Assembly (NCBI GenBank): GCA_964462685.1
Contig: CAYWYR010000002.1
Span: forward strand, 68,609 to 132,608
DNA: 64,000 nt
From: an uncultured Hyphomicrobiales bacterium
GTDB lineage: Bacteria; Bacteroidota; Ignavibacteria; Kapaibacteriales; UBA2268
Direction of reading: 5' to 3'
Part shown: positions 1 to 64,000 of the stretch, in pieces
How positions within the stretch are numbered: the first letter of the stretch is position 1
How the letters are laid out: each line of letters begins with the position of its first letter
The notes under the pieces: generated by a model
The model's database searches: none
Seen by the model: only the letters and a program-made list of their open reading frames with translations
What the model was told of the DNA's origin: nothing
Program-made: the position numbers and the translations under genes

Positions 1-512
1 CATGTGGGCATAAAGAAGCCGTTGGTTGAAATGGAAGTCTGCAATGTGCCGCCATGGAACATATCGTTCAGCACGCCGTGTACCAGCTCGTGAAAAATCA
101 CGTGTTGGTATTGTGAGTAATCACCTTGAAAGGGTATTACTATCCTGTTTTTGAATAGTGTGGTAACACCGCCGGTGTTCTCCGATAGAAACTGACCGAT
201 AATATTGTTCTGCTGGAACTGGTTGTGTGAGCTATAGACTACAAAGGTTATTCGTTTTTTAATACTGTAGTTGAGTTCGAATTCGATTTCCTTTAGAGCT
301 TTTTCGGCTTCTACGCCGCAATAGGTGGCAAGATCATACCCGCCTTGGTGGTAATACACATCGAAATGCTCGGTCTGGATGTATTTGTAATCGAACTCTT
401 CATACTGCACCCTGTTTTTCCCGAACTGTGCGTTTAGGTCGTAGCTTGAGATCAGCCCGATAAAGAGGATTGAAAAGAAGGATATAAATTTTAAAACGTA
501 GCTGCTCATCAT
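1..512 (-). CDS. N-terminal part of a secreted HExxH metallopeptidase-like (peptidase MA-like) protein; runs off the window start
   Basis: Hand translation from ATG at 512/509: MMSSYVLKFISFFSILFIGLISSYDLNAQFGKNRVQYEEFDYKYIQTEHFDVYY...HVIFHELVHGVL. It has a signal peptide, the FGKNRVQY start seen in FCB peptidase-MA/PD40/BamA-type proteins, and an HExxH motif. Confidence 0.7.
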   Translation of the reverse strand, partial: MMSSYVLKFISFFSILFIGLISSYDLNAQFGKNRVQYEEFDYKYIQTEHFDVYYHQGGYDLATYCGVEAEKALKEIEFELNYSIKKRITFVVYSSHNQFQQNNIIGQFLSENTGGVTTLFKNRIVIPFQGDYSQYQHVIFHELVHGVLNDMFHGGTLQTSISTNGFFMPT

Positions 513-679
513 CTTTTAATATGGTATTTATTATGTCTATCATTATAGATTACGATACAAGTGTACCTTTATGTTATAAAATAGATGCATAAAGTGAATA
601 GAAACAATTTAGATATACAAGCGTTATTGATTTTACGGCAGATTGAACCTTCCGTAAAGTAGTGTCTATAAACAAAACC

Positions 680-1048
680 GGGGGCGTACCGGCTTCGACG
701 GGTTGAATGACGCTAGCTGGTCGCACGTGGTGCTCTGTCTCGGTGCTGCACCTAAATACAACCGATTCACTTGCAATAAATGCAGAAGACAACTACGCAC
801 TAGCTGCCTAAACATTACGCAGCTACATCTTACGAGTAACGTGCCCATCAGGGACTTGTAAGATGACGCCAAAGATGGGATAGCCTTCGGTTATGCTTAC
901 CGAACCGAAAGCGAAACTTCAAGGAAAGCATGGCATTGGGCGCCTGTGGCAAGGCATACCCCGATTGCCGAGAAACAATATTGCCACTAAACGTGTAGAA
1001 GCCGCAGTGGAAGCTTCTCGGACGCGGGTTCGACTCCCGCCGCCTCCA
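680..1048 (+). ncRNA. ssrA: tmRNA; tag reading frame 782-811 encodes (A)AEDNYALAA*
   Basis: 5' GGGGGCG(680-686)...GGCTTCGAC pairs with 3' CGCCTCC-A(1041-1048). T-arm GCGGG-TTCGACT-CCCGC. The resume context ATAAAT-GCA is followed by GAA GAC AAC TAC GCA CTA GCT GCC TAA. Confidence 0.95.
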
Positions 1049-1077
1049 CATAACCTACGTAACTTGATTACGGTAAT

Positions 1078-1110
1078 AGCCTGCTCTTAGATAGAGCGGG
1101 CTTTTTTTTT
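1078..1110 (+). terminator. Intrinsic terminator of ssrA
   Basis: AGCCTGCTCT-TAGAT-AGAGCGGGCT stem-loop followed by a T run. Confidence 0.8.
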
Positions 1111-1387
1111 TAGGGAGTTTGAGCCGGCAGGATAGTGAAATCTGCGTCGTACACCCTATAATAAGTCGAGTGCTTCCCCTCTCCCGTTATCGAACCCTCT
1201 TGATCAGATAGGCCGGTTATGGCGGTTGCGTCCTCGGTCAGGCGGTTCTCCATCTCCATACCCTGGAAGCCGTAGCGGTGAAGGTGAACTTGTCGCGATG
1301 TCTATTACCATGACATCGACCCCAGCTATAATCCTCTATCAAAAGGCCGAAGGGGTAGTAGTTGGATAGGCTGATGAGCGGCCTCAT
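1110..1387 (-). pseudogene. Degenerate RHS repeat-associated core fragment
   Basis: About 1140-1377 aligns by eye to 4710-4915. It encodes LSNYYPFGLLIEDYSW and, after a frame-breaking insertion, RYGFQGMEMENRLTEDATAITGLSDQEGSITGEGKHSTYYRVYDAD. Confidence 0.85.
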
Positions 1388-1562
1388 TATCAGAGACCAC
1401 AAAGCTGGACAGGCTTACGCCAATAAATGAAAAAGCCCTGCATCTCTGCAAGGCTTCTATTATCGTATTTAAATATTAATCTTTCTTGTTACTTAGTTTT
1501 TCGTAAACGATACGTTGTTCAGAATTTTCAATATGAGATTTTACAGCAACAAAATTATTTTC

Positions 1563-1940
1563 TTATAACTTCATTTTTTTATCAACAATAGCTAAGTCAT
1601 GCATCTCAACAAAACTGATTATAGCTTTAAGAATACCTTCATATTCACTTGTATAGTCTACCCTGAATGAAACCGAAATAACAATATCATTTTCATTTTT
1701 ATACACTTCAAAGCGATTTGATTCCTGATTTCCAAAAAGAATTATATCGGTACTCCAAGATGTCTTTTTGGGCAAGATTTGACCAATTTCATCAAAAAAA
1801 TCAGTTTTAATTGGCTCTATAAGCCAACAGGATTCGTCATCTAAAAAACCATCTTCGTCTAAATAGTCTTTCAAACTAACGTCTCCTCTTGCAAAGGTAC
1901 TTTTGGGTATTACTGTAAAATTATATTGCCAAATAGCCAT
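1563..1940 (-). CDS. Putative orphan immunity protein (MAIWQ... type)
   Basis: Small acidic AT-rich ORF starting 3 nt after the stop of a toxin-tip remnant, inside the RHS array. The immunity role is inferred from position. Confidence 0.6.
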   Translation of the reverse strand: MAIWQYNFTVIPKSTFARGDVSLKDYLDEDGFLDDESCWLIEPIKTDFFDEIGQILPKKTSWSTDIILFGNQESNRFEVYKNENDIVISVSFRVDYTSEYEGILKAIISFVEMHDLAIVDKKMKL

Positions 1941-1943
1941 AAC

Positions 1944-2140
1944 CTACTTCATATATTTCCAGTACCCAGGATGTTTACCTGGTTGAAGTATTAAATCAGC
2001 TGGGGCCTTATACCCTGCATACGGCAGCTGAACTTGTTTAACAGGAACATTTCCTGTAAACCTTCCAAGATTGGTTATGAAATTATTAATCGTAAATGAC
2101 CTGAAAGCTGTAGTGCTTGTCTTAGCGGTAACTCCTTCTA
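1944..2140 (-). pseudogene. Headless toxin C-terminal remnant
   Basis: Open frame without a start: EGVTAKTSTTAFRSFTINNFITNLGRFTGNVPVKQ...KHPGYWKYMK*, wedged between two immunity-like genes. Confidence 0.5.
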
Positions 2141-2422
2141 TTAGTTTACATTGATATTTTCATTAATTGCAAACTTTGTAGAATCGCATAGATTATTGTA
2201 TGCATCAGGATTAAAATTTTTGTTTCTGAACCATATTTCAGCAAGGGACTCTCCAACAGAAGACAAAATAACATCATCAACACTATCATCCTTCCCAACT
2301 TTTAGCAGTGCATCAATAACTTCGTAAGAGTCAAAAGCTGATAAATCCATTGCTGCATCATCCCTTTCTGAAATGGATGCGGATTTATCCAATAATATTT
2401 TTATTAATTTTTTTTCCTTCAT
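2141..2422 (-). CDS. Putative immunity protein (helical, HEAT-like) for the upstream orphan toxin
   Basis: ATG at 2422 lies 1 nt after the toxin stop (2424-2426). Sequence MKEKKLIKILLDKSASISERDDAAMDL...; the ORF-track start at 2461 overlaps the toxin and is less likely. Confidence 0.65.
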   Translation of the reverse strand: MKEKKLIKILLDKSASISERDDAAMDLSAFDSYEVIDALLKVGKDDSVDDVILSSVGESLAEIWFRNKNFNPDAYNNLCDSTKFAINENINVN

Positions 2423-2423
2423 T

Positions 2424-3395
2424 TTAATAAAGTGGTAAATGTGTGCCAACTGCTTTTCCACCTGTCTGTCCAGTAAAGGGATTCACAAAATTTCCAGGCC
2501 CAAGTCTCGCATCAAATCGTGGAACTTGACTTCCTGCTTCCAATCCTGATCGCGTTGACCCTTGTGCTTTTATTTTTAGTCTCCAAGAAAAGTTACCAGC
2601 ATCATCATAAACACCCCATACTTGAGGCCCTCCAGTATTTGGTCCTTTTACAAAACCTTTACTTTTTGCCCAATTTTGTAGTGTTCTAACATTTTGTTGT
2701 CCAACTTTCGGTAGTTGCTTAACTAATGCATTAAATCCACTCGCCCCCTTAGCGACACCTCCGGTTCCTTCCTCTTTTTTCTTAACCTTCGGTTTGGTTT
2801 TGAGCATCGACCGCCCACCAGAGGCAGCCAATGCAAGAACTTCCTAAGGCTCCATGCTAGAGGCAAGATAGCTCATGTCATCTGTTACCGCGCCAACAGG
2901 GTCTATTCCGCTCATCGTATGTACGAATAGACCGTACCCATAGTTCGCAGCCGTTGCATAGCCGTTATAAACCCGGGTTGTTATAGCGTTTGCCGCAAAA
3001 GCGAAGAACCCGCCACTCTCTACTTGGGGTATGTATGGGACAACCTCGAAGCCCAGTCTTCCTTCGCTAGTGAACTGCGTGGTGTAAGCATCAACTTTGG
3101 CCCCGTATTCGGCGCGCTCCAGGGAATAAGCAGCTTCGGCCGCGGCTTGCATCTGGCGATTGACATGTCCCTGGGCTATGTCGAAGAAAAAGCTATTAGA
3201 ACCAGAACCCATGTCTGATACTGGATCTGGGTCGGCAGTTACGGTAAGTTCATTGTGGTGGAATTCCCCATCCTTCCACTCCCCGTCCGCCCCGAGCGGA
3301 TCGATAATGCTTATCGGGTTATTGTCAAAGGCGTTGTACGGGCTCTGGAACGGGTGTCGAGGCCTATCGAAAATGTCATAGATATTATCAATAAC
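2424..3395 (-). pseudogene. Orphan RHS C-terminal toxin module interrupted by one in-frame TAG (2844-2846)
   Basis: The frame opens at 3395 with no start and encodes HPFQSPYNAFDNNPISIIDPLGADGE. It continues through ORF 2844..3212, a TAG, then in frame EVLALAASGG... to GTHLPLY*. Confidence 0.85.
3281..3356. repeat. 76-nt homology block shared with 4600-4675 (RHS core end, DPLG junction)
   Basis: Hand alignment gives about 67/76 identical positions. Confidence 0.9.
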
Positions 3396-3506
3396 CTATG
3401 GTTTAAATAGATTTACAACTTATTCATAATCACTTCTTACCTTTAGTTATTTATTTTAACTATTACAAATCAAAAATAATTTTACCTTATTGATTCATAG
3501 AACATT

Positions 3507-3776
3507 TTACCACCATTCATCTGGAATATTTTTCATCTGCTCAAAAACATCCCAATCTGTTGGTTTCATTTCGGGTTCAGACCACTCACATTTCATGTCT
3601 TCAATCCAATACAATCTATATTCTCGGTGAAAGGGAAAAGGGTAATCTTGGATTCCAAACTCAACTCCACAACAAGTGCATATATCATATGTAGGATATT
3701 CCCCTTCTTGCCAAATCACATAATCCCCGTAATCAAAACCGCATATCCTACAAATAGTTTCGTCTTTTTTCACCAT
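3507..3776 (-). CDS. Cys-rich (CPCC-like) putative immunity protein of the main RHS toxin
   Basis: CRICG...ICTCCGVEFG motif; overlaps the toxin stop by 7 nt. Confidence 0.7.
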   Translation of the reverse strand: MVKKDETICRICGFDYGDYVIWQEGEYPTYDICTCCGVEFGIQDYPFPFHREYRLYWIEDMKCEWSEPEMKPTDWDVFEQMKNIPDEWW

Positions 3777-5440
3777 ATCTTTGCCTCGATACCTTTTTTA
3801 CTATTCCAAAATTCTTGATTATTTTTAAATTTATGTCCTCTTGAATTATTTAAGCTCTTAGGACCTGGTTTATATAATGTTCGAGGAGTCCCATCAGGTG
3901 CATATGCTCCATATATGTTACTTTTTTTATTCCATAGTATTATATCACCGTTTGGCTGGAACTTAACACTCGTACCTCTTCCAGGATTATTGAAGAAATC
4001 TTCAGCCTTTTTAACGTATTGTGTAGCATTATGCACATCGGGGAAATCAGCTCCATGATCGATAAAGTGTTTCTTCGCATTTTTTGCACGATTTCCATAT
4101 TTGCCTAGTGTCCAAAAACTCTTCTTCGGGCTTCTGGACAACGCACCGTAAAGCATAGCTGCAGCAAATCCCTGTACTTCCTCGTCACCTGCTTCCAAAA
4201 GGTAATTTACGGTGGCCGTAATATCTATGTTACCTATAGAATTAGCTATTGATTTTCCATAATCAATTGGGTCTCTGACAAAATCTGTGATCTCTAAACT
4301 TGTCGTATTAAATAGACTCCAAAGGTTGTAATCTAACCAGTTATTTTCATTTTTTATTCGATTATCTTCTTGATAATAATAAAGATGCGTACCGTTTGGA
4401 TCTACAAAACCTATATTATTTTCATTATTCTGATAGTTAAAGAGATTACCATATGCCAACAAGTGTGTTGCATGTCCATCCGAATTCATTAAAGGGACTG
4501 CATCGGACGGCACTTGGCTTGAACCGCCATCAGGGTTAGGAATCGTTTGGCCATGTGGTTCAATTGGTGAATCTAAGCCATCTGCATCTCCACTTTCTTC
4601 CCCGTCCGCCCCGAGCGGATCGATGATGCTTATCGGATTATTATCAAACGCCGTATAAGGGCTTTGGAACGGGTGAGTGACGGGATCGGGGGACCACCAG
4701 CGGCCGAGATCTGCGTCGTACATCCTAAAATAAGTCGAATAGTGCTTGCCCTCTCCCGTAATTGAGCCTTCTTGATCAGATAGGCCGGTTACGGCTGTTG
4801 CGTCCTCTGTCAGGCGGTTCTCCATTTCCATGTTCTGGAAGCCGTACCTATATAGGTCACTAGCCCAGCTATAATCCTCTATCAAAAGGCCGAACGGGTA
4901 GTAGTTGGAGAGGCTCACAAGCTCAGGCTCGAACGTGCCGCCCGTGTTCCGCCGGGCATCGGTGATTACCGCCCGCACCGACCCCAGATGGTCACGAAGC
5001 TCGAACCGCTTGCGGCCCTGCTGGCGGTACTCTTGCCGCACCGTGTCCCCCGAGCTGTTCAGAAGGCCAAGCGAGTCTGTAGTGCGGTTTTCCAGCAGGC
5101 TGACACGGTAAGGGAAGGTGTTCTTGGGCAGCCACGTCAGTTCCCGCCCCGTGGCACCGTAGGCCGAGTAGTGGGTAAGGTCGGCATCGTCGATGCTATA
5201 TCCCAGATATTCTATCCAAGGCCCGTCCCCTTCATATATGGCCAGTACCTCACCGCCGGCACCGGGAGCGAAGAGAGTAAGGCCAAGCCCGTACTCGCGC
5301 AAAGTGCCGTAGCTGGAGCCGATACCGTAATATTTGGAAACATCCTCCTCGAGGGCGGCCGACCATGTTTGCTCGGCGTACTTGTGCCCTTCGGGTGTGT
5401 ACCAGTAGTCGGTGTGGATCTGGTAGGTCTTCTCGCCCAA
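3770..5440 (-). CDS. RHS repeat-associated core protein with C-terminal toxin domain, 5'-truncated (frame open to 5512)
   Basis: Motifs FELRDHLGSVRAVITD, SNYYPFGL, YRYGFQ, RMYDADLGRWWSPDP and PYTAFDNNPISIIDPLG. C-terminal HFIDHGADF...RTLYKP domain. No ATG or signal region upstream. Confidence 0.9.
   Translation of the reverse strand: MGEKTYQIHTDYWYTPEGHKYAEQTWSAALEEDVSKYYGIGSSYGTLREYGLGLTLFAPGAGGEVLAIYEGDGPWIEYLGYSIDDADLTHYSAYGATGRELTWLPKNTFPYRVSLLENRTTDSLGLLNSSGDTVRQEYRQQGRKRFELRDHLGSVRAVITDARRNTGGTFEPELVSLSNYYPFGLLIEDYSWASDLYRYGFQNMEMENRLTEDATAVTGLSDQEGSITGEGKHYSTYFRMYDADLGRWWSPDPVTHPFQSPYTAFDNNPISIIDPLGADGEESGDADGLDSPIEPHGQTIPNPDGGSSQVPSDAVPLMNSDGHATHLLAYGNLFNYQNNENNIGFVDPNGTHLYYYQEDNRIKNENNWLDYNLWSLFNTTSLEITDFVRDPIDYGKSIANSIGNIDITATVNYLLEAGDEEVQGFAAAMLYGALSRSPKKSFWTLGKYGNRAKNAKKHFIDHGADFPDVHNATQYVKKAEDFFNNPGRGTSVKFQPNGDIILWNKKSNIYGAYAPDGTPRTLYKPGPKSLNNSRGHKFKNNQEFWNSKKGIEAKIW
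4600..4675. repeat. 76-nt homology block shared with 3281-3356
   Basis: Hand alignment, see the 3281-3356 entry. Confidence 0.9.
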
Positions 5441-5518
5441 GCCTGGATCGATCGTGAACCTGCGGGTGCGGGTGCTGCGTTTCGGCTTGCCGGAAGTTTG
5501 GCTTTGGATAATTCAGGT

Positions 5519-6307
5519 TTAAGGGAAAATCCTTGTTTTAGGAAGTGCTGACTTTTTACTTTTAGGGACTTTTAGCTTTCTCTCTATTATATCCTGAAAA
5601 CTATATCCGGAATTGAAAAGCTGCATTTTAAACGCCACTTCTACATATCTGGGCAGTATTTTTTCATATATTAGAAAATATCCTATCATACCAAGCATAA
5701 AGCCACCTATGGGATCCATTATCACATGGAATTTGAGAGCTACTGTACCCCATGAAGCTCCAAGGGTATAAGGCAAGGTTATCCAAAAAGCTATACGCCA
5801 ATGCCTGATCAGAAATAAAGAAAGAACGACCATCGGTACTACATGATAGCTCGGGAAAGCCCCATAAGGCACACTGGATTCATAGAGAGCCTGGACAATA
5901 CCGAACACAGTAGAACTCATTATGGCCGGGTCGTGCTGCATTATCATAACAGGTTCTGCTGTGGTAGGGAAAGCCAGATATATACAGAAACATAATAACA
6001 GCAATACTATATAAGTAATGTATAGGCTGAAAATCTGTTTTACGTTGATCTTTTTATTCAGGCAAAGGAAAAACCCGAGTGCTGGAAAGCACATATACAG
6101 TACATAAGGCAGGTAAAACCAGAAATTGAAGGGTATATATTTATCCAGAGGAGAAACTAAGGCTACAGGTTCCCCAAGATATGCCCCTAACTGCCCTACA
6201 AAAGGGTATAAAGATAGTAGAAAGTAAAGTAAGGTCATAAGTGGAAGGAATGCTATGAGTTTTACTTTGAACCCATAATCTTCAGTATCATGAAAAGCCG
6301 GTCTCAT
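5519..6307 (-). CDS. PAP2-family membrane phosphatase/phosphotransferase (IPC synthase-like)
   Basis: Multiple TM segments; AFPSYHV and KFHVIMDPIGG match the PAP2 C2/C3 motifs. Confidence 0.8.
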   Translation of the reverse strand: MRPAFHDTEDYGFKVKLIAFLPLMTLLYFLLSLYPFVGQLGAYLGEPVALVSPLDKYIPFNFWFYLPYVLYMCFPALGFFLCLNKKINVKQIFSLYITYIVLLLLCFCIYLAFPTTAEPVMIMQHDPAIMSSTVFGIVQALYESSVPYGAFPSYHVVPMVVLSLFLIRHWRIAFWITLPYTLGASWGTVALKFHVIMDPIGGFMLGMIGYFLIYEKILPRYVEVAFKMQLFNSGYSFQDIIERKLKVPKSKKSALPKTRIFP

Positions 6308-6494
6308 TTATTAAATCTTCTGATAGTTTTTTATATCACAAACTATAATATTAGACAGTTTCTTCTGGGTATGATTGTAGTGTATAACCAACGGTTTACA
6401 TCGCCACTATTTATTGAATATATCAAATTATGCTTAATAATAGCCAAGCATATATTTAACCTAAGCTTAACTTTATCTGAACTTATGTCTCTGG

Positions 6495-6502
6495 CAAAAG
6501 TA
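6495..6502 (-). promoter_or_regulatory. Candidate Bacteroidetes-type -7 promoter element TACTTTTG
   Basis: Matches TAnnTTTG, upstream of the PAP2 gene. Confidence 0.4.
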
Positions 6503-6644
6503 ACGAAAACAGTTGTTCCACTTTTATTTAGACGTTTTGCGACTTTTTTTTTCGTCATGTTACATTATAATAACGGTATGAATCGTCATGCTGAAAAACC
6601 ATGTATATTAACACAGTTTTAACATAAACTAAACATTAGGTGAT

Positions 6645-7616
6645 ATGAAAAAAACCCTAGCACTACTGGCGGCATTATCAATGCCATTTTTTATGACATC
6701 ATGCGATGATGATGACGATGATGACAACCCTGTTATAGTAACAGAGACATCGATAACGGATCTGGCTGTAGCGACCCCTGAGCTTTCTACTTTAGTAGCA
6801 GCACTTGAAAGGCTTGAGCTTGATGATGATTTCGATATGGTTGATGGTACAGAATATACTGTATTAGCCCCAACCAATACCGCTTTCCAAGAGCTACTTG
6901 ACAGCAATGAAGACTGGACAACACTAGATGATATCCCGACTGAAACCTTGGAAATGGTTCTAAACTATCATGTTATAGGTGCGGAACTGATGAGTGATGA
7001 TATACAGGAAGGTTCTGGATGGGCTACTACTTCTGCTATGGGCCCAGGTGATAACGGTATTTCACTTTATATCAACCGTACTGGTGAAGTAGTAATGTTT
7101 GACGAAGCAACAGTATCTACAGCTAACGTTGATGCGGACAATGGTGTAGTTCATATTATAGATAAGGTTCTTATGCCTAAGAACTTACTGAATAGAGCTA
7201 TGTCGCTTGATAACTTCTCAACTCTAGTAACTGCAGTTCAGTTCCCAGGGCTTACAACTGATTTTGTAGCTGCACTTGACGGAGACGGACCTCTTACGGT
7301 ATTCGCACCTGATAACGACGCGTTTACAGCCCTACTTGAGAGCAACGAGGCTTGGAATGGTTTAGGTGATATTGGTGCAGAGCTATTAAATAGTGTACTT
7401 CTATATCACGTGGCAAGCGGCAATTTCCAATCATCACAACTAACTGATGGTATGCCTATACCTACATTACTTGATGGCCAGGGTTTAGAGTACAGTGCCG
7501 GTATGAGCACACTTCGCACTACATCCGGAGCCGATGTAATGATCACAGGAACTGACATCCAGACTACAAACGGCGTTATCCATGTAGTAGAAGATGTACT
7601 AGTGCCGGGTTCATAA
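6645..7616 (+). CDS. Fasciclin (2x FAS1) lipoprotein
   Basis: Lipobox MTSC followed by poly-Asp; two repeats of TVLAPTNTAF / TVFAPDNDAF with NGVVHIIDKVL / NGVIHVVEDVL. Confidence 0.92.
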   Translation: MKKTLALLAALSMPFFMTSCDDDDDDDNPVIVTETSITDLAVATPELSTLVAALERLELDDDFDMVDGTEYTVLAPTNTAFQELLDSNEDWTTLDDIPTETLEMVLNYHVIGAELMSDDIQEGSGWATTSAMGPGDNGISLYINRTGEVVMFDEATVSTANVDADNGVVHIIDKVLMPKNLLNRAMSLDNFSTLVTAVQFPGLTTDFVAALDGDGPLTVFAPDNDAFTALLESNEAWNGLGDIGAELLNSVLLYHVASGNFQSSQLTDGMPIPTLLDGQGLEYSAGMSTLRTTSGADVMITGTDIQTTNGVIHVVEDVLVPGS

Positions 7617-7643
7617 TATCCGATAGATATAGATAGGATTATG

Positions 7644-7682
7644 AAAAAAGGGTCAGCCTGTAATTAGGCTGACCCTTTTTTA
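7644..7682. terminator. Intrinsic terminator (bidirectional shape)
   Basis: AAAAAAGGGTCAGCCT-GTAATT-AGGCTGACCC-TTTTTT. Confidence 0.85.
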
Positions 7683-7744
7683 TTGTCTTAATATAAAAAG
7701 AGACGGTTTAAGGAATAAACCTATAGCAATAAGCTTACGGAAAT

Positions 7745-8022
7745 AACCTCTCACCTTTACCACCGTTTGCAATCACCCCGTCTCAATTTTTGGGTACAAG
7801 TACCCTCTCTCTAACACAAACTTAACAATCTTAACCGAATCTTCATATAATATTTTTAATAAAAGATATAATGCTTCGAGTTTGCCAATAGTGTGGAAAA
7901 CGATCCACACAAATATTGAATTATCAATAAATCTTAACAATTAATTCATATTCACTTTACATTAGGCTATTAACTTTGTATTGCTTGATAAAAAAACCTC
8001 TCACCTTTATCACTTCTGCAAT
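7745..8022 (+). repeat. Two copies (7745-7773 and 7995-8022) of AACCTCTCACCTTTAYCAC...TGCAAT
   Basis: 15-nt exact match AACCTCTCACCTTTA plus a shared CAC and TGCAAT. Confidence 0.85.
7934..7978 (+). promoter_or_regulatory. Candidate phoX promoter: 11-bp-spaced TTAACA/TTCATA/TTTACA boxes and a TAACTTTG -7 element
   Basis: Hexamers at 7934, 7945 and 7956; TAACTTTG at 7971-7978. Confidence 0.45.
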
Positions 8023-8162
8023 ACACTGTTTCATATATGAAACAAACTATGCGGATAACCATCTGGCTAAAAATCAAGATAGATTATGTAACCAGATGTG
8101 TGTGAAAAAAGGGAAGCAGAAACAAAACCCTTTATTCATTATCTAATTAGGAGCACTTCGTA

Positions 8163-10052
8163 ATGAAGAAACTCTCTATGGCATTATTAGGGGCGGCCAT
8201 AGCCTCTACTTCGGCAAATGCGTTCGAAGAACAACTAAATATGGAAAACAATACGCTAGAGACTTGGGTACCATCTACAGTTCTAGCTACATCTCCACTA
8301 AAGTACGATGTTATATTCGTAGGTGGAGCAGACATGGTACAGCACACTGCAATCTATGGCGGTGAAGCTGGGATGGCACCTGCTAAGCAGTGGCATGACT
8401 TTATTGGCTTTACTCCTGCCAATGACGACGACAAAGCGAGAATCCCTGGCGTTTACGGTTTCGTTTCTGTAAACCACGAAAGAATCCAGAACCACGACGA
8501 GATCGGTGACGGTGGCGGTATGACTGTATTCGCTGTTGGTAGAACTGACGACGACAGACTAGAAGTACTGGAGCAGACTATTGAGGGTCGCGGAACTGCT
8601 AAGTTTTTCAACGTAGATTTCGTTAACACTGTTGGTGAAACCGGTATGAACTGCGGTGGTATCACTGCACCTGACGGACGTATCTGGACAGCGGAAGAAT
8701 GGTGGCAGTCAAGCCTTGACGGTGCGTTCAGAGACACTGTTGATTTCGTTATCGGTGAGACTACACCAAACGGTTTCCCTGGCTACAATGGTGAGACACT
8801 TGAAAGAGTAGCGAACCTAAACTACATGGTAGAGATCGATCCCCGCTCTGCAGCTGCTGTAAGAAAGCAATACAACTGGGGCCGCCAGCCTTTCGAGGGG
8901 GGAGCGATAACTGACGATATGACAACTGCATACCTTGGCGCTGACGCGACTCCTGGTCTATTTACCAAGTTTGTTGCTGATACACCGGGTGATTTCACTA
9001 GCGGTACTACTTATGTTTACAAGCAGAACCAAGGAAGCTATGCTGGCACTTGGGTAGAAATGGACATGGATAATTTCGATAACGTTCCTAACTTTACACC
9101 AAACGCATTTGCTGTTGGTGGTACTGGATTCAACAGAATCGAGTGGGTAGCTATCGATCCTAACTCCGGACTTGTTTACTTTACAGAAACTGGCCGTGAC
9201 AACCCTGGTAGCAGACTAGAAGGCGCTGTTGAAGCAGGTGGCGACATTGCATACCACCACTATCAGCGTGCTACTGAGCAAGGCTTAGATAGCCCATTTG
9301 ATGGCGATTACTGGGATTACTACGGACGTATCATGGTTTACAACCCTGCAACTAACGAATGTATGCCTTTCCTAGAAGGCGGCCCGTTCTTCGATGTAAA
9401 CAGCAGTAACCATTTCGAAGATGGGAATAACACTGACGGTAGTTTAAACCAAGACTTCCAACCTTATCCTGAAAAGCACCTAACGAACCCTGATGGTCTT
9501 AACTTCCTAAATATCAACGGCAAGTCAATCATGGTAATATGCGAAGACCTTAACGGTACTTCTTACGGCCGAGTTAAGCCGGGTATCGGTAACAGAACTT
9601 GTGAGCTTTTCGTTCTTGATATGGAAAAAGAAGCTACGATAGACAATCTAGTAAGAGTTGGTATTGTTCCTGTAGGAGCAGAAGTAACTGGCGCATGCCC
9701 TACTCCTGATGGCAAAAACCTACTTGTGAACTCTCAGCACCCTGCTACTTACAACGAATATCCTTATAACAACTCACTTACTTTCGTACTTACAGGCTGG
9801 GATGAGTTCATCAACACTAGCGTACAAGAAGAAGGTGTTGTAAACGGCGGTAATGACTTCGGTATCTTCCCTAACCCAACTACAAGAGAGATCAGATTCA
9901 ATGTTGTAACTGATGCAGCTCTTTATGATGTACAGGGTAAGAGACTGAAAGTTGTAACTAACACAGATATGATGGATGTACGTGAATTTGGCCCAGGTAC
10001 TTACTTTGTTAAGAACGCTGCCGGCGACGTTCAGAAGCTTATCATCGAATAA
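8163..10052 (+). CDS. phoX: PhoX-family alkaline phosphatase (DUF839) with T9SS-type C-terminal sorting domain
   Basis: Signal peptide; VNHE, NCGGITAPDGRIWTAEE, GRQPFEG, NPDGL, ICED, GAEVTG and VNSQHP motifs. C-terminal IFPNP...LYDVQGK...GTYFVK...KLIIE. Confidence 0.88.
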   Translation: MKKLSMALLGAAIASTSANAFEEQLNMENNTLETWVPSTVLATSPLKYDVIFVGGADMVQHTAIYGGEAGMAPAKQWHDFIGFTPANDDDKARIPGVYGFVSVNHERIQNHDEIGDGGGMTVFAVGRTDDDRLEVLEQTIEGRGTAKFFNVDFVNTVGETGMNCGGITAPDGRIWTAEEWWQSSLDGAFRDTVDFVIGETTPNGFPGYNGETLERVANLNYMVEIDPRSAAAVRKQYNWGRQPFEGGAITDDMTTAYLGADATPGLFTKFVADTPGDFTSGTTYVYKQNQGSYAGTWVEMDMDNFDNVPNFTPNAFAVGGTGFNRIEWVAIDPNSGLVYFTETGRDNPGSRLEGAVEAGGDIAYHHYQRATEQGLDSPFDGDYWDYYGRIMVYNPATNECMPFLEGGPFFDVNSSNHFEDGNNTDGSLNQDFQPYPEKHLTNPDGLNFLNINGKSIMVICEDLNGTSYGRVKPGIGNRTCELFVLDMEKEATIDNLVRVGIVPVGAEVTGACPTPDGKNLLVNSQHPATYNEYPYNNSLTFVLTGWDEFINTSVQEEGVVNGGNDFGIFPNPTTREIRFNVVTDAALYDVQGKRLKVVTNTDMMDVREFGPGTYFVKNAAGDVQKLIIE

Positions 10053-10096
10053 GTAGTTTGTCATGAATTAAGGTTTTATCCTTAAATCATTATCAT

Positions 10097-10133
10097 AGCC
10101 GGGGCATTTTTCTAAAGGTGCTCCGGCTTATTT
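10097..10133 (+). terminator. Intergenic hairpin (terminator or mRNA stability element) between phoX and the peroxidase
   Basis: AGCCGGGGCA...GTGCTCCGGCT followed by TATTT. Confidence 0.5.
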
Positions 10134-10142
10134 ATAAGAAAG

Positions 10143-12095
10143 GTGAAAATGAGAATATTCTATACAATATCAGGTTGGTCTATAGCATTAAGTATTATCG
10201 TGATATTAACGATAGCGGCTACAAATGAAAATCCTATCAAGATAAACAATCAACTTCATCAGGAAGCTTTAGAAAATTTCTCGCTTGCGACTAAAGAACT
10301 GAACGAATCGGCGGTTCTCTACTCGAAAGGGAAGAATGATATAAGCGATCTTAGAAAAGAATTTAAGAAAACTCGAACAGCGTTAAAACAAATGCAGATG
10401 ATTGGCGAGTATCTCGATCCTGGGTACTATTACTGGAACTTTAACGGGCCACCCCTGCCAAAGCTTGATCCTAAAGCTACTATTATCGATCCACTTGATC
10501 CCAACGGACTACAGGCATTGGACGAAGTGATACACGAGGAAGATATTGATATTGATAGAATGCTAGAGCTAACCGGAAGATTGGAAAGCTCCGCTGTTTC
10601 TGGCCGGAATTACCAAATGAATATTGCTCTTCAGCCGAGATTTGTTTTCGAGGCAGCCAGATTTGAACTAATACGAATTTTAAGTCTCGGTATAACTGGT
10701 TTTGATACTCCCGCATCTACCTATAACGCAATAGATGAGGCCAAGACATCATTCAGAACTTTAGAGAAACACATCATGCCATGGGCGGAAAATCTGAATG
10801 AAAATGATAAACAGTTAGCCGACTCTATAAGTAACAAAATAGACTTAGCGGTCAAGATATTGAATGATGCTGAGGATTTCAATAGTCTCGATAGAGCTGT
10901 TTTGACTAGAGAAGCTATCAACCCTCTATTCGGAATGGTGACAAGAGCCCAGAGAAAACTCAATCTGCCAACTCAGTATGATATCAGCAGGCTTGTAAAG
11001 TATTCGACGAATTATCTAGCCGAGGATATTTTCTCTGAAGATCTATTTGATCCGTTTTACTATACTCAGATAACAAGCAAAACCAAAACAGAGAATGTTG
11101 TTGAACTTGGTAGAACTCTATTCTATGATCCTATCCTATCGGAAAATGGTGACAGGGCTTGTGCTTCATGCCATGACCCATCAAAAGCATTTACCGACGG
11201 GCGAGCTAAATCAACGGCAAAAGATTTTGCTGGAACCGTTGATAGAAACGCCCCTACATTGCTTAACGCTGTTTTATCAGATAAATACTTCTACGATCTA
11301 AGAACAAACACTGTAGAGGGGCAAGTGGAACACGTTATCGTAAACGAAAAAGAGTTCCATACAGATTATATTAGAGTTATAAAGAGACTTGAGTCAAGCC
11401 CTGAGTATCAAGAACTTTTCAAGGCGGCATACCCTGATATTTACGGCAAGCCGATCAATCAATATACGATAGCAGGATCTATAGCCGCATTCCAAACAGA
11501 GCTTATTTCTTTTGATTCGGAATGGGATAGATATGCCCGTGGAGAGAAATCAGATATATCGCCGGATGTGTTGGCAGGCTATAATATATTTATGGGTAAA
11601 GCTGCTTGCGGAACATGCCACTTTGCCCCGACTTTTTCGGGCTTGGTGCCTCCCCTATTCCACGAAAGCGAATCTGAGGTATTAGGAGTGCCTAAAGAGT
11701 TTGATATCGATGCGGAAGTATTGGAACCAGATCCTGATATCGGCAGATTCGGTGGGGTAATGAAAGACCAAGCAGAGCATTACAAGCATTCATTTAAGAC
11801 TACAACTGTTAGGAACGCTGAACTAACTGCACCATATATGCATAATGGCGCTATTGCGACTCTTAAAGAGCTTATGCACTTCTACAATAAAGGCGGCGGT
11901 GCTGGATATGGTATCGACTTAGAATATCAGACACTAGCACCAGACCCGCTTGGACTGACCGATGAGGAAATATCTCAGGTAATCGCTTTTATGAATTCAC
12001 TTACAGATACATCAAAAATCATTCACCCGCCTACTAGGCTGCCGGATCACCCGAGCCAAGAACTTGCTAAGCGCGAGATCGGTGGTGAATATTAA
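10143..12095 (+). CDS. Di-haem cytochrome c peroxidase/MauG family protein with long N-terminal (imelysin-like) helical domain
   Basis: CASCH and CGTCH haem motifs, RNAPTLLN, and FKTTTVRNAELTAPYMHNG. The N-terminal domain assignment is inference. Confidence 0.85.
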   Translation: MKMRIFYTISGWSIALSIIVILTIAATNENPIKINNQLHQEALENFSLATKELNESAVLYSKGKNDISDLRKEFKKTRTALKQMQMIGEYLDPGYYYWNFNGPPLPKLDPKATIIDPLDPNGLQALDEVIHEEDIDIDRMLELTGRLESSAVSGRNYQMNIALQPRFVFEAARFELIRILSLGITGFDTPASTYNAIDEAKTSFRTLEKHIMPWAENLNENDKQLADSISNKIDLAVKILNDAEDFNSLDRAVLTREAINPLFGMVTRAQRKLNLPTQYDISRLVKYSTNYLAEDIFSEDLFDPFYYTQITSKTKTENVVELGRTLFYDPILSENGDRACASCHDPSKAFTDGRAKSTAKDFAGTVDRNAPTLLNAVLSDKYFYDLRTNTVEGQVEHVIVNEKEFHTDYIRVIKRLESSPEYQELFKAAYPDIYGKPINQYTIAGSIAAFQTELISFDSEWDRYARGEKSDISPDVLAGYNIFMGKAACGTCHFAPTFSGLVPPLFHESESEVLGVPKEFDIDAEVLEPDPDIGRFGGVMKDQAEHYKHSFKTTTVRNAELTAPYMHNGAIATLKELMHFYNKGGGAGYGIDLEYQTLAPDPLGLTDEEISQVIAFMNSLTDTSKIIHPPTRLPDHPSQELAKREIGGEY

Positions 12096-12136
12096 AATCA
12101 GAAATCAATTCTAAATCCAAAAAACCTCTCACAATT

Positions 12137-12952
12137 ATGGATATAAATACTTTATCAGCAGTTGTTGATACGCCAAGTGCATCTAGCGATGTAGCAATGC
12201 GTGTAGTTGACAAGAGCGAAGCAAAAACCACAGTAACCACTTCACAAGAGAATACCACTCTTCTCGACCGTTTCAGGGAATACCTTGGCGAGTTTGTTTA
12301 TGGCGGTATTGACGGCTGTGTGACGACCTTTGCGGTTGTAGCCGGTTCCGAAGGTGCGGGGCTCAGCACTACTGTTGTAATTATTTTAGGTGTTGCCAAT
12401 CTAATAGCAGATGGTTTTGCAATGGGTATCGGTGCATATCTGAGTACAAAATCTGAGGCTGAAAGCTATAGCATAAGAAGGAAAAAGCTCTATGCTATGA
12501 TCAAAGCTGATAAGGATGCAGCGAAAGCACGAATAAAAGCAGTGCTTAAGCGAAACGGCTTAACCGATAGCACACTGAACAACGCAGCGGATAATATAAA
12601 TCAAGATTCTGAGATAGCTACTGATTTTATCATGAAGGAAGAGCTGAACGAGTTCGAAGAAGAAAAATCACCGATGATGATGGGCTTCGTAACTTATATG
12701 TCTTTCATAGCTATAGGCCTTATACCACTATTAGCTTACCTTGGTGAGATGGTTTTCCCTGTTGAAGGTGTAAGCACATTTGCTATGGCTTGTGTGTTTA
12801 CGGCAATAGGATTTGTGGCCATAGGTGTTATGAAAAGCAGGATATCAGGTAGTAATCCATTAAAAGCTATTGGTGAAACCCTGCTGTTGGGATCTGTTGC
12901 GGCAGGATTGGCATATTACATTGGATATTTTCTCGAGATGATTGTTTCCTGA
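12137..12952 (+). CDS. VIT1/CCC1 family iron/manganese transporter
   Basis: EFVYGGIDGCVTTFAVVAG and LGVANLIADGFAMGIGAYLS. Confidence 0.92.
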   Translation: MDINTLSAVVDTPSASSDVAMRVVDKSEAKTTVTTSQENTTLLDRFREYLGEFVYGGIDGCVTTFAVVAGSEGAGLSTTVVIILGVANLIADGFAMGIGAYLSTKSEAESYSIRRKKLYAMIKADKDAAKARIKAVLKRNGLTDSTLNNAADNINQDSEIATDFIMKEELNEFEEEKSPMMMGFVTYMSFIAIGLIPLLAYLGEMVFPVEGVSTFAMACVFTAIGFVAIGVMKSRISGSNPLKAIGETLLLGSVAAGLAYYIGYFLEMIVS

Positions 12953-12986
12953 TGCGATATAGCAGTTGAATACTTTAGATTGAGAT

Positions 12987-13015
12987 GCCTGGCTATAAAA
13001 TGCCGGGCTTTTTTT
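12987..13015 (+). terminator. Intrinsic terminator
   Basis: GCCTGGC-TATAAAAT-GCCGGGC followed by T7. Confidence 0.7.
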
Positions 13016-13550
13016 AATCAATCTCGAACTCGTATTCCTCGCCTTTTTTTGCGTCATCGGAATACATGTTTATTGAAAAACCTTCCTCTGAAAGGCATGT
13101 AACTCTATGGATATGGTTACAATAAGAATCTGGCTCACCGCAATCGGCATAGCTATCACCAGCACCGACTTCTAATTTTTTTTTCAAAGATAGTGTGCCT
13201 TGGTCACAAACCTCAAAAATCTCTAAGCTGAATCTGCCTTTGATATAATGATAACAACACATTTCGGGATGGCCGTGAACTTTTGTCTGATCACCTTTGC
13301 CCCATGCTATGAGCATTATCTCCCAACCTGATGAGTGCCTGGAAAGATAATTTTTATCATAACAATCGGAACTGCTTCTTTCAATATCAGAAATATCGAT
13401 TATCTCTGAAATCTGAAAAGCGAGTTTTTTCATCAATTCTGTTCTTTTATCGGTACAATCCATTCCATCTATACTTGATACAAATGCATCGAGCATATTA
13501 TCGATTTTGGAAAGTTTAACATCAAGATCAGTTTCTAAGATCAAACTCAT
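13014..13550 (-). CDS. Cysteine dioxygenase type I family cupin
   Basis: WGKGDQTKVHGH, HIHRV and SINMYS motifs. Confidence 0.8.
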   Translation of the reverse strand: MSLILETDLDVKLSKIDNMLDAFVSSIDGMDCTDKRTELMKKLAFQISEIIDISDIERSSSDCYDKNYLSRHSSGWEIMLIAWGKGDQTKVHGHPEMCCYHYIKGRFSLEIFEVCDQGTLSLKKKLEVGAGDSYADCGEPDSYCNHIHRVTCLSEEGFSINMYSDDAKKGEEYEFEID

Positions 13551-13615
13551 AGTTATAGATAATTGCTTATAGTGTATTGATTATCTTATAATGTACAATT
13601 AATTAAGCAATAAAA

Positions 13616-13642
13616 CAAAAAAGGCGGCAATAATGCCGCCTT
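13616..13642 (-). terminator. Intrinsic terminator after hbd
   Basis: AAGGCGGCA-TTAT-TGCCGCC-TTTTTT on the minus strand. Confidence 0.8.
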
Positions 13643-13666
13643 AAAATTACGATATTTATAATTAAA

Positions 13667-14545
13667 TCAGAATGACAGAGCTTTGGGAGCATCTCCGCTA
13701 TAATCGTAAAAACCTTTACCTGACTTGCGACCGTAATTGCCTGCCGCGACTATTTTCTTCAGAAGCGGGCACGGCCTGTATTTACTATCCCCTAAATCAT
13801 TGTGGAGAACTTCCAGTATTGCTAAGCACGTATCCAGCCCAATAAGATCGGCTAACGTAAGCGGCCCCATAGGATGAGCAAAGCCAAGTTTGGCTGTTGT
13901 ATCTATCCCGTCAACCGTTCCTATACCTTCCATAAGGGCATAAACTGCCTCATTTATGAACGGCAAAAGTATCCGATTTGCTATAAAACCGGGAAAATCC
14001 TTAGCTGTAACTGGCGTTTTACCTAAATCTTCAGTCGTTCTGATAATCGCATCATACACTTCAGGGCTAGTTTCTAAGCCTGTGATAATCTCTACCAGTT
14101 TCATAACAGGAACTGGATTCATGAAGTGCATACCGATAACTTTTTCAGGTCTTTTAGTAACGGCGGCTATCTCTGTGATTGAAATAGTCGATGTGTTGCT
14201 TGCAAGAATAGCGTTATCATTAATTTTTTCGTCCAAATCTTTGAAAATGCTGAATTTGGTGTCTTTGTTTTCTGTAACCGCTTCTATAACAAGATCAGCA
14301 TCAGCAGCATCTGAAACGCTGCTCACCTTTTCGATACGCGAAAGGGTACCTTTCAGATCATCCTCGGTAATCTTGCCTTTACCAAGCATTCTGTTGAGAT
14401 TTTTCTCGATAATCGATACAGCTTTGTCGAGTGCTGATTCATTAAGATCGCATAATGCGACATTATAGCCTTTCTGAGCGAAAACGTGGGCAATTCCGTT
14501 ACCCATTTGTCCTGCACCTAGAACAAGTATTTTTTTGATTTCCAT
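13667..14545 (-). CDS. hbd: 3-hydroxybutyryl-CoA dehydrogenase
   Basis: [36 protein letters not shown] and [15 protein letters not shown]. Confidence 0.95.
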
Positions 14546-14574
14546 AGTATTTATTTAGTTGAGATATTGAAAGA

Positions 14575-15000
14575 TTAAAGCAGGGCTGTTCGCCAAGCCG
14601 GGATTTTTGGTTCTGGTTTTCTGATATAAATACACGAATTTAATATCAATGTATCGTAAGTATCCAGTTTTTTGATCCCATCGTGTGTGTTTGTGTTTTC
14701 ACCCGTATCTAATCTATAGCACCAAGCGTGAAGCGGGCATGTTACAGTACCGTTTTTAATGATACCATCAGCTATTTTCGGGGCATGTTTGTGTGGACAT
14801 ATATTTGATACGGCATATACCTTTCCGTTATCATTGATCAATGCCAGTTCAAGATCACCAATTTCAGAAAACTCATCACCGAACTGGATTCTGAGGCCAC
14901 TACCGCCCGGCAGATCGCTTTCTTCACAAACCTTTAGATAGGTTCTGTCTTCTATAACTTGAGTATCTACATTAATATCCAACAGTATGTTTTTAGCCAT
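14575..15000 (-). CDS. Rieske [2Fe-2S] ferredoxin (NirD-like)
   Basis: NICPHKH and VTCPLHAW motifs. Confidence 0.88.
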   Translation of the reverse strand: MAKNILLDINVDTQVIEDRTYLKVCEESDLPGGSGLRIQFGDEFSEIGDLELALINDNGKVYAVSNICPHKHAPKIADGIIKNGTVTCPLHAWCYRLDTGENTNTHDGIKKLDTYDTLILNSCIYIRKPEPKIPAWRTALL

Positions 15001-15012
15001 ACATATACTCTC

Positions 15013-15870
15013 TTAATCGAAGTTGATAGAACTGTCGTTTTCTACTTTTGGTCCTCTGTCAGACATTGTAAGCCTGCCGAATTTGGTATAGGCGTCATGT
15101 TCGAAAACAACGATGTTCTTGTCTTCCGCCGCTGGCAAAACATATTTTTCCTTTTCAGCAAGAGTCTTTAGCGGTTCGTTGTCGTAACCCATTACATAAG
15201 GTAAAGACAAGTGAGCGGATGTTGGTGCTAAATCGGCAAAATAAACCAATGAATCACGATCTCCGGATATTTTGAGCATCTGCATTCCCTTGGTATGGCC
15301 ATCAATGGGGAAAACATGGATATTAGGAAAAAGCTCTCCTTCGCCATCGAGTGTTTCAAGCATACCTTCATTAACTATTGGCTCGTAGTTTTCAGGCATA
15401 AAAGAAGCACGGTCTTTAATGGTAGGGTTTCTAGCCCAATCCAACTGTTCTTTCTGCACGTGATATTTTGCGTTTCTGAAGGCTGGAACCGGATTACCTT
15501 TTCCATCCAATTCGGTTGCACCGCCTACATGATCAAAATGGAGATGAGTAAGAATGACATCTGTAATTTCATCCGGGTTGATACCAACATCCATCAATTT
15601 ATGAGCCGCCCCAAGATCGGCGGGATCTATACCGTAGATAGAAACTAATTTATCTGCGAGTTTTGTTCCGTTACCGGTATCGACTAGGATTTTTTTTCCA
15701 TGGCCTTCCATATACATCAATCTTGTGGAAAGTTTGATGCGGTTTTTATCATCGGCTTCACTGTAAGCTTTTTGCCAAAGGTTTTTTGGCACCACTCCAA
15801 ACATAGCACCTCCATCCAAACCGAAATCGCCTGCTTCTATTAGTTTTATGCTATATCCACCTAAGTTCAT
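15013..15870 (-). CDS. MBL-fold metallo-hydrolase (YtnP-like)
   Basis: LDGGAMFGVVPK, THLHFDHVGG and GHTKG. Confidence 0.92.
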   Translation of the reverse strand: MNLGGYSIKLIEAGDFGLDGGAMFGVVPKNLWQKAYSEADDKNRIKLSTRLMYMEGHGKKILVDTGNGTKLADKLVSIYGIDPADLGAAHKLMDVGINPDEITDVILTHLHFDHVGGATELDGKGNPVPAFRNAKYHVQKEQLDWARNPTIKDRASFMPENYEPIVNEGMLETLDGEGELFPNIHVFPIDGHTKGMQMLKISGDRDSLVYFADLAPTSAHLSLPYVMGYDNEPLKTLAEKEKYVLPAAEDKNIVVFEHDAYTKFGRLTMSDRGPKVENDSSINFD

Positions 15871-15997
15871 ATATGTATCCCTGCTATTATGATTTTCTAG
15901 TATTGCAAGATAAGTGTTGAAGCAAGATTATCGCAAAGCGAACGTAAATGTTGATATATTATACATCTATCAATAAGTAAAGAAAGGAAAAATCATT

Positions 15998-16681
15998 ATG
16001 AAAGTCGGTGTTCTGCTAGCGGGTTGTGGGGTTTATGACGGAAGTGAGATACATGAAGCTACCTTAAGCCTATTGGCTATAGATGAGGCTGGACATGAGG
16101 CCGTATGCTTTGCCCCAGATAAAGATCAGCACCACGTGATCAACCATATCACAGGTGAAGTGACAGAAGGCTCGAGGAATGTGCTTGTAGAGTCTGCAAG
16201 AATTGCTCGGGGAAATATCAAAAGTATCAAGGATATAAATACAGATGATTTTGACTGCCTGCTTATCCCAGGTGGATTCGGAGCGGCAAAGAATCTAAAT
16301 CAGTGGGCTATCAGCGGGCCTGAGGGTGAGATTGATGATTCAGTACAAGCTATTATACTCAATACAGTAAGAAGCAATAAACCGCTCGGGGCAGTATGCA
16401 TGGGGCCAACGGTGATAGCTAAAGCAATGGAAGGCAGCGGTTTGGAATATGAAGTAACTGTAGGCTCCAAAAACGGCAATTCACCATACGATATTGATGG
16501 TATATCAAAAGGGATAGAATCGATAGGCGGAAAAGTAGCTCATCTGGAAAATGATTCGATCAATATTGATAACAAGAACAAAATTGTAACAGGCCCTTGC
16601 TATATGATGGATGCCACGATAAAAGATATCAGGGATAATACGAAAATGGTGGTTGAGAAACTTATAGAACTGGCAAGTTAA
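15998..16681 (+). CDS. elbB: ElbB/ES1 family glyoxalase (DJ-1/PfpI superfamily)
   Basis: LAGCGVYDGSEIHEA, RNVLVESARIARG and PGGFGAAKNL. Confidence 0.92.
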   Translation: MKVGVLLAGCGVYDGSEIHEATLSLLAIDEAGHEAVCFAPDKDQHHVINHITGEVTEGSRNVLVESARIARGNIKSIKDINTDDFDCLLIPGGFGAAKNLNQWAISGPEGEIDDSVQAIILNTVRSNKPLGAVCMGPTVIAKAMEGSGLEYEVTVGSKNGNSPYDIDGISKGIESIGGKVAHLENDSINIDNKNKIVTGPCYMMDATIKDIRDNTKMVVEKLIELAS

Positions 16682-16690
16682 AAAAGAATA

Positions 16691-17641
16691 TTACACACAA
16701 CCATTACTTGGGAGAGTGAACTTGAAAGAGCTTCCCTCTCCCATCTTGCTCTCAACCCAGATATTACCGCCGTGTTTTTCGATGAATTCTTTACATACAA
16801 CCAAACCCAGGCCACTGCCTGTCTCTCTGTTTGTACCTTTAGTCTGTACTTTGCTGCCTATATTGAAGAGTTTTTTGGCGTGCTCTTCTTTTATACCAAC
16901 GCCGTTGTCAGTAACACATATCTCTGTGGAGGAATCTTTTTCGGTTGAGCGGATATTGATCCTTCCGCCCTCAGCCGTAAACTTGATAGCATTGGATATA
17001 AGATTCCGCAATACTGTTTCTATCATATTTTCATCACACCAAACGAAGCACTCCGGGTCTATATCCAGATCAATGGCTATGTTTTTGTTATCTGCCTGAA
17101 CTTTAAGCAGAGTGTATATATTTTTGGTAAGTATCAGTAGATTAATCGATGATGGTAAATACTCGATAGTACCAGATTGAGTCTGTGACCACCTGTGAAG
17201 GTTTTCAAATAAATTAAACAAAGAATCAACTGCTTTGTTAATCTTGCTCAGCTTTATATGCAGCTCTTCCTTACTCATTTTATCGAGATGGTTTTTCAGC
17301 AAGTCTGTCATCATAAGTACAGACGCGATCGGATTGCGGAGATCATGCGATATTATCGAGAAAAATTTATCCTTAGTAGCGTTTAGCTTAATTAGCTCTT
17401 CGTTTTTAGCGAATACCTCACCTGAGGTAAGCTCTAACTTTTCTTGCATTTTAAGGAGCTTTCTCTGGCTGTTATCACTTACCTTGGTAAGTTTGTTGGA
17501 TTGTTTGAGCAGATTCTGATATGCTGTAAGGAGATTACCGTAGTCTTCTGAACTGATATTGCCAGACTCAAGAACCGATTTGGATCTTTCCACGGTCTTT
17601 AATTCTTGGCTGAATATTGGATTGATGTCTGAAATAACCAT
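16691..17641 (-). CDS. Cytoplasmic histidine kinase with SiaD-like N-terminal coiled coil
   Basis: H-box SIISHDLRNP, N-box RNLISNAIKF, DNGVG and GSGLGL; no TM segments. Confidence 0.9.
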   Translation of the reverse strand: MVISDINPIFSQELKTVERSKSVLESGNISSEDYGNLLTAYQNLLKQSNKLTKVSDNSQRKLLKMQEKLELTSGEVFAKNEELIKLNATKDKFFSIISHDLRNPIASVLMMTDLLKNHLDKMSKEELHIKLSKINKAVDSLFNLFENLHRWSQTQSGTIEYLPSSINLLILTKNIYTLLKVQADNKNIAIDLDIDPECFVWCDENMIETVLRNLISNAIKFTAEGGRINIRSTEKDSSTEICVTDNGVGIKEEHAKKLFNIGSKVQTKGTNRETGSGLGLVVCKEFIEKHGGNIWVESKMGEGSSFKFTLPSNGCV

Positions 17642-17656
17642 AAATCAGAAACTATA

Positions 17657-18043
17657 TTAATATGCTATAAGCTGAAATGGGATACTCAGGCCTTCGGCGA
17701 ACTCTTCCCCACTTTCCTCAATATCCTCATCATCTTCTTCATAGTACCAATTGACCTGAATCTTCTGTCCTTGGCCATGGTATTTTTCAAGCAAATCTAA
17801 GATATCTAATATAGACTTGGATGAGCTGGTATTGAAATAATTAAGCCTAAAATTAAAATGGATTTCCTTGGAATTGTCGGTCATTTCGAAATAACCTTCA
17901 AGCCAAGCCATGATAGGTTCGTAAAATTCGACTGAGTTTTCTGGATAAGACTCCCCCTGAATTTCCATAAGGCCCTCTTCAGGTAAGAAAAGAATCTTGG
18001 GTTTAGTTTTTTGGGGGTCTATACTTAGTTTATCAAACCTCAA
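17657..18043 (-). CDS. siaC: SiaC family (DUF1987) protein
   Basis: GESYPEN, YFNTSSSK (phospho-acceptor Thr motif) and WYYEEDDEDIEESGEEF. Confidence 0.9.
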   Translation of the reverse strand: MRFDKLSIDPQKTKPKILFLPEEGLMEIQGESYPENSVEFYEPIMAWLEGYFEMTDNSKEIHFNFRLNYFNTSSSKSILDILDLLEKYHGQGQKIQVNWYYEEDDEDIEESGEEFAEGLSIPFQLIAY

Positions 18044-18593
18044 GAAGAGCCTCCTTGTTAAAATATGTTGACATTACCATGAAAACCTTGTTATCATCAA
18101 GAGGTACAGTGTAACAATCTACCTCACCTGAAGATTTGCGAGCTATCTCAATAAGGCCGAGACCAGCACCATTACTATTGTCTGGCCTAGGCATCCTTAT
18201 AGCTTCGTTATAATATTTTTTCAGTTCAGATCGATCCATCAAGTTCAGTTTTTCGACCTTTTCTTTAATAGTCCTGCCTGATTCTTCTTTTGCTATATTA
18301 CCAGATGTGACTATGTATTTGTCAGTAGTCTCATGGAAGAGCACGATTCCGACACCGTAGTCTTTACCCGAGACAGGATCGAGTTCACGTTCTTCGGAGT
18401 AATGCATAATATTCTGAGATAACTCAACAAAGACAGAAAAAATTTTCTTAGTCCATTTTTGAGTTTCACTTCTGGCTTTGATAATCTCACCTATATCAAT
18501 AAGAATCTGTTGAGATATGGTACCTTTGAAAGACAAAATTATTTTTTTGTCCTTGGCATTCTCGTAAAAGTCGTAAAGATCGAAATCCAACAT
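18033..18593 (-). CDS. siaB: SiaB family (DUF6272) protein kinase
   Basis: FSVFVELSQNIMHYS, GNI and GAGLGLIEIARKS motifs. Confidence 0.88.
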   Translation of the reverse strand: MLDFDLYDFYENAKDKKIILSFKGTISQQILIDIGEIIKARSETQKWTKKIFSVFVELSQNIMHYSEERELDPVSGKDYGVGIVLFHETTDKYIVTSGNIAKEESGRTIKEKVEKLNLMDRSELKKYYNEAIRMPRPDNSNGAGLGLIEIARKSSGEVDCYTVPLDDNKVFMVMSTYFNKEALLEV

Positions 18594-18682
18594 AATCTGA
18601 TTTTATTCTAAAATAGACTTAAAAGATACCCTGTAAAGATAATGATTCAATAGAAACAACATAATTAATCTTATCGTTCGTT

Positions 18683-20059
18683 TTGGTATCTAAAACTACT
18701 ATACGAATATACCGCAGTATTATGACAATAGAAGACACTAAAAAAAGACTTTCGGCTATTGAAGAGCAGTTGGTTGATCTTAAAGGCAAGCAATCTCAGC
18801 TAATGGCTAAATGGAGTATTGAAAAAAACAGTATAGCCAAGATACGGTCTATAAAATCACAAATAGATGAGCTGAAAACCGCGGCGGAAAGATATGAACG
18901 TGAAGGTATGCTTGAGAAGGTGGCGGAAATCAGGTATGGCCGTATCCATCAGCTTGAGGCTGATCTGCAATTAGCCAATGACAAGCTACAGGATCTACAA
19001 GAAGGATCAAAACTTCTGAATGAAGAAGTAAACTCCGAGGATATAGCCCATATAGTTGCTAAAGCTACAGGCATACCAGTATCTAAGATGATGGAGACTG
19101 AAAGATCGAAGCTTGTTACAATGGAGGATAAGCTTAAAGATAGGGTCGTTGGTCAGGATCATGCCGCCATTGCCATATCAAATGCAATCAGAAGAAGCCG
19201 TGCCGGCATGCAAGACGAAAACCGCCCAATAGGTTCCTTTGTTTTTTTAGGAACAACAGGGGTTGGAAAAACGGAAATGGCAAAATCACTGGCATCTTTC
19301 CTATTTGATGATGAAAAAGCAATGGTCAGGATCGATATGAGTGAATATAGCGAGAAATTCGCTGTTTCGAGACTTATAGGCGCACCGCCTGGATATGTAG
19401 GTTATGACCAAGGCGGGCAGCTGACCGATACAGTTAGGCAAAGGCCATACGCAGTAATACTCTTGGATGAAATAGAAAAGGCGCATCCTGAGATATTCAA
19501 TATACTCCTCCAGGTTCTGGATGACGGGAGACTGACCGATAGCCGCGGAAGAACAGTAGACTTTACGAACACCATCATCATAATGACGTCAAATATCGGT
19601 ACCGATATAATACAAAAGAGAATGACTGAAATCACCCACGAAAATAAATCAGTTATTATGGGTGAGATCAAAGATCAGGTTATGGGTCAAGTAAAAGGGT
19701 TTATGCGTCCGGAATTTCTCAATAGAATTGATGAGATCATACTTTTCAACCCATTGGATGAGGTTCAGATACAGAGTATCGCGAGTATTCAATTACAAAG
19801 ACTTGAGGCCAGGATTCTCAAGAACAACGAGATCGAACTTGAATTATCTAACGAAGCTCTGGAATGGTTATCCAAGATAGGGTATGATCCTACTTATGGT
19901 GCGAGACCCTTAAAGAGAGCTATTCAAAAGCATATCATTGATGAACTATCGATGAAGTTTCTCTCAGGCGATATAGCTAAGGGCGATAAAGTAAAGGTAC
20001 ATGCTGATGAAAACGGAAGTTTTACATTTACTACGTTAAAAAGTAACGAGAGCATATAA
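18683..20059 (+). pseudogene. clpB: N-terminally truncated ClpB (part of the M-domain, NBD2 and C-terminal domain); probable ATG at 18722
   Basis: KVAEIRYG (M-domain), GTTGVGKT, APPGYVGY, LLDEIEKAH, RPEFLNRIDE and YGARPLKR. No N-domain or NBD1 coding sequence upstream in the frames I read. Confidence 0.8.
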
Positions 20060-20135
20060 ACTTTTTATATAACTTCCGAATTGTACGAAGTATAATTACC
20101 AATGACTTTTAATTAGCTAACAACTATTATATAAT

Positions 20136-21917
20136 ATGCTCGATAAAAGCCTAATATATCTCTGGACTTTTTTTATCCTGACAGTTTCTGTTACTCTTTC
20201 TGGTTGCGGATCAAGCAAGAATATTACAGCTGATAATTTTCAGGGTTCCAGTAAAATCTCAAAAGGAGATACGGCAACGATAAGTTGGTATTTTAAGAAT
20301 GCTGACAGAACACTGTTTGAAGGTATAAATAAAGATCCTCAGGATTCAATTAAAGTAGCTCCCGAATTTACGACAGACTATAGAATAGATGCGATATCCG
20401 ATAATGACACACTATCGGTTATATGGAAAGTCGAAGTTGAAAACGAAATTGAATCTATACCGAATAGCGATATAAATAATTTTTCATCACAAAGCTTTAG
20501 TGAATCGGAATATCTTATCGGTGTGGATGATTCAGATATTTCGGAGGCCGATATATTAAATCAGTTAAGCAAGCTAAAAGTACTTGCTCATAAATATGAA
20601 GAAGATAAACTACATTTAAATTTAGCATTACTAGATAGATACGGAAATCAGTTGACAGAAATTTTGACTGGTGATCCTAAATTATCATTGACTCTGAAAT
20701 GCAGTGATAATATAAGAGAGCTACCATTAATCAGTATCGATAATTATTTACTCAGCGATGAGATTCCCATTGATATTCTTATAGATGACAGCGGGGATGA
20801 CAGTAAATTAGAATCACTCATAGATCGCATAATAAAGTCGATAAATACTTTAAATATAAATAACGAAGTAAATATATCTTTCCTGAGTAAGAATGATACC
20901 TACAATAATGATAATATTAATATCCCGATAGACTATAATCTCAATAATTCGTATTCTAAGCTATTTAATAAATCTATTGAAAAAGAGAAGCTACTTATTT
21001 ATATAAACAGTACCAACGATAACTCATCGCTTATTTACACGCCTAAAGATATTGTTCTGGCTGCAAAAGATAAAGGTACATCCATTTATATACTTCAATC
21101 AGGTAACGAGGCAGACCCGATGCCTTTGAGATATATTTCCTCAAATACAGCAGGCACTTACTATAATATCGATTCTGATATAAATGATATATTAAAAGAG
21201 ATAGTTCTGGGACGAAAGTATGGAATAAATGCTGTCTTTAATACTGATAATTTGAGTGAGTATCCATGTGATGGAAGATTAACTCTAAACGTTGAAATAG
21301 ACAATTCAGAATTCACAACGTTTTATAATCTTTTAGATGATTCACCGAATCTAATGTCTTCTGATCAGATCTTAGCCCTTTTTGAAAAGAATTCGATAAG
21401 ATACTTATCGGATTATTCTGATAATATCAAAAGATTAGCTGAGACATTAAAAGATAATCCAGGTTATAAGATACAGCTTCTCGGCCACTCTGGTGTCGAG
21501 ACTTCTCAAAACAATATCGCATTAGAAAGAGCAAAGAGTATAAAAGATAAGTTGATCTTGAATGGTATTGATTCTGATCGCATCAATATAAGGGATATGG
21601 GCAACAGTAAACCGATGTACCCATTAGAATCATCGGCTTATCAATCAGCTTATAATAGAAGAGTAGAGGTTAGATGGATTACTCCGCTGACATTCCCGTA
21701 TGAGATCCATGTAGAAAGTGCAGACTCAGAAAATATAGCTTTAGAAAAGTCTTTAAAATGGGAGGATAGAGGATATAGAGTGTATTATGATAGATACATG
21801 GAATCAGGTATTCCATATTACAAAGTTTTGCTATGGGGCTACAGAACAGAAAAAGAGGCTTTAGAGGCTAGCGCAAGGATAAATGACAATTATGGATTGC
21901 TTTCTAAGGTTTTTTAA
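20136..21917 (+). CDS. Lipoprotein with vWA-like, OmpA-like and C-terminal SPOR-like domains
   Basis: Lipobox LSGC; DILIDDSG; IQLLGH...ALERAKSIK...MGNSKP...NRRVEV. The last ~70 aa resemble SPOR (inference). Confidence 0.7.
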   Translation: MLDKSLIYLWTFFILTVSVTLSGCGSSKNITADNFQGSSKISKGDTATISWYFKNADRTLFEGINKDPQDSIKVAPEFTTDYRIDAISDNDTLSVIWKVEVENEIESIPNSDINNFSSQSFSESEYLIGVDDSDISEADILNQLSKLKVLAHKYEEDKLHLNLALLDRYGNQLTEILTGDPKLSLTLKCSDNIRELPLISIDNYLLSDEIPIDILIDDSGDDSKLESLIDRIIKSINTLNINNEVNISFLSKNDTYNNDNINIPIDYNLNNSYSKLFNKSIEKEKLLIYINSTNDNSSLIYTPKDIVLAAKDKGTSIYILQSGNEADPMPLRYISSNTAGTYYNIDSDINDILKEIVLGRKYGINAVFNTDNLSEYPCDGRLTLNVEIDNSEFTTFYNLLDDSPNLMSSDQILALFEKNSIRYLSDYSDNIKRLAETLKDNPGYKIQLLGHSGVETSQNNIALERAKSIKDKLILNGIDSDRINIRDMGNSKPMYPLESSAYQSAYNRRVEVRWITPLTFPYEIHVESADSENIALEKSLKWEDRGYRVYYDRYMESGIPYYKVLLWGYRTEKEALEASARINDNYGLLSKVF

Positions 21918-23613
21918 TAGGGCTGTGAATTGGCAAAGATATATTCATTTGTTTTTTGCCATTATTGATGCTTTTATAGTTGATTTTACCACTCAACAGC
22001 TTTAGGGAGTAATTAAAAAGATTATAGTTAGAGTTTCCGCGCATATAAATATTCATTGGGTCAGATTTGAGATTGTCAGATACAAATTCTAATATTATAG
22101 AGTCATCACTCATTTTAATATTGATATCTATCTTAGAATTATTTTGTGTTAGTAAATAATTCAGTAAACTTCTTATTAGTACAGTGTAAATCTGCTGATT
22201 GATCCTTACATTCTGATTATTGATATCACATGAGATATTAACTTCTCTGTCTTTTAACTCGTGTTTTAGAATATGTTGATTTATTAAATGTATATCTGAA
22301 ATATATCGTTTATCATCGTATCTCTCAATAGTACTAAGATCTAAAATAGTTGTAATATAACCTATGGATTTATTGTATATCTTATCATATTTAATGAAAG
22401 AATCATCAATTATTGATGGATTCGATACTTTTATAAGTTCATATATAGTGATGATATTAAGTAAGGAATCACGAATACCAGCATTAATATTAGCTATTTC
22501 TGATAAAATATCTAGATGAGCGTTGTCACCGTGGTCCCTATTTTCATATATTATATCATTTACTCTTTTCTTATAAATATCTAGATTTTTCTCTAATGTC
22601 TCTATAGTTTTGGATTTATTTATTTGAAGCTTATCTATTTCAGTTTTATAATTATCAGTAATTGTACTGACAAATGATATGTCGATAAATGTTTCAACTA
22701 TTATTTCCTTGAAAGGAAGTTTCACGATACTTGAGTTTCTGATCACAGATATCTTTCTACCGCCCTTTGTAATAAGTGTGCTCGGAAGCTGGCCAAAAGA
22801 AACTGTATATGAGTCAAATATATCATTTAAAAAAACATCTTTCTCAATATCAATAGGTTTATAGTTTGATAGTTCTTCTGCAAAAGGGTTGACATTAATA
22901 ATTTTTTTACTATTGCGATCAGCCAATACTATTCCAGCTTGCACAGTGTCTATAATAGCTGAAAGCTGTCTTTTACTATTGTGTAGTTCTACGGTATTCG
23001 CTTTTATTATCTGATCTTGCTCCTTTACGATATTGCTGTTGGCTTTCTTGAGTTTTACAGATAATAAATCAGCTGCACTGATATCACAGAAATTCTGTAT
23101 TGCCTCCAATAGTGTGATATCTGTTTTTTCCTTGGATACTAAAATCAAAATCCCGTAGAAACCCTCTATAGTAATCAATGGTAATACGGAAACAAATAAT
23201 TCTTCATTGCTATCTGGATGATGAATTACATCTTCTCTGTATGATTTAGTTCTGAGAATCTCTTTTAAAATGTTTTTCTGTTCTATAATGTCATAGATTT
23301 TTTTTATATCTCCAATGTGTTCAATAGGCTCAACTGTATTTTGTACAAAATTAAAGTTGGTATTTAGAGTATATAAACCCAGATATTTTGTATGGTTTAT
23401 AGCAAGAAGAGATAATTGTATTTTCTTTTTAAGGCTGTAATTACTGTCTAGTTCGTTCCGAAATGAAATTAAATTATTTGAAATCTGTATAGAAGATAAT
23501 CCATCGATTTCGATTTTGGAATTTAATTTATCATCGATTCCTTGGTGTACCAAATCAGCTTTCAGACCTTCTAAGTCTAAATCTTCTAAATAGTCTGATA
23601 TATTGATATCCAT
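21904..23613 (-). CDS. PAS-domain protein with degenerate kinase-like C-terminus
   Basis: GIVLADRNSKKIINVNPFAEELSNY is PAS-like. The C-terminal region has HisKA/HATPase-like layout but no clear H/N/G boxes. Confidence 0.5.
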   Translation of the reverse strand: MDINISDYLEDLDLEGLKADLVHQGIDDKLNSKIEIDGLSSIQISNNLISFRNELDSNYSLKKKIQLSLLAINHTKYLGLYTLNTNFNFVQNTVEPIEHIGDIKKIYDIIEQKNILKEILRTKSYREDVIHHPDSNEELFVSVLPLITIEGFYGILILVSKEKTDITLLEAIQNFCDISAADLLSVKLKKANSNIVKEQDQIIKANTVELHNSKRQLSAIIDTVQAGIVLADRNSKKIINVNPFAEELSNYKPIDIEKDVFLNDIFDSYTVSFGQLPSTLITKGGRKISVIRNSSIVKLPFKEIIVETFIDISFVSTITDNYKTEIDKLQINKSKTIETLEKNLDIYKKRVNDIIYENRDHGDNAHLDILSEIANINAGIRDSLLNIITIYELIKVSNPSIIDDSFIKYDKIYNKSIGYITTILDLSTIERYDDKRYISDIHLINQHILKHELKDREVNISCDINNQNVRINQQIYTVLIRSLLNYLLTQNNSKIDINIKMSDDSIILEFVSDNLKSDPMNIYMRGNSNYNLFNYSLKLLSGKINYKSINNGKKQMNISLPIHSPIKKP

Positions 23614-23615
23614 AC

Positions 23616-24476
23616 TTATCTCAAAAGTATATTAATTGCATGGTCTATTTCTTTTTCAAATATTGGTTGGTTCTCTGTAAAAAAATCATTTTCGATTTTT
23701 AATTTTTTCCATATATCTTTATTTAGTTTGGGTATGATATTATCACCAGCATCGCCTATTCCTGTCATATAGGAATATACAAAGGCCAAATGAACAGTAG
23801 CTGACAAATCCTGATATCTACCCTCTGGATATCCGTTATAAAGAGAATCAAACATTTTTTTTAGAGGTATTGGTAACTTCCATTTTTTAGCAATGTAGCC
23901 GGCGATAGTGCTATGGTTCATCCCTATTACTTTATTTTCGATTTGCACTAATGATATGTTGTTCTCTTTTGCATGGCTAATTAATTGAAGATAAAGCTCT
24001 GGCACGGTTTTTATGAATAACAGTTTACCTATACCGTGGATAATCCCACCAATCAGATATTCTTCAATATTTTTTTTGCCTCGGTTCCTTGCTATGTTTC
24101 TTGCCACTACACCTACGCTGAAAGAGAACTTCCAAAAATCGGGTAAAGAAATAGCATCTGCGGATTTCAGTTCTTTGAACTGGTTGATAATCGAAAGAGC
24201 TAATACTATTGACTTTGTCTCTTGAAATCCGATACTTACTACAGCCTGCTGTACTGATGTTATTTTCCCTACAAAACCATACATGGCGGAATTAGCCACA
24301 CGAAGTACTTTTAAAGCTGATGATTGATCCTGTGAGATAATATCACCGATTTGTTTAGCACTGGAAAGCGGGTTTGCTATAGCATCGCTAAGCTGTGAGT
24401 AAACTGTCGGAAGAGTCGGAAAGTCATCTATTTTGGCTATGATATTCTGACAGAGTTTTTTCTGCTTATCTGTCAC
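23616..24476 (-). CDS. HDOD domain protein
   Basis: FPTLP, ISQDQSSALKVLRVANSAMYG, SVQQAVVSIG, IHGIGKL and NHSTIAGYIAKKWKLP. Confidence 0.92.
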   Translation of the reverse strand: MTDKQKKLCQNIIAKIDDFPTLPTVYSQLSDAIANPLSSAKQIGDIISQDQSSALKVLRVANSAMYGFVGKITSVQQAVVSIGFQETKSIVLALSIINQFKELKSADAISLPDFWKFSFSVGVVARNIARNRGKKNIEEYLIGGIIHGIGKLLFIKTVPELYLQLISHAKENNISLVQIENKVIGMNHSTIAGYIAKKWKLPIPLKKMFDSLYNGYPEGRYQDLSATVHLAFVYSYMTGIGDAGDNIIPKLNKDIWKKLKIENDFFTENQPIFEKEIDHAINILLR

Positions 24477-24780
24477 CGTTAATACCTCTTTGAATAGAAG
24501 CTGCTTTTAACATATCTATTTCTAACTGATTCTCAGGCTTCCAACCCATCTTCTGCAGAAGGACCTTCATATTCTCTTTTATAGATTCTTCGGATTGCTG
24601 TATTTCGTCTTCGGCCTGTTTGATAAAGATACCCTCCACAGTCCAGTTATTGAGTGTGGGTATATGCTGTTTAGTGATTACCACCCCAGCTTTTACCATA
24701 GTTTGCCCAAAATCATTTTTAATATCTTTGGCAACAACCATGCCTTCTTCTATTTCATCAAGATTAATATATTTTGGCAT
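24466..24780 (-). CDS. Small protein resembling the N-terminal domain of HD-GYP proteins
   Basis: LDEIEEGMVVAKDIKNDFGQTMVKAGVVIT. Confidence 0.6.
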   Translation of the reverse strand: MPKYINLDEIEEGMVVAKDIKNDFGQTMVKAGVVITKQHIPTLNNWTVEGIFIKQAEDEIQQSEESIKENMKVLLQKMGWKPENQLEIDMLKAASIQRGINGDR

Positions 24781-24831
24781 ATTTTGGAGAAGGTAGAATC
24801 TTACTTTATGATAAGATTATATTGATTAAAT

Positions 24832-25128
24832 GTGATAAGTTCAAATATAACCTATAAATCATTAATGCTCAAACAAGAAGAATCAGTTGCTAATGCCACC
24901 AATATGACTGATGTTAAAGAAGAACTTCAATATCTGATCAAGGAAAAGTATCCAGATTATGATGAAGAGGGTTTATTTCAGCATATAAAGCAAGAATTTG
25001 CAGATAATCCGCCTGACCAAGAAGATATCAGTAGCTCCGTCAACAATGCTGTGTGGTTTATGCTTTGGGTAGGCTTGGGAATAGCAGCAGTTGGCCTGAT
25101 CGGACTCTTTATATTAGATAATATTTAA
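24832..25128 (+). CDS. Hypothetical protein with C-terminal TM helix
   Basis: ORF with hydrophobic tail VWFMLWVGLGIAAVGLIGLFIL; start uncertain. Confidence 0.55.
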   Translation: MISSNITYKSLMLKQEESVANATNMTDVKEELQYLIKEKYPDYDEEGLFQHIKQEFADNPPDQEDISSSVNNAVWFMLWVGLGIAAVGLIGLFILDNI

Positions 25129-25150
25129 ATACAATATGGTTTGAATCTGA

Positions 25151-26209
25151 ATGGATACTAAAGTTTATGATGTGATAGTAGTCGGAGGCGGACAGAGCGG
25201 TTTAGCTTGTGGATATTACTTAAGAAGAGCTAAGCTTGAATATCTGATCATTGACAATCATCCTGAGCCGGGTGGCGCCTGGCAACATGGGTGGGATAGC
25301 CTTCATTTGTTCTCTCCGGCGGAACACAGCTCACTTCCTGGGTGGATGATGCCTAAGTCCCGAGATGAGTTTCCTTCCAGGGAACATGTGATTTCATATC
25401 TAAAAGAGTATGAAGAAAAGTATGATCTTAATATGCTTAGGCCTGTTAAAGCAACCTCAATAGAACACATTAACGGTTTAGTAACGGTTAAGACAAGCAA
25501 AGGTGATTATAAAACAAAAGCCGTGATCTTTGCCACAGGAAACTGGAGTAATAAATACATACCTGAATATAAGGATTATAATGTTTATGAGGGCATAAAG
25601 TTACATTCGGGCGACTATAAATCATACCATCCTTTTATCAGTAAAAAGGTTCTTGTCATTGGTGGTGGTAATTCAGGAGCACAGATAGCGGCCGAACTCT
25701 CTCTTTACTCCGAATGCATCTGGATTACGCTAAAAGAGCCAGAGTTTTTGCCAGAGGATATTGACGGTAGAGCTTTATTTGATTATGCTTCATCTAGATA
25801 TAGGAAAATACAAAACGGCAATACAGCCAAAACTCCAAGTCTAGGTGATATCGTTCAAGTACCAGATGTTAAGAAAGCTCTGGATGACAATAGATTTGAC
25901 ATTAGAAGGCCATTCAAAAGGTTTACGACAACGGGCGTAGAGTGGGAAGATGATACTGAAGAAGATTTCGATGCCGTTATCTGGTGTACTGGTTTCAAGC
26001 CTGAACTAAGAGTTATCAGTTCTTTTTTAGGTATGGATCCAAGTACGGAGAAATTAAAGCTAAACGGTACTAAACTGAATGATGAAAACCCGGTTTGGCT
26101 TGTTGGATACGGCAACTGGACAGGTTTCGCATCAGCAACATTGATAGGTGTGGGACGTACTGCTAAGAGAACCGTAGAAGAGATAAAACAATATCTCGGA
26201 TCAATTTAA
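25151..26209 (+). CDS. ArsO-like NAD(P)H-dependent flavin monooxygenase
   Basis: GGGQSGLACGYYLRR, GGAWQHGWDSLHLFSP, HSGDY, GGGNSGAQI and WTGFASATLIGVGRTA. Confidence 0.85.
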   Translation: MDTKVYDVIVVGGGQSGLACGYYLRRAKLEYLIIDNHPEPGGAWQHGWDSLHLFSPAEHSSLPGWMMPKSRDEFPSREHVISYLKEYEEKYDLNMLRPVKATSIEHINGLVTVKTSKGDYKTKAVIFATGNWSNKYIPEYKDYNVYEGIKLHSGDYKSYHPFISKKVLVIGGGNSGAQIAAELSLYSECIWITLKEPEFLPEDIDGRALFDYASSRYRKIQNGNTAKTPSLGDIVQVPDVKKALDDNRFDIRRPFKRFTTTGVEWEDDTEEDFDAVIWCTGFKPELRVISSFLGMDPSTEKLKLNGTKLNDENPVWLVGYGNWTGFASATLIGVGRTAKRTVEEIKQYLGSI

Positions 26210-26231
26210 AGACAACTCCCAATTCCCTATT

Positions 26232-28454
26232 TTGTATAATAACAGATTTATACCTGTCCTTTTTATCACACTTTTCCTGAGCTCATGTTCTGGATGGGAT
26301 AATTTCATCACTTACTTTAATACTTACTATAATGCAGATAGACTAATTGAAGTAGCAGAGGATGATTTCGAATATTATGAGGAGCGCAGGCGCGTAGTTC
26401 CAGGTGTATATATGCCTGAACCTGAGAATCTTAGAACAGAGACCAATAAGAACGGTATCCCGGATTTTATGAGGGAGTTTGAGATAACCCCCGTTCAACG
26501 CCAAACTATGGCTACGAAACTGGATTCTGTCATAATTAAGGGATCAAAGATACTGGCCAATCACCCGAAGAGTGATTACATAGAGGGTACCTTATTTTTA
26601 ATGGCAAAAGCTTACTTCTATAGAAATGAGTATTTGCCGAGCCAGATAAAATGCTCGGAACTGGTAGATAAATTCCCTGGCGGACAGTATTCACCCGATG
26701 CGCACCTGCTTTTCGCCAAGAATCTACTTATGCAGAGGAATTTTGAGTTCGGTAATCTAATGCTATCGAGATCAGTAGATATCGCATGGCAGCTCGAGAG
26801 ATATGATATACTTTCGGAAGCTTTTAGGTTACAGGCCGAAGTAGCGCTTTACAATCATGACAAAGATGCCGCCGTTAGGCCGTATCTGCAAGCAATAGCA
26901 CAAAGTGAGGACTCGGAGTTCGCGGCGGAACTTCAAAAGAACCTTGCGGTTATTTATTATAGACTGGGTTTGTTGGAGGAAGCTGTCGATGCATTTGAAA
27001 AAGTCGACGATTACTCACCCTCCTACTTATCAATGTATGAAGCAGATCTTTACAAAGCCATATCTCTTGCAAAACTGGGCAAGAATCAAGAGGCAGCAGA
27101 GATAATTGATTATCTCGACAACGACGGTAAGTTCGAGGAGTGGAAAGATTTTACGTATGCCGGTAAAATGTATGTAATGGAACAACTACTGGATGATAAA
27201 GAGCTAATCGCTTATGAAAAAAAGACAGATACCACTCGAGAGGTAAACAACAACAGGCTTTTAGCTGTTTATTACTACGAGAGAGGAATAAAGTATTATG
27301 ATGATAACGAATTCGCTAAGGCAAACTCTTATTTAACGAAAGCAAAAACCTCTAAAACGCCGGCCTTGTATGATGCTTCTTTCAAATCGCAGAACATAGG
27401 GGATATATTCAGATACAGAAAGCTGATACAAGACCATACAGCTTATGAAGATATAGAAAACGATACTGTTCAATCCGAACTTAATAAAACCACCAGAGCT
27501 AAGAATAAGAATGCTGAAGTAGCATCACTGCTTTATGAAACAGGCAGAGCTTTTGAAAGGTTGGGAGAGTTAGATTCTGCTTATGTGTACTATAAACAGT
27601 CCTCTGCTAAAGCACCCGATGACCCCTATTCCGCTAGATACTATCATGCATGGCAAAGATTCGAAAGGCAGAACGAGAATTATTTCACTGCGGATTCTAT
27701 TGCTGAGTTCATAGCCGACAGATACCCGAATACTGAGTTTGGTATAGACGCTATGGAGCAAATCGGACTTATAGTGGAAAAGTTTGTTGTAGATACTATT
27801 GTCGAAACATACGATTCCGGGCAGAGCCTCCGTGCGAACGGAGATTATGATTACGCTGTACAACAGTTCAAGAAAACCTATTCAATAGCAAAGGACAGGC
27901 CAGGTGAAACCGACTATGCAGCAAAATCACTATACGCAATCGGCTGGACTTACGAACATGATCTGAAAAAACGGGACAGCGCCTCAGTATATTATTACAG
28001 ATTGGTAGATGAATATCCGAATACGGAGTATGCTAAAGAGTTCATACTGTCCAAACAATTTATGGCAGCTCTTAGATCGGGGCAGCCTATACCTGACTCC
28101 CTTCAGTTAAACCCTAACAGGACTGAAGTCCCTGAGTTTAAGCCATATACCTTACCCAAGCCTGTGATGATCGATAATCAAGCTCAGAACCCTGGTGTTT
28201 TCGATATGATACTTGACCCTTCATCCTTACTGGAAAAAAGTAAAGAGCTTATAACCAATACGATAAGCGATACTTATAACTCAATAGACAGTACGGTCAA
28301 GAGCGGCGCTAATGATCTTGATAGCTTAAGGAATATGGAAATGCCATCTATGGATAGCTTACTCAAGCAAGACAGTACTTCTACTTCTCCAAGCTCTGAT
28401 ACTATTGATTCAAACCCTATCTCGATACCCACAGATACTGTTCCCAGAAAATAA
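26232..28454 (+). CDS. TPR lipoprotein, SprE/PorW-like (T9SS periplasmic component, tentative)
   Basis: Lipobox LSSC, YFNTYYNA, KGSKILANHPKSDY...LFLMAKAYFY and many TPR helices. Confidence 0.65.
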   Translation: MYNNRFIPVLFITLFLSSCSGWDNFITYFNTYYNADRLIEVAEDDFEYYEERRRVVPGVYMPEPENLRTETNKNGIPDFMREFEITPVQRQTMATKLDSVIIKGSKILANHPKSDYIEGTLFLMAKAYFYRNEYLPSQIKCSELVDKFPGGQYSPDAHLLFAKNLLMQRNFEFGNLMLSRSVDIAWQLERYDILSEAFRLQAEVALYNHDKDAAVRPYLQAIAQSEDSEFAAELQKNLAVIYYRLGLLEEAVDAFEKVDDYSPSYLSMYEADLYKAISLAKLGKNQEAAEIIDYLDNDGKFEEWKDFTYAGKMYVMEQLLDDKELIAYEKKTDTTREVNNNRLLAVYYYERGIKYYDDNEFAKANSYLTKAKTSKTPALYDASFKSQNIGDIFRYRKLIQDHTAYEDIENDTVQSELNKTTRAKNKNAEVASLLYETGRAFERLGELDSAYVYYKQSSAKAPDDPYSARYYHAWQRFERQNENYFTADSIAEFIADRYPNTEFGIDAMEQIGLIVEKFVVDTIVETYDSGQSLRANGDYDYAVQQFKKTYSIAKDRPGETDYAAKSLYAIGWTYEHDLKKRDSASVYYYRLVDEYPNTEYAKEFILSKQFMAALRSGQPIPDSLQLNPNRTEVPEFKPYTLPKPVMIDNQAQNPGVFDMILDPSSLLEKSKELITNTISDTYNSIDSTVKSGANDLDSLRNMEMPSMDSLLKQDSTSTSPSSDTIDSNPISIPTDTVPRK

Positions 28455-28535
28455 AACATAATTCCCCTTTTAGCTTTTCGTTTAATAAAATTCAGGTATT
28501 TCAAATACCCCATCCAAAGTCTATATATATTCAAG

Positions 28536-28543
28536 TATATTTG
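28536..28543 (+). promoter_or_regulatory. Candidate -7 promoter element TATATTTG for the kinase/che cluster
   Basis: Matches TAnnTTTG, 36 nt upstream of the ATG at 28580. Confidence 0.45.
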
Positions 28544-28579
28544 CCGTGAAGAATTTATCATAATCGTGACTTATAAAAT

Positions 28580-29662
28580 ATGGCTACTGAAACAGAAAGT
28601 AAACGCTTGGAATTACTGGAATCCCGGTTGGAATGGTACAAGGCTATATTCGATAACGCAACGGACGCTTTTTTTATCGTACAGCCGGACAGCTGGGAAA
28701 TCCTCGATATAAATGAGTTTGGTTCCCAACTTTTGGGTTACACAAAGGATGATATCATCGGCTCTCGCCTTCCTCAGTTCAAGCGTATTTTCAAGTTGCT
28801 TAAGAAAAGCTCGTCTCCTATAGTTTTAAGCGAACTTTCCTTAGACAGGCATGAAGATGGCGAGCCATTAATGCTTGAAGTGTCAGCCAGATTCCTTGAT
28901 ATTGACGGTAGTGAAGTTATATATGCGATTGCCCGCGACGTATCTGAACAGCACGCCTTAACCGATAAAATGGTTCAGGCCGATAAACTTGTGCTTCTTG
29001 GCCAGCTTTCCGCTGGTGTAGCACATGAACTGAGAAATCCTTTAGCTGCCGTAAATCTCAACCTTCAGGTTTTGAAAAGGAAGATGGATAATGAAAGTGC
29101 TGAGTTCAGTTATGTTGATATGGCTTTGCAGGGTGTCGAACGAATATCGAAGATTGTTGACGTAACCCTTAATTTTTCCAGACCGGCAATGCCTGATGTA
29201 CAGAATATCGATATAAACCAACTGATTCCAAATGTACTGGAACTTACAAGAAGCAATATCAAGAGAAAAGATGTAACGATTGACCTTGATCTTGATCCGG
29301 AACTTCCAACTGTAAATGCAGACGGTAAGCAGATTCAGCAGGTATTTATAAATCTGATCACAAATGCGCTGGATGCCATAGAGACCAAAGGTAGAATTGA
29401 TATACAGACATTCAGAGAGGATGGGCAAAAAAGTAACGAAGGCAGCTATGTAGTCGTTTCTGTTAAAGACGACGGGATCGGTATGCCACCGGAAGAGTTG
29501 ACTAAGATCTTCAATCCATTCTTCACACGAAAATCAGAAGGCACAGGTCTGGGATTACCTATTACCCAAAGGATACTTCATCAGCACAACGGAATAATTG
29601 ACGTTGAGAGCCAAAAAGGCAAAGGTACTACCTTTTATGTAAAACTTCCGATAACCCTTTAA
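28580..29662 (+). CDS. PAS-domain NtrB-type histidine kinase
   Basis: PAS N-terminus; GVAHELRNPL, QVFINLITNALDA, DDGIG and GTGLGL. Confidence 0.93.
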   Translation: MATETESKRLELLESRLEWYKAIFDNATDAFFIVQPDSWEILDINEFGSQLLGYTKDDIIGSRLPQFKRIFKLLKKSSSPIVLSELSLDRHEDGEPLMLEVSARFLDIDGSEVIYAIARDVSEQHALTDKMVQADKLVLLGQLSAGVAHELRNPLAAVNLNLQVLKRKMDNESAEFSYVDMALQGVERISKIVDVTLNFSRPAMPDVQNIDINQLIPNVLELTRSNIKRKDVTIDLDLDPELPTVNADGKQIQQVFINLITNALDAIETKGRIDIQTFREDGQKSNEGSYVVVSVKDDGIGMPPEELTKIFNPFFTRKSEGTGLGLPITQRILHQHNGIIDVESQKGKGTTFYVKLPITL

Positions 29663-29824
29663 GTATGCGAAATACTTATTGGTTGAATCTGATTATTGTT
29701 TTTTTGATTCAATAATCTATCACTGATAATATTATCCCCAGTAGCTGTAAAATTAGATTAGATACAGCAAATTGTTTATTTTTAGCCATAAATAAAACAT
29801 GAGAATATCATAAGTAATTCCGAG

Positions 29825-31261
29825 ATGTCTAAGCAGAACTATACAATAGTCGTTATCGAAGATGACAAACTTGTCAATGATACGATAAACGATATTTTAG
29901 GTGATAAATATAAAAAAGTAATAACTTTCACCGATGCTATAAAGGCAATGGACGAGTTCCATCTACACACGCCTGACTTAGTCCTCCTTGATATATTTCT
30001 CGGCCATGCGAACGGCTTAGATATCTTGGAGACCATCAGAAAGCAGGGCTACGCAATGCCTGTTATTATGATGACGGCTTTTTCTGATATAAAGATGGCG
30101 GTTCGAGCAATGAAACTCGGCGCCGAGGACTTCATCGTCAAGCCTCTCGACTTAGAACAGCTTGAAGTATCTATAGAAAGGGCACTTGAAAATTATGATC
30201 TTAAAAGAAGGGTTGAGGTTTTATCGGAACAGGTAAAACAAGACAAGCAATCTGAGATAATAGGTGAATCGTCAAAGCTAAACCAAGCTATGGATATGGC
30301 AAGATTATTCGCTCAAGCCGATGATACGACAGTATTGGTATTAGGTGAGAGCGGAACGGGTAAAGAGCTTTTCGCCAGCTATATTCATAATAACTCACCG
30401 AGAAGAAAAGGCCCTTTTATCTCTATTAACTGTGGCGCTATCCCTAAGGACTTGGCGGAAAACGAGCTATTTGGTTATGAAAAAGGTGCCTTTACAGGTG
30501 CTACAGAGAAAATAAAACAAGGCCGTTTCGAGCAGGCACAGCACGGCACCATTCTTTTGGATGAAGTAGGTGAGCTGACGCTTGAGTTACAAGTAAAGCT
30601 TCTGAGAGTGCTTCAGGAAAAAAGATATTACAGGCTCGGCGGACAAAAAGAAATAACGGTGGATGTTCGGGTAATAGCTGCTACAAACAAAGATTTACCT
30701 TCCATGGTTGAGGATGGCAGCTTTCGAGAGGATCTATACTATAGGTTGAATGTTGCATCCGTTGAGTTGCCGCCCTTGCGTGAGAGAGGCGATGATATAA
30801 TAAAACTTGCAACTGCTTTTGTAAACAAATACAACAAAAAGTTCAATAAGAACATAGGGGGTTTCACCCCGGATGCAAAACAGATAATCCTGAACTACCC
30901 TTGGAAAGGTAATATCAGAGAGCTACAGAATGTCATCGAAAGAGTTGTTCTTTTAGAACAAAACAATGTAATCAGCTCAGATTCACTGTCATCGATAAGA
31001 GGTGTCACCAGCATTCCCGTATCTGACAACGAGACTAAGAAAGATATGGTACTCTCGGAGGGCCAACACTATCTCGCTATCTCAAATAGCGGTGTGGAGA
31101 TGAACAGTGTCATTAAAGACCTAATCATACAAACCCTTAAGCTTACAAACGGCAATCAAATCAAGGCGGCACAGCTTCTCAACCAAACGAGAGCGAAACT
31201 TCGATACCGTCTAGAACAACTTGATATCAACCCCGCAGAGTACAATAAAAAACGAAGCTAA
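29825..31261 (+). CDS. Sigma54-dependent response regulator (REC-AAA+-HTH, NtrC/FleR-like)
   Basis: DLVLLDI, GESGTGKE, FGYEKGAFTGA, LLDEVGEL, FREDLYYRLNV and WKGNIREL. Confidence 0.95.
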   Translation: MSKQNYTIVVIEDDKLVNDTINDILGDKYKKVITFTDAIKAMDEFHLHTPDLVLLDIFLGHANGLDILETIRKQGYAMPVIMMTAFSDIKMAVRAMKLGAEDFIVKPLDLEQLEVSIERALENYDLKRRVEVLSEQVKQDKQSEIIGESSKLNQAMDMARLFAQADDTTVLVLGESGTGKELFASYIHNNSPRRKGPFISINCGAIPKDLAENELFGYEKGAFTGATEKIKQGRFEQAQHGTILLDEVGELTLELQVKLLRVLQEKRYYRLGGQKEITVDVRVIAATNKDLPSMVEDGSFREDLYYRLNVASVELPPLRERGDDIIKLATAFVNKYNKKFNKNIGGFTPDAKQIILNYPWKGNIRELQNVIERVVLLEQNNVISSDSLSSIRGVTSIPVSDNETKKDMVLSEGQHYLAISNSGVEMNSVIKDLIIQTLKLTNGNQIKAAQLLNQTRAKLRYRLEQLDINPAEYNKKRS

Positions 31262-31279
31262 CATTTAGGACACATCGTT

Positions 31280-32113
31280 ATGACGAACGACGAATTTGCT
31301 CAGGTATCATCTAAAATTAAAGATCTTACGGGGATTTTCTTTCCGGAATCAAAAAAATATTTAGTAGAAAGCCGTATCGACAGAAGAATAAAGGAAGTAA
31401 ACGACCCTTCCAAATTCACCAATCCTATTGAATATATGAAATATGTCAGTAGGAATACAGATAAAAATGAGTTGGAATGTTTTTATAACATGGTAACAAT
31501 AAACGAGACTTTTTTCTTTAGATCCCCTCAGCAGTTCGATACGATAGAGAACTATCTGCTCCCTGAGATTATACAGAAAAAGCCTGGCTATTCAAAAAAA
31601 TTAAATATCTGGAGTGCTGCTTCTTCCAGTGGTGAGGAAATCTATACCTTAGCAATGATACTGAAAGAGGGTTTATTGAAAAATGATAATACCGTCAATG
31701 TATCGCTTCGTGCTAGCGACTTGGATATGAACACAATTGAAAAAGCTAAAAACGGCATCTATAAAAAATATTCAATACGCAATATGCCTCCCAAGTTTTT
31801 CAGTAAATATTTTAAACAAAAAGCCGATGAATACATATTGAGCGAAGAAATTATCAAAATGGTATCTTTTCAACAAGTCAATCTAAGCCGTAATTCCCAC
31901 TATCAGGTATATAGAGGCTGCGATATAATAATGCTTGCCAATGTTCTGATATATTTTGATCAAATGACTAAAGAGAAGGTTTTAGCCAATATTTTCTCCT
32001 GCCTGACAAGTGGAGGGTATTTGCTAATCGGTTATTCTGAGTCTCTACAAGGTATCAAACATAACTTCGAGACTTTTCATATCAACAAAACGATAGTATA
32101 CAAAAAACCATAA
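31280..32113 (+). CDS. cheR: Chemotaxis methyltransferase CheR
   Basis: TINETFFFR, IWSAASSSGEEIYTLAM, NVLIYFD and GGYLLIGYSES. Confidence 0.92.
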   Translation: MTNDEFAQVSSKIKDLTGIFFPESKKYLVESRIDRRIKEVNDPSKFTNPIEYMKYVSRNTDKNELECFYNMVTINETFFFRSPQQFDTIENYLLPEIIQKKPGYSKKLNIWSAASSSGEEIYTLAMILKEGLLKNDNTVNVSLRASDLDMNTIEKAKNGIYKKYSIRNMPPKFFSKYFKQKADEYILSEEIIKMVSFQQVNLSRNSHYQVYRGCDIIMLANVLIYFDQMTKEKVLANIFSCLTSGGYLLIGYSESLQGIKHNFETFHINKTIVYKKP

Positions 32114-32125
32114 GCGGGTAATTTA

Positions 32126-32503
32126 ATGGTATTTTTAGTAGTTGATGATTCTCCCACGATGAGAAGAATTGTTATAAACGCACTTAAATCATTCGGGCAT
32201 TCTGATGTATTGGAGGCCGGAGATGGTGAAGAAGCTCTTCAACAGCTTGGTGCCAATCCGGTCGATTTTGTAGTCACAGATTGGAATATGCCTGTAATGT
32301 CTGGCTTGGAACTCACCAAAGCCATTAGAACTTCGGATAAGTTGAAACACCTTCCTATCTTAATGGTTACAACAAGAGGCCTAAAACAGGATATAATCGA
32401 GGCATTGAAAGCCAAGGTAAATAATTATGTAGTCAAACCATTTACACCTCAGATTCTGGAAGAAAAGATAAACTTGATACTTAAATCGCTTGGGAAACTA
32501 TGA
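32126..32503 (+). CDS. cheY: Chemotaxis response regulator CheY
   Basis: VVDDSPTMRR, VTDWNMP, MVTT and YVVKPF; stand-alone REC domain inside the che cluster. Confidence 0.92.
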   Translation: MVFLVVDDSPTMRRIVINALKSFGHSDVLEAGDGEEALQQLGANPVDFVVTDWNMPVMSGLELTKAIRTSDKLKHLPILMVTTRGLKQDIIEALKAKVNNYVVKPFTPQILEEKINLILKSLGKL

Positions 32504-33708
32504 GAGACAAAGATTATAACCATTTGATTGTAAAAGCCGAAGAGCTCAGGTCTCTTTTTTCATTAGGTGAGAAAGTTATACCTTTCCTTGAAGATATTTT
32601 TAAATTCTTAAAGGATACACAGCCTCTTTTTGAGGAGATCAACGAGAGTATCAATGAGAACCTCCAGAAAATGCCTTCTGCCTCGGAGCAGCTTTCAAAA
32701 GTTACTCAGGAGTCCGAAAAGACTACAAACCAGATAATGGATGAGGTAGACTCTATCATAGGAAATGCGGCAGCCATATCCAATACAAAAATTTCAGCTA
32801 CGGGAAGCTCGAGCGGCAGTCCCCTCAAAATACTTAAACTATTAAAAGACGCTATAGCTGACGGTAAGGATCTATCCCCTACTGTTCCAATGTTAGGTAA
32901 AGCGATAGAATATCTTGAAGATGAGACCGCTAAAACCGAGAATGCTGATACTTCACAGATAAATGAATTAGCGGATAAAATTCAAAATTCTGCTAATACG
33001 ATAATGATGTCCCTGCAAATTCAGGATATCGCATCTCAACAGCTTGCCTCGGTCGATCATTTACTCAAAAATCTTCAAAAAAGACTTCAAACTCTACTTT
33101 ACCGGTTCAATGACGACGACATGGGAGAGCTTTCTGCAGATAAGAGCACTAAAGACAATACCAATGTTACTCAAATGCACAGAGATATAGCATTTGACTC
33201 TGACGCTGTCAATCGGTATGAAGATAACGATACACAGAGTGATATTGATGCTATGTTTGAATCAGGGCTCACTGATGATATGCTTAATGAAAGCCAAGAT
33301 GATAACGAGGAAACCGCAGAGGATTTAAACAAAGACGGGAATCCTAAAGAAGAAGCAAAAACCGACGGAGAAGATAATATTAGCGACGATGATCTTGCTG
33401 CCTTAGGAATTACTGATTTTCAAGATGAAGATAATAAAGAAAATGACATCTCTGATTACAGTTCTATAGATACTGAAACTGCTGAAGCATCAGAGAGCAA
33501 TAGTATAGAAACAGATATTTCTTCAAGTGTTACTGCTGATACTTCCGATGATAACGAAGAAATCAATCAGAACGCAAATGTTGAATCACATATAGATATG
33601 CAGGAAGAAGAACAGGCTGATCAGTCAGAAACGGAAAGCCAAGATAATTTAGAAGACGGCGACACACAGTTTTCGCAAGATGATATTGACGCATTATTTG
33701 GGAGTTGA
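32500..33708 (+). CDS. cheZ: CheZ-like phosphatase with long acidic C-terminal linker
   Basis: QLSKVTQESEKTTNQIMD, LQIQDIASQQL (DxxxQ) and terminal SQDDIDALF. Confidence 0.8.
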   Translation: MRDKDYNHLIVKAEELRSLFSLGEKVIPFLEDIFKFLKDTQPLFEEINESINENLQKMPSASEQLSKVTQESEKTTNQIMDEVDSIIGNAAAISNTKISATGSSSGSPLKILKLLKDAIADGKDLSPTVPMLGKAIEYLEDETAKTENADTSQINELADKIQNSANTIMMSLQIQDIASQQLASVDHLLKNLQKRLQTLLYRFNDDDMGELSADKSTKDNTNVTQMHRDIAFDSDAVNRYEDNDTQSDIDAMFESGLTDDMLNESQDDNEETAEDLNKDGNPKEEAKTDGEDNISDDDLAALGITDFQDEDNKENDISDYSSIDTETAEASESNSIETDISSSVTADTSDDNEEINQNANVESHIDMQEEEQADQSETESQDNLEDGDTQFSQDDIDALFGS

Positions 33709-33711
33709 TAG

Positions 33712-35673
33712 ATGCCACAGTTTGAAGATGAAGACATGTATGAGATTTTCGACGGTTTTTTAATTGAAACCGCGGAAATCCTCGATCAGATTTCTCAGGA
33801 TCTTATGCTGCTTGAAAGCGATTCTGAAAACATATCATTAGTAAATCAATTATTCCGGTCGTTCCATACTATTAAGGGTACATCTTCATTTATGGGGTTT
33901 ACCCAGATTTCAGGATTTACTCATGAAGCTGAGGATTTACTAAATAAGCTCCGGAAAGAGGAGCTGAAAGTCAATGAGAATATTGTAGAGCTTTTATTGC
34001 TGTCTCGGGACGCTATAGAAACTATGGTCGATCAGATTAAAAATGATGAAAAAGTACAGACTTTTGATGATTTATTATCTATGATTCAAAAAGCCAAAGA
34101 CGATAAATCTTCTGAAGATACCATGGATGCATCAACAGATAAATCCCTGATCGATTCGGTTAGCCAAATAGAAGGAGAAGGTGATTTCTCAGAAGATGAA
34201 GAAGCGCTTCTGCAAGCAGCTTTCGCAGAACTCAACTCTGAGTTTAACGCAAGCGAAGATGACACATCCGAGGAAAAAGAGGGTTCTGCTCCTGAAATAG
34301 AAAATTCTGAAAATGACATATCAGATGTAGAAGACAATAGTAAAGCAGAAGATGATTCCGATAAATCATCTGATAACGACAGCCATCAGCAATCAGACGA
34401 AAAGAAACAATCCTCTCAAGAGCAAAAAACTGAGAACAAATTACCCGCTAGGAAACCAACGTCTGCAACCGAAACCATAAGAATAGATATCGATCGCATT
34501 GAGTCTATGATGGACTTATCAGGTGAATTGGTACTCAGTCGCAATAGATTAGCTCAAATCACCAATAGGTTAGAAAACAATCCTAATGATCCGCATATTC
34601 TTCAGGAACTAATAGAAAATTATACCCAGCTTGATAAAGTTACCTCAGACATTCAGAACTCCGTGATGAAAATGAGGATGGTACAAGTCGGTAAACTTTA
34701 TCAAAAAGCACCTAGAATAGTTAGAGATCTTTCTAGAGAATTTGATAAAAAAATCAAATTGGTCGTTTCCGGTGAAGATACAGAAATTGATAGAACCATC
34801 ATAGAAGAGCTGAATGATCCACTGGTACATATGATCAGAAACTCCTGCGACCACGGAATCGAGTCTAAAGAAAAAAGACTTGCATCAGGTAAGAGCGAAG
34901 AAGGGCATATTTATTTAGACGCACTTCAGGAAGGTAATCATATTATTCTTAAGATCGGAGATGACGGCGCAGGTATCGATCCGAAAATCATTAAGAACAA
35001 ATGTCTTGAAAAAGGAGTAATCACCCAATCCGAAGCTGATAATATGAGCGATAAGGATATAATCCAGCTTATTTTCGCACCTGGTTTTTCTACTGCACAG
35101 ACAGTTTCCGCTGTTTCTGGCAGAGGCGTGGGTATGGATGTAGTAAGAACGAATATAAAAAAGCTTAAAGGTTCTATAGAAATCGAATCAACTGTAGGAA
35201 AAGGCTCTACCTTTATTATAAAACTTCCTCTTACCCTTGCGATAATTCAAGGTCTGCTTATAGGAATACAAGATGAGATCTATGCTTTACCTCTAACAAC
35301 CGTTGATGAAGTCGTGACGGTAAAAGTTTCGGAAATCGAAGAAGTAAATTCACGTCCAGTTGTCAGGATCAGAAACCAGATAATACCTATTTTCGATCTG
35401 GAGAATATTTTTCAGAACCAGAGCAAGAAAAATGATCAAGATTACTTGAACATCGTAGTTGTAGCACATGGAAACGAAAAATCTGGTATTGTTGTGAGTT
35501 CACTACACGGTCAGCAAGAAATCGTTATTAAAACCTTAGGCCCTTTACTGCAGGGAACCAAAGGTATTGCAGGTAGTACAATTTTAGGCGATGGACGGGT
35601 AATTATGATACTCGATATGGGAGATATATTGGAAGATTACGAGGAAACACATTTAATGGAATCATTTGTATGA
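33712..35673 (+). CDS. cheA: Chemotaxis histidine kinase CheA
   Basis: HPt FRSFHTIKG, HMIRNSCDHG, DDGAGID, GRGVGMDVV and a C-terminal CheW-like domain. Confidence 0.96.
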   Translation: MPQFEDEDMYEIFDGFLIETAEILDQISQDLMLLESDSENISLVNQLFRSFHTIKGTSSFMGFTQISGFTHEAEDLLNKLRKEELKVNENIVELLLLSRDAIETMVDQIKNDEKVQTFDDLLSMIQKAKDDKSSEDTMDASTDKSLIDSVSQIEGEGDFSEDEEALLQAAFAELNSEFNASEDDTSEEKEGSAPEIENSENDISDVEDNSKAEDDSDKSSDNDSHQQSDEKKQSSQEQKTENKLPARKPTSATETIRIDIDRIESMMDLSGELVLSRNRLAQITNRLENNPNDPHILQELIENYTQLDKVTSDIQNSVMKMRMVQVGKLYQKAPRIVRDLSREFDKKIKLVVSGEDTEIDRTIIEELNDPLVHMIRNSCDHGIESKEKRLASGKSEEGHIYLDALQEGNHIILKIGDDGAGIDPKIIKNKCLEKGVITQSEADNMSDKDIIQLIFAPGFSTAQTVSAVSGRGVGMDVVRTNIKKLKGSIEIESTVGKGSTFIIKLPLTLAIIQGLLIGIQDEIYALPLTTVDEVVTVKVSEIEEVNSRPVVRIRNQIIPIFDLENIFQNQSKKNDQDYLNIVVVAHGNEKSGIVVSSLHGQQEIVIKTLGPLLQGTKGIAGSTILGDGRVIMILDMGDILEDYEETHLMESFV

Positions 35674-36755
35674 GTAAATTAAGAGTATTGATCGTAGACG
35701 ATTCGGTAATTTTCAGAACCGCATTTAAGAAAATCTTCGATCAAGATGATATGGAGGTAGTTGGCACTGCTTCGAACGGCAAACAAGCTGTTGATATGGC
35801 TATTGAACTAAAGCCAGATGTTATTACTATGGATGTTGAAATGCCTATAATGAATGGTTTAGAGGCAACAAAAAGAATAATGGACCAGGAGCCTACAAAG
35901 ATTATTCTCGTAAGTTCACTAACAACTGATAATTCTGAAGAAACAATCAAAGGTTTGTCTTATGGTGCTCTTGATCATGTACATAAAGTAAATAGGTTTG
36001 GTAGCCAGTCGGAAATCTCGGGTGAGGTATTAAATAAAATACGAGAAATAGGATATTCCAAAGCAAAGTTTTTACCTAGAAGAACCGCTAAAGAGAAATA
36101 TGAGGATTCAAAAGGCAAAGATAATTCGGACAATAACAATAGTTCTACCCTATCAAAAAATCTTACTGGCGAATCATTTCCCCCTAAGTCAAAGATAAAT
36201 CTGATAACGATCGGTATATCGACCGGTGGCCCGAATACTCTTATCGATATCATACCAAACTTCCCCTCGAAGTTAGAGATACCTATCGTAATTGTACAAC
36301 ATATGCCTCCAAAATTCACTAAGTCGCTTGCTGAAAGATTAAACAAAAAGACTGAACTTTATGTTACTGAAGCTATGGACGGTGAAAAACTAGAACCGAA
36401 TCACATTTATATCTGCCCAGGTGGGATGCAGTCAAGAATTAAGCGGAATAGGATATATATTACCGAATCTGATACTAGTGCCGAACTATATGCCCCATCA
36501 TATAATGTTTTACTAGAAAGCATAGAAAAAGACGCTCGAGGAGTCATGGCGTTTATGATGACGGGTATGGGATCAGACGGTACTCGAGGTTTTGGAATGA
36601 TAAAAGAGAAAGGCGGTTTTACTGCCGCTCAATCAACCTCTACCTGCATAATTTCAGGCATGCCAAAATCCGCTATTGATGCCAATGTTGTTGACTGGAT
36701 TTTTGACTTGCACCAGATACCTGCCGCTATTACAAAAATAGCCGCTAAAGAATAG
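35670..36755 (+). CDS. cheB: Chemotaxis methylesterase CheB
   Basis: REC domain plus GISTGGP, VQHMP and MTGMGSDG catalytic motifs. Confidence 0.94.
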   Translation: MSKLRVLIVDDSVIFRTAFKKIFDQDDMEVVGTASNGKQAVDMAIELKPDVITMDVEMPIMNGLEATKRIMDQEPTKIILVSSLTTDNSEETIKGLSYGALDHVHKVNRFGSQSEISGEVLNKIREIGYSKAKFLPRRTAKEKYEDSKGKDNSDNNNSSTLSKNLTGESFPPKSKINLITIGISTGGPNTLIDIIPNFPSKLEIPIVIVQHMPPKFTKSLAERLNKKTELYVTEAMDGEKLEPNHIYICPGGMQSRIKRNRIYITESDTSAELYAPSYNVLLESIEKDARGVMAFMMTGMGSDGTRGFGMIKEKGGFTAAQSTSTCIISGMPKSAIDANVVDWIFDLHQIPAAITKIAAKE

Positions 36756-36795
36756 CGGCTATTTTGGCTTTCACCATAACATGAGTTAAGATTTT

Positions 36796-37743
36796 TTATA
36801 CTTCTTGCTCGGCGAGCCATCTTTCCGCATCCATAGCTGCCATGCACCCTGTACCAGCGGCGGTAATCGCTTGCCTATATGTCCAATCCTGTGCGTCTCC
36901 ACTTGCGAACACGCCTTCTATATTTGTATAAGTTGATCCCGGTTTAGTGATTATATATCCGGTTTCATTCATATCTATGGTCTTTTGGAATATTTCAGTA
37001 TTTGGTTTATGACCGATAGCGATAAAAGCACCACCACCTTCTAGGAATTCTATTTCGCCAGTCTGAGTGTTTTTAGTATTTACGCCTGTAAGTTTCTTAA
37101 CTCCGTTTGTCGATTCACCTACGAATTCATCAACTACTACATTAGTGATAATATCTATTTTCTCGTGTTCCTTTGCTCTTTTTAGCATTATCTGAGAGGC
37201 ACGGAAATTTTCACTTCTATTAAGGATGGTTACTTTATCTGAAAAATTGGTAAGGAACAACGCTTCTTCCATTGCTGTATCACCGCCACCAACTATAAAG
37301 AGATTTTTCTCACCTTTAAAGAAAAAACCATCACATGTAGCACAAGCCGATATACCAGAGCCCCAGTACTCTGCCTCAGATGGAATACCGAGTAATTTTG
37401 CGGTAGCTCCAGTAGAAATAATTACAGCGTCCGCGGTATAATCATTTCTATCTGACTTCATTTTAAAAGGTCTTTCTGAAAAATCTACTTCAGATATAGT
37501 TTCAAATCTTGTTTCCGTACCAAATCTCTGAGCTTGTTTCCTAAGTATATCCATCATCTCAGGGCCTTGAACACCATTAACAAAACCAGGATAATTTTCC
37601 ACATCTGTAGTTATTGTCAGTTGGCCGCCAGGCTGCTGCCCTTCAAGTACAAGGGTATCAAGTTCCGCCCTGGAGCTGTATAACGCAGCTGTAAGACCAG
37701 CCGGGCCGGAACCGATGATTATTACTTTTCTATGTTCTGCCAT
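36796..37743 (-). CDS. trxB: Thioredoxin reductase (ATG at 37743 preferred over 37761)
   Basis: GSGPAGLTAA, GGQLTITTDVENYPG, CATCDG, GGGDTAMEEA and YRQAITAAGTG. Confidence 0.96.
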   Translation of the reverse strand: MAEHRKVIIIGSGPAGLTAALYSSRAELDTLVLEGQQPGGQLTITTDVENYPGFVNGVQGPEMMDILRKQAQRFGTETRFETISEVDFSERPFKMKSDRNDYTADAVIISTGATAKLLGIPSEAEYWGSGISACATCDGFFFKGEKNLFIVGGGDTAMEEALFLTNFSDKVTILNRSENFRASQIMLKRAKEHEKIDIITNVVVDEFVGESTNGVKKLTGVNTKNTQTGEIEFLEGGGAFIAIGHKPNTEIFQKTIDMNETGYIITKPGSTYTNIEGVFASGDAQDWTYRQAITAAGTGCMAAMDAERWLAEQEV

Positions 37744-37744
37744 T

Positions 37745-38970
37745 TTACTTATACTCTTCAATTTCTTTTAAGAATCTCTCAATCAGATTTAGATCAACGT
37801 GCTGCATAACCACGATCTTCCAAAAGAGGTTATCATCATTATGTTCTTCTGGGATAAGCCCATACTTTTCACAGACATTTTTGTTAACATCTTTAGATAA
37901 CAAAGTTACGATATTCAGTTTGGGTTCTCTGAAAAATCTTATATTTTTTTTCTCAAGTTGTTCACATAATCTATCTGTTCTCCTGTTCAGTACCTCAATA
38001 CGTTCCTGCCAGCCATAGTAACCGTAGGTCATTAAAATCATCCATACAGCTATTGCATTCGCGCCTGAACGGGAGCCGGAAAGAGTTAAGTCAAGGCCAT
38101 TTACATATCCAGCTTCCTCTGTAACTGAATATCGCATCAATCCTTTCTCGCTAAGAAAATACCTGTTCCGTATGGTGCTTGTAGCATTTTATGTGCGTCT
38201 ATTGTAATTGAATCTATTCGTTTATCAGCAAAGCAGAGATGGTTGTTTTCGTTAGCTACAGCATATATAAAACCACCGTAAGCTCCGTCAACGTGTGCAT
38301 GATATGTAATATCCTCATTGTCCAGTAGATCGATCATCTCAAATCCATCAACCGAGCCAAACATCGTGGTACCCATATTCAGCACTGCAATCGCTGCCTT
38401 TATTCCGCTGTTCTTAATGATATCAAATGATTTTTCGATGACTATTTTTCTATCACCTTCAGATACTGGCAGTTGTATAAGATTGATATTTAAGAGATTT
38501 GCGGCTTTGGGAATAGAGTAATGGGTATCTTCAGAGCATACTATAGCTATCTCATTAATATCGAAGCCTTCAGAGATAAGTTTATTCCTATATATCCAAC
38601 ATGCTTGGATATTTGCCTCTGTACCCCCTGATGCGATATATCCGTCTGTTTGACCAGGCTTAGCATTGAAAAGATCAACTCCCAAAAGCTCTATTGTCTC
38701 ACGCTCTATCTGCTGAGTGCCTTTGAAAAACTCCTCACTCTCACCCATAGTGTGGCAGCCGATATGGTTCGGATTCTTAACTAAGGATGATAGGAATGGT
38801 GCTTGGTCCAGAAAAGGGAAATCGTCATAAAATACATTGCTATCTAAATGACTTGCTGGGACCCCCATAATATCGGAATGTCTGAAATCAACGTTTTCTT
38901 TTAAAGCCTCAAATACTCTTTCTCTGATTTCCTTATTAGTTTTTCTGATCCAGTGTTCTTTTTGATTCAT
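37745..38970 (-). pseudogene. Group II PLP-dependent decarboxylase split by a -1 frameshift at 38140-38148 (ORFs 38137..38970 and 37745..38140)
   Basis: SGGTEANIQA, HVDGAYGG and SITIDAHK (PLP Lys) in ORF1; TLSGSRSGANA in ORF2. The join ...FLARK-GLMRY... needs one extra base. Confidence 0.85.
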
Positions 38971-39910
38971 TATTGTAGATTATCTCTCGTGCGTTTCTTT
39001 TTAGTCCTTCAAGCCCAGCCCTTTTAATAGCAGACTTCTCTTTTTTGAGATTGTACTCTTCTTCTTTCATCTGAAAAACGGTTTCTGGTTCTATTGAAGA
39101 TCCGAATTTATTCTGGTAGAATGATTCTATAGGAGAAAGAGGATTTCTGATATTATTATAAGGGCATACCATTTGGCAAACATCACATCCATATATCCAG
39201 CCTGACAAATCTTCATTTAACTCTTTATCTACTGGACTCTCTATTGTAAGATATGATATACATTTATTACTATCAACTATGTATGGGCTAATTATAGCAC
39301 CTGTCGGGCAATTATCCAAACACAAAGTACATGTCCCGCATCTATCAAGTAAAGGTTCATCAATAGGCAGTTCAATGCTGGTAAGAATTATACCAATAAA
39401 TGTATATGAACCGAGTTTTTTATTTAGTATAAGACTGTTCTTACCCCGCCATCCAACGCCAGCTTTAACGGCTAGATCTCTTTCAAGTAACGGGCCGGTA
39501 TCGGAATATATTCTATTTGGAAATTCAATACCAGATTCGGATTTTACTCTTTTGACCAGTTCATTTAATGTTTTTGGAACAACATCATGATAATCCCTAC
39601 CCCACGCGTATTGAGCTATTTTACCATTAGCATCACTATTAAATGATTTGTTATAGTATCTGCCAGTATTATATGATAGAAGGCATACAATTGCTGTACC
39701 CGAATCTGCATCTATCACTTTGGAAGGGTTATGTCTTTTATCGTGGTTTCTCTCAAGCCATTTCATATCCGCATGGTAACCGTTATCAATCCAGTTTTTG
39801 AACCTGGAAAACTCATCACCCATTGATTTCAGATCGGTAAACCCTATTTCAGATATTCCTAATTCAGTAGCTTTATTTGTAAATAGCTTTTTTATTTCTG
39901 AAGGGTTCAA
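38936..39910 (-). CDS. queG: Epoxyqueuosine reductase
   Basis: IAQYAWGRDYH, DTGPLLER, CGTCTLCLDNCPTGA, CISYLTIE and YGCDVCQMVCPYN. Confidence 0.95.
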   Translation of the reverse strand: MNPSEIKKLFTNKATELGISEIGFTDLKSMGDEFSRFKNWIDNGYHADMKWLERNHDKRHNPSKVIDADSGTAIVCLLSYNTGRYYNKSFNSDANGKIAQYAWGRDYHDVVPKTLNELVKRVKSESGIEFPNRIYSDTGPLLERDLAVKAGVGWRGKNSLILNKKLGSYTFIGIILTSIELPIDEPLLDRCGTCTLCLDNCPTGAIISPYIVDSNKCISYLTIESPVDKELNEDLSGWIYGCDVCQMVCPYNNIRNPLSPIESFYQNKFGSSIEPETVFQMKEEEYNLKKEKSAIKRAGLEGLKRNAREIIYNNESKRTLDQKN

Positions 39911-40953
39911 TTCTTTCTACTACGTAAAGGCTTAGGATTAACTGTGAAAGTAAGGTCTTCTGATTCTAGTTTACCGTAATCGGTATCAGTGGAAATTCGA
40001 TTTCTTATTTTCATATCGGCTATGAAACCTATCATAGCAGCATTATCTACAGTATATTCCATAGAGGGATAATAAACTGAAAGTTCATCTGTTGAATTAC
40101 TTTGAAATCTATTTCTTAGATCCGAATTAGCAGATACCCCACCATTGACTGTAACGGTTTTAGCTTGATATTTTTTTGCTGCTTTTATAGTTTTGGCTAC
40201 CAGTACCTCGTTAATAGCCGCTTGTACCGACGCACAGATATCTGGAAGATCAACATCAGGAGGAAAGTTACCTTGGCCGTAATTGTTATCTATAAAACGC
40301 CTAACTGAAGTTTTCAAGCCGCTGAAGCTAAAATCATAATTAAGCTCGTTGATCATTGGGCGGGGAAAGTCATATTTAGTTGATTCACCCTTTTTAGCAA
40401 GCTTGTCTATTAATGGCCCGCCTGGGTATCCTAAGCCTAAAATCTTCGCTGTCTTATCATAAGCCTCTCCGGCGGCATCATCTTTCGTACTTCCTATGAT
40501 TTCATATCTATCATAGCTGTGTACCAAGAAAATAGAAGTATGACCTCCGCTTACCACCAAAGATATAAAAGGAAAACCTATATTAGGGTTTTCTATAATA
40601 CAAGAAAATATATGCCCTTCGATATGATCGATAGGTAGGACAGGAATTTCATAAGCCACGGCCAAACCCTTTGCGAACGAAGTACCTACAACGAGAGATC
40701 CCGATAGGCCAGGCTTATGAGTAACGGCTATCGCCTCAATCATTGACATATCAATATCAGCTTGCTCAACAGCGAGATGGGCTATTTGACTTATAACAGA
40801 AATATGCTCTCTTGATGCCAGTTCGGGTACTATCCCCCCCCACTTATTATGTACTTCTTGACTGGAGATAATATTGGAAAGGACATTATAACCATTGACA
40901 ACAGCTACCGCAGTATCATCACAGGAAGTTTCTATGGCAAGTATTAATGCCAT
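39907..40953 (-). CDS. tsaD: tRNA N6-threonylcarbamoyltransferase
   Basis: IETSCDDT, GGIVPELASREH, HIEGH, VSGGHT, DDAAGEAYDK and DNAAMIG. Confidence 0.97.
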   Translation of the reverse strand: MALILAIETSCDDTAVAVVNGYNVLSNIISSQEVHNKWGGIVPELASREHISVISQIAHLAVEQADIDMSMIEAIAVTHKPGLSGSLVVGTSFAKGLAVAYEIPVLPIDHIEGHIFSCIIENPNIGFPFISLVVSGGHTSIFLVHSYDRYEIIGSTKDDAAGEAYDKTAKILGLGYPGGPLIDKLAKKGESTKYDFPRPMINELNYDFSFSGLKTSVRRFIDNNYGQGNFPPDVDLPDICASVQAAINEVLVAKTIKAAKKYQAKTVTVNGGVSANSDLRNRFQSNSTDELSVYYPSMEYTVDNAAMIGFIADMKIRNRISTDTDYGKLESEDLTFTVNPKPLRSRKN

Positions 40954-40954
40954 A

Positions 40955-42229
40955 TCAAATACTCTTTAGATATTTAAGAAGAATGTTTGAAGCATAAGTA
41001 ACACTGAGTTCCCGATTCATATCCCTGTTTCTTCCAAATGTAAACTTTTTAGCAGTAGTCTTCTGTGGAGTACTCATGCCTATCCAAACCGTTCCAACAG
41101 GTTTATCATCGCTACCACCATCAGGGCCGGCAATGCCCGTTACCGAAAGCGATATGTCTGTAACAAGTTTGGATTTGATGCCTTCGGCCATCTCTATTGC
41201 ACACTTCTCGGAAACAGCCCCATGATATTCTATCGTTGAGGGATCTACTCCTAAATGTTCGATCTTTACATCATTGGAGTAAGATATTATTCCGCCTTCG
41301 AAAAACTTAGCTGATCCGGGTTTATCTGTAAAATATGCTCCGAGCATACCAGCAGTACAAGATTCAGCTACAGATAATGTGAAATCATTATCGATCAAAA
41401 GCTTTTTTATCTCTTCAATCTTACCTTTTTCGCCTGATCCCACAATGTATTTTTCAATAATCTCGGATATGATTTCGGAGTATTTCTTCAGTTTTTTATC
41501 TGCTTCATCGAAACTCTCACATTCTACACCTATCCTAATCCTGACACCACTTGTAGAAGGAAGATATGCTACAGAAGATGATTCATCCAATATATCATTT
41601 ACATCTCCAATTAAAGAAGCGAGATCGGACTCACCGATGCCAGAAGTTTCGATTGTATGGTATTTCTGAAGAAGATAATCACTAGCCAAGCTTTTTTTGA
41701 AAGTTTCATTGATATATCCTTTGACCATTTCTACCATTTCTTTTGGCACGCCTGGAACAGAGAATACATGTTTGTTTGAACCATTCCATTTCTCATTATA
41801 ATGTATTCCGGGGGCTGTTCCGACATTATTTATGATAGCTTTTGCTTTTTTTGGGAAACGAGATAGTTCATAATTGACATCTCTCATTTCCCTATTCCGA
41901 TTTGAAAAATATTCTTTTATTCTTTTGAGTAGATCATCTCTATCTTCTAACTCATCTACAAAAAAATCTACTAGAACATCTTTTGTTATATCGTCATGGG
42001 TAGGGCCGAGTCCACCTGTGATTATAAGTGCATCCACTCTGTCTAAAAGATATTCTAACTGCTCTTTCATAATTTTGGGGTCATCTGGACAGCAAAAAGA
42101 ATATAGTAACTTGCCCCCTAATCCAGCTACCTGAGATCCGATAAATGCTGCATTGGAATTAACTGTCTGGCCTATCAGTATCTCATCGCCAACTGTCAAT
42201 ACTCCGACGTTATATCTGTTCTTTTTCAA
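40955..42229 (-). CDS. cinA: Competence/damage-inducible protein A (MoeA-like plus NMN amidohydrolase)
   Basis: VGDEILIGQ, TGGLGPTHDDIT, AESCTAG, GAVSE and TGIAGPDGG. Confidence 0.93.
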   Translation of the reverse strand: MKKNRYNVGVLTVGDEILIGQTVNSNAAFIGSQVAGLGGKLLYSFCCPDDPKIMKEQLEYLLDRVDALIITGGLGPTHDDITKDVLVDFFVDELEDRDDLLKRIKEYFSNRNREMRDVNYELSRFPKKAKAIINNVGTAPGIHYNEKWNGSNKHVFSVPGVPKEMVEMVKGYINETFKKSLASDYLLQKYHTIETSGIGESDLASLIGDVNDILDESSSVAYLPSTSGVRIRIGVECESFDEADKKLKKYSEIISEIIEKYIVGSGEKGKIEEIKKLLIDNDFTLSVAESCTAGMLGAYFTDKPGSAKFFEGGIISYSNDVKIEHLGVDPSTIEYHGAVSEKCAIEMAEGIKSKLVTDISLSVTGIAGPDGGSDDKPVGTVWIGMSTPQKTTAKKFTFGRNRDMNRELSVTYASNILLKYLKSI

Positions 42230-43047
42230 GCCCTTCCTTTTTTCTTTATGGCAAAGAGTTTATCCATAGGGACGGTGAACTTGCCTATATTGTCTTCATC
42301 TTTAGCTTTTGTTCCATGATAATCCGAGCCTCCACTTCCGAGCATCCAGTAATTATCTATCAAACCCTTATATTTTGCTGACATTACTATATCGTGTGAT
42401 GGGTGAACATACTCAATACCATCCAGACCTTTGTGCAGCAATCTATGTATGGTTTTCTGCTGAGTATGTTTACCTGGATGGGCTATAATCGTTACACCAC
42501 CTGCCTTCTTCACCATTTTGATAGCTTCAACTGTATCTATATGGCTGGTAGGCACAAAACCTTTCTTACCATAAGTGAGGTAATTATCGAAGGCTTCCTT
42601 GATTGTAGATACATACTCTTTCTCCAGCAGCATCTGCGCGATATGTGGGCGGCCATGTACGCCGTGCTTAACCAGTTCGTCAAGCCTGCTAATATCTAGA
42701 TCAAATCCCTGACCGCGAAGTTTATGAACCATTTGCTCTGCGCGGTTCTTTCGCTTCTCTTTATACTTGATAGTATAATCTTTTAGAGTCTCATCATCTG
42801 TTTTGAAAGCGTAGGATAGTAGATGTAATTCCCTATTATTATAGCTTGTGGATATTTCCATACCCGGAATAGTCTCAAGTTTGCCATGGGCAGCTTGCTT
42901 AAAGCTTTCATAAGCTTCATAGTTATCATGATCGGTAACCACTAAGCCTTCTAAACCATTGGAAGTCGCTTTTTCTACTAAATCTTCTGGTGATAATCGC
43001 CCGTCTGAGAAATAAGTATGCGTATGCATGTCACAACCGGGCATCAA
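42226..43047 (-). CDS. PHP domain phosphoesterase (TrpH/YciV-like)
   Basis: DMHTHTYFSDG, TDHD, GRPHIA, IAHP and GGSDYHG. Confidence 0.92.
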   Translation of the reverse strand: MMPGCDMHTHTYFSDGRLSPEDLVEKATSNGLEGLVVTDHDNYEAYESFKQAAHGKLETIPGMEISTSYNNRELHLLSYAFKTDDETLKDYTIKYKEKRKNRAEQMVHKLRGQGFDLDISRLDELVKHGVHGRPHIAQMLLEKEYVSTIKEAFDNYLTYGKKGFVPTSHIDTVEAIKMVKKAGGVTIIAHPGKHTQQKTIHRLLHKGLDGIEYVHPSHDIVMSAKYKGLIDNYWMLGSGGSDYHGTKAKDEDNIGKFTVPMDKLFAIKKKGRA

Positions 43048-44750
43048 TCCTCCAGTTTATTATATGAATCAATTATCCCTTCCATCAGATCATCCACAGG
43101 CAGTACCTTGGACTCTCCGCTTTTACGAAGCTTGACCTCTACCTCTCCTTTTTGCAGGCTTTTCGATCCAATTACGATATGAATCGGCACACCGATAAGC
43201 TCGGAATCCTTGAATTTGAATCCTGGTGATGCCTTGCGGTCATCGTACAGCACCGAGTATCCGCTATGTTGCAAACTATTATAAGTGGTGTCCGCAAGCT
43301 CCTCTACTGCTTTGTCTTTATCCGCACCGATTGTTATGATATGGAAGTCGAACGGCGTTAAAGCCTTATTCCAAACTATCCCTTTTTCGTCATGGTTCTG
43401 TTCAATGAAGCAGGCCATGATTCTTTCCATTCCTATGCCGTATGATCCCATTATAATCGGCTTCTCCTTACCATTTTGATCGAGGAATTTAGCACCCATA
43501 GCCTCAGAGTATCTAGTACCCAGCTTGAATATATGTCCTGTCTCGATCGCGTTGGTTATAATCAGCGCCTTGCCACTCTCGATATCCCTTTCGCCAGCCT
43601 TTACCGTTCTGAGATTTACGAATCTGATTTCTCCGCAGTCTCTTTCTAGGCTTACGTTCTTCAGGTGATAGCCGTCTTCATTTGCACCGCAGTACAATCC
43701 TATCCGTCCCTCCAGAAGATCATCCGCGATTACCGGCATATCTTCTATCCCTACCGGCCCTATAGATCCTGCGTTTGCTCCTGTAAGCCCTACAAGTTCT
43801 TCACTAGTTGCGGGTCTGAACTTATCCGTGCCGAAAGCCGCCTCGAGCTTCGTGTCATTCGCCTCATCGACTCCTCGCATAAGCACCAGATGGCCCTTAC
43901 CCTCCACGAGATAGACCAGGCTCTTCACGCAATACCTTTCGTCAAGCCCGAACTGTTCTGCTAGCTCTGTTATAGTTTTAGCGTTCGGTGTGGCGAACTT
44001 CTTCGCCTCCGGATTATCAGCGGGGTTCTCTGTTTTTTCTACATCTGACACCGCTACTTCCAGATTAGCCGCATATCCGCCAGGAACGTAAGCGCAGGTA
44101 TCCTCGCCGTTCTCATTCGGGACCATAAACTCCTGGGAGCCGCTGCCCCCCATCGCCCCTGAGCTCGCCCCCACGATGAAATAATCCAGTCCGCAACGGT
44201 CAAATATCTTTATATATGCCTGTTTCTGGCTTTCGTAGCTATTATTAAGCCCGTCTTCCGTGGCATCCAGCGAGTAAGCATCTTTCATTATGAACTGTCG
44301 CCCCCGGAGGACGCCTGACTTTGGCCTGGCCTCATATCTGTACTTCGTCTGGATCTGATACCACATCTGCGGCATCTCCTTATAGCTCGCGATATGCTGC
44401 CGTGCATGGTAGGTGATCACTTCCTCGTGAGTAGGTGCCAGCACAAGACCGTCATTATTCTTGATGTGCATCAGTACCTCGCCCATCGCCTCCACGCGGC
44501 CAGTCTCCTCCCAGATTTCTTTGGGATTTAGCCCTGGTAGAAGGAATTCCTGTGCTCCTATACGGTTTTGCTCCTCACGTACTATAGCCTCTATCTTGCG
44601 AAGAACTCTCAAACCTACTGGCAACCAAGAGAATACCCCTGCCGCTAACTGCCGCACCATTCCGGCCCTAAGCATCAGTTTGTGGCTCGGCATCTGCACG
44701 TCTCTGTCAACATCTTTAAGCGTCGGAACGAATGATTTACTTAATCTCAT
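43044..44750 (-). CDS. proS: Proline--tRNA ligase (bacterial type with editing insertion)
   Basis: APTHEE, FIMKDAYS, GHIFKLGTRYS and MGSYGIG. Confidence 0.97.
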   Translation of the reverse strand: MRLSKSFVPTLKDVDRDVQMPSHKLMLRAGMVRQLAAGVFSWLPVGLRVLRKIEAIVREEQNRIGAQEFLLPGLNPKEIWEETGRVEAMGEVLMHIKNNDGLVLAPTHEEVITYHARQHIASYKEMPQMWYQIQTKYRYEARPKSGVLRGRQFIMKDAYSLDATEDGLNNSYESQKQAYIKIFDRCGLDYFIVGASSGAMGGSGSQEFMVPNENGEDTCAYVPGGYAANLEVAVSDVEKTENPADNPEAKKFATPNAKTITELAEQFGLDERYCVKSLVYLVEGKGHLVLMRGVDEANDTKLEAAFGTDKFRPATSEELVGLTGANAGSIGPVGIEDMPVIADDLLEGRIGLYCGANEDGYHLKNVSLERDCGEIRFVNLRTVKAGERDIESGKALIITNAIETGHIFKLGTRYSEAMGAKFLDQNGKEKPIIMGSYGIGMERIMACFIEQNHDEKGIVWNKALTPFDFHIITIGADKDKAVEELADTTYNSLQHSGYSVLYDDRKASPGFKFKDSELIGVPIHIVIGSKSLQKGEVEVKLRKSGESKVLPVDDLMEGIIDSYNKLED

Positions 44751-45139
44751 AATAATATAGTCTTGTATACAAGGGTGTTACAGAAAAAGTGTGCAAATTT
44801 TGTACAAGTATTTCTGATTAATGATTTTTCACGTATACGAAAATAACATAATGGAAGTAAAGACGAGGAATGAACTGGGATTAGTTATTAGACTGTATCA
44901 GATATCTGAATTGAAGAGCTTAAATTTCGGAGAAATTGATATGGGTGAGTGTATTGGGACATGAATAGGATTATTAAACTTCTTACATATTTAAGATGTT
45001 AGTATTCTAAAGCAAACGTATGATTATATCATTCGGCTCTAAAGAAAGCGAGTGCTTAGTACTAGTTCTGTATGTTATCGAAAGAATTTTACCTTTTAAA
45101 GCCAAAATCGGTTTAAATGCTTTTAAAAGCTCTTACATA

Positions 45140-45270
45140 CACATTAGAACCAGCCGCTTTTATCCAATGGATAGCCATAGTCCAAGTCACAGCTTAGCGG
45201 TGACTGCAACTGCTCCTTGTTACCGTTCCCGTCATATTGGTAATCAATATACTGCCCTTTGAGGACGATG
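45140..45270 (-). pseudogene. Short RHS/YD-repeat-like remnant
   Basis: Hand translation IVLKGQYIDYQYDGNGNKEQLQ; no start codon, about 42 codons. Confidence 0.35.
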
Positions 45271-45374
45271 CTTTAAAGCAAAAGTGCTAAAACAATTAAT
45301 ATATAGTTAATTCTTAAGTCTTTCATTATTGTAACATTGGTTTAATATTTGTCAATTTGTTATCTGTACAAGAA

Positions 45375-45818
45375 CTATTTATTTATTATTTCTAAGACTT
45401 GGTCGGTGGAAAGAAGTTTTTTCGACCAGTATACAACTACAGCTTCGTAACCATTACTTTTTATTTGATCTTTTTGAGATAAAATATGTAATCTTGATTC
45501 ACTCATTAGAAAGTCTGTTTTATAATGAAATTTTTCCTTGTCAAAATAACTATTCTTATCCCGTTTAACACCCCTAGTAATAAAACCGACCTTTTTATTT
45601 ACTAAATTTTGTTTTGCTGTATCAAGACCAAACAAATGATTAAGATAGTATCCTTCATATTTGTTTAAAGTAGAAGATGTATTTATACCTAATGAATCGA
45701 AATTTCTAATTACATTAAGGGGTAATGATTGGAAAGATCTATTATTAGGTAGAATTATCACACTCATTGTTGAGACATATAGCATGAATGTTATTGTTAA
45801 AATTTTCATTATTTTCAT
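45375..45818 (-). CDS. AT-rich hypothetical exported protein (possible orphan immunity protein)
   Basis: N-terminal hydrophobic stretch; KKVGFI and GYEAVVVYWSKK. Confidence 0.55.
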   Translation of the reverse strand: MKIMKILTITFMLYVSTMSVIILPNNRSFQSLPLNVIRNFDSLGINTSSTLNKYEGYYLNHLFGLDTAKQNLVNKKVGFITRGVKRDKNSYFDKEKFHYKTDFLMSESRLHILSQKDQIKSNGYEAVVVYWSKKLLSTDQVLEIINK

Positions 45819-45929
45819 CTCTTATCTATTATATATCGGTATACCGTTTAGTAACTGAAGGTTTAAAAGAAGTGCTCTATTTTGTAACATTTCCGTATGC
45901 CCCCTATTGCTATATACCTCCATTACGGG

Positions 45930-47945
<2,016 letters not shown>

Positions 47946-47948
47946 AAT

Positions 47949-48722
47949 ATCGCAAAGCAAACCAAAATAACCAAGCCCAAAGCCAGGGCAAAACCTACGT
48001 CAAAGACTATTTCGATAGCTTCACCGAAGGAGAATACTAAATATATTATAGCGCTCATAGTATTTAGTATAATCAATATATCTCTTTGGCAGTTCCCTAT
48101 CGGCCGTTTGATCATCTATCCTTTCACTATCCTCGGTACTTGGTTCCATGAGATGGGGCACGGGCTTATGGCAATGATTCTAGGCGGTCATTTCCACGAG
48201 CTGGAGATCTATACTAATGGCTCAGGGCTTGCAAGGCACAGCGGCGATCTTTTCGGTGGCCCGATCGGCAGAGCCTTAGTAGCCGCAGGAGGGCCCCTGG
48301 GGCCTGCTGTTGCGGGCTCGGCAATGATTTATTCAGTTAAAAGCCCTAAGAAAACAAAAGCCGCACTTTGGATTTTATCAATAGTGATGATTGTATCAGT
48401 ATTATACTTTGTAAGGTCTTGGTTCGGTATATTGTTTATATCGATATTCGCTGCGATATCGGTATATATTAACATAAACGCATCGGAGAAAGCTAAGAGA
48501 TATTTACTACTGTTTCTTGGGACGCAGGCTGTTCTGTCAACTTATATCTCTATCGATTATCTGCTATCGCCTGGTGCTAATATCGGCGGTGAAGTATATC
48601 CATCTGATTCTATGCAGATAGCTAATAATCTGCTCCTGCCCTATGGCTTCTGGGGGGTGCTGATGATATTTATATCTATTCTATTAGTTTGGTCGGCAGT
48701 TCAGTCTTTGTATAAGAGGTGA
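47949..48722 (+). CDS. M50B family membrane metallopeptidase; N-terminus extends upstream of the TTG at 48108
   Basis: TWFHEMGHG and AAGGPLGP motifs. The frame is open from the ligA stop and includes a TM helix before 48108. Confidence 0.8.
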   Translation: MAKQTKITKPKARAKPTSKTISIASPKENTKYIIALIVFSIINISLWQFPIGRLIIYPFTILGTWFHEMGHGLMAMILGGHFHELEIYTNGSGLARHSGDLFGGPIGRALVAAGGPLGPAVAGSAMIYSVKSPKKTKAALWILSIVMIVSVLYFVRSWFGILFISIFAAISVYININASEKAKRYLLLFLGTQAVLSTYISIDYLLSPGANIGGEVYPSDSMQIANNLLLPYGFWGVLMIFISILLVWSAVQSLYKR

Positions 48723-48732
48723 CTAGTAGACT

Positions 48733-49107
48733 TTAAACTATATTAAGAGTTTTAAGTTCTGTAATATTATCAAAATCTGAATCACTTGTCAATAATACCC
48801 GGTTATCCAAGATAGCAGTAGCTGCTATATTTGCATCACCAAGCTTCAGTGAATATTTCCTTCGAAGTAAAGATGCTTTAGCAGATATTTCTAAATTTAA
48901 GACATGATAATTGAATCTATTTAGAAAATTCTCAATTTTATATAATTCATCTGCAATTGAGTTTTTCCAGCTTAACATTTCTATATATGTAACTAATAAA
49001 ATAGTTGAATTGTTAAATTTTGATTCGAGTATGCTAGGGGAATTATCAGTTAACGATTTATTTATATAGTAAATTAATATATTCGTATCAATCAGTTACT
49101 TATTCAT
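48733..49107 (-). pseudogene. VapC/PIN toxin with a premature TAA at codon 4
   Basis: MNK*LIDTNILIYY...TYIEMLSW...LKLGDANIAATA...LLTSDSDF. Confidence 0.85.
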
Positions 49108-49327
49108 ATTTACCTTTTCTTCCTTCTTTTACATAATCAAGAAATTCTTGCTCTTCTTTTTGTGTAAGATTAATGATACCTCTAAATCGACTCCAATCTG
49201 TCTTTTTTCTTACTTCTCGTAAATCTTCTTCTATATTAAGCATATCTTGATTTTGCATTTCTCTTAACAAGCTGAGAATACCAGAGTCCCTAACAGTAAC
49301 CCTATATGTTTTATTAATTTCACTCAT
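49100..49327 (-). CDS. Putative antitoxin of the VapC pair
   Basis: 75-aa ORF whose stop overlaps the PIN gene start. Confidence 0.7.
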   Translation of the reverse strand: MSEINKTYRVTVRDSGILSLLREMQNQDMLNIEEDLREVRKKTDWSRFRGIINLTQKEEQEFLDYVKEGRKGKYE

Positions 49328-49406
49328 TGTCTAATATCCTAGTATTAGAAATCATATTTATATAGAACGTAATAAAAATAATACTTGTTAATGTATAATT
49401 AAGATT

Positions 49407-51041
49407 TCACGCTTCAATTGGCTCTTCGCTTTGTAGTTCTTTACGGCGCTGCTCTACCTCTTCGCTATTTCGGTACTCATCGTAAGGGAGCATTTTATCT
49501 ATCATACCTTGTGGGGCTATTTCGATAACTCTGTTGGAAGTAGATGATATAAGTTCATGGTCGGATGAGGTAAAGAGTATAACCGATGAATATTTTACAA
49601 GGGCATCATTCAGTGCGGTAATCGCTTCAAGGTCCAGGTGGTTGGTTGGGTCGTCCATCAGTAGAACATTCGCACCTGAGTTCATCGTTTTGGAGAGCAT
49701 ACATCTTACTTTCTCACCACCTGAAAGCACACTTGTATCTTTCAAGGTCTCTTCACCGCTAAACAGCATTCGGCCAAGGAAAGTACGTACAAAAGTCTCA
49801 TCCTTATCTTTAGAGTATTGGCGAAGCCAGTCTATCAGATTCATCCCGCCGAGGAAATACTCGCCGTTTTCTTTTGGTATATAGGATTTTGTAACGGTAA
49901 CACCCCAGTTTACCTCGCCTGTAAGCGGCTCTCTCTCGCCGTTGAGAATATCAAAAAGATATGAAACCGCAACATCGTTTTCCGATATGAATACTATTTT
50001 ATCATTTGCGTTTACTGTAAAGTTCACATCAGAAAAGAGAAGATTCCCCTCATCATCTTTCATAGAAAGTTTCTCTACGCTGAGTATAATATTACCTACT
50101 TCCCTATCAGGCTTGAACTCAACATAAGGGAAACGGCGGGAAGTCTTAGGCATAGATTCAACAGATAGCTTATCTATCATTTTCTTACGTGCGGTGGCCT
50201 GCTTGGATTTGGATGCGTTCGCGCTGAACCGCTGGATGAACTCTTGCAGCTCTTTGATCTTTGCGTCAGCTTTTTTGTTCTGATCACGGTTCTGCTTGCT
50301 AGCTAGCTGGGATGCCTGATACCAAAACTCATAGTTACCAGTGTACATGTTCATCTGCTGATAATCGATATCGGCGATATTCGTACACACGTTGTTCAGG
50401 AAGTGCCTATCGTGAGATACGACAATCACTAAGTTATTGAAATTGTATAGAAACTGCTCCAGCCATTCTATGGCTTTCATGTCCAAGTTGTTCGTAGGCT
50501 CATCCATCAAAAGGATATCAGGATTTCCGAAAAGTGCCTGAGCTATCAAAACCTTTACTTTATCGCCGGATTCAAGATCCTTCATGTATTTGTCATGAAA
50601 CTCATCGCCAAGCCCAAGGCCAGCCAGAAGCTGGGCAGCATCTGATTCTGACTCGTAGCCGTTCATTTCAGCAAACTCTGCTTCTATCTCCCCGATGCGG
50701 ATACCTTCTTCTTCTGTATATTCGGTTTTGGAATATAACTCTTCGCGCTCTTTTGCAATTTTATAGAGTTCTTTATAGCCCATGATAACGGTATCGAGTA
50801 CTTTTTTATCATCATACTTGAACTGGTTTTGCTCAAGAATCGCCATTCGCTTGCCAGGTTCTATATATATCTGACCGCTTGTGGGCTCTATTTCTTTTGA
50901 CAATAGTTTGATAAATGTAGATTTACCAGCACCATTGGCACCGATAAGGCCATAACAGTTTCCAGAGGTGAACTTAACATTCACATCCTTAAAAAGTATT
51001 CTTTTACCAAACTGGAGGGTTACATTGTTTGCTGCGATCAT
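49407..51041 (-). CDS. ABC-F family ATP-binding protein (YbiT/YkpA-like)
   Basis: GANGAGKST, LLMDEPTNNL, VSHDRHFLN, SGGEKVR and DDPTNHLD; no TM segments. Confidence 0.93.
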   Translation of the reverse strand: MIAANNVTLQFGKRILFKDVNVKFTSGNCYGLIGANGAGKSTFIKLLSKEIEPTSGQIYIEPGKRMAILEQNQFKYDDKKVLDTVIMGYKELYKIAKEREELYSKTEYTEEEGIRIGEIEAEFAEMNGYESESDAAQLLAGLGLGDEFHDKYMKDLESGDKVKVLIAQALFGNPDILLMDEPTNNLDMKAIEWLEQFLYNFNNLVIVVSHDRHFLNNVCTNIADIDYQQMNMYTGNYEFWYQASQLASKQNRDQNKKADAKIKELQEFIQRFSANASKSKQATARKKMIDKLSVESMPKTSRRFPYVEFKPDREVGNIILSVEKLSMKDDEGNLLFSDVNFTVNANDKIVFISENDVAVSYLFDILNGEREPLTGEVNWGVTVTKSYIPKENGEYFLGGMNLIDWLRQYSKDKDETFVRTFLGRMLFSGEETLKDTSVLSGGEKVRCMLSKTMNSGANVLLMDDPTNHLDLEAITALNDALVKYSSVILFTSSDHELISSTSNRVIEIAPQGMIDKMLPYDEYRNSEEVEQRRKELQSEEPIEA

Positions 51042-51085
51042 TCCGGAACTCTTTTTGCAGTTATTCTTTAATTAAAACTAAATAG

Positions 51086-51110
51086 AAAAAAGCCTGTATT
51101 CAGGCTTTTT
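51086..51110 (-). terminator. Intrinsic terminator after frr
   Basis: AAAAAGCCTG-AATA-CAGGC-TTTTTT on the minus strand. Confidence 0.8.
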
Positions 51111-51140
51111 ATAATACGAAAATTATTTGCGATTGTGGCT

Positions 51141-51701
51141 TTATTCGTCCATCAGTTCTTTTTCTTTGATGGCCAAAAGCTCATCTACGTTAGCTACATA
51201 TTTATCGGTAAGCTTCTGTATCTCGTCTTCACCTGATTTTTTCTCGTCTTCAGATAATTCCTTATCCTTTTCTGCTTTTTTCAGGTTATCGTTGTGGTCT
51301 CTTCTGATGTTTCGAATAGCGATTTTTGCTTCTTCTGCATATTTTTTTGTGACCTTAACGTACTCTTTTCTCCGCTCTTCGGTAAGGGGCGGTACGGGTA
51401 TGCGTATCAATGTGCCGTCATTCTGTGGGTTGAAACCGAGATCGGCTGATCTGATCGCTTTTTCGATTTCCGCTATTAGTGATTTGTCCCACGGTTGGAT
51501 CACAATTGTCCTCGCATCGGGCACGTTAACGGTAGCTGTTGCATTTATAGCTTGTTTTTGGCCGTAGGCATCAACGGAGACACCATCGAGTAATGACTGA
51601 GAAGCGCGGCCAGTTCTTACTTTTTGAAGTTGTTGTTTGTAGAACTCAATGGATTTCTCCATGTTCTGTTCTGCATCCAATATTTCTTCTTGTAATTCCA
51701 T
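51141..51701 (-). CDS. frr: Ribosome recycling factor
   Basis: RTGRAS, IQPWDKS, NPQNDG and PPLTEERR. Confidence 0.97.
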   Translation of the reverse strand: MELQEEILDAEQNMEKSIEFYKQQLQKVRTGRASQSLLDGVSVDAYGQKQAINATATVNVPDARTIVIQPWDKSLIAEIEKAIRSADLGFNPQNDGTLIRIPVPPLTEERRKEYVKVTKKYAEEAKIAIRNIRRDHNDNLKKAEKDKELSEDEKKSGEDEIQKLTDKYVANVDELLAIKEKELMDE

Positions 51702-51707
51702 TTTTTT

Positions 51708-52424
51708 CTATCCGGTTACAGTTGTACCAATATCTTCGCCTTTTATTAGCTTTAGCAGATTCCCTTGCTGGTTAAAATCAAAAACCTTTAAAGGGAGTCC
51801 GTTTTCCGCACAGAGTGTAATGGCTGTATGATCCATTACCTTGAGATCCTGATCTAATATCTCTTTGAAAGAGATTGTATTATATTTAACCGCTTTAGGG
51901 TTTATTTCGGGATCGCTGTCATATATTCCGTTAACTCTCGTGGCTTTGATAACAATCTCTGCCTCGATTTCTATTGCTCTAAGAACCGCTGCTGTATCGG
52001 TTGTGAAGTAAGGGTTTCCCGTTCCGGCACCGAAGAGCACAACTCTGTTTTTCTCGAGATGCCTTACAGCCCTACGCCTTATAAATGATTCTGCTACCTG
52101 CTCCATTTTAATTGCTGAAAGCAATCTGGTAGGAACCCCTTCATGTTCAAGAGCGTTTTGGAACGCGATACAGTTGATTACAGTAGCAAGCATTCCCATG
52201 TGGTCGCCAGAAACTTTATCAATGCCTTGAGCCGCAGCTTGGATACCCCGGAAAATATTTCCACCGCCTATAACTATACCAATCTGGCAGCCGATATTAT
52301 ATATACCGGCTACCTCTTTGGCAAATACTTTAAGCATTTCGGCATCTATTCCGAAAGAACCTTGCCCCATGAGCGATTCACCGCTCATTTTCAGTAATAT
52401 TCTATTGTATTGGCTGTAGGACAT
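51708..52424 (-). CDS. pyrH: UMP kinase
   Basis: [16 protein letters not shown] and [11 protein letters not shown]. Confidence 0.97.
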
Positions 52425-53269
52425 CAGTTGCCTATCGCCACTCTTTTGAAGCTGGATACCGTAGCTTCAGAATCTACGTCTTTTACTACTTCTTTTACTG
52501 TCTTGCTGCTGTCTTTAACAAATACTTGTTCGAGCAAGCAGTTTTCTTTGTAGAATTTCTGAACTCTGCCCATAGCGACTTTTTCTGCGATATCATCAGG
52601 CTTGCCGTCTTCTTTGGCTTGTTCGATATAGATCTGTTTCTCTTTGTCCAGAGTTTCTTGATCTACGTCATCGCGTGAAACAGCTACAGGGTTCATAGCC
52701 GCTACCTGCATAGCTACGTCGCGGATTGTATCAGCGTTATCACCGCTCAGGCCCGGCTTGTTAACTTCTACAAGTACACCAAGTTTGTTACCGCCGTGGT
52801 TGTAAGCGGAAACAAAACCATCCGTAGAGATTTTTTCAAGTTTGCCCAGCTCTATTTTCTCGCTGAACTTAGCAAGAATATCTTTGTGGTACTCTTCAAA
52901 AGTGTTACCATTGGAAGCACTAGCCGATAGAAGCTCTTCTTTACTAGAGTAATCGTTATTTAGGTAGTTGTTGGCTAAGTCAGATACAAAATCAGTGAAC
53001 TCTTCGTTTCTGGCTACAAAGTCGGTTTCGCAGGTAACCTGAACGATAGCGCCTTTTTTGTTGTCACCGGAAGTTACTGCCAATACCATACCTTCGTTAG
53101 CTTCTTTATCGGCACGCTTAGCTGCTGAAGCCGCACCTTTTTTACGAAGCTCGTCAACTGCTACTTCCATATCGCCGTTGGCTTCAACGAGTGCTTTTTT
53201 ACAATCGGCCATACCGGCACCGGTCTTGTCTCTTAATTCTTTTACTTGTTTAGCTGTTATCTCTGCCAT
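52424..53269 (-). CDS. tsf: Elongation factor Ts
   Basis: [19 protein letters not shown] and CETDFVARN. Confidence 0.97.
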
Positions 53270-53302
53270 GATAGCTTATAATTTTAGATGTTAATGATTT
53301 TC

Positions 53303-53334
53303 CAAAAAAAAGCACCCCGTTTGAAGGGATGCTT
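53303..53334 (-). terminator. Terminator-like hairpin between rpsB and tsf
   Basis: AAGCATCCC-TTCAAAC-GGGGTGCT followed by T8 on the minus strand. Confidence 0.65.
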
Positions 53335-53346
53335 GAGATTTTATTT

Positions 53347-54252
53347 TTAAGATTCAGTTGTTTCGGCTTTTGCTTGTTCGCCTGAATCATCATTTGCCTC
53401 TGGCTTTGATTCTGCCTGAGGCTGCGGATTGTCTTTTTTAGTTACCCGCGTTCTTTTTCTTTCCCTCATTTTCCGCTGCACGCCTTTCTGATTACCTGCT
53501 TGATCTGAATCCTGCTCTTTGGCTATACGCTCGGTGCTGGATTCGAATTCAGCTTGTTTGGCTCTTGCCACGTCCCCACCTTCGGCAATAGCGTCAGCAA
53601 GTGTTTTGGTGATCAGATCGATAGTACCGATTGAGTCATCGTTTGCTGGTATGGGGAAATCCACCTGAGTAGGATCGGTATTGGTATCTGTGATAGCAAT
53701 AACGGGTATTCCGAGGTTTTGAGCTTCTTTAATAGCAAGGTGTTCTTTTCTTATATCAACAACGAAAAGCGCGCCTGGCAGTCTTGTAAGATTCTCTATA
53801 CCGCCGAAAACTCTTCTCAACCTGTCTTTTTCACGGTCGAGAAGCAATCTTTCTTTCTTAGTGATTTTCTCATAGGTCCCATCTACAGACATTTTCTCGA
53901 TAGAGTGCAGTCTTTTGATTGACTTACGGATAGTGGCAAAGTTAGTAAGCATACCACCGAGCCATCTATCGGTAACGTAGTTCATCTTGGTACGAATAGC
54001 TTCGTCTTCAATGATAGATTTGGCTTGGTTCTTAGTACCTACAAAAAGGATAACCTTACCCTGGGAGGCTATATCATAAACGGCTTGGCGAGCAAGCTCC
54101 AGAAGGATCTGCGTTTTACGCAGGTCTATGATATGGATGCCGTTTTTCTCGGTGAAGATGAATTTTTCCATCTTCGGATTCCAACGGCGAGTCAGGTGGC
54201 CGAAATGCGCACCTGTCTTTAGCAGCTCTTCAATAGAGACTTTTGGAGTCAT
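53347..54252 (-). CDS. rpsB: 30S ribosomal protein S2
   Basis: [25 protein letters not shown] and PIPANDDS. Confidence 0.98.
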
Positions 54253-54438
54253 AATTTATCTATATTTAAAATTGTGTTTGAACTTTGATGCTGTTCATCC
54301 AATAACCGTTCAATCTTTGCTCTTCTGTTCATATTAGTTCCTATCTGTTCATATATAATGAAAAGATTCGGGAAGTTAATGAAAGAGCAAGACCACACGC
54401 GGCCTGTCCGAGCATCTGTTTTTTGTAGAAAAACAAAA

Positions 54439-54825
54439 TTAACGTTTGGAGAACTGGAATTTCTTACGTGCTTTTTTCAAGCCGTATTTTTTCCTTTCCA
54501 CCATACGCGGATCGCGAGTCATGTAGCCAGCTTTTTTAAGAGTTGGTTTCAGTTCGGCATCATATTCCACAAGTGCTCTGGATAGGCCAAGCCTAATTGC
54601 ACCTGTCTGTCCGGTAAGACCGCCGCCTCTAACGGTGACATCAACATCGAAGTTGCCTTCGTTGTCAGTCATCTTAAGAGGGCTAAGGGCGTTTTTCCTT
54701 TGAAGTTCTACTGGCAAATAGTCAGCAGCCTCACGCCCGTTGATCTTAACCTTACCAGAACCTGGATAAAGCCTTACCTGCGCTACAGATGTTTTTCTAC
54801 GACCTGTTTGTTGGTAAACTTTCAT
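54439..54825 (-). CDS. rpsI: 30S ribosomal protein S9
   Basis: [18 protein letters not shown] and QFSKR. Confidence 0.98.
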
Positions 54826-54847
54826 AGCAAGGGATTAGTTAAAAAAA

Positions 54848-55294
54848 TTAGTTTAGTTCTAAAGTTTTGGGTGACTGTGCTTCGTGTGGATGATCGCCGC
54901 CGGCATAAACCTTAAGCTTTTTGAACATCTGACGGCCTAGTCTGTTTTTCGGCAGCATACCTTTAACGGCAAACTCCACAACTCTCGCTGGATGCTTAGT
55001 TTGCATCTCTTTGAAAGATGTGATTTTTTGGTTACCGATGTATCCGGTGTGCCTGAAATATTCTTTCTGTTCGTTACGCTTGCCTTTAACTTTGATTTTG
55101 TCTGCATTTACAACAACAACAAAATCGCCAGTATCGACGTGCGGCGTAAAAATAGGTTTATGTTTACCTCTAAGTATAGAGGCTATCTGAGTAGAGACGC
55201 GGCCTAATGTCTTATCTGCTGCGTCCACTACGTACCAGTCTCTCTCGACGTCTTCTTTTCTGAACGACTTGGTAAATTTAGCTGATGGTTCCAA
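54848..55294 (-). CDS. rplM: 50S ribosomal protein L13
   Basis: [23 protein letters not shown] and KGMLPKN. Confidence 0.98.
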
Positions 55295-55415
55295 TTTCTT
55301 ATTCCCGAAGAATAGATTACTACATTAATATATCATACTAAAATAAGGGTTTGGCATCAATTTTACAAATCTTTTATCCATTACCTTAATATGGTTATCA
55401 ACATATTACTAATCT

Positions 55416-56099
55416 TTACTTTGGAGGTTTATTGATATCAATATTCAAAGCTAACGAAGCACCACCTACTGGATTAGGAACTATCATATAGGAAATATCA
55501 TCATCTACATCAAAATCATAGAGGTGGGCGCCCACATACGCGTCCATTGTAGCAACAAAGTAGGATATACCGAGCAAAAAAAGTGAAAGGTGCGCGTTAT
55601 CCCTAAAATTTTCTTTCCGGTTCAGTACGGTTCTGTTTTCCTGTTCCAAAGTAAACCTTAAAGGATCTGTATCATCCAGAAGAGAAAGGGAAATGATATT
55701 GCTATCATATTGATCTTGCAACGGGAAAAATTTATAGTAATTATAGACTGTAAAACCTGTAAGCATTGAAGCTGATACCAGAAAAAGGCCGCTTTTCAGG
55801 TATGATTCGTTATAGAATTGGCCGCCACCAGGGATAATAGACCAGAGCATGGCAGCGGTAGGGTCTTTTTTCATATCACCCAGCTCAACATCCCCAATGG
55901 TTCTATCACCAGGCACTGGAACAAACGCTGAATCTACAGCCCCAATGGAATCGTTCTGGATGAGGAGAGCTATATCGCTGAGTTCTACAATAGGCACAAT
56001 TCTCATATCATAGTTTTCGTACTCGTCATTTTCCGCACTCCGAAGGATAGTGGAAGATATCAAAATCAAACTGATCATTATATACTTATATAAAATCAT
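55416..56099 (-). CDS. DUF5683-like membrane protein
   Basis: PTAAMLWSIIPGGGQFYN and DAYVGAHLYDFDVDDD. Confidence 0.75.
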   Translation of the reverse strand: MILYKYIMISLILISSTILRSAENDEYENYDMRIVPIVELSDIALLIQNDSIGAVDSAFVPVPGDRTIGDVELGDMKKDPTAAMLWSIIPGGGQFYNESYLKSGLFLVSASMLTGFTVYNYYKFFPLQDQYDSNIISLSLLDDTDPLRFTLEQENRTVLNRKENFRDNAHLSLFLLGISYFVATMDAYVGAHLYDFDVDDDISYMIVPNPVGGASLALNIDINKPPK

Positions 56100-56467
56100 A
56101 CAGAAGCTATCGCCTCGATTTCCACAAGGGCATCTTTGGGCAGCCTTGCTACTTGGTATGCCGCACGGGCCGGCATTGAAGTTCCGAAAAACTCTGCATA
56201 GACTTTATTCATTTCGCTGAAGTCTTCCATATCTTTAAGCAAAACAGTTGCTTTAACAATATTATCGAATGTATATTCAGCGGCTTCTAGCACGTATCCC
56301 ATATTTGTTAGTGCCAATCGGGTCTGATCGGCTACTCCCTTAGCTAAGTTACCTTTTTTATCCATACCGAGTTGGCCTGATATATAGAGCACTCCTTTAC
56401 TATCCATTTTAGCTGGAGAGTAAGGGCCCAATGCGTTCGGTAATTTATCACTTGTTACTTTCTTCAT
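56096..56467 (-). CDS. RidA/YjgF family enamine deaminase
   Basis: LGPYSPA, ISGQL, FSEMNKVY, PARAA and LPKDALVEIE. Confidence 0.93.
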   Translation of the reverse strand: MKKVTSDKLPNALGPYSPAKMDSKGVLYISGQLGMDKKGNLAKGVADQTRLALTNMGYVLEAAEYTFDNIVKATVLLKDMEDFSEMNKVYAEFFGTSMPARAAYQVARLPKDALVEIEAIASV

Positions 56468-57434
56468 AATCTTTTGCCATTATAGCCGAACCAATCAGGC
56501 CGGAATCTCTTTGAAAGTATGCTTTCTTTAATTCGAACTGACTTCTGTTTCCCGGAAGAAGTCTTTCGGTTATTTCGTTTTCGAGTCTTTCTTTATATTC
56601 AAATAGCGAATTGCTTATGCCCCCGCCAAGTACAATACATGGAATACCTAATAGGTTTATCGCAGATGCAATACCTACGGACATATCTTTTATATATGTG
56701 CTAACCACTTCTAACGCAGCTTTTTCATTTGCAAGCGACCTGTCAAATATTTCTTTCACATCGATATTTTCTTCTGTACTATCTCTCTCATTTTTAGAGA
56801 CAAGTCTATAGTTATCTATAATGGCTTGTTTTGAAGCAAATCTCTCAAAAACCCCGCTTCGGTATGATGCTACTTTATCTAAGGGATTATTTCGTTCGAT
56901 TATTGTATGGCCTATCTCACCGCCGGAAAAAGTAGAGCCTTTCATAATTTTGCGATCATAGACTATTGAGCCACCAATTCCTGTACCGAGAGTAATATAC
57001 AGAAAAGAATTTATATGTGACACACATCCGATACTCATTTCAGCGTAGGCGGCAACATTAGCGTCATTTTCTATTACCACATTGATCCCGTAGTCCAGTA
57101 TTCTGCTCAGATCTCTTGTTAAATATTCTTTTAATGGGATATTTACCCAGCCTGGCATATTAGGGGCTACAGGTATGTGACCATTACCCGTTACTACCGA
57201 TGGGAATCCTATTGCTATGCAATTCGGTTTTTTATCCCCAAGATAATCAGCGATAAAATATAATAGATTTTGGTATGAATCCTCGAAACCCGATTCTGCC
57301 ATTGAAGGTTGGTAGATAATATTGCCGAGCTCGGGTTTTTTACTGCTCTTAGAGTCGAAAAATGAAAGTGTTCCTGCTTTATAGTTAGTCCCGCCGATAT
57401 CAAAGCCAAGGTACTTTTCGGTGTTTGATGGCAT
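56448..57434 (-). CDS. ROK family sugar kinase (Cys-free variant)
   Basis: FDIGGT, ENDANVAA, TLGTGIGG, GEIGH and VLGGG. Confidence 0.9.
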   Translation of the reverse strand: MPSNTEKYLGFDIGGTNYKAGTLSFFDSKSSKKPELGNIIYQPSMAESGFEDSYQNLLYFIADYLGDKKPNCIAIGFPSVVTGNGHIPVAPNMPGWVNIPLKEYLTRDLSRILDYGINVVIENDANVAAYAEMSIGCVSHINSFLYITLGTGIGGSIVYDRKIMKGSTFSGGEIGHTIIERNNPLDKVASYRSGVFERFASKQAIIDNYRLVSKNERDSTEENIDVKEIFDRSLANEKAALEVVSTYIKDMSVGIASAINLLGIPCIVLGGGISNSLFEYKERLENEITERLLPGNRSQFELKKAYFQRDSGLIGSAIMAKDYEESNK

Positions 57435-57766
57435 TATTGATCTTTGGTTTTATCAAGGAAAGAACTATCAAGAACAAATACTTTTTCTCCGGGTTTTATC
57501 ATACCGTATTGCTCTCTTGCGACTTTTTCGATCGTATTGATATCAGTTTGCATAAGTTCTATATCTTTATTGAGCGAATCGCTTTTGTAGTAGGCATTTT
57601 CCAGCGATTCATTTATATCACTTAATTCGCTGCTTACGGTAAATCTTTTTATCAGACCGTATTCGGAGAAAAGGAAAAAAGAAGAAACTACTATAAAAGC
57701 CAAAAGCAGAAGAACTGCTTTTCTTCTGCTTTCTGGATTATCATTTATTCTCTTAATCATGCCCAT
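57434..57766 (-). CDS. FtsB/DivIC septum formation initiator family protein
   Basis: N-terminal TM, coiled coil and IEKVAREQYGMIKPGEKVF. Confidence 0.88.
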   Translation of the reverse strand: MGMIKRINDNPESRRKAVLLLLAFIVVSSFFLFSEYGLIKRFTVSSELSDINESLENAYYKSDSLNKDIELMQTDINTIEKVAREQYGMIKPGEKVFVLDSSFLDKTKDQ

Positions 57767-57771
57767 GGTGG

Positions 57772-57779
57772 CAAAGATA
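57772..57779 (-). promoter_or_regulatory. -7 element TATCTTTG, 5 nt before the ftsB-like ATG
   Basis: The minus strand reads TTATCTTTGCCACCATG. Confidence 0.5.
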
Positions 57780-57808
57780 AGTATATTGATTGTCTTATGT
57801 TAGGCTTA

Positions 57809-59134
57809 TCAAAGGGAATTGAAAAACTCTATAAGTTTATCGGCTTCATCTTTTATTCTCTTTTCGGTAGCTGTGACTATGAGTACTTCCCTATCTCCGA
57901 CACGGCCTTTGGAGCCTACAAGTAGACCATGCTCTTTACCTTTTCTTATTATATCGGATATTGGCATATCGGATACTAGAGCGAACTCGAAGAAGAAAGG
58001 TTTATCATTAAGCAGGCTGACTTTATCGCTTTTGATTTTATCGGCTATGTAGTGGGTATTCTCGAAGGATAGCTTAGCGACATCTGCAAGACCTGATTTA
58101 CCCATAGTTGACATATATACCGTAGCCGCCAACATAAACAGGCCTTGGTTGGTACAGATGTTAGATGTGGCTTTTTCTCGTTTGATCTGCTGCTCGCGGG
58201 TTTGCAGGGTAAGGGTAAAGCCCGGTTTGCCATCAAGATCGGTAGTGAGGCCGGCAATCCTGCCCGGCAGTTTTCTCAGGAATTCTTTTTTACAGGTGAA
58301 TAGGCCTAGGTAAGGGCCGCCGTAGCTTAGCGGAATGCCAAGGGGCTGGCCTTCGCCTACAGCGATATCAGCATTGTACTTGCCCGGTGCTTCAAGAATA
58401 TTCAGAGAGATAGGGTCGGCACACACTATGTATAGAGCCTTATCCTGATGAGCCACTTTTTCTATCTCGTAAACATCCTCAACATTGCCGAGGAAGTTTG
58501 GCTGCTGGACCATGACACATGATACATCTTCGGAGTAGGCTTCTTTCAGCATCTCAATATCACAAAGCCCGTCATCGCCAGCTACTACCTCAACTGTCAT
58601 CTCGCGACCAGCGGTCAGGGTTTTGATAGTTTCGAGGTAATTAGGGTTGATTGTACCGGCTACCAGAATTTTTTTTCTTTTATTAGTAGCAAGGGCCATG
58701 AACGCAGCTTCCGCTAAGCTTGAGCCTGCTTCATAAAGGGATGCGTTGGCGATATCCATATCATAAAGATTGGCTATCATAGTCTGGAACTCGTACATAG
58801 CTTGGAGCGTACCCTGTGATACCTCCGACTGGTAGGGAGTATAGGCGGTTCTGAACTCCGGCTTTATCATTATTTCCGGAACGATAGCGGGAATGAATCT
58901 ATCATAAGCGCCGCCTCCTTGGAAAGTAATGTATTTATCTGACGCATTGTTCATGTCAGAATATTCTTTCAGGAGTTTCATTACCTCATATTCTGAAAGC
59001 TGCTCTGGGAAGTTCAGCAAGCCCTGATATCTAACTGAATCGGGAATATGCTCTACCAGATCCTCGAAACCATCGACCCCGATAGTCTTGAACATCTGCT
59101 GTCTATCATCATCCGAGTGTGGTATGAACGGCAT
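57809..59134 (-). CDS. gcvPA: Glycine dehydrogenase subunit 1
   Basis: TAYTPYQSEVSQG, ANASLYE, YGGPYLG, TREQQIKREKATSNICTNQ; short subunit-1 length. Confidence 0.95.
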   Translation of the reverse strand: MPFIPHSDDDRQQMFKTIGVDGFEDLVEHIPDSVRYQGLLNFPEQLSEYEVMKLLKEYSDMNNASDKYITFQGGGAYDRFIPAIVPEIMIKPEFRTAYTPYQSEVSQGTLQAMYEFQTMIANLYDMDIANASLYEAGSSLAEAAFMALATNKRKKILVAGTINPNYLETIKTLTAGREMTVEVVAGDDGLCDIEMLKEAYSEDVSCVMVQQPNFLGNVEDVYEIEKVAHQDKALYIVCADPISLNILEAPGKYNADIAVGEGQPLGIPLSYGGPYLGLFTCKKEFLRKLPGRIAGLTTDLDGKPGFTLTLQTREQQIKREKATSNICTNQGLFMLAATVYMSTMGKSGLADVAKLSFENTHYIADKIKSDKVSLLNDKPFFFEFALVSDMPISDIIRKGKEHGLLVGSKGRVGDREVLIVTATEKRIKDEADKLIEFFNSL

Positions 59135-59285
59135 TTATTTTCGACCTTTCTTATACTTATATGATAATTGATAAACTGATACGTACATTAGACCGAATCA
59201 GTTTACAAAAATACGTAATAGCCATAGATTTAACTTACCTTTGTGATAAGTATCTTTGGTCAAGTATAACTACTATCAATAACTA

Positions 59286-60284
59286 ATGAGCCAACCACTA
59301 CCTAATACTTTCGGTGTAGAGTCAGAAGCTAAAGATGTGATTGTGATAAACAGTGAGGACGAGCTTGAGAATCTTGTTGTCGGCAAAGGACTGAAACGAG
59401 ATGATATCCTTATACTGGGTGACGGATCGAATATCTTACCTTCAGGAAATATAGACAAAACAGTTATCCAGATAGGGATGGATGATATGAGGGTAGTTGA
59501 AAAAGGCGAGGAAGTATTAGTTACAGTCGGTGCCGGTAAAAACTGGGATAAGTTCGTAAGGGTGTGCGCACAGAGCGGATACCACGGGATGGAAAACCTG
59601 GCACTTATCCCAGGCAAGGTGGGCGCCGCTCCGGTTCAGAATATCGGCGCTTATGGTGTGGAACAGGATGAGTTTTTCGTATCGCTAAAGGGGTATGATT
59701 TAGAAGAGCGAAAGTTTGTTGAGTTCAATGGGGCCGACTGCAAGTTCGGGTACAGGAACTCTGTATTTAAGAATGAGCTCAAAGGTAGAATCGTAATCTT
59801 ATCCGTTACCTATAAGCTGAGTAAAAAATTCTTTCCAGTTCTTGATTATGGGGGTGTGAGAGAATTCATGTACGAGAATTATCCCAGCGGTTATACGGCT
59901 ATTCAGTTCGTAGATTCCATCTCGCATATAAGGCGGAACAAACTACCCTATCCTGATGAGATAGGTAATGCTGGTTCATTTTTCAAGAATCCAATCATAA
60001 ATAAAGAAACACTGAAAAGCCTGGAAAGTGATTTTCCTGAGATAAGGAGTTTTGCATTCGGTGATGAATATAAGCTATCTGCCGCTTGGCTGATTGACCA
60101 GTGCGGGTGGAAGGGCTTTAGGGATGGTGATGCCGGGATCTATGAAAAGCACGCGCTTATATTAGTTAACCACGGCGGAGCGAGCGGGAAAGAACTATAT
60201 TCTTTATCTGAGAAGATCATAAGCACGGTAAAAGGTAAGTTCGGAATCGAGCTGGAGCGGGAAGTGAATGTTTTGGGTTTTTGA
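59286..60284 (+). CDS. murB: UDP-N-acetylmuramate dehydrogenase
   Basis: GDGSNIL, ENLALIPG, QNIGAYG, GNAGSFFKNP, HALILVN and LEREV. Confidence 0.97.
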   Translation: MSQPLPNTFGVESEAKDVIVINSEDELENLVVGKGLKRDDILILGDGSNILPSGNIDKTVIQIGMDDMRVVEKGEEVLVTVGAGKNWDKFVRVCAQSGYHGMENLALIPGKVGAAPVQNIGAYGVEQDEFFVSLKGYDLEERKFVEFNGADCKFGYRNSVFKNELKGRIVILSVTYKLSKKFFPVLDYGGVREFMYENYPSGYTAIQFVDSISHIRRNKLPYPDEIGNAGSFFKNPIINKETLKSLESDFPEIRSFAFGDEYKLSAAWLIDQCGWKGFRDGDAGIYEKHALILVNHGGASGKELYSLSEKIISTVKGKFGIELEREVNVLGF

Positions 60285-60337
60285 GATTAAGCTACCATAC
60301 ATGCAATAGTGTATATTTTATTAACGATAGGTTAATA

Positions 60338-60943
60338 TCATTTTTTAATCTTATTAAAAGAAAATTTTATTAAGTACACAACTTGCATCAATAAACATAA
60401 GAGAATAGATGCACGAATATTAAATATCATAAGAACTTGCTCATCTCTATAAAGTTCAGATCCTATTCTTAATAACGAATAGGATATTATGTATATAATA
60501 ATGTAGTATTTTTTTGAGAATGAAATGATATACATTAATATTAACAATATAGATAATTCAATAATTTGAAGATCAATAAATTGATTAGTTAGTAGGTTGC
60601 TATTGCAACACCCAACTGTATAACAACCAAATTTGCCAATAGACTGCAAAATCAACAAACATAATATTATATATTTATCTATAACCTTATTATCAAATAA
60701 CCAAAATATAGAAATGGCAAAGATACCACCTAGCATAGAGTGGTTATATTCTATAGAGTCAGAAAAAGCATACAGTATATTAAAAATAACAAAACCACCA
60801 ACAAGACCTATAATGAGTATAATAATGTAACGTCTGTAAAGTTTACTATAATATTGCAATTTCGTATCTATGAATAAAGAAATAGCTATAGATAAAACTA
60901 TAGCTATATATGACAATACACCAAAACTATTAATAGAATACAT
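60338..60943 (-). CDS. Divergent, short prolipoprotein diacylglyceryl transferase (Lgt)-like protein
   Basis: Highly hydrophobic; IGKFGCYTVGCC (GRxGCxxxGCC-type) and YSLLRIGSELYRD (YxxxRxxxExxR). Confidence 0.7.
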   Translation of the reverse strand: MYSINSFGVLSYIAIVLSIAISLFIDTKLQYYSKLYRRYIIILIIGLVGGFVIFNILYAFSDSIEYNHSMLGGIFAISIFWLFDNKVIDKYIILCLLILQSIGKFGCYTVGCCNSNLLTNQFIDLQIIELSILLILMYIISFSKKYYIIIYIISYSLLRIGSELYRDEQVLMIFNIRASILLCLLMQVVYLIKFSFNKIKK

Positions 60944-61104
60944 ATTAAATAATAAATTTAATAAAGTAATGGATAAGGTATAGGATATGCAGAATAATTA
61001 CAATCTTGTGGATAATAAGTATCACTAGAAGTCCTGTAATCAATTAATTTTCCTTTATTGTCGTAACATTCGACACTAACATGAACTACCACTGTTTTAT
61101 TACA

Positions 61105-61416
61105 TTATATAGGCCAAGTAAAGGAACCTTCAGCATGGGTGAAGTTACTATATTGTGCAGGAGCATTTGCTGATCTAAACCACATATCAACTGGTGTTGC
61201 AGTACCATGGGTAATTTGTACATTTCGCAATGTATATGCAGTACCACTAATAGAATTTTCACAATAAGAGGCATCAAACATTAACGTAAATGAACAATTT
61301 CCTTCGCAATGTCCATTTTTTACTGTTGGGCAACCGCAACAAAAAGCAAATAATGCTAATGATGATACTAATAGCAGTGTAAAGAATATTATTTTATCTG
61401 TGTTATTGATTTTCAT
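61105..61416 (-). CDS. Small Cys-rich exported protein
   Basis: Signal peptide, then FCCGCP...HCEGNC...YC. Confidence 0.6.
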   Translation of the reverse strand: MKINNTDKIIFFTLLLVSSLALFAFCCGCPTVKNGHCEGNCSFTLMFDASYCENSISGTAYTLRNVQITHGTATPVDMWFRSANAPAQYSNFTHAEGSFTWPI

Positions 61417-61418
61417 AC

Positions 61419-62180
61419 TTATTTCACCTTATAAGTAAGTTGAAGTGAAGCACCATAAGTATACAAATAATTTTTATTACTTATTGTAGTATCAATTTGA
61501 TTATAGCCAAATAACTCTACAAAAAAGTACCTATTATTAGGAATACTATTGAGCATTGCAGGTGTAATTGTAAACACTCCATTTTTAGAGGCAGTATGGT
61601 ATTCTTCGTAAGCTTCATTCACAGATATTGTAGAATCCAATAATAGACGCGAAAGTTGTTGGGCACTTCTTATTCTAACAACCATATTTGTCGCATTTGG
61701 AAAAGCTGTATAAGTCAGTGTAAATCCATTACTTTTAGATATAGTTATTGAATCAGGTAAGGGAGTGATTATATCCCCAAAACCTACTCCATTATTTGTT
61801 ATACTGAATGTTGGTACAGTAGTTAAATTACCTACTATATCATAGCTATATGGAGAACCATCATATGGAAGATCATTAGATTTATGTTGATTACTGCTAG
61901 TACCATTAATAATTATGTCTAGTGGAGTGGCTGGATTTCCTGAATTATCATAAAAATACCAATCATGTTTAGAATAATTATTGTATGCTGAAAAGTCATA
62001 CAAATACTTTTTGTAAATAAATGAATATAAATATCCATCTTTACCAACTGGATTATTACTAAAAATATCATATTGATCAACTGTAGAATCTCCAACATCT
62101 GTACTATTCTCATCACAAGAAGTAAATAGTACAAATATTATAAATAAGAAAGAGTATTGTTTTCTCACAATATACCTCAA
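61419..62180 (-). CDS. Lipoprotein (paralog B)
   Basis: Lipobox FTSC followed by acidic DENSTD; 253 aa. Confidence 0.8.
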   Translation of the reverse strand: MRYIVRKQYSFLFIIFVLFTSCDENSTDVGDSTVDQYDIFSNNPVGKDGYLYSFIYKKYLYDFSAYNNYSKHDWYFYDNSGNPATPLDIIINGTSSNQHKSNDLPYDGSPYSYDIVGNLTTVPTFSITNNGVGFGDIITPLPDSITISKSNGFTLTYTAFPNATNMVVRIRSAQQLSRLLLDSTISVNEAYEEYHTASKNGVFTITPAMLNSIPNNRYFFVELFGYNQIDTTISNKNYLYTYGASLQLTYKVK

Positions 62181-62937
62181 TTTGTTAAGTAAAAATATTG
62201 ATCTGTAGATGTGCTACTGTAAAGCATACCTTTTTTTCCGTTAACTACAGTACTATCAAGAAGATGATGTTTGATTGAACAAATATAATATCTATCAGGT
62301 TCAAAATCGATTAAATCTTGAGATGTAAGACTTATTGTTCCATTATCAAGTGCAAAGAAAGTTTTGGATATTGATCCTTGTGGATCTAGTGAATCGTTAA
62401 TTCCAAATTCCCAGTTTAACAACCTGCCACTATCTAGAACTAAAGTAATATCACCATAGCCATGAGAACCTGTATAATCTAAATTGAAACCAGACTTAGA
62501 TACCGTATCGGTTTTAGATGGTGATGTAATTTTCAACCTAGTTGATTGTGTTTGCGATATTGTATGATTCATACCATCGTAGTCGTATAGATGCCAATTA
62601 ATATTAGTATTATGATAATTAGGGTTATCAGTTACATACCTATAAAATCCTTTGGTTGTGGACTTACTAAGTGGTAAATTATCATGAATTACACTGTCTA
62701 TATCTATAAAGCCCGCTATATCGGAAAAAACAGCTTGAAGTTGTAATCTATGATCAGAAAGTTGAGGATTACCCATTATCCAGTATTCATCGTGGGCAGA
62801 AGATATTAATGCAAAATCACCACCTAATGGTACATTAGCTTTTTTGTACTAAGCATATGACTTTCTTCATTTTCATCACAACTACACATCAATACTATCA
62901 TTGCAACTAAAATAAATATTTTTTTCTCACTTAACAT
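62177..62937 (-). CDS. Lipoprotein (paralog A), split at an A_AAA_AAG heptamer (62839-62845); a -1 shift gives 253 aa
   Basis: The leader MLSEKKIFILVAMIVLMCSCDENE... stops at TAG 62824-62826. The -1 frame continues ANVPLGGDFAL... into ORF 62177..62776. Confidence 0.75.
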
Positions 62938-63518
62938 GGGCAATCTCCTGGTACATATAAAGTACCGTCTGATAGTTTTACAATCATTGTTGGTAGTATA
63001 ATATTTACCCCACCACATGGTAAAATTACATTTACATAAGGCTCTGTATTCAACACCCTATAACCTACACATTCGGTTGTATTAGTAAAATTAGGATAGT
63101 CAGAATAATACATTTGTTGTAGAAAAAATTGAAAAGAAATATCAACTTCCATAGTAATGAATTTACTTTGACCTTTCAATTTAACAAATGGCAAATATTG
63201 AAGATCCTCTGGACATACATCTTCACCAAAAACAGGACTATTATAAGGTGCTTCAATATTTACCAAGTCTTTTTGAATAGCATTCGTTTTAACTTCTATC
63301 TGTAAATCTGGTGCATCACAAAATTTTTTGAATGAGGTATATTCTTGTCCTTCAAAAAGAGTGTGAAACTTTATATAATATTCATTTGTGCAACCATCTT
63401 CACGGCATTCTGATCCTGATGGACAACTACTTGCAATTAGAAATGGCAAGCATATAATCATCGCAAATACCAATTTTATTATCTTTATCATATAAATCCT
63501 TGATCGAATTTTTATCAC
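62931..63518 (-). CDS. Cys-rich lipoprotein
   Basis: Lipobox ASSC, then PSGSECREDGC; ends in GDCPC. Start probably at MIKIIK. Confidence 0.7.
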   Translation of the reverse strand: MIKIRSRIYMIKIIKLVFAMIICLPFLIASSCPSGSECREDGCTNEYYIKFHTLFEGQEYTSFKKFCDAPDLQIEVKTNAIQKDLVNIEAPYNSPVFGEDVCPEDLQYLPFVKLKGQSKFITMEVDISFQFFLQQMYYSDYPNFTNTTECVGYRVLNTEPYVNVILPCGGVNIILPTMIVKLSDGTLYVPGDCPC

Positions 63519-63560
63519 CCTGTAATATATACAATATATTTTAATGACAAACTTTATCTA

Positions 63561-64000
63561 TTACAATCGCCACTCCAGCATCATCTGATCGCCCACACCG
63601 CCTACTATTGAAGAAAGGCCAGACACGGATATACCCAGTAGCCTAACCGGGTATGGCGGCACTAGTGGATAGCGCAATAATCTTTTTGATACCTCGGCTA
63701 TTTTAAAGCTATCAGCTGTGGGTGTTGATATAGTAGAAGACCTGGTGTTTATATTAAAATCGCTTGATTTGATCTTGACAGTGATGGACTTGCCTTGTAA
63801 CCTGTGCCTTTTGAGACCCTTTGATACTTTTTCGGCAATCGCATCGAGTATCTGCTCCATAATATCGGGGTCGGTTATGTCATTTTGGAAAGTTCTTTCC
63901 GCGCCGAGTGATTTCCTGATACGGTCTGTCTGTACTGGATTGTAATATTCATCGTTGAGGATGTGATAGAAGAACGCACCGCGCTTTCCGAAGTATTTCT
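63561..64000 (-). CDS. dinB: DNA polymerase IV, C-terminal part; runs off the window end
   Basis: KYFGKRG...RIRKSLGAERTF...ITVKIKSSDF...TRS...VRLLGISVS (IMS C-terminal domain). Confidence 0.92.
   Translation of the reverse strand, partial: KYFGKRGAFFYHILNDEYYNPVQTDRIRKSLGAERTFQNDITDPDIMEQILDAIAEKVSKGLKRHRLQGKSITVKIKSSDFNINTRSSTISTPTADSFKIAEVSKRLLRYPLVPPYPVRLLGISVSGLSSIVGGVGDQMMLEWRL

What the first reader, a model, noticed from the sequence alone, without database searches (positions are those of the whole stretch)
16691..18593. Sia signalling module rewired to a histidine kinase output
Seen: siaB-siaC followed by a soluble kinase whose N-terminus (YGNLLTAYQNLLKQSNKLTKVSDNSQRKL) resembles, from memory, the RISD-type coiled-coil stalk of SiaD. 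Known: in Pseudomonas SiaABCD, SiaC binds the SiaD stalk to activate a GGDEF cyclase, SiaB phosphorylates SiaC and SiaA dephosphorylates it. Inference: a partner-switch that controls His-phosphorelay instead of c-di-GMP. No siaA phosphatase or cognate regulator is adjacent.
Basis: partly seen in the sequence, partly recalled or inferred. Interest (0 to 1): 0.62.

Follow-up and report, generated by a model that had tools for sequence, protein, structure and literature searches.

The report
SiaB–SiaC phospho-switch wired to histidine kinase
A three-gene operon joins the SiaB/SiaC threonine-phosphorylation switch, known from Pseudomonas for controlling a c-di-GMP cyclase, to a soluble histidine kinase that carries the same SiaC-docking helix as that cyclase, and this docking helix turns out to be a portable plug found on many kinds of signalling enzyme.

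Summary
On the minus strand, 16691-18593 holds siaB (186 aa), siaC (128 aa, phospho-Thr72 conserved) and a 316-aa soluble HisKA histidine kinase. The genes overlap or lie 15 nt apart, and metatranscriptome contigs cross both junctions.

- Kinase residues ~8-69 form a conserved N-terminal module. Its core, KLTKVSDNSQRKLLK, aligns with the proximal SiaC-binding motif of P. aeruginosa SiaD (KVARISDRYQQMMRD). Ser, Asp and Gln sit at the positions that contact SiaC Thr68.
- In 705 kb of siaC loci the module is found only next to siaC. It gave no hit in 826 kb of control kinase loci.
- It is fused to histidine kinases, hybrid kinases, GGDEF, class III cyclases, SpoIIE phosphatases, a Hanks kinase and small membrane proteins.
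- In 19 of 19 direct stalk-kinase fusions the motif-to-His distance is 43, 36 or 29 residues, which keeps one heptad register. AlphaFold2 predicts one helix over residues 32-121.
- Two SiaC-stalk salt-bridge pairs show charge swaps across lineages.

No SiaA phosphatase or cognate response regulator is adjacent here. Relatives do have SpoIIE-siaB-siaC-kinase operons.

Verdict: a new variant of a known kind, apparently not described in the literature searched. The direction of regulation and the downstream regulator remain unknown.

The parts
18033..18593 (-). siaB-family protein kinase gene (186 aa)
   Evidence: NF038262 SiaB_fam_kinase 171.6 bits (cutoff 85); DUF6272 5.1e-38; PDB 6KKO_A 4.8e-20. 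The motifs shared with P. aeruginosa SiaB, ELSQNI (residue 57) and GAGLGL (residue 142), are retained.
17657..18043 (-). siaC-family regulatory phosphoprotein gene (128 aa, TTG start, overlaps the siaB stop by 11 nt)
   Evidence: PF09345 9.3e-45; PDB 6KKO_C/7E6G 1.7e-23. The start aligns with the Met of homologues.
17828..17830 (-). codon of SiaC Thr72, equivalent to the phospho-acceptor Thr68 of P. aeruginosa SiaC, within YFNTSSSK
   Evidence: Invariant in an 18-sequence alignment that includes the PDB sequence; codon checked; role of Thr68 from PMC8457831.
16691..17641 (-). soluble HisKA-type histidine kinase gene (316 aa)
   Evidence: HisKA at residues 90-156 and HATPase_c at 203-312; H, N, G1 and G2 boxes present and no transmembrane segment.
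17435..17620 (-). N-terminal SiaC-receiver module of the kinase (residues 8-69): short helix, loop, then the start of the long stalk helix
   Evidence: Matches the N-termini of proteins encoded next to siaC that carry unrelated output domains. No Pfam or NCBIfam model covers it.
17450..17494 (-). core SiaC-binding motif KLTKVSDNSQRKLLK (residues 50-64)
   Evidence: Aligned by HMMER and hhalign to the SiaD proximal motif K77-D91, KVARISDRYQQMMRD. D56 is invariant and Q59 nearly invariant in the family.
17345..17347 (-). codon of the phospho-acceptor His99, 43 residues after motif Asp56
   Evidence: The Asp-to-His spacing is 43, 36 or 29 (always 1 mod 7) in 19 of 19 direct stalk-kinase fusions. 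AlphaFold2 predicts a continuous helix over residues 32-121.
17174..17374 (-). HisKA (DHp) domain, residues 90-156
   Evidence: Pfam PF00512 4.7e-10.
16706..17035 (-). HATPase_c catalytic domain, residues 203-312
   Evidence: Pfam PF02518 4.1e-27.
18594..18682 (.). 89-bp AT-rich divergent intergenic region, the presumed promoter region of the operon
   Evidence: It is the only non-coding gap upstream of siaB. One weak sigma-70-like match lies on the - strand at 18637-18610, which is no more than the shuffles give. Function inferred only.

Best explanation
siaB-siaC-kinase is one operon that encodes a partner-switch whose output is a histidine kinase.

The kinase is a soluble dimeric HisKA enzyme. 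Its only 'sensor' is an N-terminal helical stalk that runs without a break into the DHp helix carrying His99. The stalk carries one copy of the SiaC-docking motif, h-x-x-K-L-T-K/R-[VI]-[SG]-D-x-x-Q-R/K-K-L, which is homologous to the two motifs on the stalk of the P. aeruginosa diguanylate cyclase SiaD.

The proposed mechanism is as follows. Unphosphorylated SiaC docks on the paired stalk helices, two SiaC per kinase dimer, with Thr72 inserted between them against Ser55 and Gln59. This clamps the coiled coil. The change is passed down a register-locked helix of about six heptads to the DHp/CA core and switches autokinase output. By analogy with SiaD, activation is the more likely direction. 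SiaB phosphorylates SiaC Thr72, which blocks docking and resets the kinase. A PP2C/SpoIIE phosphatase encoded elsewhere would dephosphorylate SiaC and supply the input. The phosphoryl group then goes to an unidentified orphan response regulator.

Shown here: the gene identities, their arrangement, module homology and linkage, the spacing rule, and in situ RNA. Inferred: SiaC-kinase binding, the direction of the effect, the stoichiometry, and the identity of the phosphatase and the regulator.
For: 1. Gene identities are secure: SiaB family, SiaC family with the conserved phospho-Thr, and a catalytically complete HisKA kinase.

2. The three-gene cassette is conserved in Kapaibacteria-like genomes. 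Only the three genes, not their neighbours, are kept in L001, L085, L165 and L166.

3. Kinase residues 8-90 match the N-termini of the proteins encoded directly after siaC in other phyla, whatever their output: GAF plus guanylate/adenylate cyclase, GGDEF, SpoIIE, or membrane-anchored 184-aa proteins.

4. An HMM of the module then found sequences it was not trained on. These include a second kinase lineage in Chloracidobacterium (L091, 1.4e-23), a PAS kinase in Opitutales (L100), and cyclases (L096, L097, L157).

5. Specificity: the HMM hit 15 of 80 siaC-centred loci (705 kb), always beside siaC. It gave no hit at E<=10 in 826 kb of control kinase loci from similar taxa, and hit only this kinase in the 64-kb window.

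6. An exhaustive phmmer search of 1.84 billion representatives with residues 1-92, which was blind to gene context, gave 24 hits. Of these, 23 pass the module HMM and 12 are histidine kinases. All 4 true hits whose context was looked up lie directly after siaB-siaC; the one false positive (a TPR protein) does not.

7. Link to SiaD: the module profile finds 7E6G_A at E=0.073, and hhalign gives E 3.1e-5 at 73% probability. Both align S55/D56/Q59 with SiaD S82/D83/Q86, the published SiaC Thr68 contacts (PMC8457831).

8. Covariation at two published salt bridges. For SiaC R103 with SiaD D91, this clade has Asp in SiaC and Lys/Arg in most stalks (17 of the 24 tabulated), including the window's D107/K64. 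For SiaC D79 with SiaD R74, the Bacteroidia membrane-protein group has Arg in SiaC and Asp/Glu in the stalk.

9. The motif-Asp to phospho-His spacing is 43 (16 sequences), 36 (2) or 29 (1), always 1 mod 7. AlphaFold2 with a 10-sequence alignment (mean pLDDT 78) predicts a single helix over residues 32-121, with pLDDT 83-88 over residues 31-80.

10. Metatranscriptome contigs from the same microbial mat cover siaB and cross both the siaB/siaC junction (17905-18116) and the siaC/kinase junction (17468-17702).
Against: No binding or activity data exist for any SiaC-kinase pair.

The direct sequence link to SiaD is weak. E is 0.073 among coiled-coil noise, the kinase N-terminus alone does not retrieve SiaD, and the region is a low-complexity, coiled-coil-like helix.

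The covariation rests on few independent events.

The kinase has one motif where SiaD has two. SiaD activation involves a pentamer-to-dimer change that has no obvious counterpart in a kinase that is always a dimer.

No phosphatase or response regulator is nearby, so neither input nor output is defined.

The RNA evidence comes from low-depth, unstranded contigs, and DNA carry-over cannot be excluded.

About 65 of the 80 siaC loci, mostly Bacteroidia, show no detectable stalk protein nearby, so SiaC can have other or distal targets.
Confidence: 0.72

Rival explanations
1. The complex is the same but the direction is reversed. SiaC docking rigidifies the coiled coil and locks the kinase in a kinase-off or phosphatase state, so phosphorylation of SiaC by SiaB turns the phosphorelay on.
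For: All the evidence for docking applies equally. From established knowledge of histidine kinases such as DesK, a stabilised N-terminal two-helix coiled coil can favour the phosphatase state. The kinase is already a dimer, so the dimerisation route by which SiaD is activated (PMC8457831) need not carry over.
Against: In the only studied case, SiaD, unphosphorylated SiaC is an activator (PMC8457831). The same module is fused to enzymes that need dimerisation (GGDEF, class III cyclases), which points to one common 'clamp means on' logic.
Confidence: 0.22
2. The kinase N-terminus is an ordinary dimerising coiled coil (signalling helix). SiaB and SiaC merely share an operon with it and act on a distal target. 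The likeness to SiaD is coiled-coil noise.
For: The pairwise similarity to SiaD is marginal (E 0.073, ranked beside designed coiled coils). The kinase N-terminus alone hits spectrin repeats, not SiaD. Most Bacteroidia siaBC loci lack an adjacent stalk protein.
Against: The module gave no hit at E<=10 in 826 kb of loci holding related kinases, yet it lies next to siaC in every positive case, including four chosen blind to context. The invariant and near-invariant positions (Y41, D56, Q59) include polar residues that a generic coiled coil would not require. The module is shared across seven unrelated output types. Charge swaps occur at the published interface pairs.
Confidence: 0.05
3. The kinase is an input or a sink, not the output. 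Its stalk sequesters unphosphorylated SiaC away from another target such as a distal cyclase, or the kinase feeds back on SiaB or SiaC.
For: Some loci encode one SiaC with two stalk proteins: GGDEF plus a kinase in L091, and SpoIIE plus a cyclase in L157. SiaC is therefore shared among partners there and competition is possible. No response regulator is adjacent in the window.
Against: In the window and its eight closest cassettes the kinase is the only stalk protein. The strict heptad register between the motif and His99 argues for coupling to catalysis, not mere sequestration. Hybrid versions carry REC and Hpt domains downstream, as expected of an output phosphorelay.
Confidence: 0.05

Closest known systems
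SiaABCD of Pseudomonas aeruginosa (PA0172-PA0169; structures 6KKO, 6KKP, 7E6G)
   Same: It has a SiaB-family kinase and a SiaC (DUF1987) phosphoprotein with the same NTSS phospho-Thr loop. The output enzyme carries an N-terminal helical stalk with the [VI]-S-D-x-x-Q SiaC-docking motif. The genes are co-transcribed.; PMC8457831.
   Different: Here the output is a HisKA histidine kinase, not a GGDEF cyclase. There is one docking motif instead of two. No SiaA (TM-HAMP-PP2C) gene is adjacent. SiaB and SiaC score below NCBI's equivalog cutoffs (114 against 225, and 117 against 150). SiaC position 103 and stalk position +8 carry swapped charges. The host is a Kapaibacteria-like bacterium from a microbial mat, not a gammaproteobacterium.
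Small regulators that bind soluble or cytoplasmic parts of histidine kinases: PII (GlnB)-NtrB; Sda and KipI-KinA; FixT-FixL (from general knowledge)
   Same: A small protein binds the kinase and sets its kinase or phosphatase output. For PII the binding state is set by a reversible covalent modification.
   Different: Those regulators bind the DHp or CA domains, not a dedicated N-terminal docking helix. None is a DUF1987/STAS-like protein controlled by a dedicated Ser/Thr kinase.
STAS-type partner switches with non-sigma outputs: HsbR/HsbA-HsbD, BgrSTUWV-BgrR (both diguanylate cyclases), and the Vibrio vulnificus stressosome locus next to two-component genes (PMC8457831 discussion; PMC9237108)
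   Same: A phosphorylatable small protein, its kinase and a PP2C phosphatase control a signalling enzyme rather than a sigma factor. In Vibrio the genetic link to a sensor kinase has been noted.
   Different: The protein families differ (STAS/RsbW against DUF1987/DUF6272). For Vibrio no docking site is defined, and the RsbT-D1 interaction could not be shown (PMC9237108). Here a specific, conserved docking motif is identified on the kinase.
Signalling-helix (S-helix) coiled-coil linkers of sensor kinases and cyclases (from general knowledge)
   Same: A continuous parallel coiled coil feeds into the DHp, and linker length varies in heptad steps.
   Different: Here the coiled coil is not driven by an attached sensor domain. 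It appears to be read by a separate, phospho-regulated protein acting in trans.

Membership tests
SiaB family protein kinase (NCBIfam NF038262 / Pfam DUF6272) | Score above the curated family cutoff | tested here: met
   171.6 bits against a cutoff of 85; DUF6272 130.2 bits against 26.6.
SiaB family protein kinase (NCBIfam NF038262 / Pfam DUF6272) | Equivalog of P. aeruginosa SiaB (NF038264) | tested here: not met
   114.2 bits against a cutoff of 225. It is a family member, not the same-function equivalog by NCBI's criterion.
SiaB family protein kinase (NCBIfam NF038262 / Pfam DUF6272) | Motifs shared with the solved SiaB (E-x-x-Q-N-I and G-A-G-L-G-L, read from general knowledge as Bergerat-type N-box-like and glycine-rich ATP-lid-like elements) | tested here: met
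   ELSQNI at residue 57 and GAGLGL at residue 142, both aligned to 6KKO_A. Kinase activity itself is not testable here.
SiaC family regulatory phosphoprotein (Pfam PF09345, DUF1987) | Full-length domain match above the cutoff | tested here: met
   151.6 bits against 24.5, covering residues 8-128; 39% identity to the SiaC sequence of the PDB entries.
SiaC family regulatory phosphoprotein (Pfam PF09345, DUF1987) | Phospho-acceptor Thr (P. aeruginosa T68) within the Y-x-N-T-S-S loop | tested here: met
   Y69-F-N71-T72-S73-S74; Y69, N71, T72, S73 and S74 are invariant in 18 sequences.
SiaC family regulatory phosphoprotein (Pfam PF09345, DUF1987) | Equivalog of P. aeruginosa SiaC (NF038265) | tested here: not met
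   117 bits against a cutoff of 150.
SiaABCD-type system | Adjacent SiaA PP2C phosphatase | tested here: not met
   No SpoIIE/PP2C domain among the neighbours. It is present in the related cassettes L169, L171, L173 and L168.
SiaABCD-type system | GGDEF diguanylate cyclase as the output (SiaD) | tested here: not met
   The downstream gene is HisKA plus HATPase_c, with no GGDEF domain.
SiaABCD-type system | Output protein carries the SiaC-binding stalk motif, with Ser and Gln contacting SiaC Thr68 | tested here: met
   Kinase V54-S55-D56-N-S-Q59 aligns with SiaD I81-S82-D83-R-Y-Q86. The pairwise statistics are marginal (E 0.073; hhalign 3.1e-5) but are backed by family-wide linkage to siaC.
SiaABCD-type system | Unphosphorylated SiaC binds and activates the output; SiaB phosphorylation releases it | not testable with these tools
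   This needs biochemistry.
HisKA-type two-component histidine kinase | H-box His, N, G1 and G2 boxes; HisKA and HATPase_c domains | tested here: met
   H99 (HDLRNP), N-box at 213, DNGVGI at 245, GSGLGL at 275; Pfam above cutoffs.
HisKA-type two-component histidine kinase | Cognate response regulator | tested here: inconclusive
   None is adjacent. The three receiver proteins in the window sit with other kinases. The rest of the genome is not available.

The most novel reading that the evidence does not exclude
The roughly 60-residue 'SiaC-receiver stalk' is a portable docking module. It lets one Thr-phospho-switch (a variable PP2C sensor, SiaB and SiaC) plug into at least seven output classes across many phyla: HisKA kinases, hybrid kinases with REC and Hpt, GGDEF cyclases, class III nucleotide cyclases, SpoIIE phosphatases, Hanks Ser/Thr kinases and small membrane-anchored proteins. 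In kinases it replaces the sensor domain altogether, giving a direct, register-locked bridge from Ser/Thr phosphorylation to His-Asp phosphorelay. That would make SiaBC a general signalling adaptor system comparable in scope to STAS partner switches, rather than a Pseudomonas c-di-GMP speciality.
Probability: 0.6. Interest if true: 0.75.

Novelty: new variant of a known kind. Interest (0 to 1): 0.64.

Why it matters
SiaABCD has been studied only as a Pseudomonas biofilm and c-di-GMP pathway. Its authors proposed, without examples, that DUF1987 proteins regulate adjacent proteins (PMC8457831).

This locus and its relatives give that idea a concrete form. They supply a defined docking motif, a spacing rule, and a list of output enzymes that includes histidine kinases with no sensor domain of their own.

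That would explain how some 'sensorless' soluble kinases receive input. It links Ser/Thr phosphorylation to His-Asp signalling by a simple physical mechanism. It also offers a compact, modular switch (SiaB, SiaC and a 60-residue tag) that could be tested and reused in synthetic signalling.

The hypothesis can be tested directly with three small soluble proteins.

Tried and rejected
1. phmmer of kinase residues 1-104 against PDB sequences found only spectrin repeats and coiled coils, not SiaD. A single sequence is too weak; the profile was needed.

2. The search for homologous proteins with the N-terminal 92 aa gave nothing. With the 21-sequence module alignment it gave one 90-aa fragment. The word index does not suit this short helical module.

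No GTDB-wide census of the module was therefore possible.

4. The search for related loci with the whole kinase returned 79 loci, 78 of them generic kinases without siaBC. I reused these as the negative control.

5. AlphaFold2 on the kinase as a single sequence gave pLDDT 37.9 and was uninformative. The 10-sequence alignment gave a usable model.

6. I considered a read-through SiaC-kinase fusion as a stand-in for a multimer prediction. I dropped it because there are two in-frame stops, no paired alignment is allowed, and the tool reports no interface measure.

7. I considered that the D2-only ClpB gene next door was a fragment left by insertion of the operon. I rejected this because it is intact and conserved at 67-77% identity in three relatives.

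8. I considered the half-ClpB, OmpA, PAS and HDOD neighbours as parts of the system. I rejected this because they are syntenic only in the closest relatives and absent from L001, L085, L165 and L166.

9. The promoter and terminator scan gave no more sites than the shuffles.

10. Literature searches for DUF1987, DUF6272, SiaB-like or SiaC-like proteins, and SiaC with histidine kinase found no description of a SiaBC-kinase system.
Full report
**What is there**

The minus strand of 16691-18593 is filled by three tightly packed ORFs.

- The first, 18033-18593 (186 aa), is a SiaB-family kinase. It scores 171.6 bits on NCBIfam NF038262 against a cutoff of 85, 5.1e-38 on Pfam DUF6272, and 4.8e-20 against the solved SiaB, 6KKO_A. 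The ELSQNI and GAGLGL motifs it shares with P. aeruginosa SiaB are kept.
- The second, 17657-18043 (128 aa, TTG start, overlapping the siaB stop by 11 nt), is a SiaC/DUF1987 protein. It scores 9.3e-45 on PF09345 and 1.7e-23 against SiaC of 6KKO/7E6G. The loop Y-F-N-T72-S-S that carries the phospho-acceptor Thr is conserved, with all but the Phe invariant in 18 homologues.
- The third, 16691-17641 (316 aa, beginning 15 nt after siaC), is a HisKA/HATPase_c histidine kinase. It has H99, N, G1 and G2 boxes and no transmembrane segment.

There is no PP2C/SpoIIE gene and no receiver-domain gene among the neighbours. The receiver proteins elsewhere in the window belong to a PAS-kinase/NtrC pair and to a che cluster.

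**Source and expression**

The closest relatives are uncultured Kapaibacteria. SiaC is 62% identical to that of a Kapaibacteriales MAG, and the kinase is 48% identical to that of a Candidatus Kapaibacterium MAG.

The sequence occurs in runs from a microbial mat. A metatranscriptome from the same sample has contigs on siaB and contigs that cross the siaB/siaC junction (17905-18116) and the siaC/kinase junction (17468-17702). None falls on the divergent neighbour. This fits one expressed transcript. The contigs are shallow and unstranded, and DNA carry-over cannot be excluded.

**Is the cassette conserved?**

Yes. siaB-siaC-kinase (316-330 aa) recurs in L080-L084 with the same neighbours. It also recurs in L001, L085, L165 and L166 with different neighbours. 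The conserved unit is therefore the three genes, not the surrounding locus.

**The key result: a shared N-terminal module**

I fetched 80 siaC-centred loci from GTDB species representatives. siaB lies nearby in 76 of them.

A phmmer search of the window kinase against the proteins encoded just after siaC matched their N-terminal ~90 residues only, whatever the C-terminal domain. Pfam shows those proteins to be:

- GAF plus guanylate/adenylate cyclase in Leptospiraceae;
- GGDEF, as in SiaD;
- SpoIIE phosphatase in Thiomargarita;
- 183-188-aa proteins with C-terminal hydrophobic (putative transmembrane) segments and no Pfam domain in Bacteroidia.

The shared pattern is a short helix (F-x-x-E), a loop, and then Y-x-x-L-L-x-Q-x-x-K-L-T-+-[VI]-[SG]-D-x-x-Q-+-K-L. 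No Pfam or NCBIfam model covers it.

An HMM of the module then found members it had not been trained on:

- a 347-aa histidine kinase in Chloracidobacterium (L091, 1.4e-23), in a locus that also has a stalk-GGDEF protein;
- a PAS kinase in Opitutales (L100);
- further cyclases (L096, L097, L157);
- the L165 and L166 kinases, and a Desulfobulbaceae SpoIIE protein (L168).

**Specificity controls**

The HMM hit 15 of the 80 siaC loci (705 kb), and always a gene beside siaC. It gave no hit even at E<=10 in 826 kb of control loci, namely 78 loci centred on related kinases from the same phyla. In the 64-kb window it hit only this kinase.

As a test blind to gene context, I searched 1.84 billion cluster representatives exhaustively with kinase residues 1-92. 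That gave 24 hits at E<=1e-3, of which 23 pass the module HMM. The hits comprise:

- 12 histidine kinases, three with receiver domains and one with Hpt;
- 2 SpoIIE phosphatases;
- 1 GAF protein;
- 1 Hanks-type Ser/Thr kinase;
- short proteins or fragments.

I looked up the genomic context of four true hits, and all four lie directly after siaB-siaC:

- L169: siaB-siaC-kinase-REC, followed by PAS-SpoIIE;
- L170: siaB-siaC-stalk-HATPase-REC;
- L171: SpoIIE-siaB-siaC-PAS-kinase-REC-Hpt;
- L173: SpoIIE-siaB-siaC-Hanks kinase.

The single false positive, a TPR protein, has no siaBC nearby. L171 is the exact four-gene analogue of siaABCD with a kinase in place of SiaD.

**Link to the SiaD stalk**

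The kinase N-terminus on its own did not retrieve SiaD. The module profile did retrieve 7E6G_A, at E=0.073. hhalign of the 21-sequence profile against SiaD residues 28-101 gave E 3.1e-5 at 73% probability.

Both alignments place kinase K50-L-T-K-V-S55-D56-N-S-Q59-R-K-L-L-K64 on SiaD K77-V-A-R-I-S82-D83-R-Y-Q86-Q-M-M-R-D91. In the 7E6G structure SiaC Thr68 inserts between the two stalk helices and hydrogen-bonds S82 and Q86. D83, K77, V78, R80 and I81 are also contacts (PMC8457831). The kinase has one such motif; SiaD has two (S50/Q54 and S82/Q86).

**Covariation at the interface**

I tabulated the published contact positions in 22 SiaC/stalk pairs.

- The SiaC R103 - SiaD D91 salt bridge is reversed in this clade. 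SiaC has Asp in all 22 pairs (D107 in the window), and the stalk position is Lys or Arg in 17 of the 24 stalks (K64 in the window).
- The SiaC D79 - SiaD R74 bridge is reversed in the Bacteroidia membrane-protein group, where SiaC has Arg and the stalk has Asp or Glu.

These are few independent events. They do fall exactly at the pairs named in the crystal structure.

**Coupling to catalysis**

In every kinase where the stalk runs straight into the DHp, the distance from the motif Asp to the phospho-acceptor His is 43 residues (16 sequences, including the distant Chloracidobacterium kinase), 36 (2 sequences) or 29 (1 sequence). It is always 1 mod 7. The two indels are exactly one and two heptads.

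AlphaFold2 with a 10-sequence family alignment (mean pLDDT 78) predicts one unbroken helix over residues 32-121. That helix contains the motif, the linker and His99, and is preceded by a helix at residues 8-25. The single-sequence run was uninformative.

A register-locked helix between docking site and active site is what a signalling coiled coil requires.

**Mechanism proposed**

Unphosphorylated SiaC clamps the paired stalk helices of the kinase dimer at residues ~47-64, and this sets the autokinase state through the coiled coil. SiaB phosphorylates Thr72 and releases SiaC. A PP2C phosphatase encoded elsewhere reverses this and carries the input. An orphan response regulator receives the output.

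- Shown: gene identities, operon structure, module homology and linkage to siaC, the spacing rule, and in situ RNA.
- Inferred: binding, the 2:2 stoichiometry, the direction of the effect, and the partners.

The direction is the weakest point. Activation is favoured by analogy with SiaD and by the same module being fused to cyclases that need dimerisation. But a kinase is already a dimer, and in some kinases a stabilised coiled coil favours the phosphatase state.

**Comparison with what is known, and novelty**

The system works like SiaABCD but is not a member in the strict sense. The GGDEF output and the adjacent SiaA are absent, and SiaB and SiaC fall below NCBI's equivalog cutoffs.

The literature library holds one paper that mentions DUF1987. 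It proposes only in general terms that DUF1987 proteins modulate adjacent proteins (PMC8457831). No paper describing SiaBC linked to a histidine kinase, or the portable stalk module, was found.

The nearest conceptual precedents are PII-NtrB and Sda/KipI-KinA, which are small regulators of soluble kinases, and STAS partner switches with enzyme outputs. The latter include the Vibrio stressosome locus beside two-component genes, where no interaction could be shown (PMC9237108).

I rate this a new variant of a known kind. It is of moderate to high interest because it generalises the Sia switch and gives a sharply testable model for how sensorless kinases are controlled.

Noticed in passing
window 18683-20059 (+): A 'half ClpB' gene lies divergent from siaB. 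It has only the D2 AAA+ module and the D2-small domain, matching ClpB residues 430-848, with no N-domain or D1. It is intact and conserved (436-443 aa, 67-77% identity) at the same place in three relatives, so it is a real gene and not a truncation.
   Followed up: partly
window 20136-24476: This is a low-GC stretch (29-33% against about 40% elsewhere). It holds a 593-aa OmpA-domain protein, a 569-aa PAS_8 protein with no recognised output domain, and an HDOD protein directly upstream of the PAS protein on the same strand.
   Followed up: no
window 28580-36755: A PAS histidine kinase with an NtrC-type sigma-54 activator is followed by a che cluster: CheR, CheY, a 402-aa protein with no Pfam match, CheA and CheB.
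   Followed up: partly
L116, L123, L133, L142, L149, L162, L164 (about 5400-8570 in each): In seven Bacteroidales genomes siaB-siaC is followed by a large protein of 1017-1048 aa. The one scanned (L116) is a TerB + ABC_tran + ABC2_membrane fusion, and L162 looks the same by eye. None has a detectable SiaC-receiver stalk. It may be a different kind of SiaC target or only a neighbour.
   Followed up: partly
L093:5386-5952, L094:434-985, L095:5312-5866, L105:912-1466: These are small proteins of 183-188 aa made of the SiaC-receiver stalk plus hydrophobic C-terminal segments that look like transmembrane helices (read by eye from the sequences) and no enzymatic domain. Their SiaC and stalk carry a swapped charge pair at the D79-R74 contact.
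   Followed up: partly
L091:5001-7929 and L157:1901-5060: One siaC sits with two stalk-bearing outputs in the same locus. In Chloracidobacterium these are a GGDEF protein and a histidine kinase. In Thiomargarita they are a SpoIIE phosphatase and a 555-aa cyclase. This suggests branched output from a single switch.
   Followed up: partly
L173:3001-4275 (P0137): The SiaC-receiver stalk is fused to a Hanks-type Ser/Thr protein kinase, in an operon SpoIIE (1131 aa)-siaB-siaC-kinase.
   Followed up: partly
window 17456-17560 (kinase residues 28-62): The segment ISSEDYGNLLTAYQNLLKQ gives repeated weak hits to the start of spectrin repeats (1U4Q_A, 1.1e-06 for the whole sequence, each stretch insignificant). 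I judged this a chance helical similarity.
   Followed up: no
window 17420-17561: The DNA and RNA contigs from the mat carry a few single-base variants within the kinase stalk region, which indicates co-existing strains.
   Followed up: no

Follow-up and report, generated by a model that had tools for sequence, protein, structure and literature searches.

Genomic location and base composition

The window (the whole 64-kb stretch of DNA analysed here) contains, at positions 60338-63518, a block of five co-oriented genes on the minus strand, located between murB (59286..60284, plus strand, with PF01565 and PF02873) and a dinB-like gene for a Y-family polymerase, of which the 3′ end is included (63561..64000, minus strand, with PF00817 and PF11799; 369 aa in L001). 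The murB gene is convergent with the block; the dinB-like gene is co-oriented with it, its 3′ end lying 42-69 nt upstream. Within the block the gene order is p195, a frameshifted lipoprotein gene, p253 (an intact lipoprotein), p103 and p201, and the gene junctions are tightly packed or overlapping. Coordinates, strand and flanks agree with the original prediction of five co-oriented genes, but two of the five are not intact: this copy carries one frameshift and one in-frame stop, a sign of decay that had been overlooked.

The GC content of the 3181-bp block is 29.4%, compared with 39.7% for the rest of the window, in which no other 3.2-kb stretch is lower. Low GC had already been proposed from spot counts, and the two inside the block were exact when recounted (10/60 at 60481-60540 and 20/60 at 61741-61800). 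Stops are expected at this composition at about 0.08 per codon, and the chance of a given ORF of 186-249 codons remaining open is 1e-7 to 1e-9; the ORFs in this size range are therefore not due to chance.

Cysteine-rich exported proteins

The first gene, p195 (62931..63518, minus strand), encodes a Cys-rich exported protein with 10 Cys residues. Its likely start is the ATG at 63491, which gives a protein of 186 aa (JGI gene call). The N-terminus reads MIKIIKLVFAMIICLPFLIASSC-PSGSEC..GC and the C-terminus ends in GDCPC. By position, p195 corresponds to the Cys-rich gene that opens the cassettes described below for other genomes; homology was detected neither with the “type A” Cys-rich family nor with its counterparts in L098 and L138, and Pfam and NCBIfam gave no match. 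Across the cassettes, at least two groups of Cys-rich partners can be told apart that are unrelated in sequence. The first Cys follows a non-canonical “lipobox” in most copies (Y, N, F or D at position -1), and a near-canonical one in some (ASSC in p195, AASC in L138, SSSC in L092).

A second, small Cys-rich exported protein, p103 (MKINNTDKIIFFTLLLVSSLALFAFCCGCP...; 61105..61416, minus strand, 103 aa), ends at a TAA codon (61105-61107), beyond which the same frame remains open for 48 codons with three more Cys residues (60958..61104, minus strand). The chance of 48 open codons at the composition of the block is P ~0.02, and counting these codons reduces the distance to the next gene from 161 nt to 14 nt. 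p103 and its continuation are probably a nonsense-interrupted ancestral gene of 152 codons, with 60958..61104 as its remnant. No homologs of p103 were found in the family libraries, and no counterpart is present in the cassettes of other genomes.

Lipoprotein paralogs

The two genes between p195 and p103 had been described as ORFs for two paralogous lipoproteins of 253 aa. Paralogy is borne out (28% identity, BLASTP E 2e-4, with the common motifs SCDEN, SKS-GF-L-Y, NG...T and RY), but the sizes are not, since the upstream paralog is frameshifted and the intact one is likely to be 249 aa long. Both belong to a new lipoprotein family, the HMM of which, when built without the window members, matches paralog 2 at E 4e-12 and the body of paralog 1 at E 2e-8.

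In paralog 1 (62177..62937, minus strand) the signal peptide and lipobox (MLSEKKIFILVAMIVLMCSC-DENEE; ATG at 62937, 37 codons) and the body (199-223 codons, extending to 62177) are in different frames, the body being in the -1 frame. A length of 253 aa is reached only with one added base or a -1 ribosomal slip at an A6 run (62840-62845; zero frame A_AAA_AAG, 62839..62845, minus strand), with a zero-frame TAG 15 nt downstream. No stimulatory structure was detected downstream of this site (z -0.04), and the heptamer is a frequent one, occurring 55 times in the window. The frameshift is also present in L001 and L002. Both this frameshift and the TAA of p103 recur unchanged in assemblies made independently from four JGI metagenomes and one SRA run, so assembly errors are unlikely.

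Paralog 2 (p253; 61419..62180, minus strand) is intact, with a likely start at GTG 62168 (JGI gene call). Its only Cys is that of the lipobox, ...VLFTSC-DENSTD. The C-terminal beta-rich domain holds the family motifs ITISKSNGFTLTY ... NNRYFF ... ISNKN; the AF2 model is poor, yet contains beta strands at 153-252. Searches of Pfam, NCBIfam, PDB, PADLOC and PHROG returned no match.

When compared with the pattern [LVI][ASTVI][GAS]C, the lipoboxes of the window (FVLFTS-C in paralog 2, VLMCS-C in paralog 1) fit at positions -1 and -2 and have F or M at -3. Homologs end in LIGC, FIGC, IVSC, FTAC, TIAC or LTAC. In Bacteroidota, the consensus of the lipoprotein export signal (LES) is a polar or basic residue followed by at least two acidic residues just after Cys+1, e.g. 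K-(D/E)2, SDDDD or SDDFE (PMC5080379). The segments after the putative lipid-anchor Cys are acid-rich both in the window (C-DENSTD, C-DENEES) and in the homologs (C-SEDT, C-SEEP, C-SDKS, C-EEAP, C-KENN, C-EKTI, C-NNDN, C-KKDK), but not all of them fit this consensus.

A divergent member of the Lgt superfamily

The last gene, p201 (60338..60943, minus strand, 201 aa), encodes a divergent, short, GK-type membrane protein assigned to the Lgt family by transitive profile homology. Direct searches gave no PF01790 match even at E<=1, no NCBIfam match, no score at all against TIGR00544, NF000778 and PF01790, and no k-mer-level homolog among 5.8 billion proteins. An exhaustive HMMER search with p201 found 21 distant relatives (E 4e-7 to 7e-4), every one of which matches PF01790 (best 7.8e-39). 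The profile of these relatives matches E. coli Lgt (5AZB; E 3e-23) in two blocks, with residues ~152-194 left unaligned, and a profile made without the window sequence matches p201 over its full length at E 9e-36. Judged from sequence, p201 is a member of the Lgt superfamily, through remote, transitive homology only; the profile homology and the motifs present uphold the Lgt-like identity first proposed for this protein. Within its clade p201 diverges most; other cassette-linked members score 0-70 bits against TIGR00544 (cut-off 118.9).

The signature of p201, G103-K104-F-G106-C107-Y-T-V-G111-C112-C113-N-S115, corresponds to G142-R143-L-G-N146-F-I-N-G-E151-L-W-G154 of E. coli Lgt, such that K104, C107, C112 and S115 occupy the positions of R143 (the residue called “absolutely conserved” in Lgt), N146, E151 and G154. 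In the profile alignment, Y26 (TM1) is replaced by F7 and H103 by N67, with H68 one position off. p201 has no clear version of the HGGL motif of arm-2, nor is this motif conserved among the cassette-linked enzymes. In E. coli Lgt the single changes R143K and Y26F, and changes at N146, E151 and G154, are inactivating (PMC4728403); R143K, N146A, E151A/Q and G154A leave the enzyme inactive or severely impaired (PMC4728403, PMC8689077). The equivalents of the catalytic network are kept: Y155, R159, E163 and R166 correspond to Y235, R239, E243 and R246, which are essential and form a catalytic hydrogen-bond network in E. coli Lgt (PMC4728403, PMC8689077), and Q126 and E129 to Q199 and E202 (TM5). 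R159 and R166 are invariant in the alignment of 22 sequences, the equivalents of Y235, R239, E243, R246 and E202 are invariant or nearly so across the clade, and p201 keeps every invariant residue of its clade. Lgt is built of seven TM helices, a periplasmic head domain and two arms. The spacing between the signature and the Q199 equivalent is 21 residues in p201 and 57 in E. coli, and most of the periplasmic head is missing. Structure predictions were poor (pLDDT 54 and 42); about seven helices are predicted in the p201 model (pLDDT 54), for which Foldseek was uninformative.

It had been suggested that K in place of R in the GRxG motif hints at a different chemistry. This K is fixed in the whole cassette-linked clade, but it is not peculiar to p201, and the K/C/CC signature variant also occurs in housekeeping-context Lgts of other lineages; K-for-R alone is therefore no argument for new chemistry. 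Longer GK-type Lgts from Flavobacteriales/Bacteroidetes MAGs are found in a conserved greA-HIT-lgt-holB context without cassette partners, and such housekeeping-context GK-type enzymes score 105-183 bits against the Lgt family models. A control GR-type Lgt (P0003), which is a short Cys-type enzyme of 230 aa, adjoins lspA and also lacks cassette partners. In a metagenome scan, 16 of 18 GK-type matches had no lipoprotein-family neighbour. The cassette-linked enzymes group together in a rough NJ tree.

Conservation of the cassette in other genomes

The original prediction had called for a check on whether the Lgt subfamily co-occurs with such lipoproteins. The outcome was positive: in all 12 loci examined, a lipoprotein-family gene lies directly upstream of a close relative of p201, on the same strand and always in the same gene order (L086/87, L088, L089=L093, L092, L097, L098, L107, L110, L112, L113, L138), whereas control Lgts have no such partners. 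Wherever sequence exists, the lipoprotein gene is preceded by one for an exported protein with 10-12 Cys residues. The core order of Cys-rich, lipoprotein and Lgt-like gene on one strand is seen in L092, L093, L097, L098, L107, L110, L112 and L138; in L086-L089 and L113 the last two genes of the cassette are seen. The cassette occurs, with gene order retained, in at least 12 other uncultured bacteria.

Its chromosomal neighbours are different in every host, and its GC content is 28-30% against 30-40% in the flanks. One copy (L138) is carried by a circular replicon of 5.28 kb that encodes Rep_1 and the trio only. The cassette is horizontally mobile, and the earlier suggestion of acquisition fits four observations: its GC is low, its neighbourhoods vary, its partner proteins have no Pfam or NCBIfam families and one copy is found on a 5.3-kb circular rolling-circle replicon. 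The term “possibly undescribed” also holds, as neither family models nor matching literature on such a cassette were found, and the cassette appears to be undescribed so far.

All three genes are under purifying selection in the lineage pair L097/L107, with dN/dS values of 0.05, 0.10 and 0.22, the Cys-rich gene being the most conserved (0.05). Amino acid identity between this pair is 57% for the Lgt-like gene, and 94% and 87% for its neighbours; a catalytic core that is the least conserved part of its system is unusual. Two of the ~12 copies (the window and L092) have frameshift or nonsense lesions, L092 with three in-frame stops, and the enzyme of L110 lacks the R-E-R motif.

Proposed function and alternative explanations

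We suggest, with a probability of about one half, that the block represents one instance of a mobile envelope cassette to which an Lgt-family transferase, probably active, is dedicated. The core of the cassette comprises, in fixed order, an exported protein with 10-12 Cys residues, a Cys cluster after its N-terminal hydrophobic segment and CxxC/CxC at its C-terminus; a putative SPII-type lipoprotein of 250-290 aa, of a new family, whose polar or acidic residues after the anchor Cys resemble the surface-export signal of Bacteroidota; and a predicted integral membrane protein of the Lgt family, ~200-270 aa long, with the signature GK-x-G-C...G-C-C. From its residues, the Lgt-like protein may be a functional thiol lipid-transferase that serves this cassette specifically. 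Residues with which E. coli Lgt holds and activates its phospholipid donor are kept (Y235, R239, E243, R246, E202 and a basic residue at 143), whereas positions facing the acceptor and the first phosphatidylglycerol site differ (Y26F, HGGL not conserved, N146C, E151C). The most likely reaction would be transfer of diacylglyceryl, or a related lipid, to a Cys of a protein that the cassette encodes. The Cys-rich partner, whose first-Cys site is in most copies unlikely to be accepted by a housekeeping Lgt, is the strongest acceptor candidate; a cassette with its own enzyme would free the membrane anchoring of the product from host dependence. The near-canonical lipoboxes of some partners, and the existence of unrelated Cys-rich groups, weaken this argument for an atypical acceptor. 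The substitutions of inactivating type and the lack of a clear HGGL motif also argue against an active enzyme, and p201 could be inactive or have another activity. The window copy has an expanded layout, with two copies of the lipoprotein gene and an additional small Cys-rich gene; it is partly decayed, but the core trio of p195, the intact lipoprotein and p201 is intact.

An unlikely alternative is an effector/immunity or exclusion module. The Cys-rich protein would then act as a toxin, bacteriocin or receptor-blocking factor rich in disulfides, the lipoprotein would serve in release or exclusion, and the Lgt-like membrane protein would be a dead enzyme recruited for immunity or as a scaffold. 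Small colicin-type plasmids carry genes for a toxin, an immunity protein and a lysis lipoprotein, and the trio as sole cargo of a 5.3-kb rolling-circle replicon has the typical format of a bacteriocin plasmid. The Lgt-like gene also evolves fastest of the trio, but the most conserved gene is the Cys-rich one (dN/dS 0.05), unlike fast-evolving toxins. Changes in p201 that kill E. coli Lgt (R143K, Y26F, N146 and E151 replaced; PMC4728403) point to a dead protein, but GK/Cys-type signatures are shared with housekeeping-context Lgts, and the (near-)invariance of the donor-binding and catalytic network across the clade is unexpected for a dead enzyme. The frequent inactivation of copies (window, L092) is consistent with such a module; PADLOC, PHROG and Pfam gave no toxin or immunity match.

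It is similarly improbable that the window block, as the decaying leftover of an acquired AT-rich cassette, has lost its function and is on the way to being lost itself, even if the cassette is functional elsewhere. The frameshift in paralog 1 and the TAA in the small Cys-rich gene are fixed in five independent assemblies, but these lesions affect only the two “extra” genes that are missing from the core cassette elsewhere. L092, with its three in-frame stops, demonstrates that such decay occurs; in the window, however, the core genes have kept reading frames of 186, 249 and 201 codons in DNA of 29% GC (P 1e-7 to 1e-9 each), and genes still overlap or follow one another closely. No other member of its clade is as divergent as p201, which has no direct Pfam match and has S at G154, yet it retains all clade-invariant residues.

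That p201 is the housekeeping Lgt of the organism and adjoins lipoprotein genes incidentally is very improbable. In its favour, no other Lgt-family ORF is present in the 64-kb window, and a housekeeping role is possible for Cys-type Lgts as short as 230 aa (P0003 beside lspA). Against it, p201 scores nothing where housekeeping-context GK-type Lgts reach 105-183 bits, linkage to two partner families is strict at 12 loci with different flanking genes each time, one copy is on a 5.3-kb plasmid-like replicon, the L110 copy is without the catalytic motif and the block has an island-like GC content.

The preferred reading, a mobile cassette with its own transferase, may be extended to a self-contained, transferable lipidation system with new acceptor and possibly donor specificity. 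This system would lipidate the CC/CxC cluster after the signal anchor of the Cys-rich partner, outside the canonical lipobox rule, and small rolling-circle replicons would spread it among FCB-group bacteria, where the system would remodel the cell surface. We regard this extension as unlikely.

In the current view, Lgt is an essential housekeeping enzyme that occurs singly and follows one lipobox rule, and it counts as an antibiotic target. If true, the preferred reading would provide the first substrate-dedicated, horizontally transferable Lgt, moving with its own candidate substrates. It would also be a natural experiment on the Lgt residues that set acceptor and donor specificity, because enzymes of this kind would tolerate R143K, Y26F, N146C and E151C without most of the head domain, and it would add two envelope protein families, both new, from lineages that have been little studied, such as Ignavibacteriota and Kapabacteria. 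As a 2.3-kb unit of three genes, with one copy on a 5.3-kb replicon, the cassette is a good practical handle for synthesis.

Comparison with known systems

p201 resembles E. coli Lgt (PDB 5AZB/5AZC; PF01790, TIGR00544) in the TM4 signature G-(R/K)-x-G-x-x-x-x-G, which aligns, in the P-x-Q-L-x-E segment (Q199/E202) and in the TM6 motif Y-x-x-x-R-x-x-x-E-x-x-R. In E. coli this last motif (Y235, R239, E243, R246) binds and activates the lipid donor (PMC4728403). p201 differs from the E. coli enzyme in length (201 against 291 aa), in a periplasmic head shortened by ~36 residues between the signature and Q199, in the replacements R143K, Y26F, N146C, E151C and G154S, in having no clear HGGL, and in having no direct match to any curated Lgt model. 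Furthermore, its gene belongs to a mobile cassette and has dedicated partner genes there, whereas E. coli Lgt is found in a housekeeping context.

Streptomyces, with Lgt1 and Lgt2, has an extra Lgt-family copy beside the housekeeping one, and the second Lgt homolog of M. smegmatis is likewise an extra, divergent copy. The M. smegmatis paralog is reported to have changes in conserved residues and unknown or reduced activity (discussed in PMC12462473). These actinobacterial paralogs are full-length and chromosomal, with no reported linkage to specific substrate genes or mobile carriage.

Two further systems are similar in part. Transmissible lit2 is reported to encode a lipoprotein intramolecular transacylase on mobile copper-resistance elements of Listeria and Enterococcus (Armbruster et al. 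2019, cited in PMC8689077); it offers a precedent for an accessory enzyme, horizontally transferred, that alters host lipoprotein lipidation. It belongs to the unrelated Lit family (4 TM), has all diacylated lipoproteins as targets and is not known to have co-encoded substrates. In S. aureus, the nuSa-alpha island contains the “lipoprotein-like” (lpl) cluster (PMC4470592), in which paralogous lipoprotein genes stand in tandem, as in the window block, but it has neither a dedicated lipidation enzyme nor a Cys-rich partner, and the protein family and phylum are unrelated.

Lastly, archaeal AliA and AliB (PMC12462473) are lipoprotein-lipidating enzymes, possibly derived from Lgt; like p201 they are highly divergent, and as paralogs they differ at the two catalytic basic residues. 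They are archaeal housekeeping enzymes of marginal similarity to Lgt (HHpred 29%), whereas the clade of p201 is clearly within PF01790.

A conserved cassette between murB and dinB

The low-GC block between murB (59286-60284, plus strand) and the 3' end of a gene for a dinB-like Y-family polymerase (minus strand, ending at 63561) is an expanded and partly decayed copy of a conserved, mobile three-gene envelope cassette. The core trio of this cassette comprises, in order, genes for a Cys-rich exported protein, a lipoprotein of a new family and a short, divergent Lgt-family protein. The original prediction placed five co-oriented genes in the block, and five ORFs are present on the minus strand: p195, which is Cys-rich (63518/63491-62931); lipoprotein paralog 1, split across two frames (from an ATG at 62937 to 62177); the intact lipoprotein gene, p253 (62180/62168-61419); the small Cys-rich p103 (61416-61105); and the Lgt-like p201 (60943-60338). 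The p195 stop codon overlaps the ATG of paralog 1, the paralog 1 stop abuts the start of the intact lipoprotein gene, and the latter is separated from p103 by 2 nt.

GC content is 29.4% in the block and 39.7% in the remaining window, and the block is the lowest-GC 3.2-kb stretch within the 64 kb; both GC spot counts reported initially were exact on recount. Stops make up about 8% of random codons in DNA of this composition, and the probability of open frames of 186-249 codons arising by chance is 1e-7 to 1e-9. Thus, the ORFs of the block are, or recently were, genes. Searches around the window copy for a tRNA, flanking direct repeats or an integrase found none, and a promoter/terminator scan of the AT-rich block gave no informative signal.

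Elsewhere in the window, a second low-GC patch (about 20100-23600, 30-31% GC) encodes 593-aa OmpA-family, 569-aa PAS-domain and 286-aa HDOD proteins. A tmRNA gene (680-1051, tag peptide AEDNYALAA) is the sole Rfam/ARAGORN match in the window.

The host encodes a PhoX-like phosphatase whose C terminus is a T9SS sorting domain (8163-10052), a CheA chemotaxis kinase (33712-35673) and a DUF5683 protein (55416-56099). Relatives of its MurB reach at most 49% identity and share no synteny with the window, relatives of its ROK kinase reach at most 31%, and a p201 39-mer has no exact match in 185,579 species genomes. The host markers and the MurB identities point to a motile FCB-group bacterium with no close representative among these genomes.

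Lesions in the window copy

The first frame of paralog 1 reads MLSEKKIFILVAMIVLMCSC-DENEES... for 37 codons and ends in a TAG, and the body of the gene (199-223 codons) lies in the -1 frame. The switch is confined to 22 nt around an A6 run (62840-62845), where one added A yields a protein of 253 aa. Of the two 253-aa lipoproteins expected, therefore, paralog 2 is an intact ORF, but paralog 1 attains this length only with a frameshift at the A6 run. In p103, the TAA after codon 103 (61105-61107, minus strand) is followed by 48 open in-frame codons with three further Cys (chance probability about 0.02; TAA and extension together span 60958-61107), and this extension narrows the gap to p201 from 161 to 14 nt. 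p103 and its extension are probably a single 152-codon gene interrupted by a nonsense codon. Four JGI metagenomes and one SRA run gave independently assembled contigs in which both lesions are base-for-base identical, and the lesions are thus real alleles rather than assembly slips.

The paralog 1 frameshift site (62839-62845, minus strand) reads A_AAA_AAG in phase. This is the classic -1 slippery heptamer, but it is also the automatic outcome when an A7 run loses one A. Programmed frameshifting is unsupported, given 55 copies of the heptamer across the window and no stimulatory structure downstream of the site (z -0.04). We regard the site as mutated; a -1 slip here would restore 253 aa, and low-level leaky slippage may occur.

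Such lesions raise the alternative that the window genome carries a non-functional remnant of the cassette. They fall solely in the "extra" genes, leaving the core trio intact, and we regard a remnant as unlikely.

p201 as a divergent relative of Lgt

Direct comparison of p201 with Pfam PF01790 gave no match even at E<=1, nor was there any match in NCBIfam or the PDB sequences. Word-indexed homolog searches with p201, across 5.8 billion proteins, and with p253 each recovered the query alone. By contrast, an exhaustive HMMER search of 1.84 billion cluster representatives identified 21 relatives of p201 (135-255 aa, E 4e-7 to 7e-4), and PF01790 is matched by all 21 (best 7.8e-39). The profile of these relatives aligns with E. 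coli Lgt (5AZB; E 3e-23) over residues 25-151 and 195-282, two blocks that leave out the periplasmic head. When the window is excluded from the profile, p201 is still found over its full length (E 9e-36), with no other match in the window. The proposed kinship with Lgt is therefore borne out as remote profile homology, but not by a direct match in curated models. AlphaFold2 models of p201 (single sequence, pLDDT 54) and p253 (5-sequence alignment, pLDDT 42) were of too low quality for use, and Foldseek with the former gave no meaningful match.

In E. coli Lgt numbering, p201 retains G142, G145 and G150, the equivalents of Q199 and E202, and the TM6 network Y235, R239, E243 and R246, of which R239, E243 and R246 form the catalytic network of the E. 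coli enzyme (PMC4728403). It carries the substitutions R143->K, Y26->F, N146->C, E151->C and G154->S, and a clean HGGL motif is absent when it is mapped onto E. coli Lgt. Activity of E. coli Lgt is abolished by R143A/E/K, Y26A/F/Q and E151A/Q (Mao et al. 2016, PMC4728403) and completely lost in N146A (PMC8689077), and G154A causes severe loss (PMC4728403). By this pattern of kept and changed residues, conservation is confined to the donor-activating half of the site.

Lysine at position 143 is not peculiar to the cassette

The signature GK-x-G-C...G-C-C, with Lys at the R143 position of GRxG, is fixed in all cassette-linked enzymes, and is also present in 253-265-aa Lgts from Flavobacteriales/Bacteroidetes and Elusimicrobiota MAGs. 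Examples of about 260 aa, with GKIGCFMAGCCHG, are found on three Flavobacteriales/Bacteroidetes MAG contigs (L094, 7710-8489; L100, 7698-8471; L103, ~7707-8492). A conserved greA-HIT-lgt-holB neighbourhood surrounds the GK-type Lgt in three Bacteroidota loci, and these enzymes score 105-113 bits against TIGR00544, just below the cut-off of 118.9. The control P0003, a 230-aa GR/Cys-type relative, lies directly after lspA. Thus shortness, the Cys-type signature and K143 do not, any one of them alone, mark a non-housekeeping enzyme. The K-for-R exchange had been read as a sign that the chemistry may differ, but by itself it does not argue for this, the same K being present in the greA-HIT-lgt-holB setting. 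Some Bacteroidota seem to have Lys as their housekeeping residue at the "absolutely conserved" R143.

Cassette partner genes are absent near P0003 and near the housekeeping-context GK-type Lgts, and are missing beside 16 of the 18 GK-type hits of a metagenome scan. The cassette-linked enzymes cluster in a rough neighbour-joining tree without support values. On one Bacilli MAG contig (L101), about 6 kb separates two genes of the Lgt family; one (1093-1896, minus strand) encodes a 267-aa protein that lacks the Cys signature, the other (7713-8393, plus strand) a GK/Cys-type protein of 227 aa. The 227-aa gene may be another accessory GK-type paralog.

The E. coli mutants invite the alternative of an effector/immunity-type module with a dead Lgt-like enzyme. 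The mutational data are not literally transferable to the GK/Cys branch of the family, however, and p201 keeps the catalytic network; we regard such a module as unlikely.

Linkage to a lipoprotein and a Cys-rich protein

On each contig that is readable, the gene directly upstream of the p201 relative, on the same strand, encodes a 250-290-aa lipoprotein-family protein with a signal peptide, a lipobox Cys and the C-terminal motifs of the window lipoproteins (..DTISKSxGFxLxW.., ..LSNGKK.., ..LTN). These loci derive from metagenome contigs (L086/L087, L088, L089), a Candidatus Kapaibacterium MAG (L093, the same element as L089) and an Ignavibacteriae MAG (L092), and further include L097, L098, L107, L110, L112, L113 and L138. 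The predicted linkage of the Lgt subfamily to such lipoproteins therefore holds at every readable close-relative locus and is lacking in the controls; within the clade of p201 the Lgt-like gene was never seen without its partners. An HMM built from non-window members recovers the intact window lipoprotein (E 4e-12) and the body of frameshifted paralog 1 (E 2e-8), whereas no other of the 367 window ORFs scores better than 0.055. A family-profile search with lipoprotein alignment A4 returned four proteins only.

The residues at -1/-2 of the lipobox Cys are ordinary in the lipoprotein partner, and those after the Cys are acid-rich (DEN, SED, SEE, EEA...). The lipoprotein export signal of Bacteroidota is likewise acid-rich (PMC5080379); the resemblance would fit exposure at the surface of an FCB bacterium that bears a T9SS, as the Por_Secre_tail proteins indicate.

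The lipoprotein gene is preceded, in every copy with sequence on that side, by a gene for an exported protein with 10-12 Cys. A Cys cluster sits right behind the N-terminal hydrophobic segment (SYCDCNCTIC, NNNCCDPPVVC, NDCDCNGDG, AASCDDCC; ASSCPSGSEC..GC in p195), and a CxxC/CxC occurs in the last eight residues (CSKCGG, CSECI, CHKCSL, CAPCN, CIDCF, CLCYCD; DCPC in p195). Six of these proteins, "type A", are well conserved (GYEINYGFWSKDSY...WFIERHTV.R.WPL.DDPPRDV). p195 and the counterparts at L098 and L138 have the common architecture without detectable sequence similarity: neither p195 nor p103 was significantly similar to the type A family, nor p195 to the L098 and L138 proteins. Pfam, NCBIfam, PADLOC, PHROGs and PDB sequences gave no match for any partner protein, and direct searches of all window proteins of the cassette against the same collections returned nothing.

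In most copies the residue before the first Cys of the Cys-rich partner is Y, N, F or D, which breaks the lipobox rule [LVI][ASTVI][GAS]C (as quoted in PMC12462473) and makes this protein the more attractive candidate substrate. The argument is weakened by p195 (ASSC), L092 (SSSC) and L138 (AASC), whose sites are near-canonical.

Mobility, decay and selection

From host to host the cassette sits among different genes. In the window these are dinB and murB; at L093, a GT39-like gene and propionyl-CoA carboxylase; at L092, folP and an ECF sigma factor; at L097 and L107, trigger factor; at L088, lpxC; and at L110, a sulfotransferase. L138 (MWWK01001167.1, 5407 bp) has an exact 127-bp terminal overlap and is thus circular, at about 5.28 kb. 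This plasmid-like or other small replicon has a ribbon-helix-helix-like ORF (315-551), a gene for a rolling-circle initiator of the Rep_1 type (827-1978; PF01446, E 1e-12) and, as sole cargo, the Cys-rich/lipoprotein/GK-type Lgt-like trio (2334-4679). No cassette hits were obtained in a viral contig collection or PLSDB. That p201 is a plain housekeeping lgt product is highly improbable, since a plasmid-borne cassette copy cannot serve as the host's housekeeping Lgt.

In AT-rich hosts the GC content of the cassette is always 28-30%, at or below that of the flanks. Low GC as an intrinsic trait of the cassette was rejected, the L138 copy being 52% GC.

Between L097 and L107 all three cassette genes are under purifying selection, with dN/dS of 0.05 (Cys-rich), 0.10 (lipoprotein) and 0.22 (Lgt-like), compared with 0.04 for the flanking trigger factor. 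Amino acid identity is 94%, 87% and only 57%, respectively, and the Lgt-like genes (L097, 1506-2189; L107, 2376-3053) have about double the dS of their cassette partners. Their higher divergence hints at replacement of the enzyme gene or recombination inside the cassette. At L107 (3159-3713) the cassette is followed directly, ahead of trigger factor, by small ORFs of 86, 46 and 56 aa; a Pfam search with them gave no hit, and a likeness of the 56-aa product to small toxin-like proteins is by eye only.

At L092 (6307-7903; MAG HKST-UBA125) the Cys-rich and lipoprotein genes contain three in-frame stops, namely a TAG, a TAA replacing the conserved Tyr of GYEINYGFW, and a TAA after the lipobox region. 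With its Lgt-like gene still intact, this copy is decaying independently. The Lgt-like ORF of L110 (8815-9423) diverges after P-L-Q-L-F-E, is without the R-x-x-x-E-x-x-R motif and stops 32 nt short of the contig end. Truncation, a frameshift or an assembly-end artefact may lie behind this.

Interpretation and comparison with known systems

We infer that the Lgt-like enzyme would be active and dedicated to a cassette-encoded substrate, because the phospholipid-activating residues are invariant, the acceptor-/selection-side residues and head domain are changed, the gene in this clade is never found without its partners, and the plasmid-borne copy cannot be a housekeeping Lgt. This mechanism is at present a proposal.

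Family models and the literature yielded no Lgt-family gene linked to dedicated lipoprotein/Cys-rich partners, and no paper was found on an Lgt-family gene as plasmid cargo. Lgt paralogs exist in Actinobacteria, according to a discussion within PMC12462473, and lit2, a known mobile lipoprotein-modifying enzyme, is cited in a passage of PMC8689077. We rate the enzyme superfamily as already known; new are the cassette itself, both families of partner proteins and the mobility of the unit.

Follow-up and report, generated by a model that had tools for sequence, protein, structure and literature searches.

A lipoprotein gene split at an A_AAA_AAG heptamer in an uncultured mat bacterium is probably a recent frameshift allele

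A-run systems and the geometry of the split gene

The P78 lipoprotein of Mycoplasma fermentans, on which Theiss and Wise worked in 1997, reportedly undergoes phase variation by frameshift in a short N-terminal poly(A) tract. This tract is said to lie just after the signal peptide and lipobox, where a change of a single base turns the mature protein off, and high-frequency switching has reportedly been shown experimentally. The heptamer A_AAA_AAG, for its part, is the slippery site of E. coli dnaX and of the IS911/IS3 insertion sequences. The closest documented analogue of the gene described here is the A7/A6 tract of Listeria monocytogenes inlA (Orsi, Bowen and Wiedmann 2010, PMC2831843). According to that report, a short 5' A run in the gene of a cell-surface protein is in frame as A7, whereas A6 shifts the frame and brings a stop a few codons later, and this 5'-end tract reverts from A6 to A7 at about 5.5e-7. 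In the GeneTack survey (Antonov et al. 2013, PMC3711429), homology-validated frame transitions that occur as singletons are attributed to a recent indel or an error.

Here we analysed a window, that is, a stretch of 64,000 nucleotides (C2:68609-132608) from an assembly of 47 contigs, 2.95 Mb and 40% GC, the DNA of which was found in runs of one microbial-mat sample. The MurB protein of this uncultured bacterium is most similar to those of Bacteroidales and Balneolaceae MAGs (46-49% identity), and no congener was present among the genomes compared. On the minus strand of the window, a lipoprotein gene lies in two frames, a short leader and a long body, which change at an A6 run within an A_AAA_AAG heptamer (Table 1).

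Table 1. Position of the split gene, its junction elements and its neighbours in the window
Feature	Coordinates	Strand	Remarks
Leader ORF	62937..62824	minus	37 codons + TAG; signal peptide, lipobox-like ...VLMCSC, then acidic DENEES stretch
TAG that closes the body frame shortly before the A run	62853..62851	minus	bounds the overlap of both frames
Body frame	62848..62177	minus	223 open codons + TGA (62179-62177)
A_AAA_AAG heptamer	62845..62839	minus	A6 run 62845..62840 + G 62839; site of frame change
Palindrome CTAATG-TAC-CATTAG	62838..62824	minus	6-bp stem, 3-nt loop; holds the leader-frame stop
Upstream Cys-rich lipoprotein gene of the cassette	62931..63518	minus	195 aa
Adjacent intact paralog, same family	61419..62180	minus	start at TTG 62180 (253 aa) or GTG 62168 (249 aa)
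Downstream small Cys-rich lipoprotein gene of the cassette	61105..61416	minus	103 aa; no Pfam or NCBIfam name

The leader ORF starts at an ATG (62937-62935) that overlaps the stop codon of the upstream gene (ATGTTAA) and ends at a TAG (62826-62824), its C-terminal end being ...STKKLMYH*. Read on the minus strand, the junction is ...AGT ACA AAA AAG CTA ATG TAC CAT TAG; the codons ACA AAA AAG occupy 62847..62839 and place the heptamer in X_XXY_YYZ phase in the leader frame, with the stop five codons on. The two frames overlap over 8 codons only, and the A run lies inside this overlap. A -1 shift joins leader residues M1-K33 to 220 body codons beginning with GCT (Ala), giving a product of 253 residues, so the A6 run makes up codons 32-33 of a 253-codon gene, i.e. 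it sits in the coding region near the 5' end. Gene callers give only a 199-aa piece from ATG 62776, without the signal peptide. The body carries no further damage, as its 223 codons stay open in DNA of 33% GC and align end to end with the family described below.

These data bear out the preliminary description of the leader codons, the phase of the heptamer, the 253-aa product of a -1 shift and the hairpin directly 3' of the heptamer, all of which we confirmed on the minus strand. That description had also given the adjacent paralog the same length of 253 aa. The equality holds if the paralog is started at TTG 62180 and is lost if it is started at GTG 62168, which gives 249 aa; the match in length is thus partly accidental, hinging on the choice of start. 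This start is ambiguous, as the TTG overlaps the TGA of the split gene and the GTG gives the commoner signal-peptide start MRKQYSF....

The split gene resembles P78, as that system is described, in being a lipoprotein gene with an A tract past the lipobox region. It differs in phylum and cell envelope, and in that switching of P78 is said to have been demonstrated experimentally, whereas any switching of the split gene would be hypothetical. With dnaX and the IS911/IS3 sites it shares the heptamer and its phase, and the only tRNA-Lys found in the genome has a UUU anticodon; unlike these sites, it has no upstream Shine-Dalgarno (SD)-like element, no stable or properly spaced downstream structure, no conservation and no useful 0-frame product. 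As in inlA (PMC2831843), the A run is short, lies close to the 5' end of the gene of a predicted surface protein and, in its A6 form, shifts the frame by a one-base change in length, so that a stop follows a few codons later. The differences from inlA are that the A7 allele was not seen among the contigs and proteins searched here, that the host is an uncultured environmental mat bacterium, and that the tract lies in the tether after the lipobox, the inlA tract being at codon 3-8 (PMC2831843). Finally, the split gene is like the singletons of the GeneTack survey in showing a frame transition in one genome only with homology on both sides, and unlike them in that an error is made unlikely by contigs of a second run (PMC3711429).

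A single lipoprotein gene, its family and its cassette

To relate the two frames to the family, we used a profile of 19 members, namely 18 library relatives and one genomic relative, from which the window's own sequences were left out. The leader frame matched profile positions 1-33 (E 0.0034 among three frames) and the body frame matched onward to position 261 (E 1.3e-57). The two matches are collinear and no segment is lacking. Because homology thus extends on both sides of the junction, beyond what the geometry of the ORFs indicates, leader and body are one gene. The earlier proposal that they are two halves of a single lipoprotein gene broken in the A6 run was therefore upheld, as was the proposal that a one-base backward shift restores a family-typical product, since 253 aa compares with ~250-260 aa in relatives. 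The leader also resembles that of the paralog and that of the first family copy at locus L005, described below.

With the body as query, an exhaustive HMMER search detected 26 library proteins at E<=1e-3. Nine of the ten library relatives retrieved are continuous proteins of 248-270 aa with a signal peptide leader and a lipobox Cys, and the nearest one, P0003, has 257 aa and 40% identity. The split gene has the attributes of the family, namely signal peptide and lipobox Cys, tether, and a length within ~250-270 aa. Alignments reveal the conserved motifs DTISKS.G...Y.G, DNG, NRYY and a C-terminal FYL, which the split gene shares, and neither Pfam nor NCBIfam has a match to the family. One Logan-only protein, P0004 (219 aa, 40% identity), lacks a leader, its sequence beginning M-P-Y-G-G-D-F just past the junction position; this could be another copy that is split, or a gene call that was cut short.

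An AlphaFold model of the body (pLDDT 92.8) is all-beta, with disorder in residues 1-5 only. Foldseek returned only generic tandem FN3/Ig-like matches (best E 5e-6) with low TM scores of 0.2-0.39. The body codes for the entire mature part of a lipoprotein of ~255 aa, with two predicted Ig/FN3-like beta-sandwich domains. Since only residues 1-5 are disordered, the change of frame would fall in the flexible tether between the lipidated Cys and the first domain, and Lys-Lys appears to be tolerated there, in what is predicted to be the sole disordered part of the mature protein. The family can thus be outlined as one of uncharacterised putative lipoproteins with a signal peptide, a lipobox Cys, a short disordered tether and two predicted Ig/FN3-like domains. 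The product of the split gene, which has acidic residues after the Cys, is predicted to be a surface or exported lipoprotein.

The genome carries two copies of the family only, the split gene and its intact neighbour, which share 26% identity over 121 aa (E 1e-4). Both belong to a five-gene cassette (60338-63518) with a GC content of 31-33%, compared to 40% for the genome, that is tightly packed with ATGTTAA and TTGA overlaps. Its 195-aa upstream Cys-rich lipoprotein has no Pfam family above cut-off and no NCBIfam family. At the other end of the cassette, a 201-aa multi-pass membrane protein (60338-60943) gave no Pfam match at E<=1 and no NCBIfam match at E<=0.1, so that an Lgt-like identity finds no support in either collection. 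In a metatranscriptome run, the sole contig on the cassette covers 63276-63475, in the 5' part of the upstream lipoprotein gene, a signal for which carry-over of DNA is possible.

We then looked at the junction across relatives. Matches to the family occur in 16 of the 401 genomes of the class, the source genome included, and internal stops are confined to the window's copy among the 18 match rows; none of the 16 matches in the 15 other genomes is interrupted. Among the 41 nearest genomes, the family is found only in the source genome and in one distant genome (25% identity). Pattern scans of metagenome contigs, and of genome contigs with the body, P0003 and P0005, revealed no relative, and none closer than ~40% identity turned up in any search. 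Conservation of the split in relatives, which the preliminary description had named as a check on its proposal, was thus not observed among the relatives found, none of which shows the split.

A further comparison comes from G017, a genome of the same taxonomic family and another genus, in which locus L005:103-3466 (G017:C22) has the same gene order as the window's cassette. There, after an ORF of 221 aa, comes a 200-aa Cys-rich lipoprotein, followed by copy 1 (254 aa) and copy 2 (251 aa) of the family and, last, by a Cys-rich lipoprotein of 141 aa. Copy 1 reads TCT ACA AAA AAA ATT GCA AAT, i.e. S-T-K-K-I-A-N, and is continuous through an in-frame A8 run, at the spot where, in the window, the leader frame reads ...S-T-K-K and the body frame A-N.... 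The shared arrangement rests on the tandem pair, the gene order and the sizes, because the flanking genes are not detectably similar, the first gene showing no similarity between window and L005 and the last gene marginal similarity. By BLASTP, the body of the split gene and L005 copy 1 share 22% identity (E 0.002); cassette position and the match in leader and tether weakly suggest that the two are orthologous. Relatives showing A7 with a continuous ORF had been put forward as grounds for abandoning frameshifting at this site. Copy 1, uninterrupted through a run that is longer than A6, is such a case in spirit, but a distant one at that level of identity. Another member of the family, L008, has an A6 run (CAT AAA AAA GTT) located about as far from the Cys. 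By our own reading, however, Lys-Lys is found in the tether of only ~3 of the 13 other members looked at, so the tract is not a conserved feature of the family.

The heptamer and its surroundings

Known frameshift stimulators sit ~5-9 nt from the slippery site. At the split gene, the AU-rich 6-bp stem abuts the heptamer with a spacer of 0 nt. Because the stem starts right after the heptamer, the hairpin would lack the spacer with which to meet the ribosome during decoding of the slippery codons, to go by the dnaX and IS sites. Its predicted stability lies between -3.5 (centroid) and -4.1 (MFE) kcal/mol (z -0.82), which 36 of 200 shuffled sequences equal or surpass. For the 111 nt downstream, predicted folding is poorer than that of the average shuffle (z +0.92; equalled or surpassed by 165 of 200). 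Inspection by eye of the 30 nt upstream of the heptamer revealed no SD-like element of the GGAGG or AGGAG type.

We also asked how the genome treats such heptamers elsewhere, using the 2169 non-overlapping ORFs of at least 120 aa, which cover 88% of the genome. A_AAA_AAG occurs in phase 190 times against 194 expected from codon frequencies. The proportion of NNA codons is 0.214 before AAA_AAG and 0.222 before AAA_AAA, compared to 0.341 before AAG_AAA and 0.317 before AAG_AAG. The genome thus mildly avoids long A runs overall, and not the shifty heptamer in particular. The same ORFs contain 792 A runs of A7 or longer (609 A7, 164 A8, 15 A9, 2 A10 and 2 A11), among them 110 in-phase A7+G runs, each of which is one A-loss away from an in-phase A_AAA_AAG. 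In a scan of all 1885 AAAAAAG sites on both strands, the split geometry was found at 5; the other 4 are ordinary gene starts, and no other gene split at such a heptamer was detected genome-wide.

Some slippage is nevertheless conceivable at the site. Among the 30 tRNAs in the assembly, a set that is incomplete and from which a CUU species may be unassembled, tRNA-Lys(UUU) is the sole tRNA-Lys. AAG owes its slipperiness in E. coli to the same circumstance, and the heptamer here has the correct phase, which makes a degree of -1 slippage mechanistically plausible. As reported in one E. coli study, reporters carrying motifs without stimulators gave values 2.1- to 10-fold over a background of 0.055%, and A_AAA_AAG is markedly under-represented in E. 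coli genes (PMC4066793). Another describes 25-60% unprogrammed -1 frameshifting at C-AAA-AAA in an E. coli over-expression vector (PMC1851650). Because of the latter values, the lack of a stimulator does not prove that slippage at the split gene is low, and its level cannot be predicted from sequence.

State and origin of the A6 run

The length of the A run was checked at the contig level in Logan contigs of three runs (X1, X2 and X3) of one sample, at a depth of ~4.5-8.5. A contig of X1, possibly the source run, spans 62496-63590 and has A6 with 0 differences and 0 gaps. A contig of X3 (62616-62866), likewise free of differences and gaps, holds the whole A6 run and ends 21 nt past it, the bridging rule being 31 nt. 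In X2, contigs break off at 62812 and the next one begins at 62840, precisely on the run's first base, leaving a hole at 62813-62839; in the body frame, position 62813 is the final T of a TTT codon. This hole could reflect a co-occurring strain that differs at ~62813 and ~62839, or a gap in coverage, and is evidence neither for nor against a variant. No variant in tract length appeared in the contigs that cross the A6 run (X1 and X3), although a minority allele may be present. Furthermore, the 199-aa product of the split form is found on 4 contigs (NCBI, JGI/IMG), and no continuous ~253-aa form was present among the proteins searched, the homologue search returning only the window's 199-aa piece.

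These results bear on the possibility that the true tract is A7 and the gene intact, the split being an error of sequencing or assembly. Homopolymers are classic sites of indel errors, the depth is low and all data come from one sample. However, contigs from two runs carry A6, which makes an assembly error unlikely, all 4 contigs in the protein collection have the split form with no 253-aa form beside it, and a run of six bases is short for an Illumina-type indel (a platform that is assumed for the DNA runs, only that of the RNA run being recorded). We therefore consider an error extremely improbable, contrary to the preliminary description, which counted it as equally possible.

Taken together, our observations are probably best explained by an ordinary lipoprotein gene whose frame was broken by a real change in the length of the A run in its tether, that is, by a recent frameshift allele. 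The simplest history would be the loss of one A from an ancestral ACA AAA AAA GCT (T-K-K-A), which would automatically leave ACA AAA AAG C.. behind. Since loss of one A from an in-phase A7+G run creates the heptamer, the latter would have come with the mutation as a by-product instead of having evolved as a signal. Translation would then stop five codons on, yielding a 37-aa leader peptide with the gene off, and at most traces of the full-length protein would arise from unprogrammed slips that ribosomes or RNA polymerase make on the A run. As every assembly seen carries the split form, the off allele would dominate the population. Compared with intact homologues the gene is interrupted, as expected of a frameshift pseudogene, and further decay in the form of stops, indels or lost residues was not found; if it is a pseudogene, it is a recent one. 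Because the body is intact, either the change is recent or the tract reverts. Some observations sit less comfortably with a recent mutation. The undamaged 223-codon body fits a gene still in use equally well; the in-phase heptamer and the lone tRNA-Lys(UUU) make some slippage plausible; the split form is the one seen in every assembly, with no continuous 253-aa variant; a second allele could cause the break of the X2 contigs at the edge of the run; and frameshifting without stimulators can be high, as reported at C-AAA-AAA (PMC1851650).

The intact body would equally be expected if the A run were a slip-prone contingency tract alternating between an in-frame length (on) and A6 (off), the assembly having captured the off state of a displayed lipoprotein that varies. 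Such phase variation would be in keeping with the product, which is predicted to be exported by, or displayed on, a Bacteroidota-like bacterium, and with a tract near the 5' end; the in-frame A8 at the same spot in L005 copy 1, the A6 in L008 and the X2 contigs that break exactly at the run's edge agree with it, as does the precedent of A7 in frame and A6 frameshifted in inlA (PMC2831843). On the other hand, A6 or A7 is short for an efficient switch, and the criterion for poly-AT tracts in the GeneTack study is a minimum of 7 nt (PMC3711429). No length variant was found in any contig or in the protein collection, and the Lys-Lys tether is shared by only ~3 of the 13 other members. Moreover, with 792 runs of 7 or more A in the coding ORFs of this genome, the run here is unremarkable and needs no special explanation. 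Phase variation thus strikes us as unlikely.

Programmed -1 frameshifting, in which a set fraction of ribosomes slips on A_AAA_AAG and yields a fixed low dose of full-length protein relative to its cassette partners, can likewise draw on the intact body and on the split form being the only one seen, and further on the in-phase heptamer, the lone tRNA-Lys(UUU), the 0-frame stop 5 codons downstream and the presence of a small hairpin. This hairpin is weak, however, no better than shuffled sequence and without a spacer, and no SD-like element lies upstream. The split occurs in no relative found, the 0-frame product would be a 37-aa leader without evident function, and no second gene in the genome was found to make use of a site of this kind. 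Furthermore, the heptamer is not avoided in phase here, unlike in E. coli (PMC4066793), and the host's dnaX has an A10 run instead of this heptamer at its candidate recoding site. The suggestion that programmed frameshifting sets stoichiometry within the cassette was therefore not supported, as a credible stimulator is missing, no relative found shares the split and the heptamer is common in normal genes; we rate this reading as very improbable. A broader reading, for which we see a somewhat better though still minor chance, is that the site is used without classical stimulators, either for a low-efficiency -1 shift that fixes a small ratio or as a reversible A-tract switch of one tandem lipoprotein in a free-living mat bacterium; the A8 of the relative would then be a maintained slip-prone tract and not a chance Lys-Lys.

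A recent frameshift allele at this position also carries a caution. Because it results automatically from the loss of one A from A7+G, an in-phase canonical heptamer at the split gene is by itself no evidence of recoding, in a genome that has 110 such precursor runs and whose normal genes contain the in-phase heptamer 190 times. Should tract length vary in raw reads, the gene would exemplify a surface lipoprotein that an environmental bacterium turns on and off through a homopolymer. The analysis also defines an unannotated family of tandem Ig/FN3-like lipoproteins (domains as predicted), with a tandem pair in two genomes of one taxonomic family.

The dnaX gene of the host (L101:1474-3078, G000:C5) is a 535-codon open frame that matches TIGR02397 with 425 bits. 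Its A10 run (L101:2638-2647) reads GGC AAA AAA AAA ACT GAA and lies at codons 388-391, past the conserved N-terminal part, with a TGA in the -1 frame directly after it. This layout is as would be expected for a short gamma-like product made by slippage, and is not of the A_AAA_AAG-plus-hairpin type.
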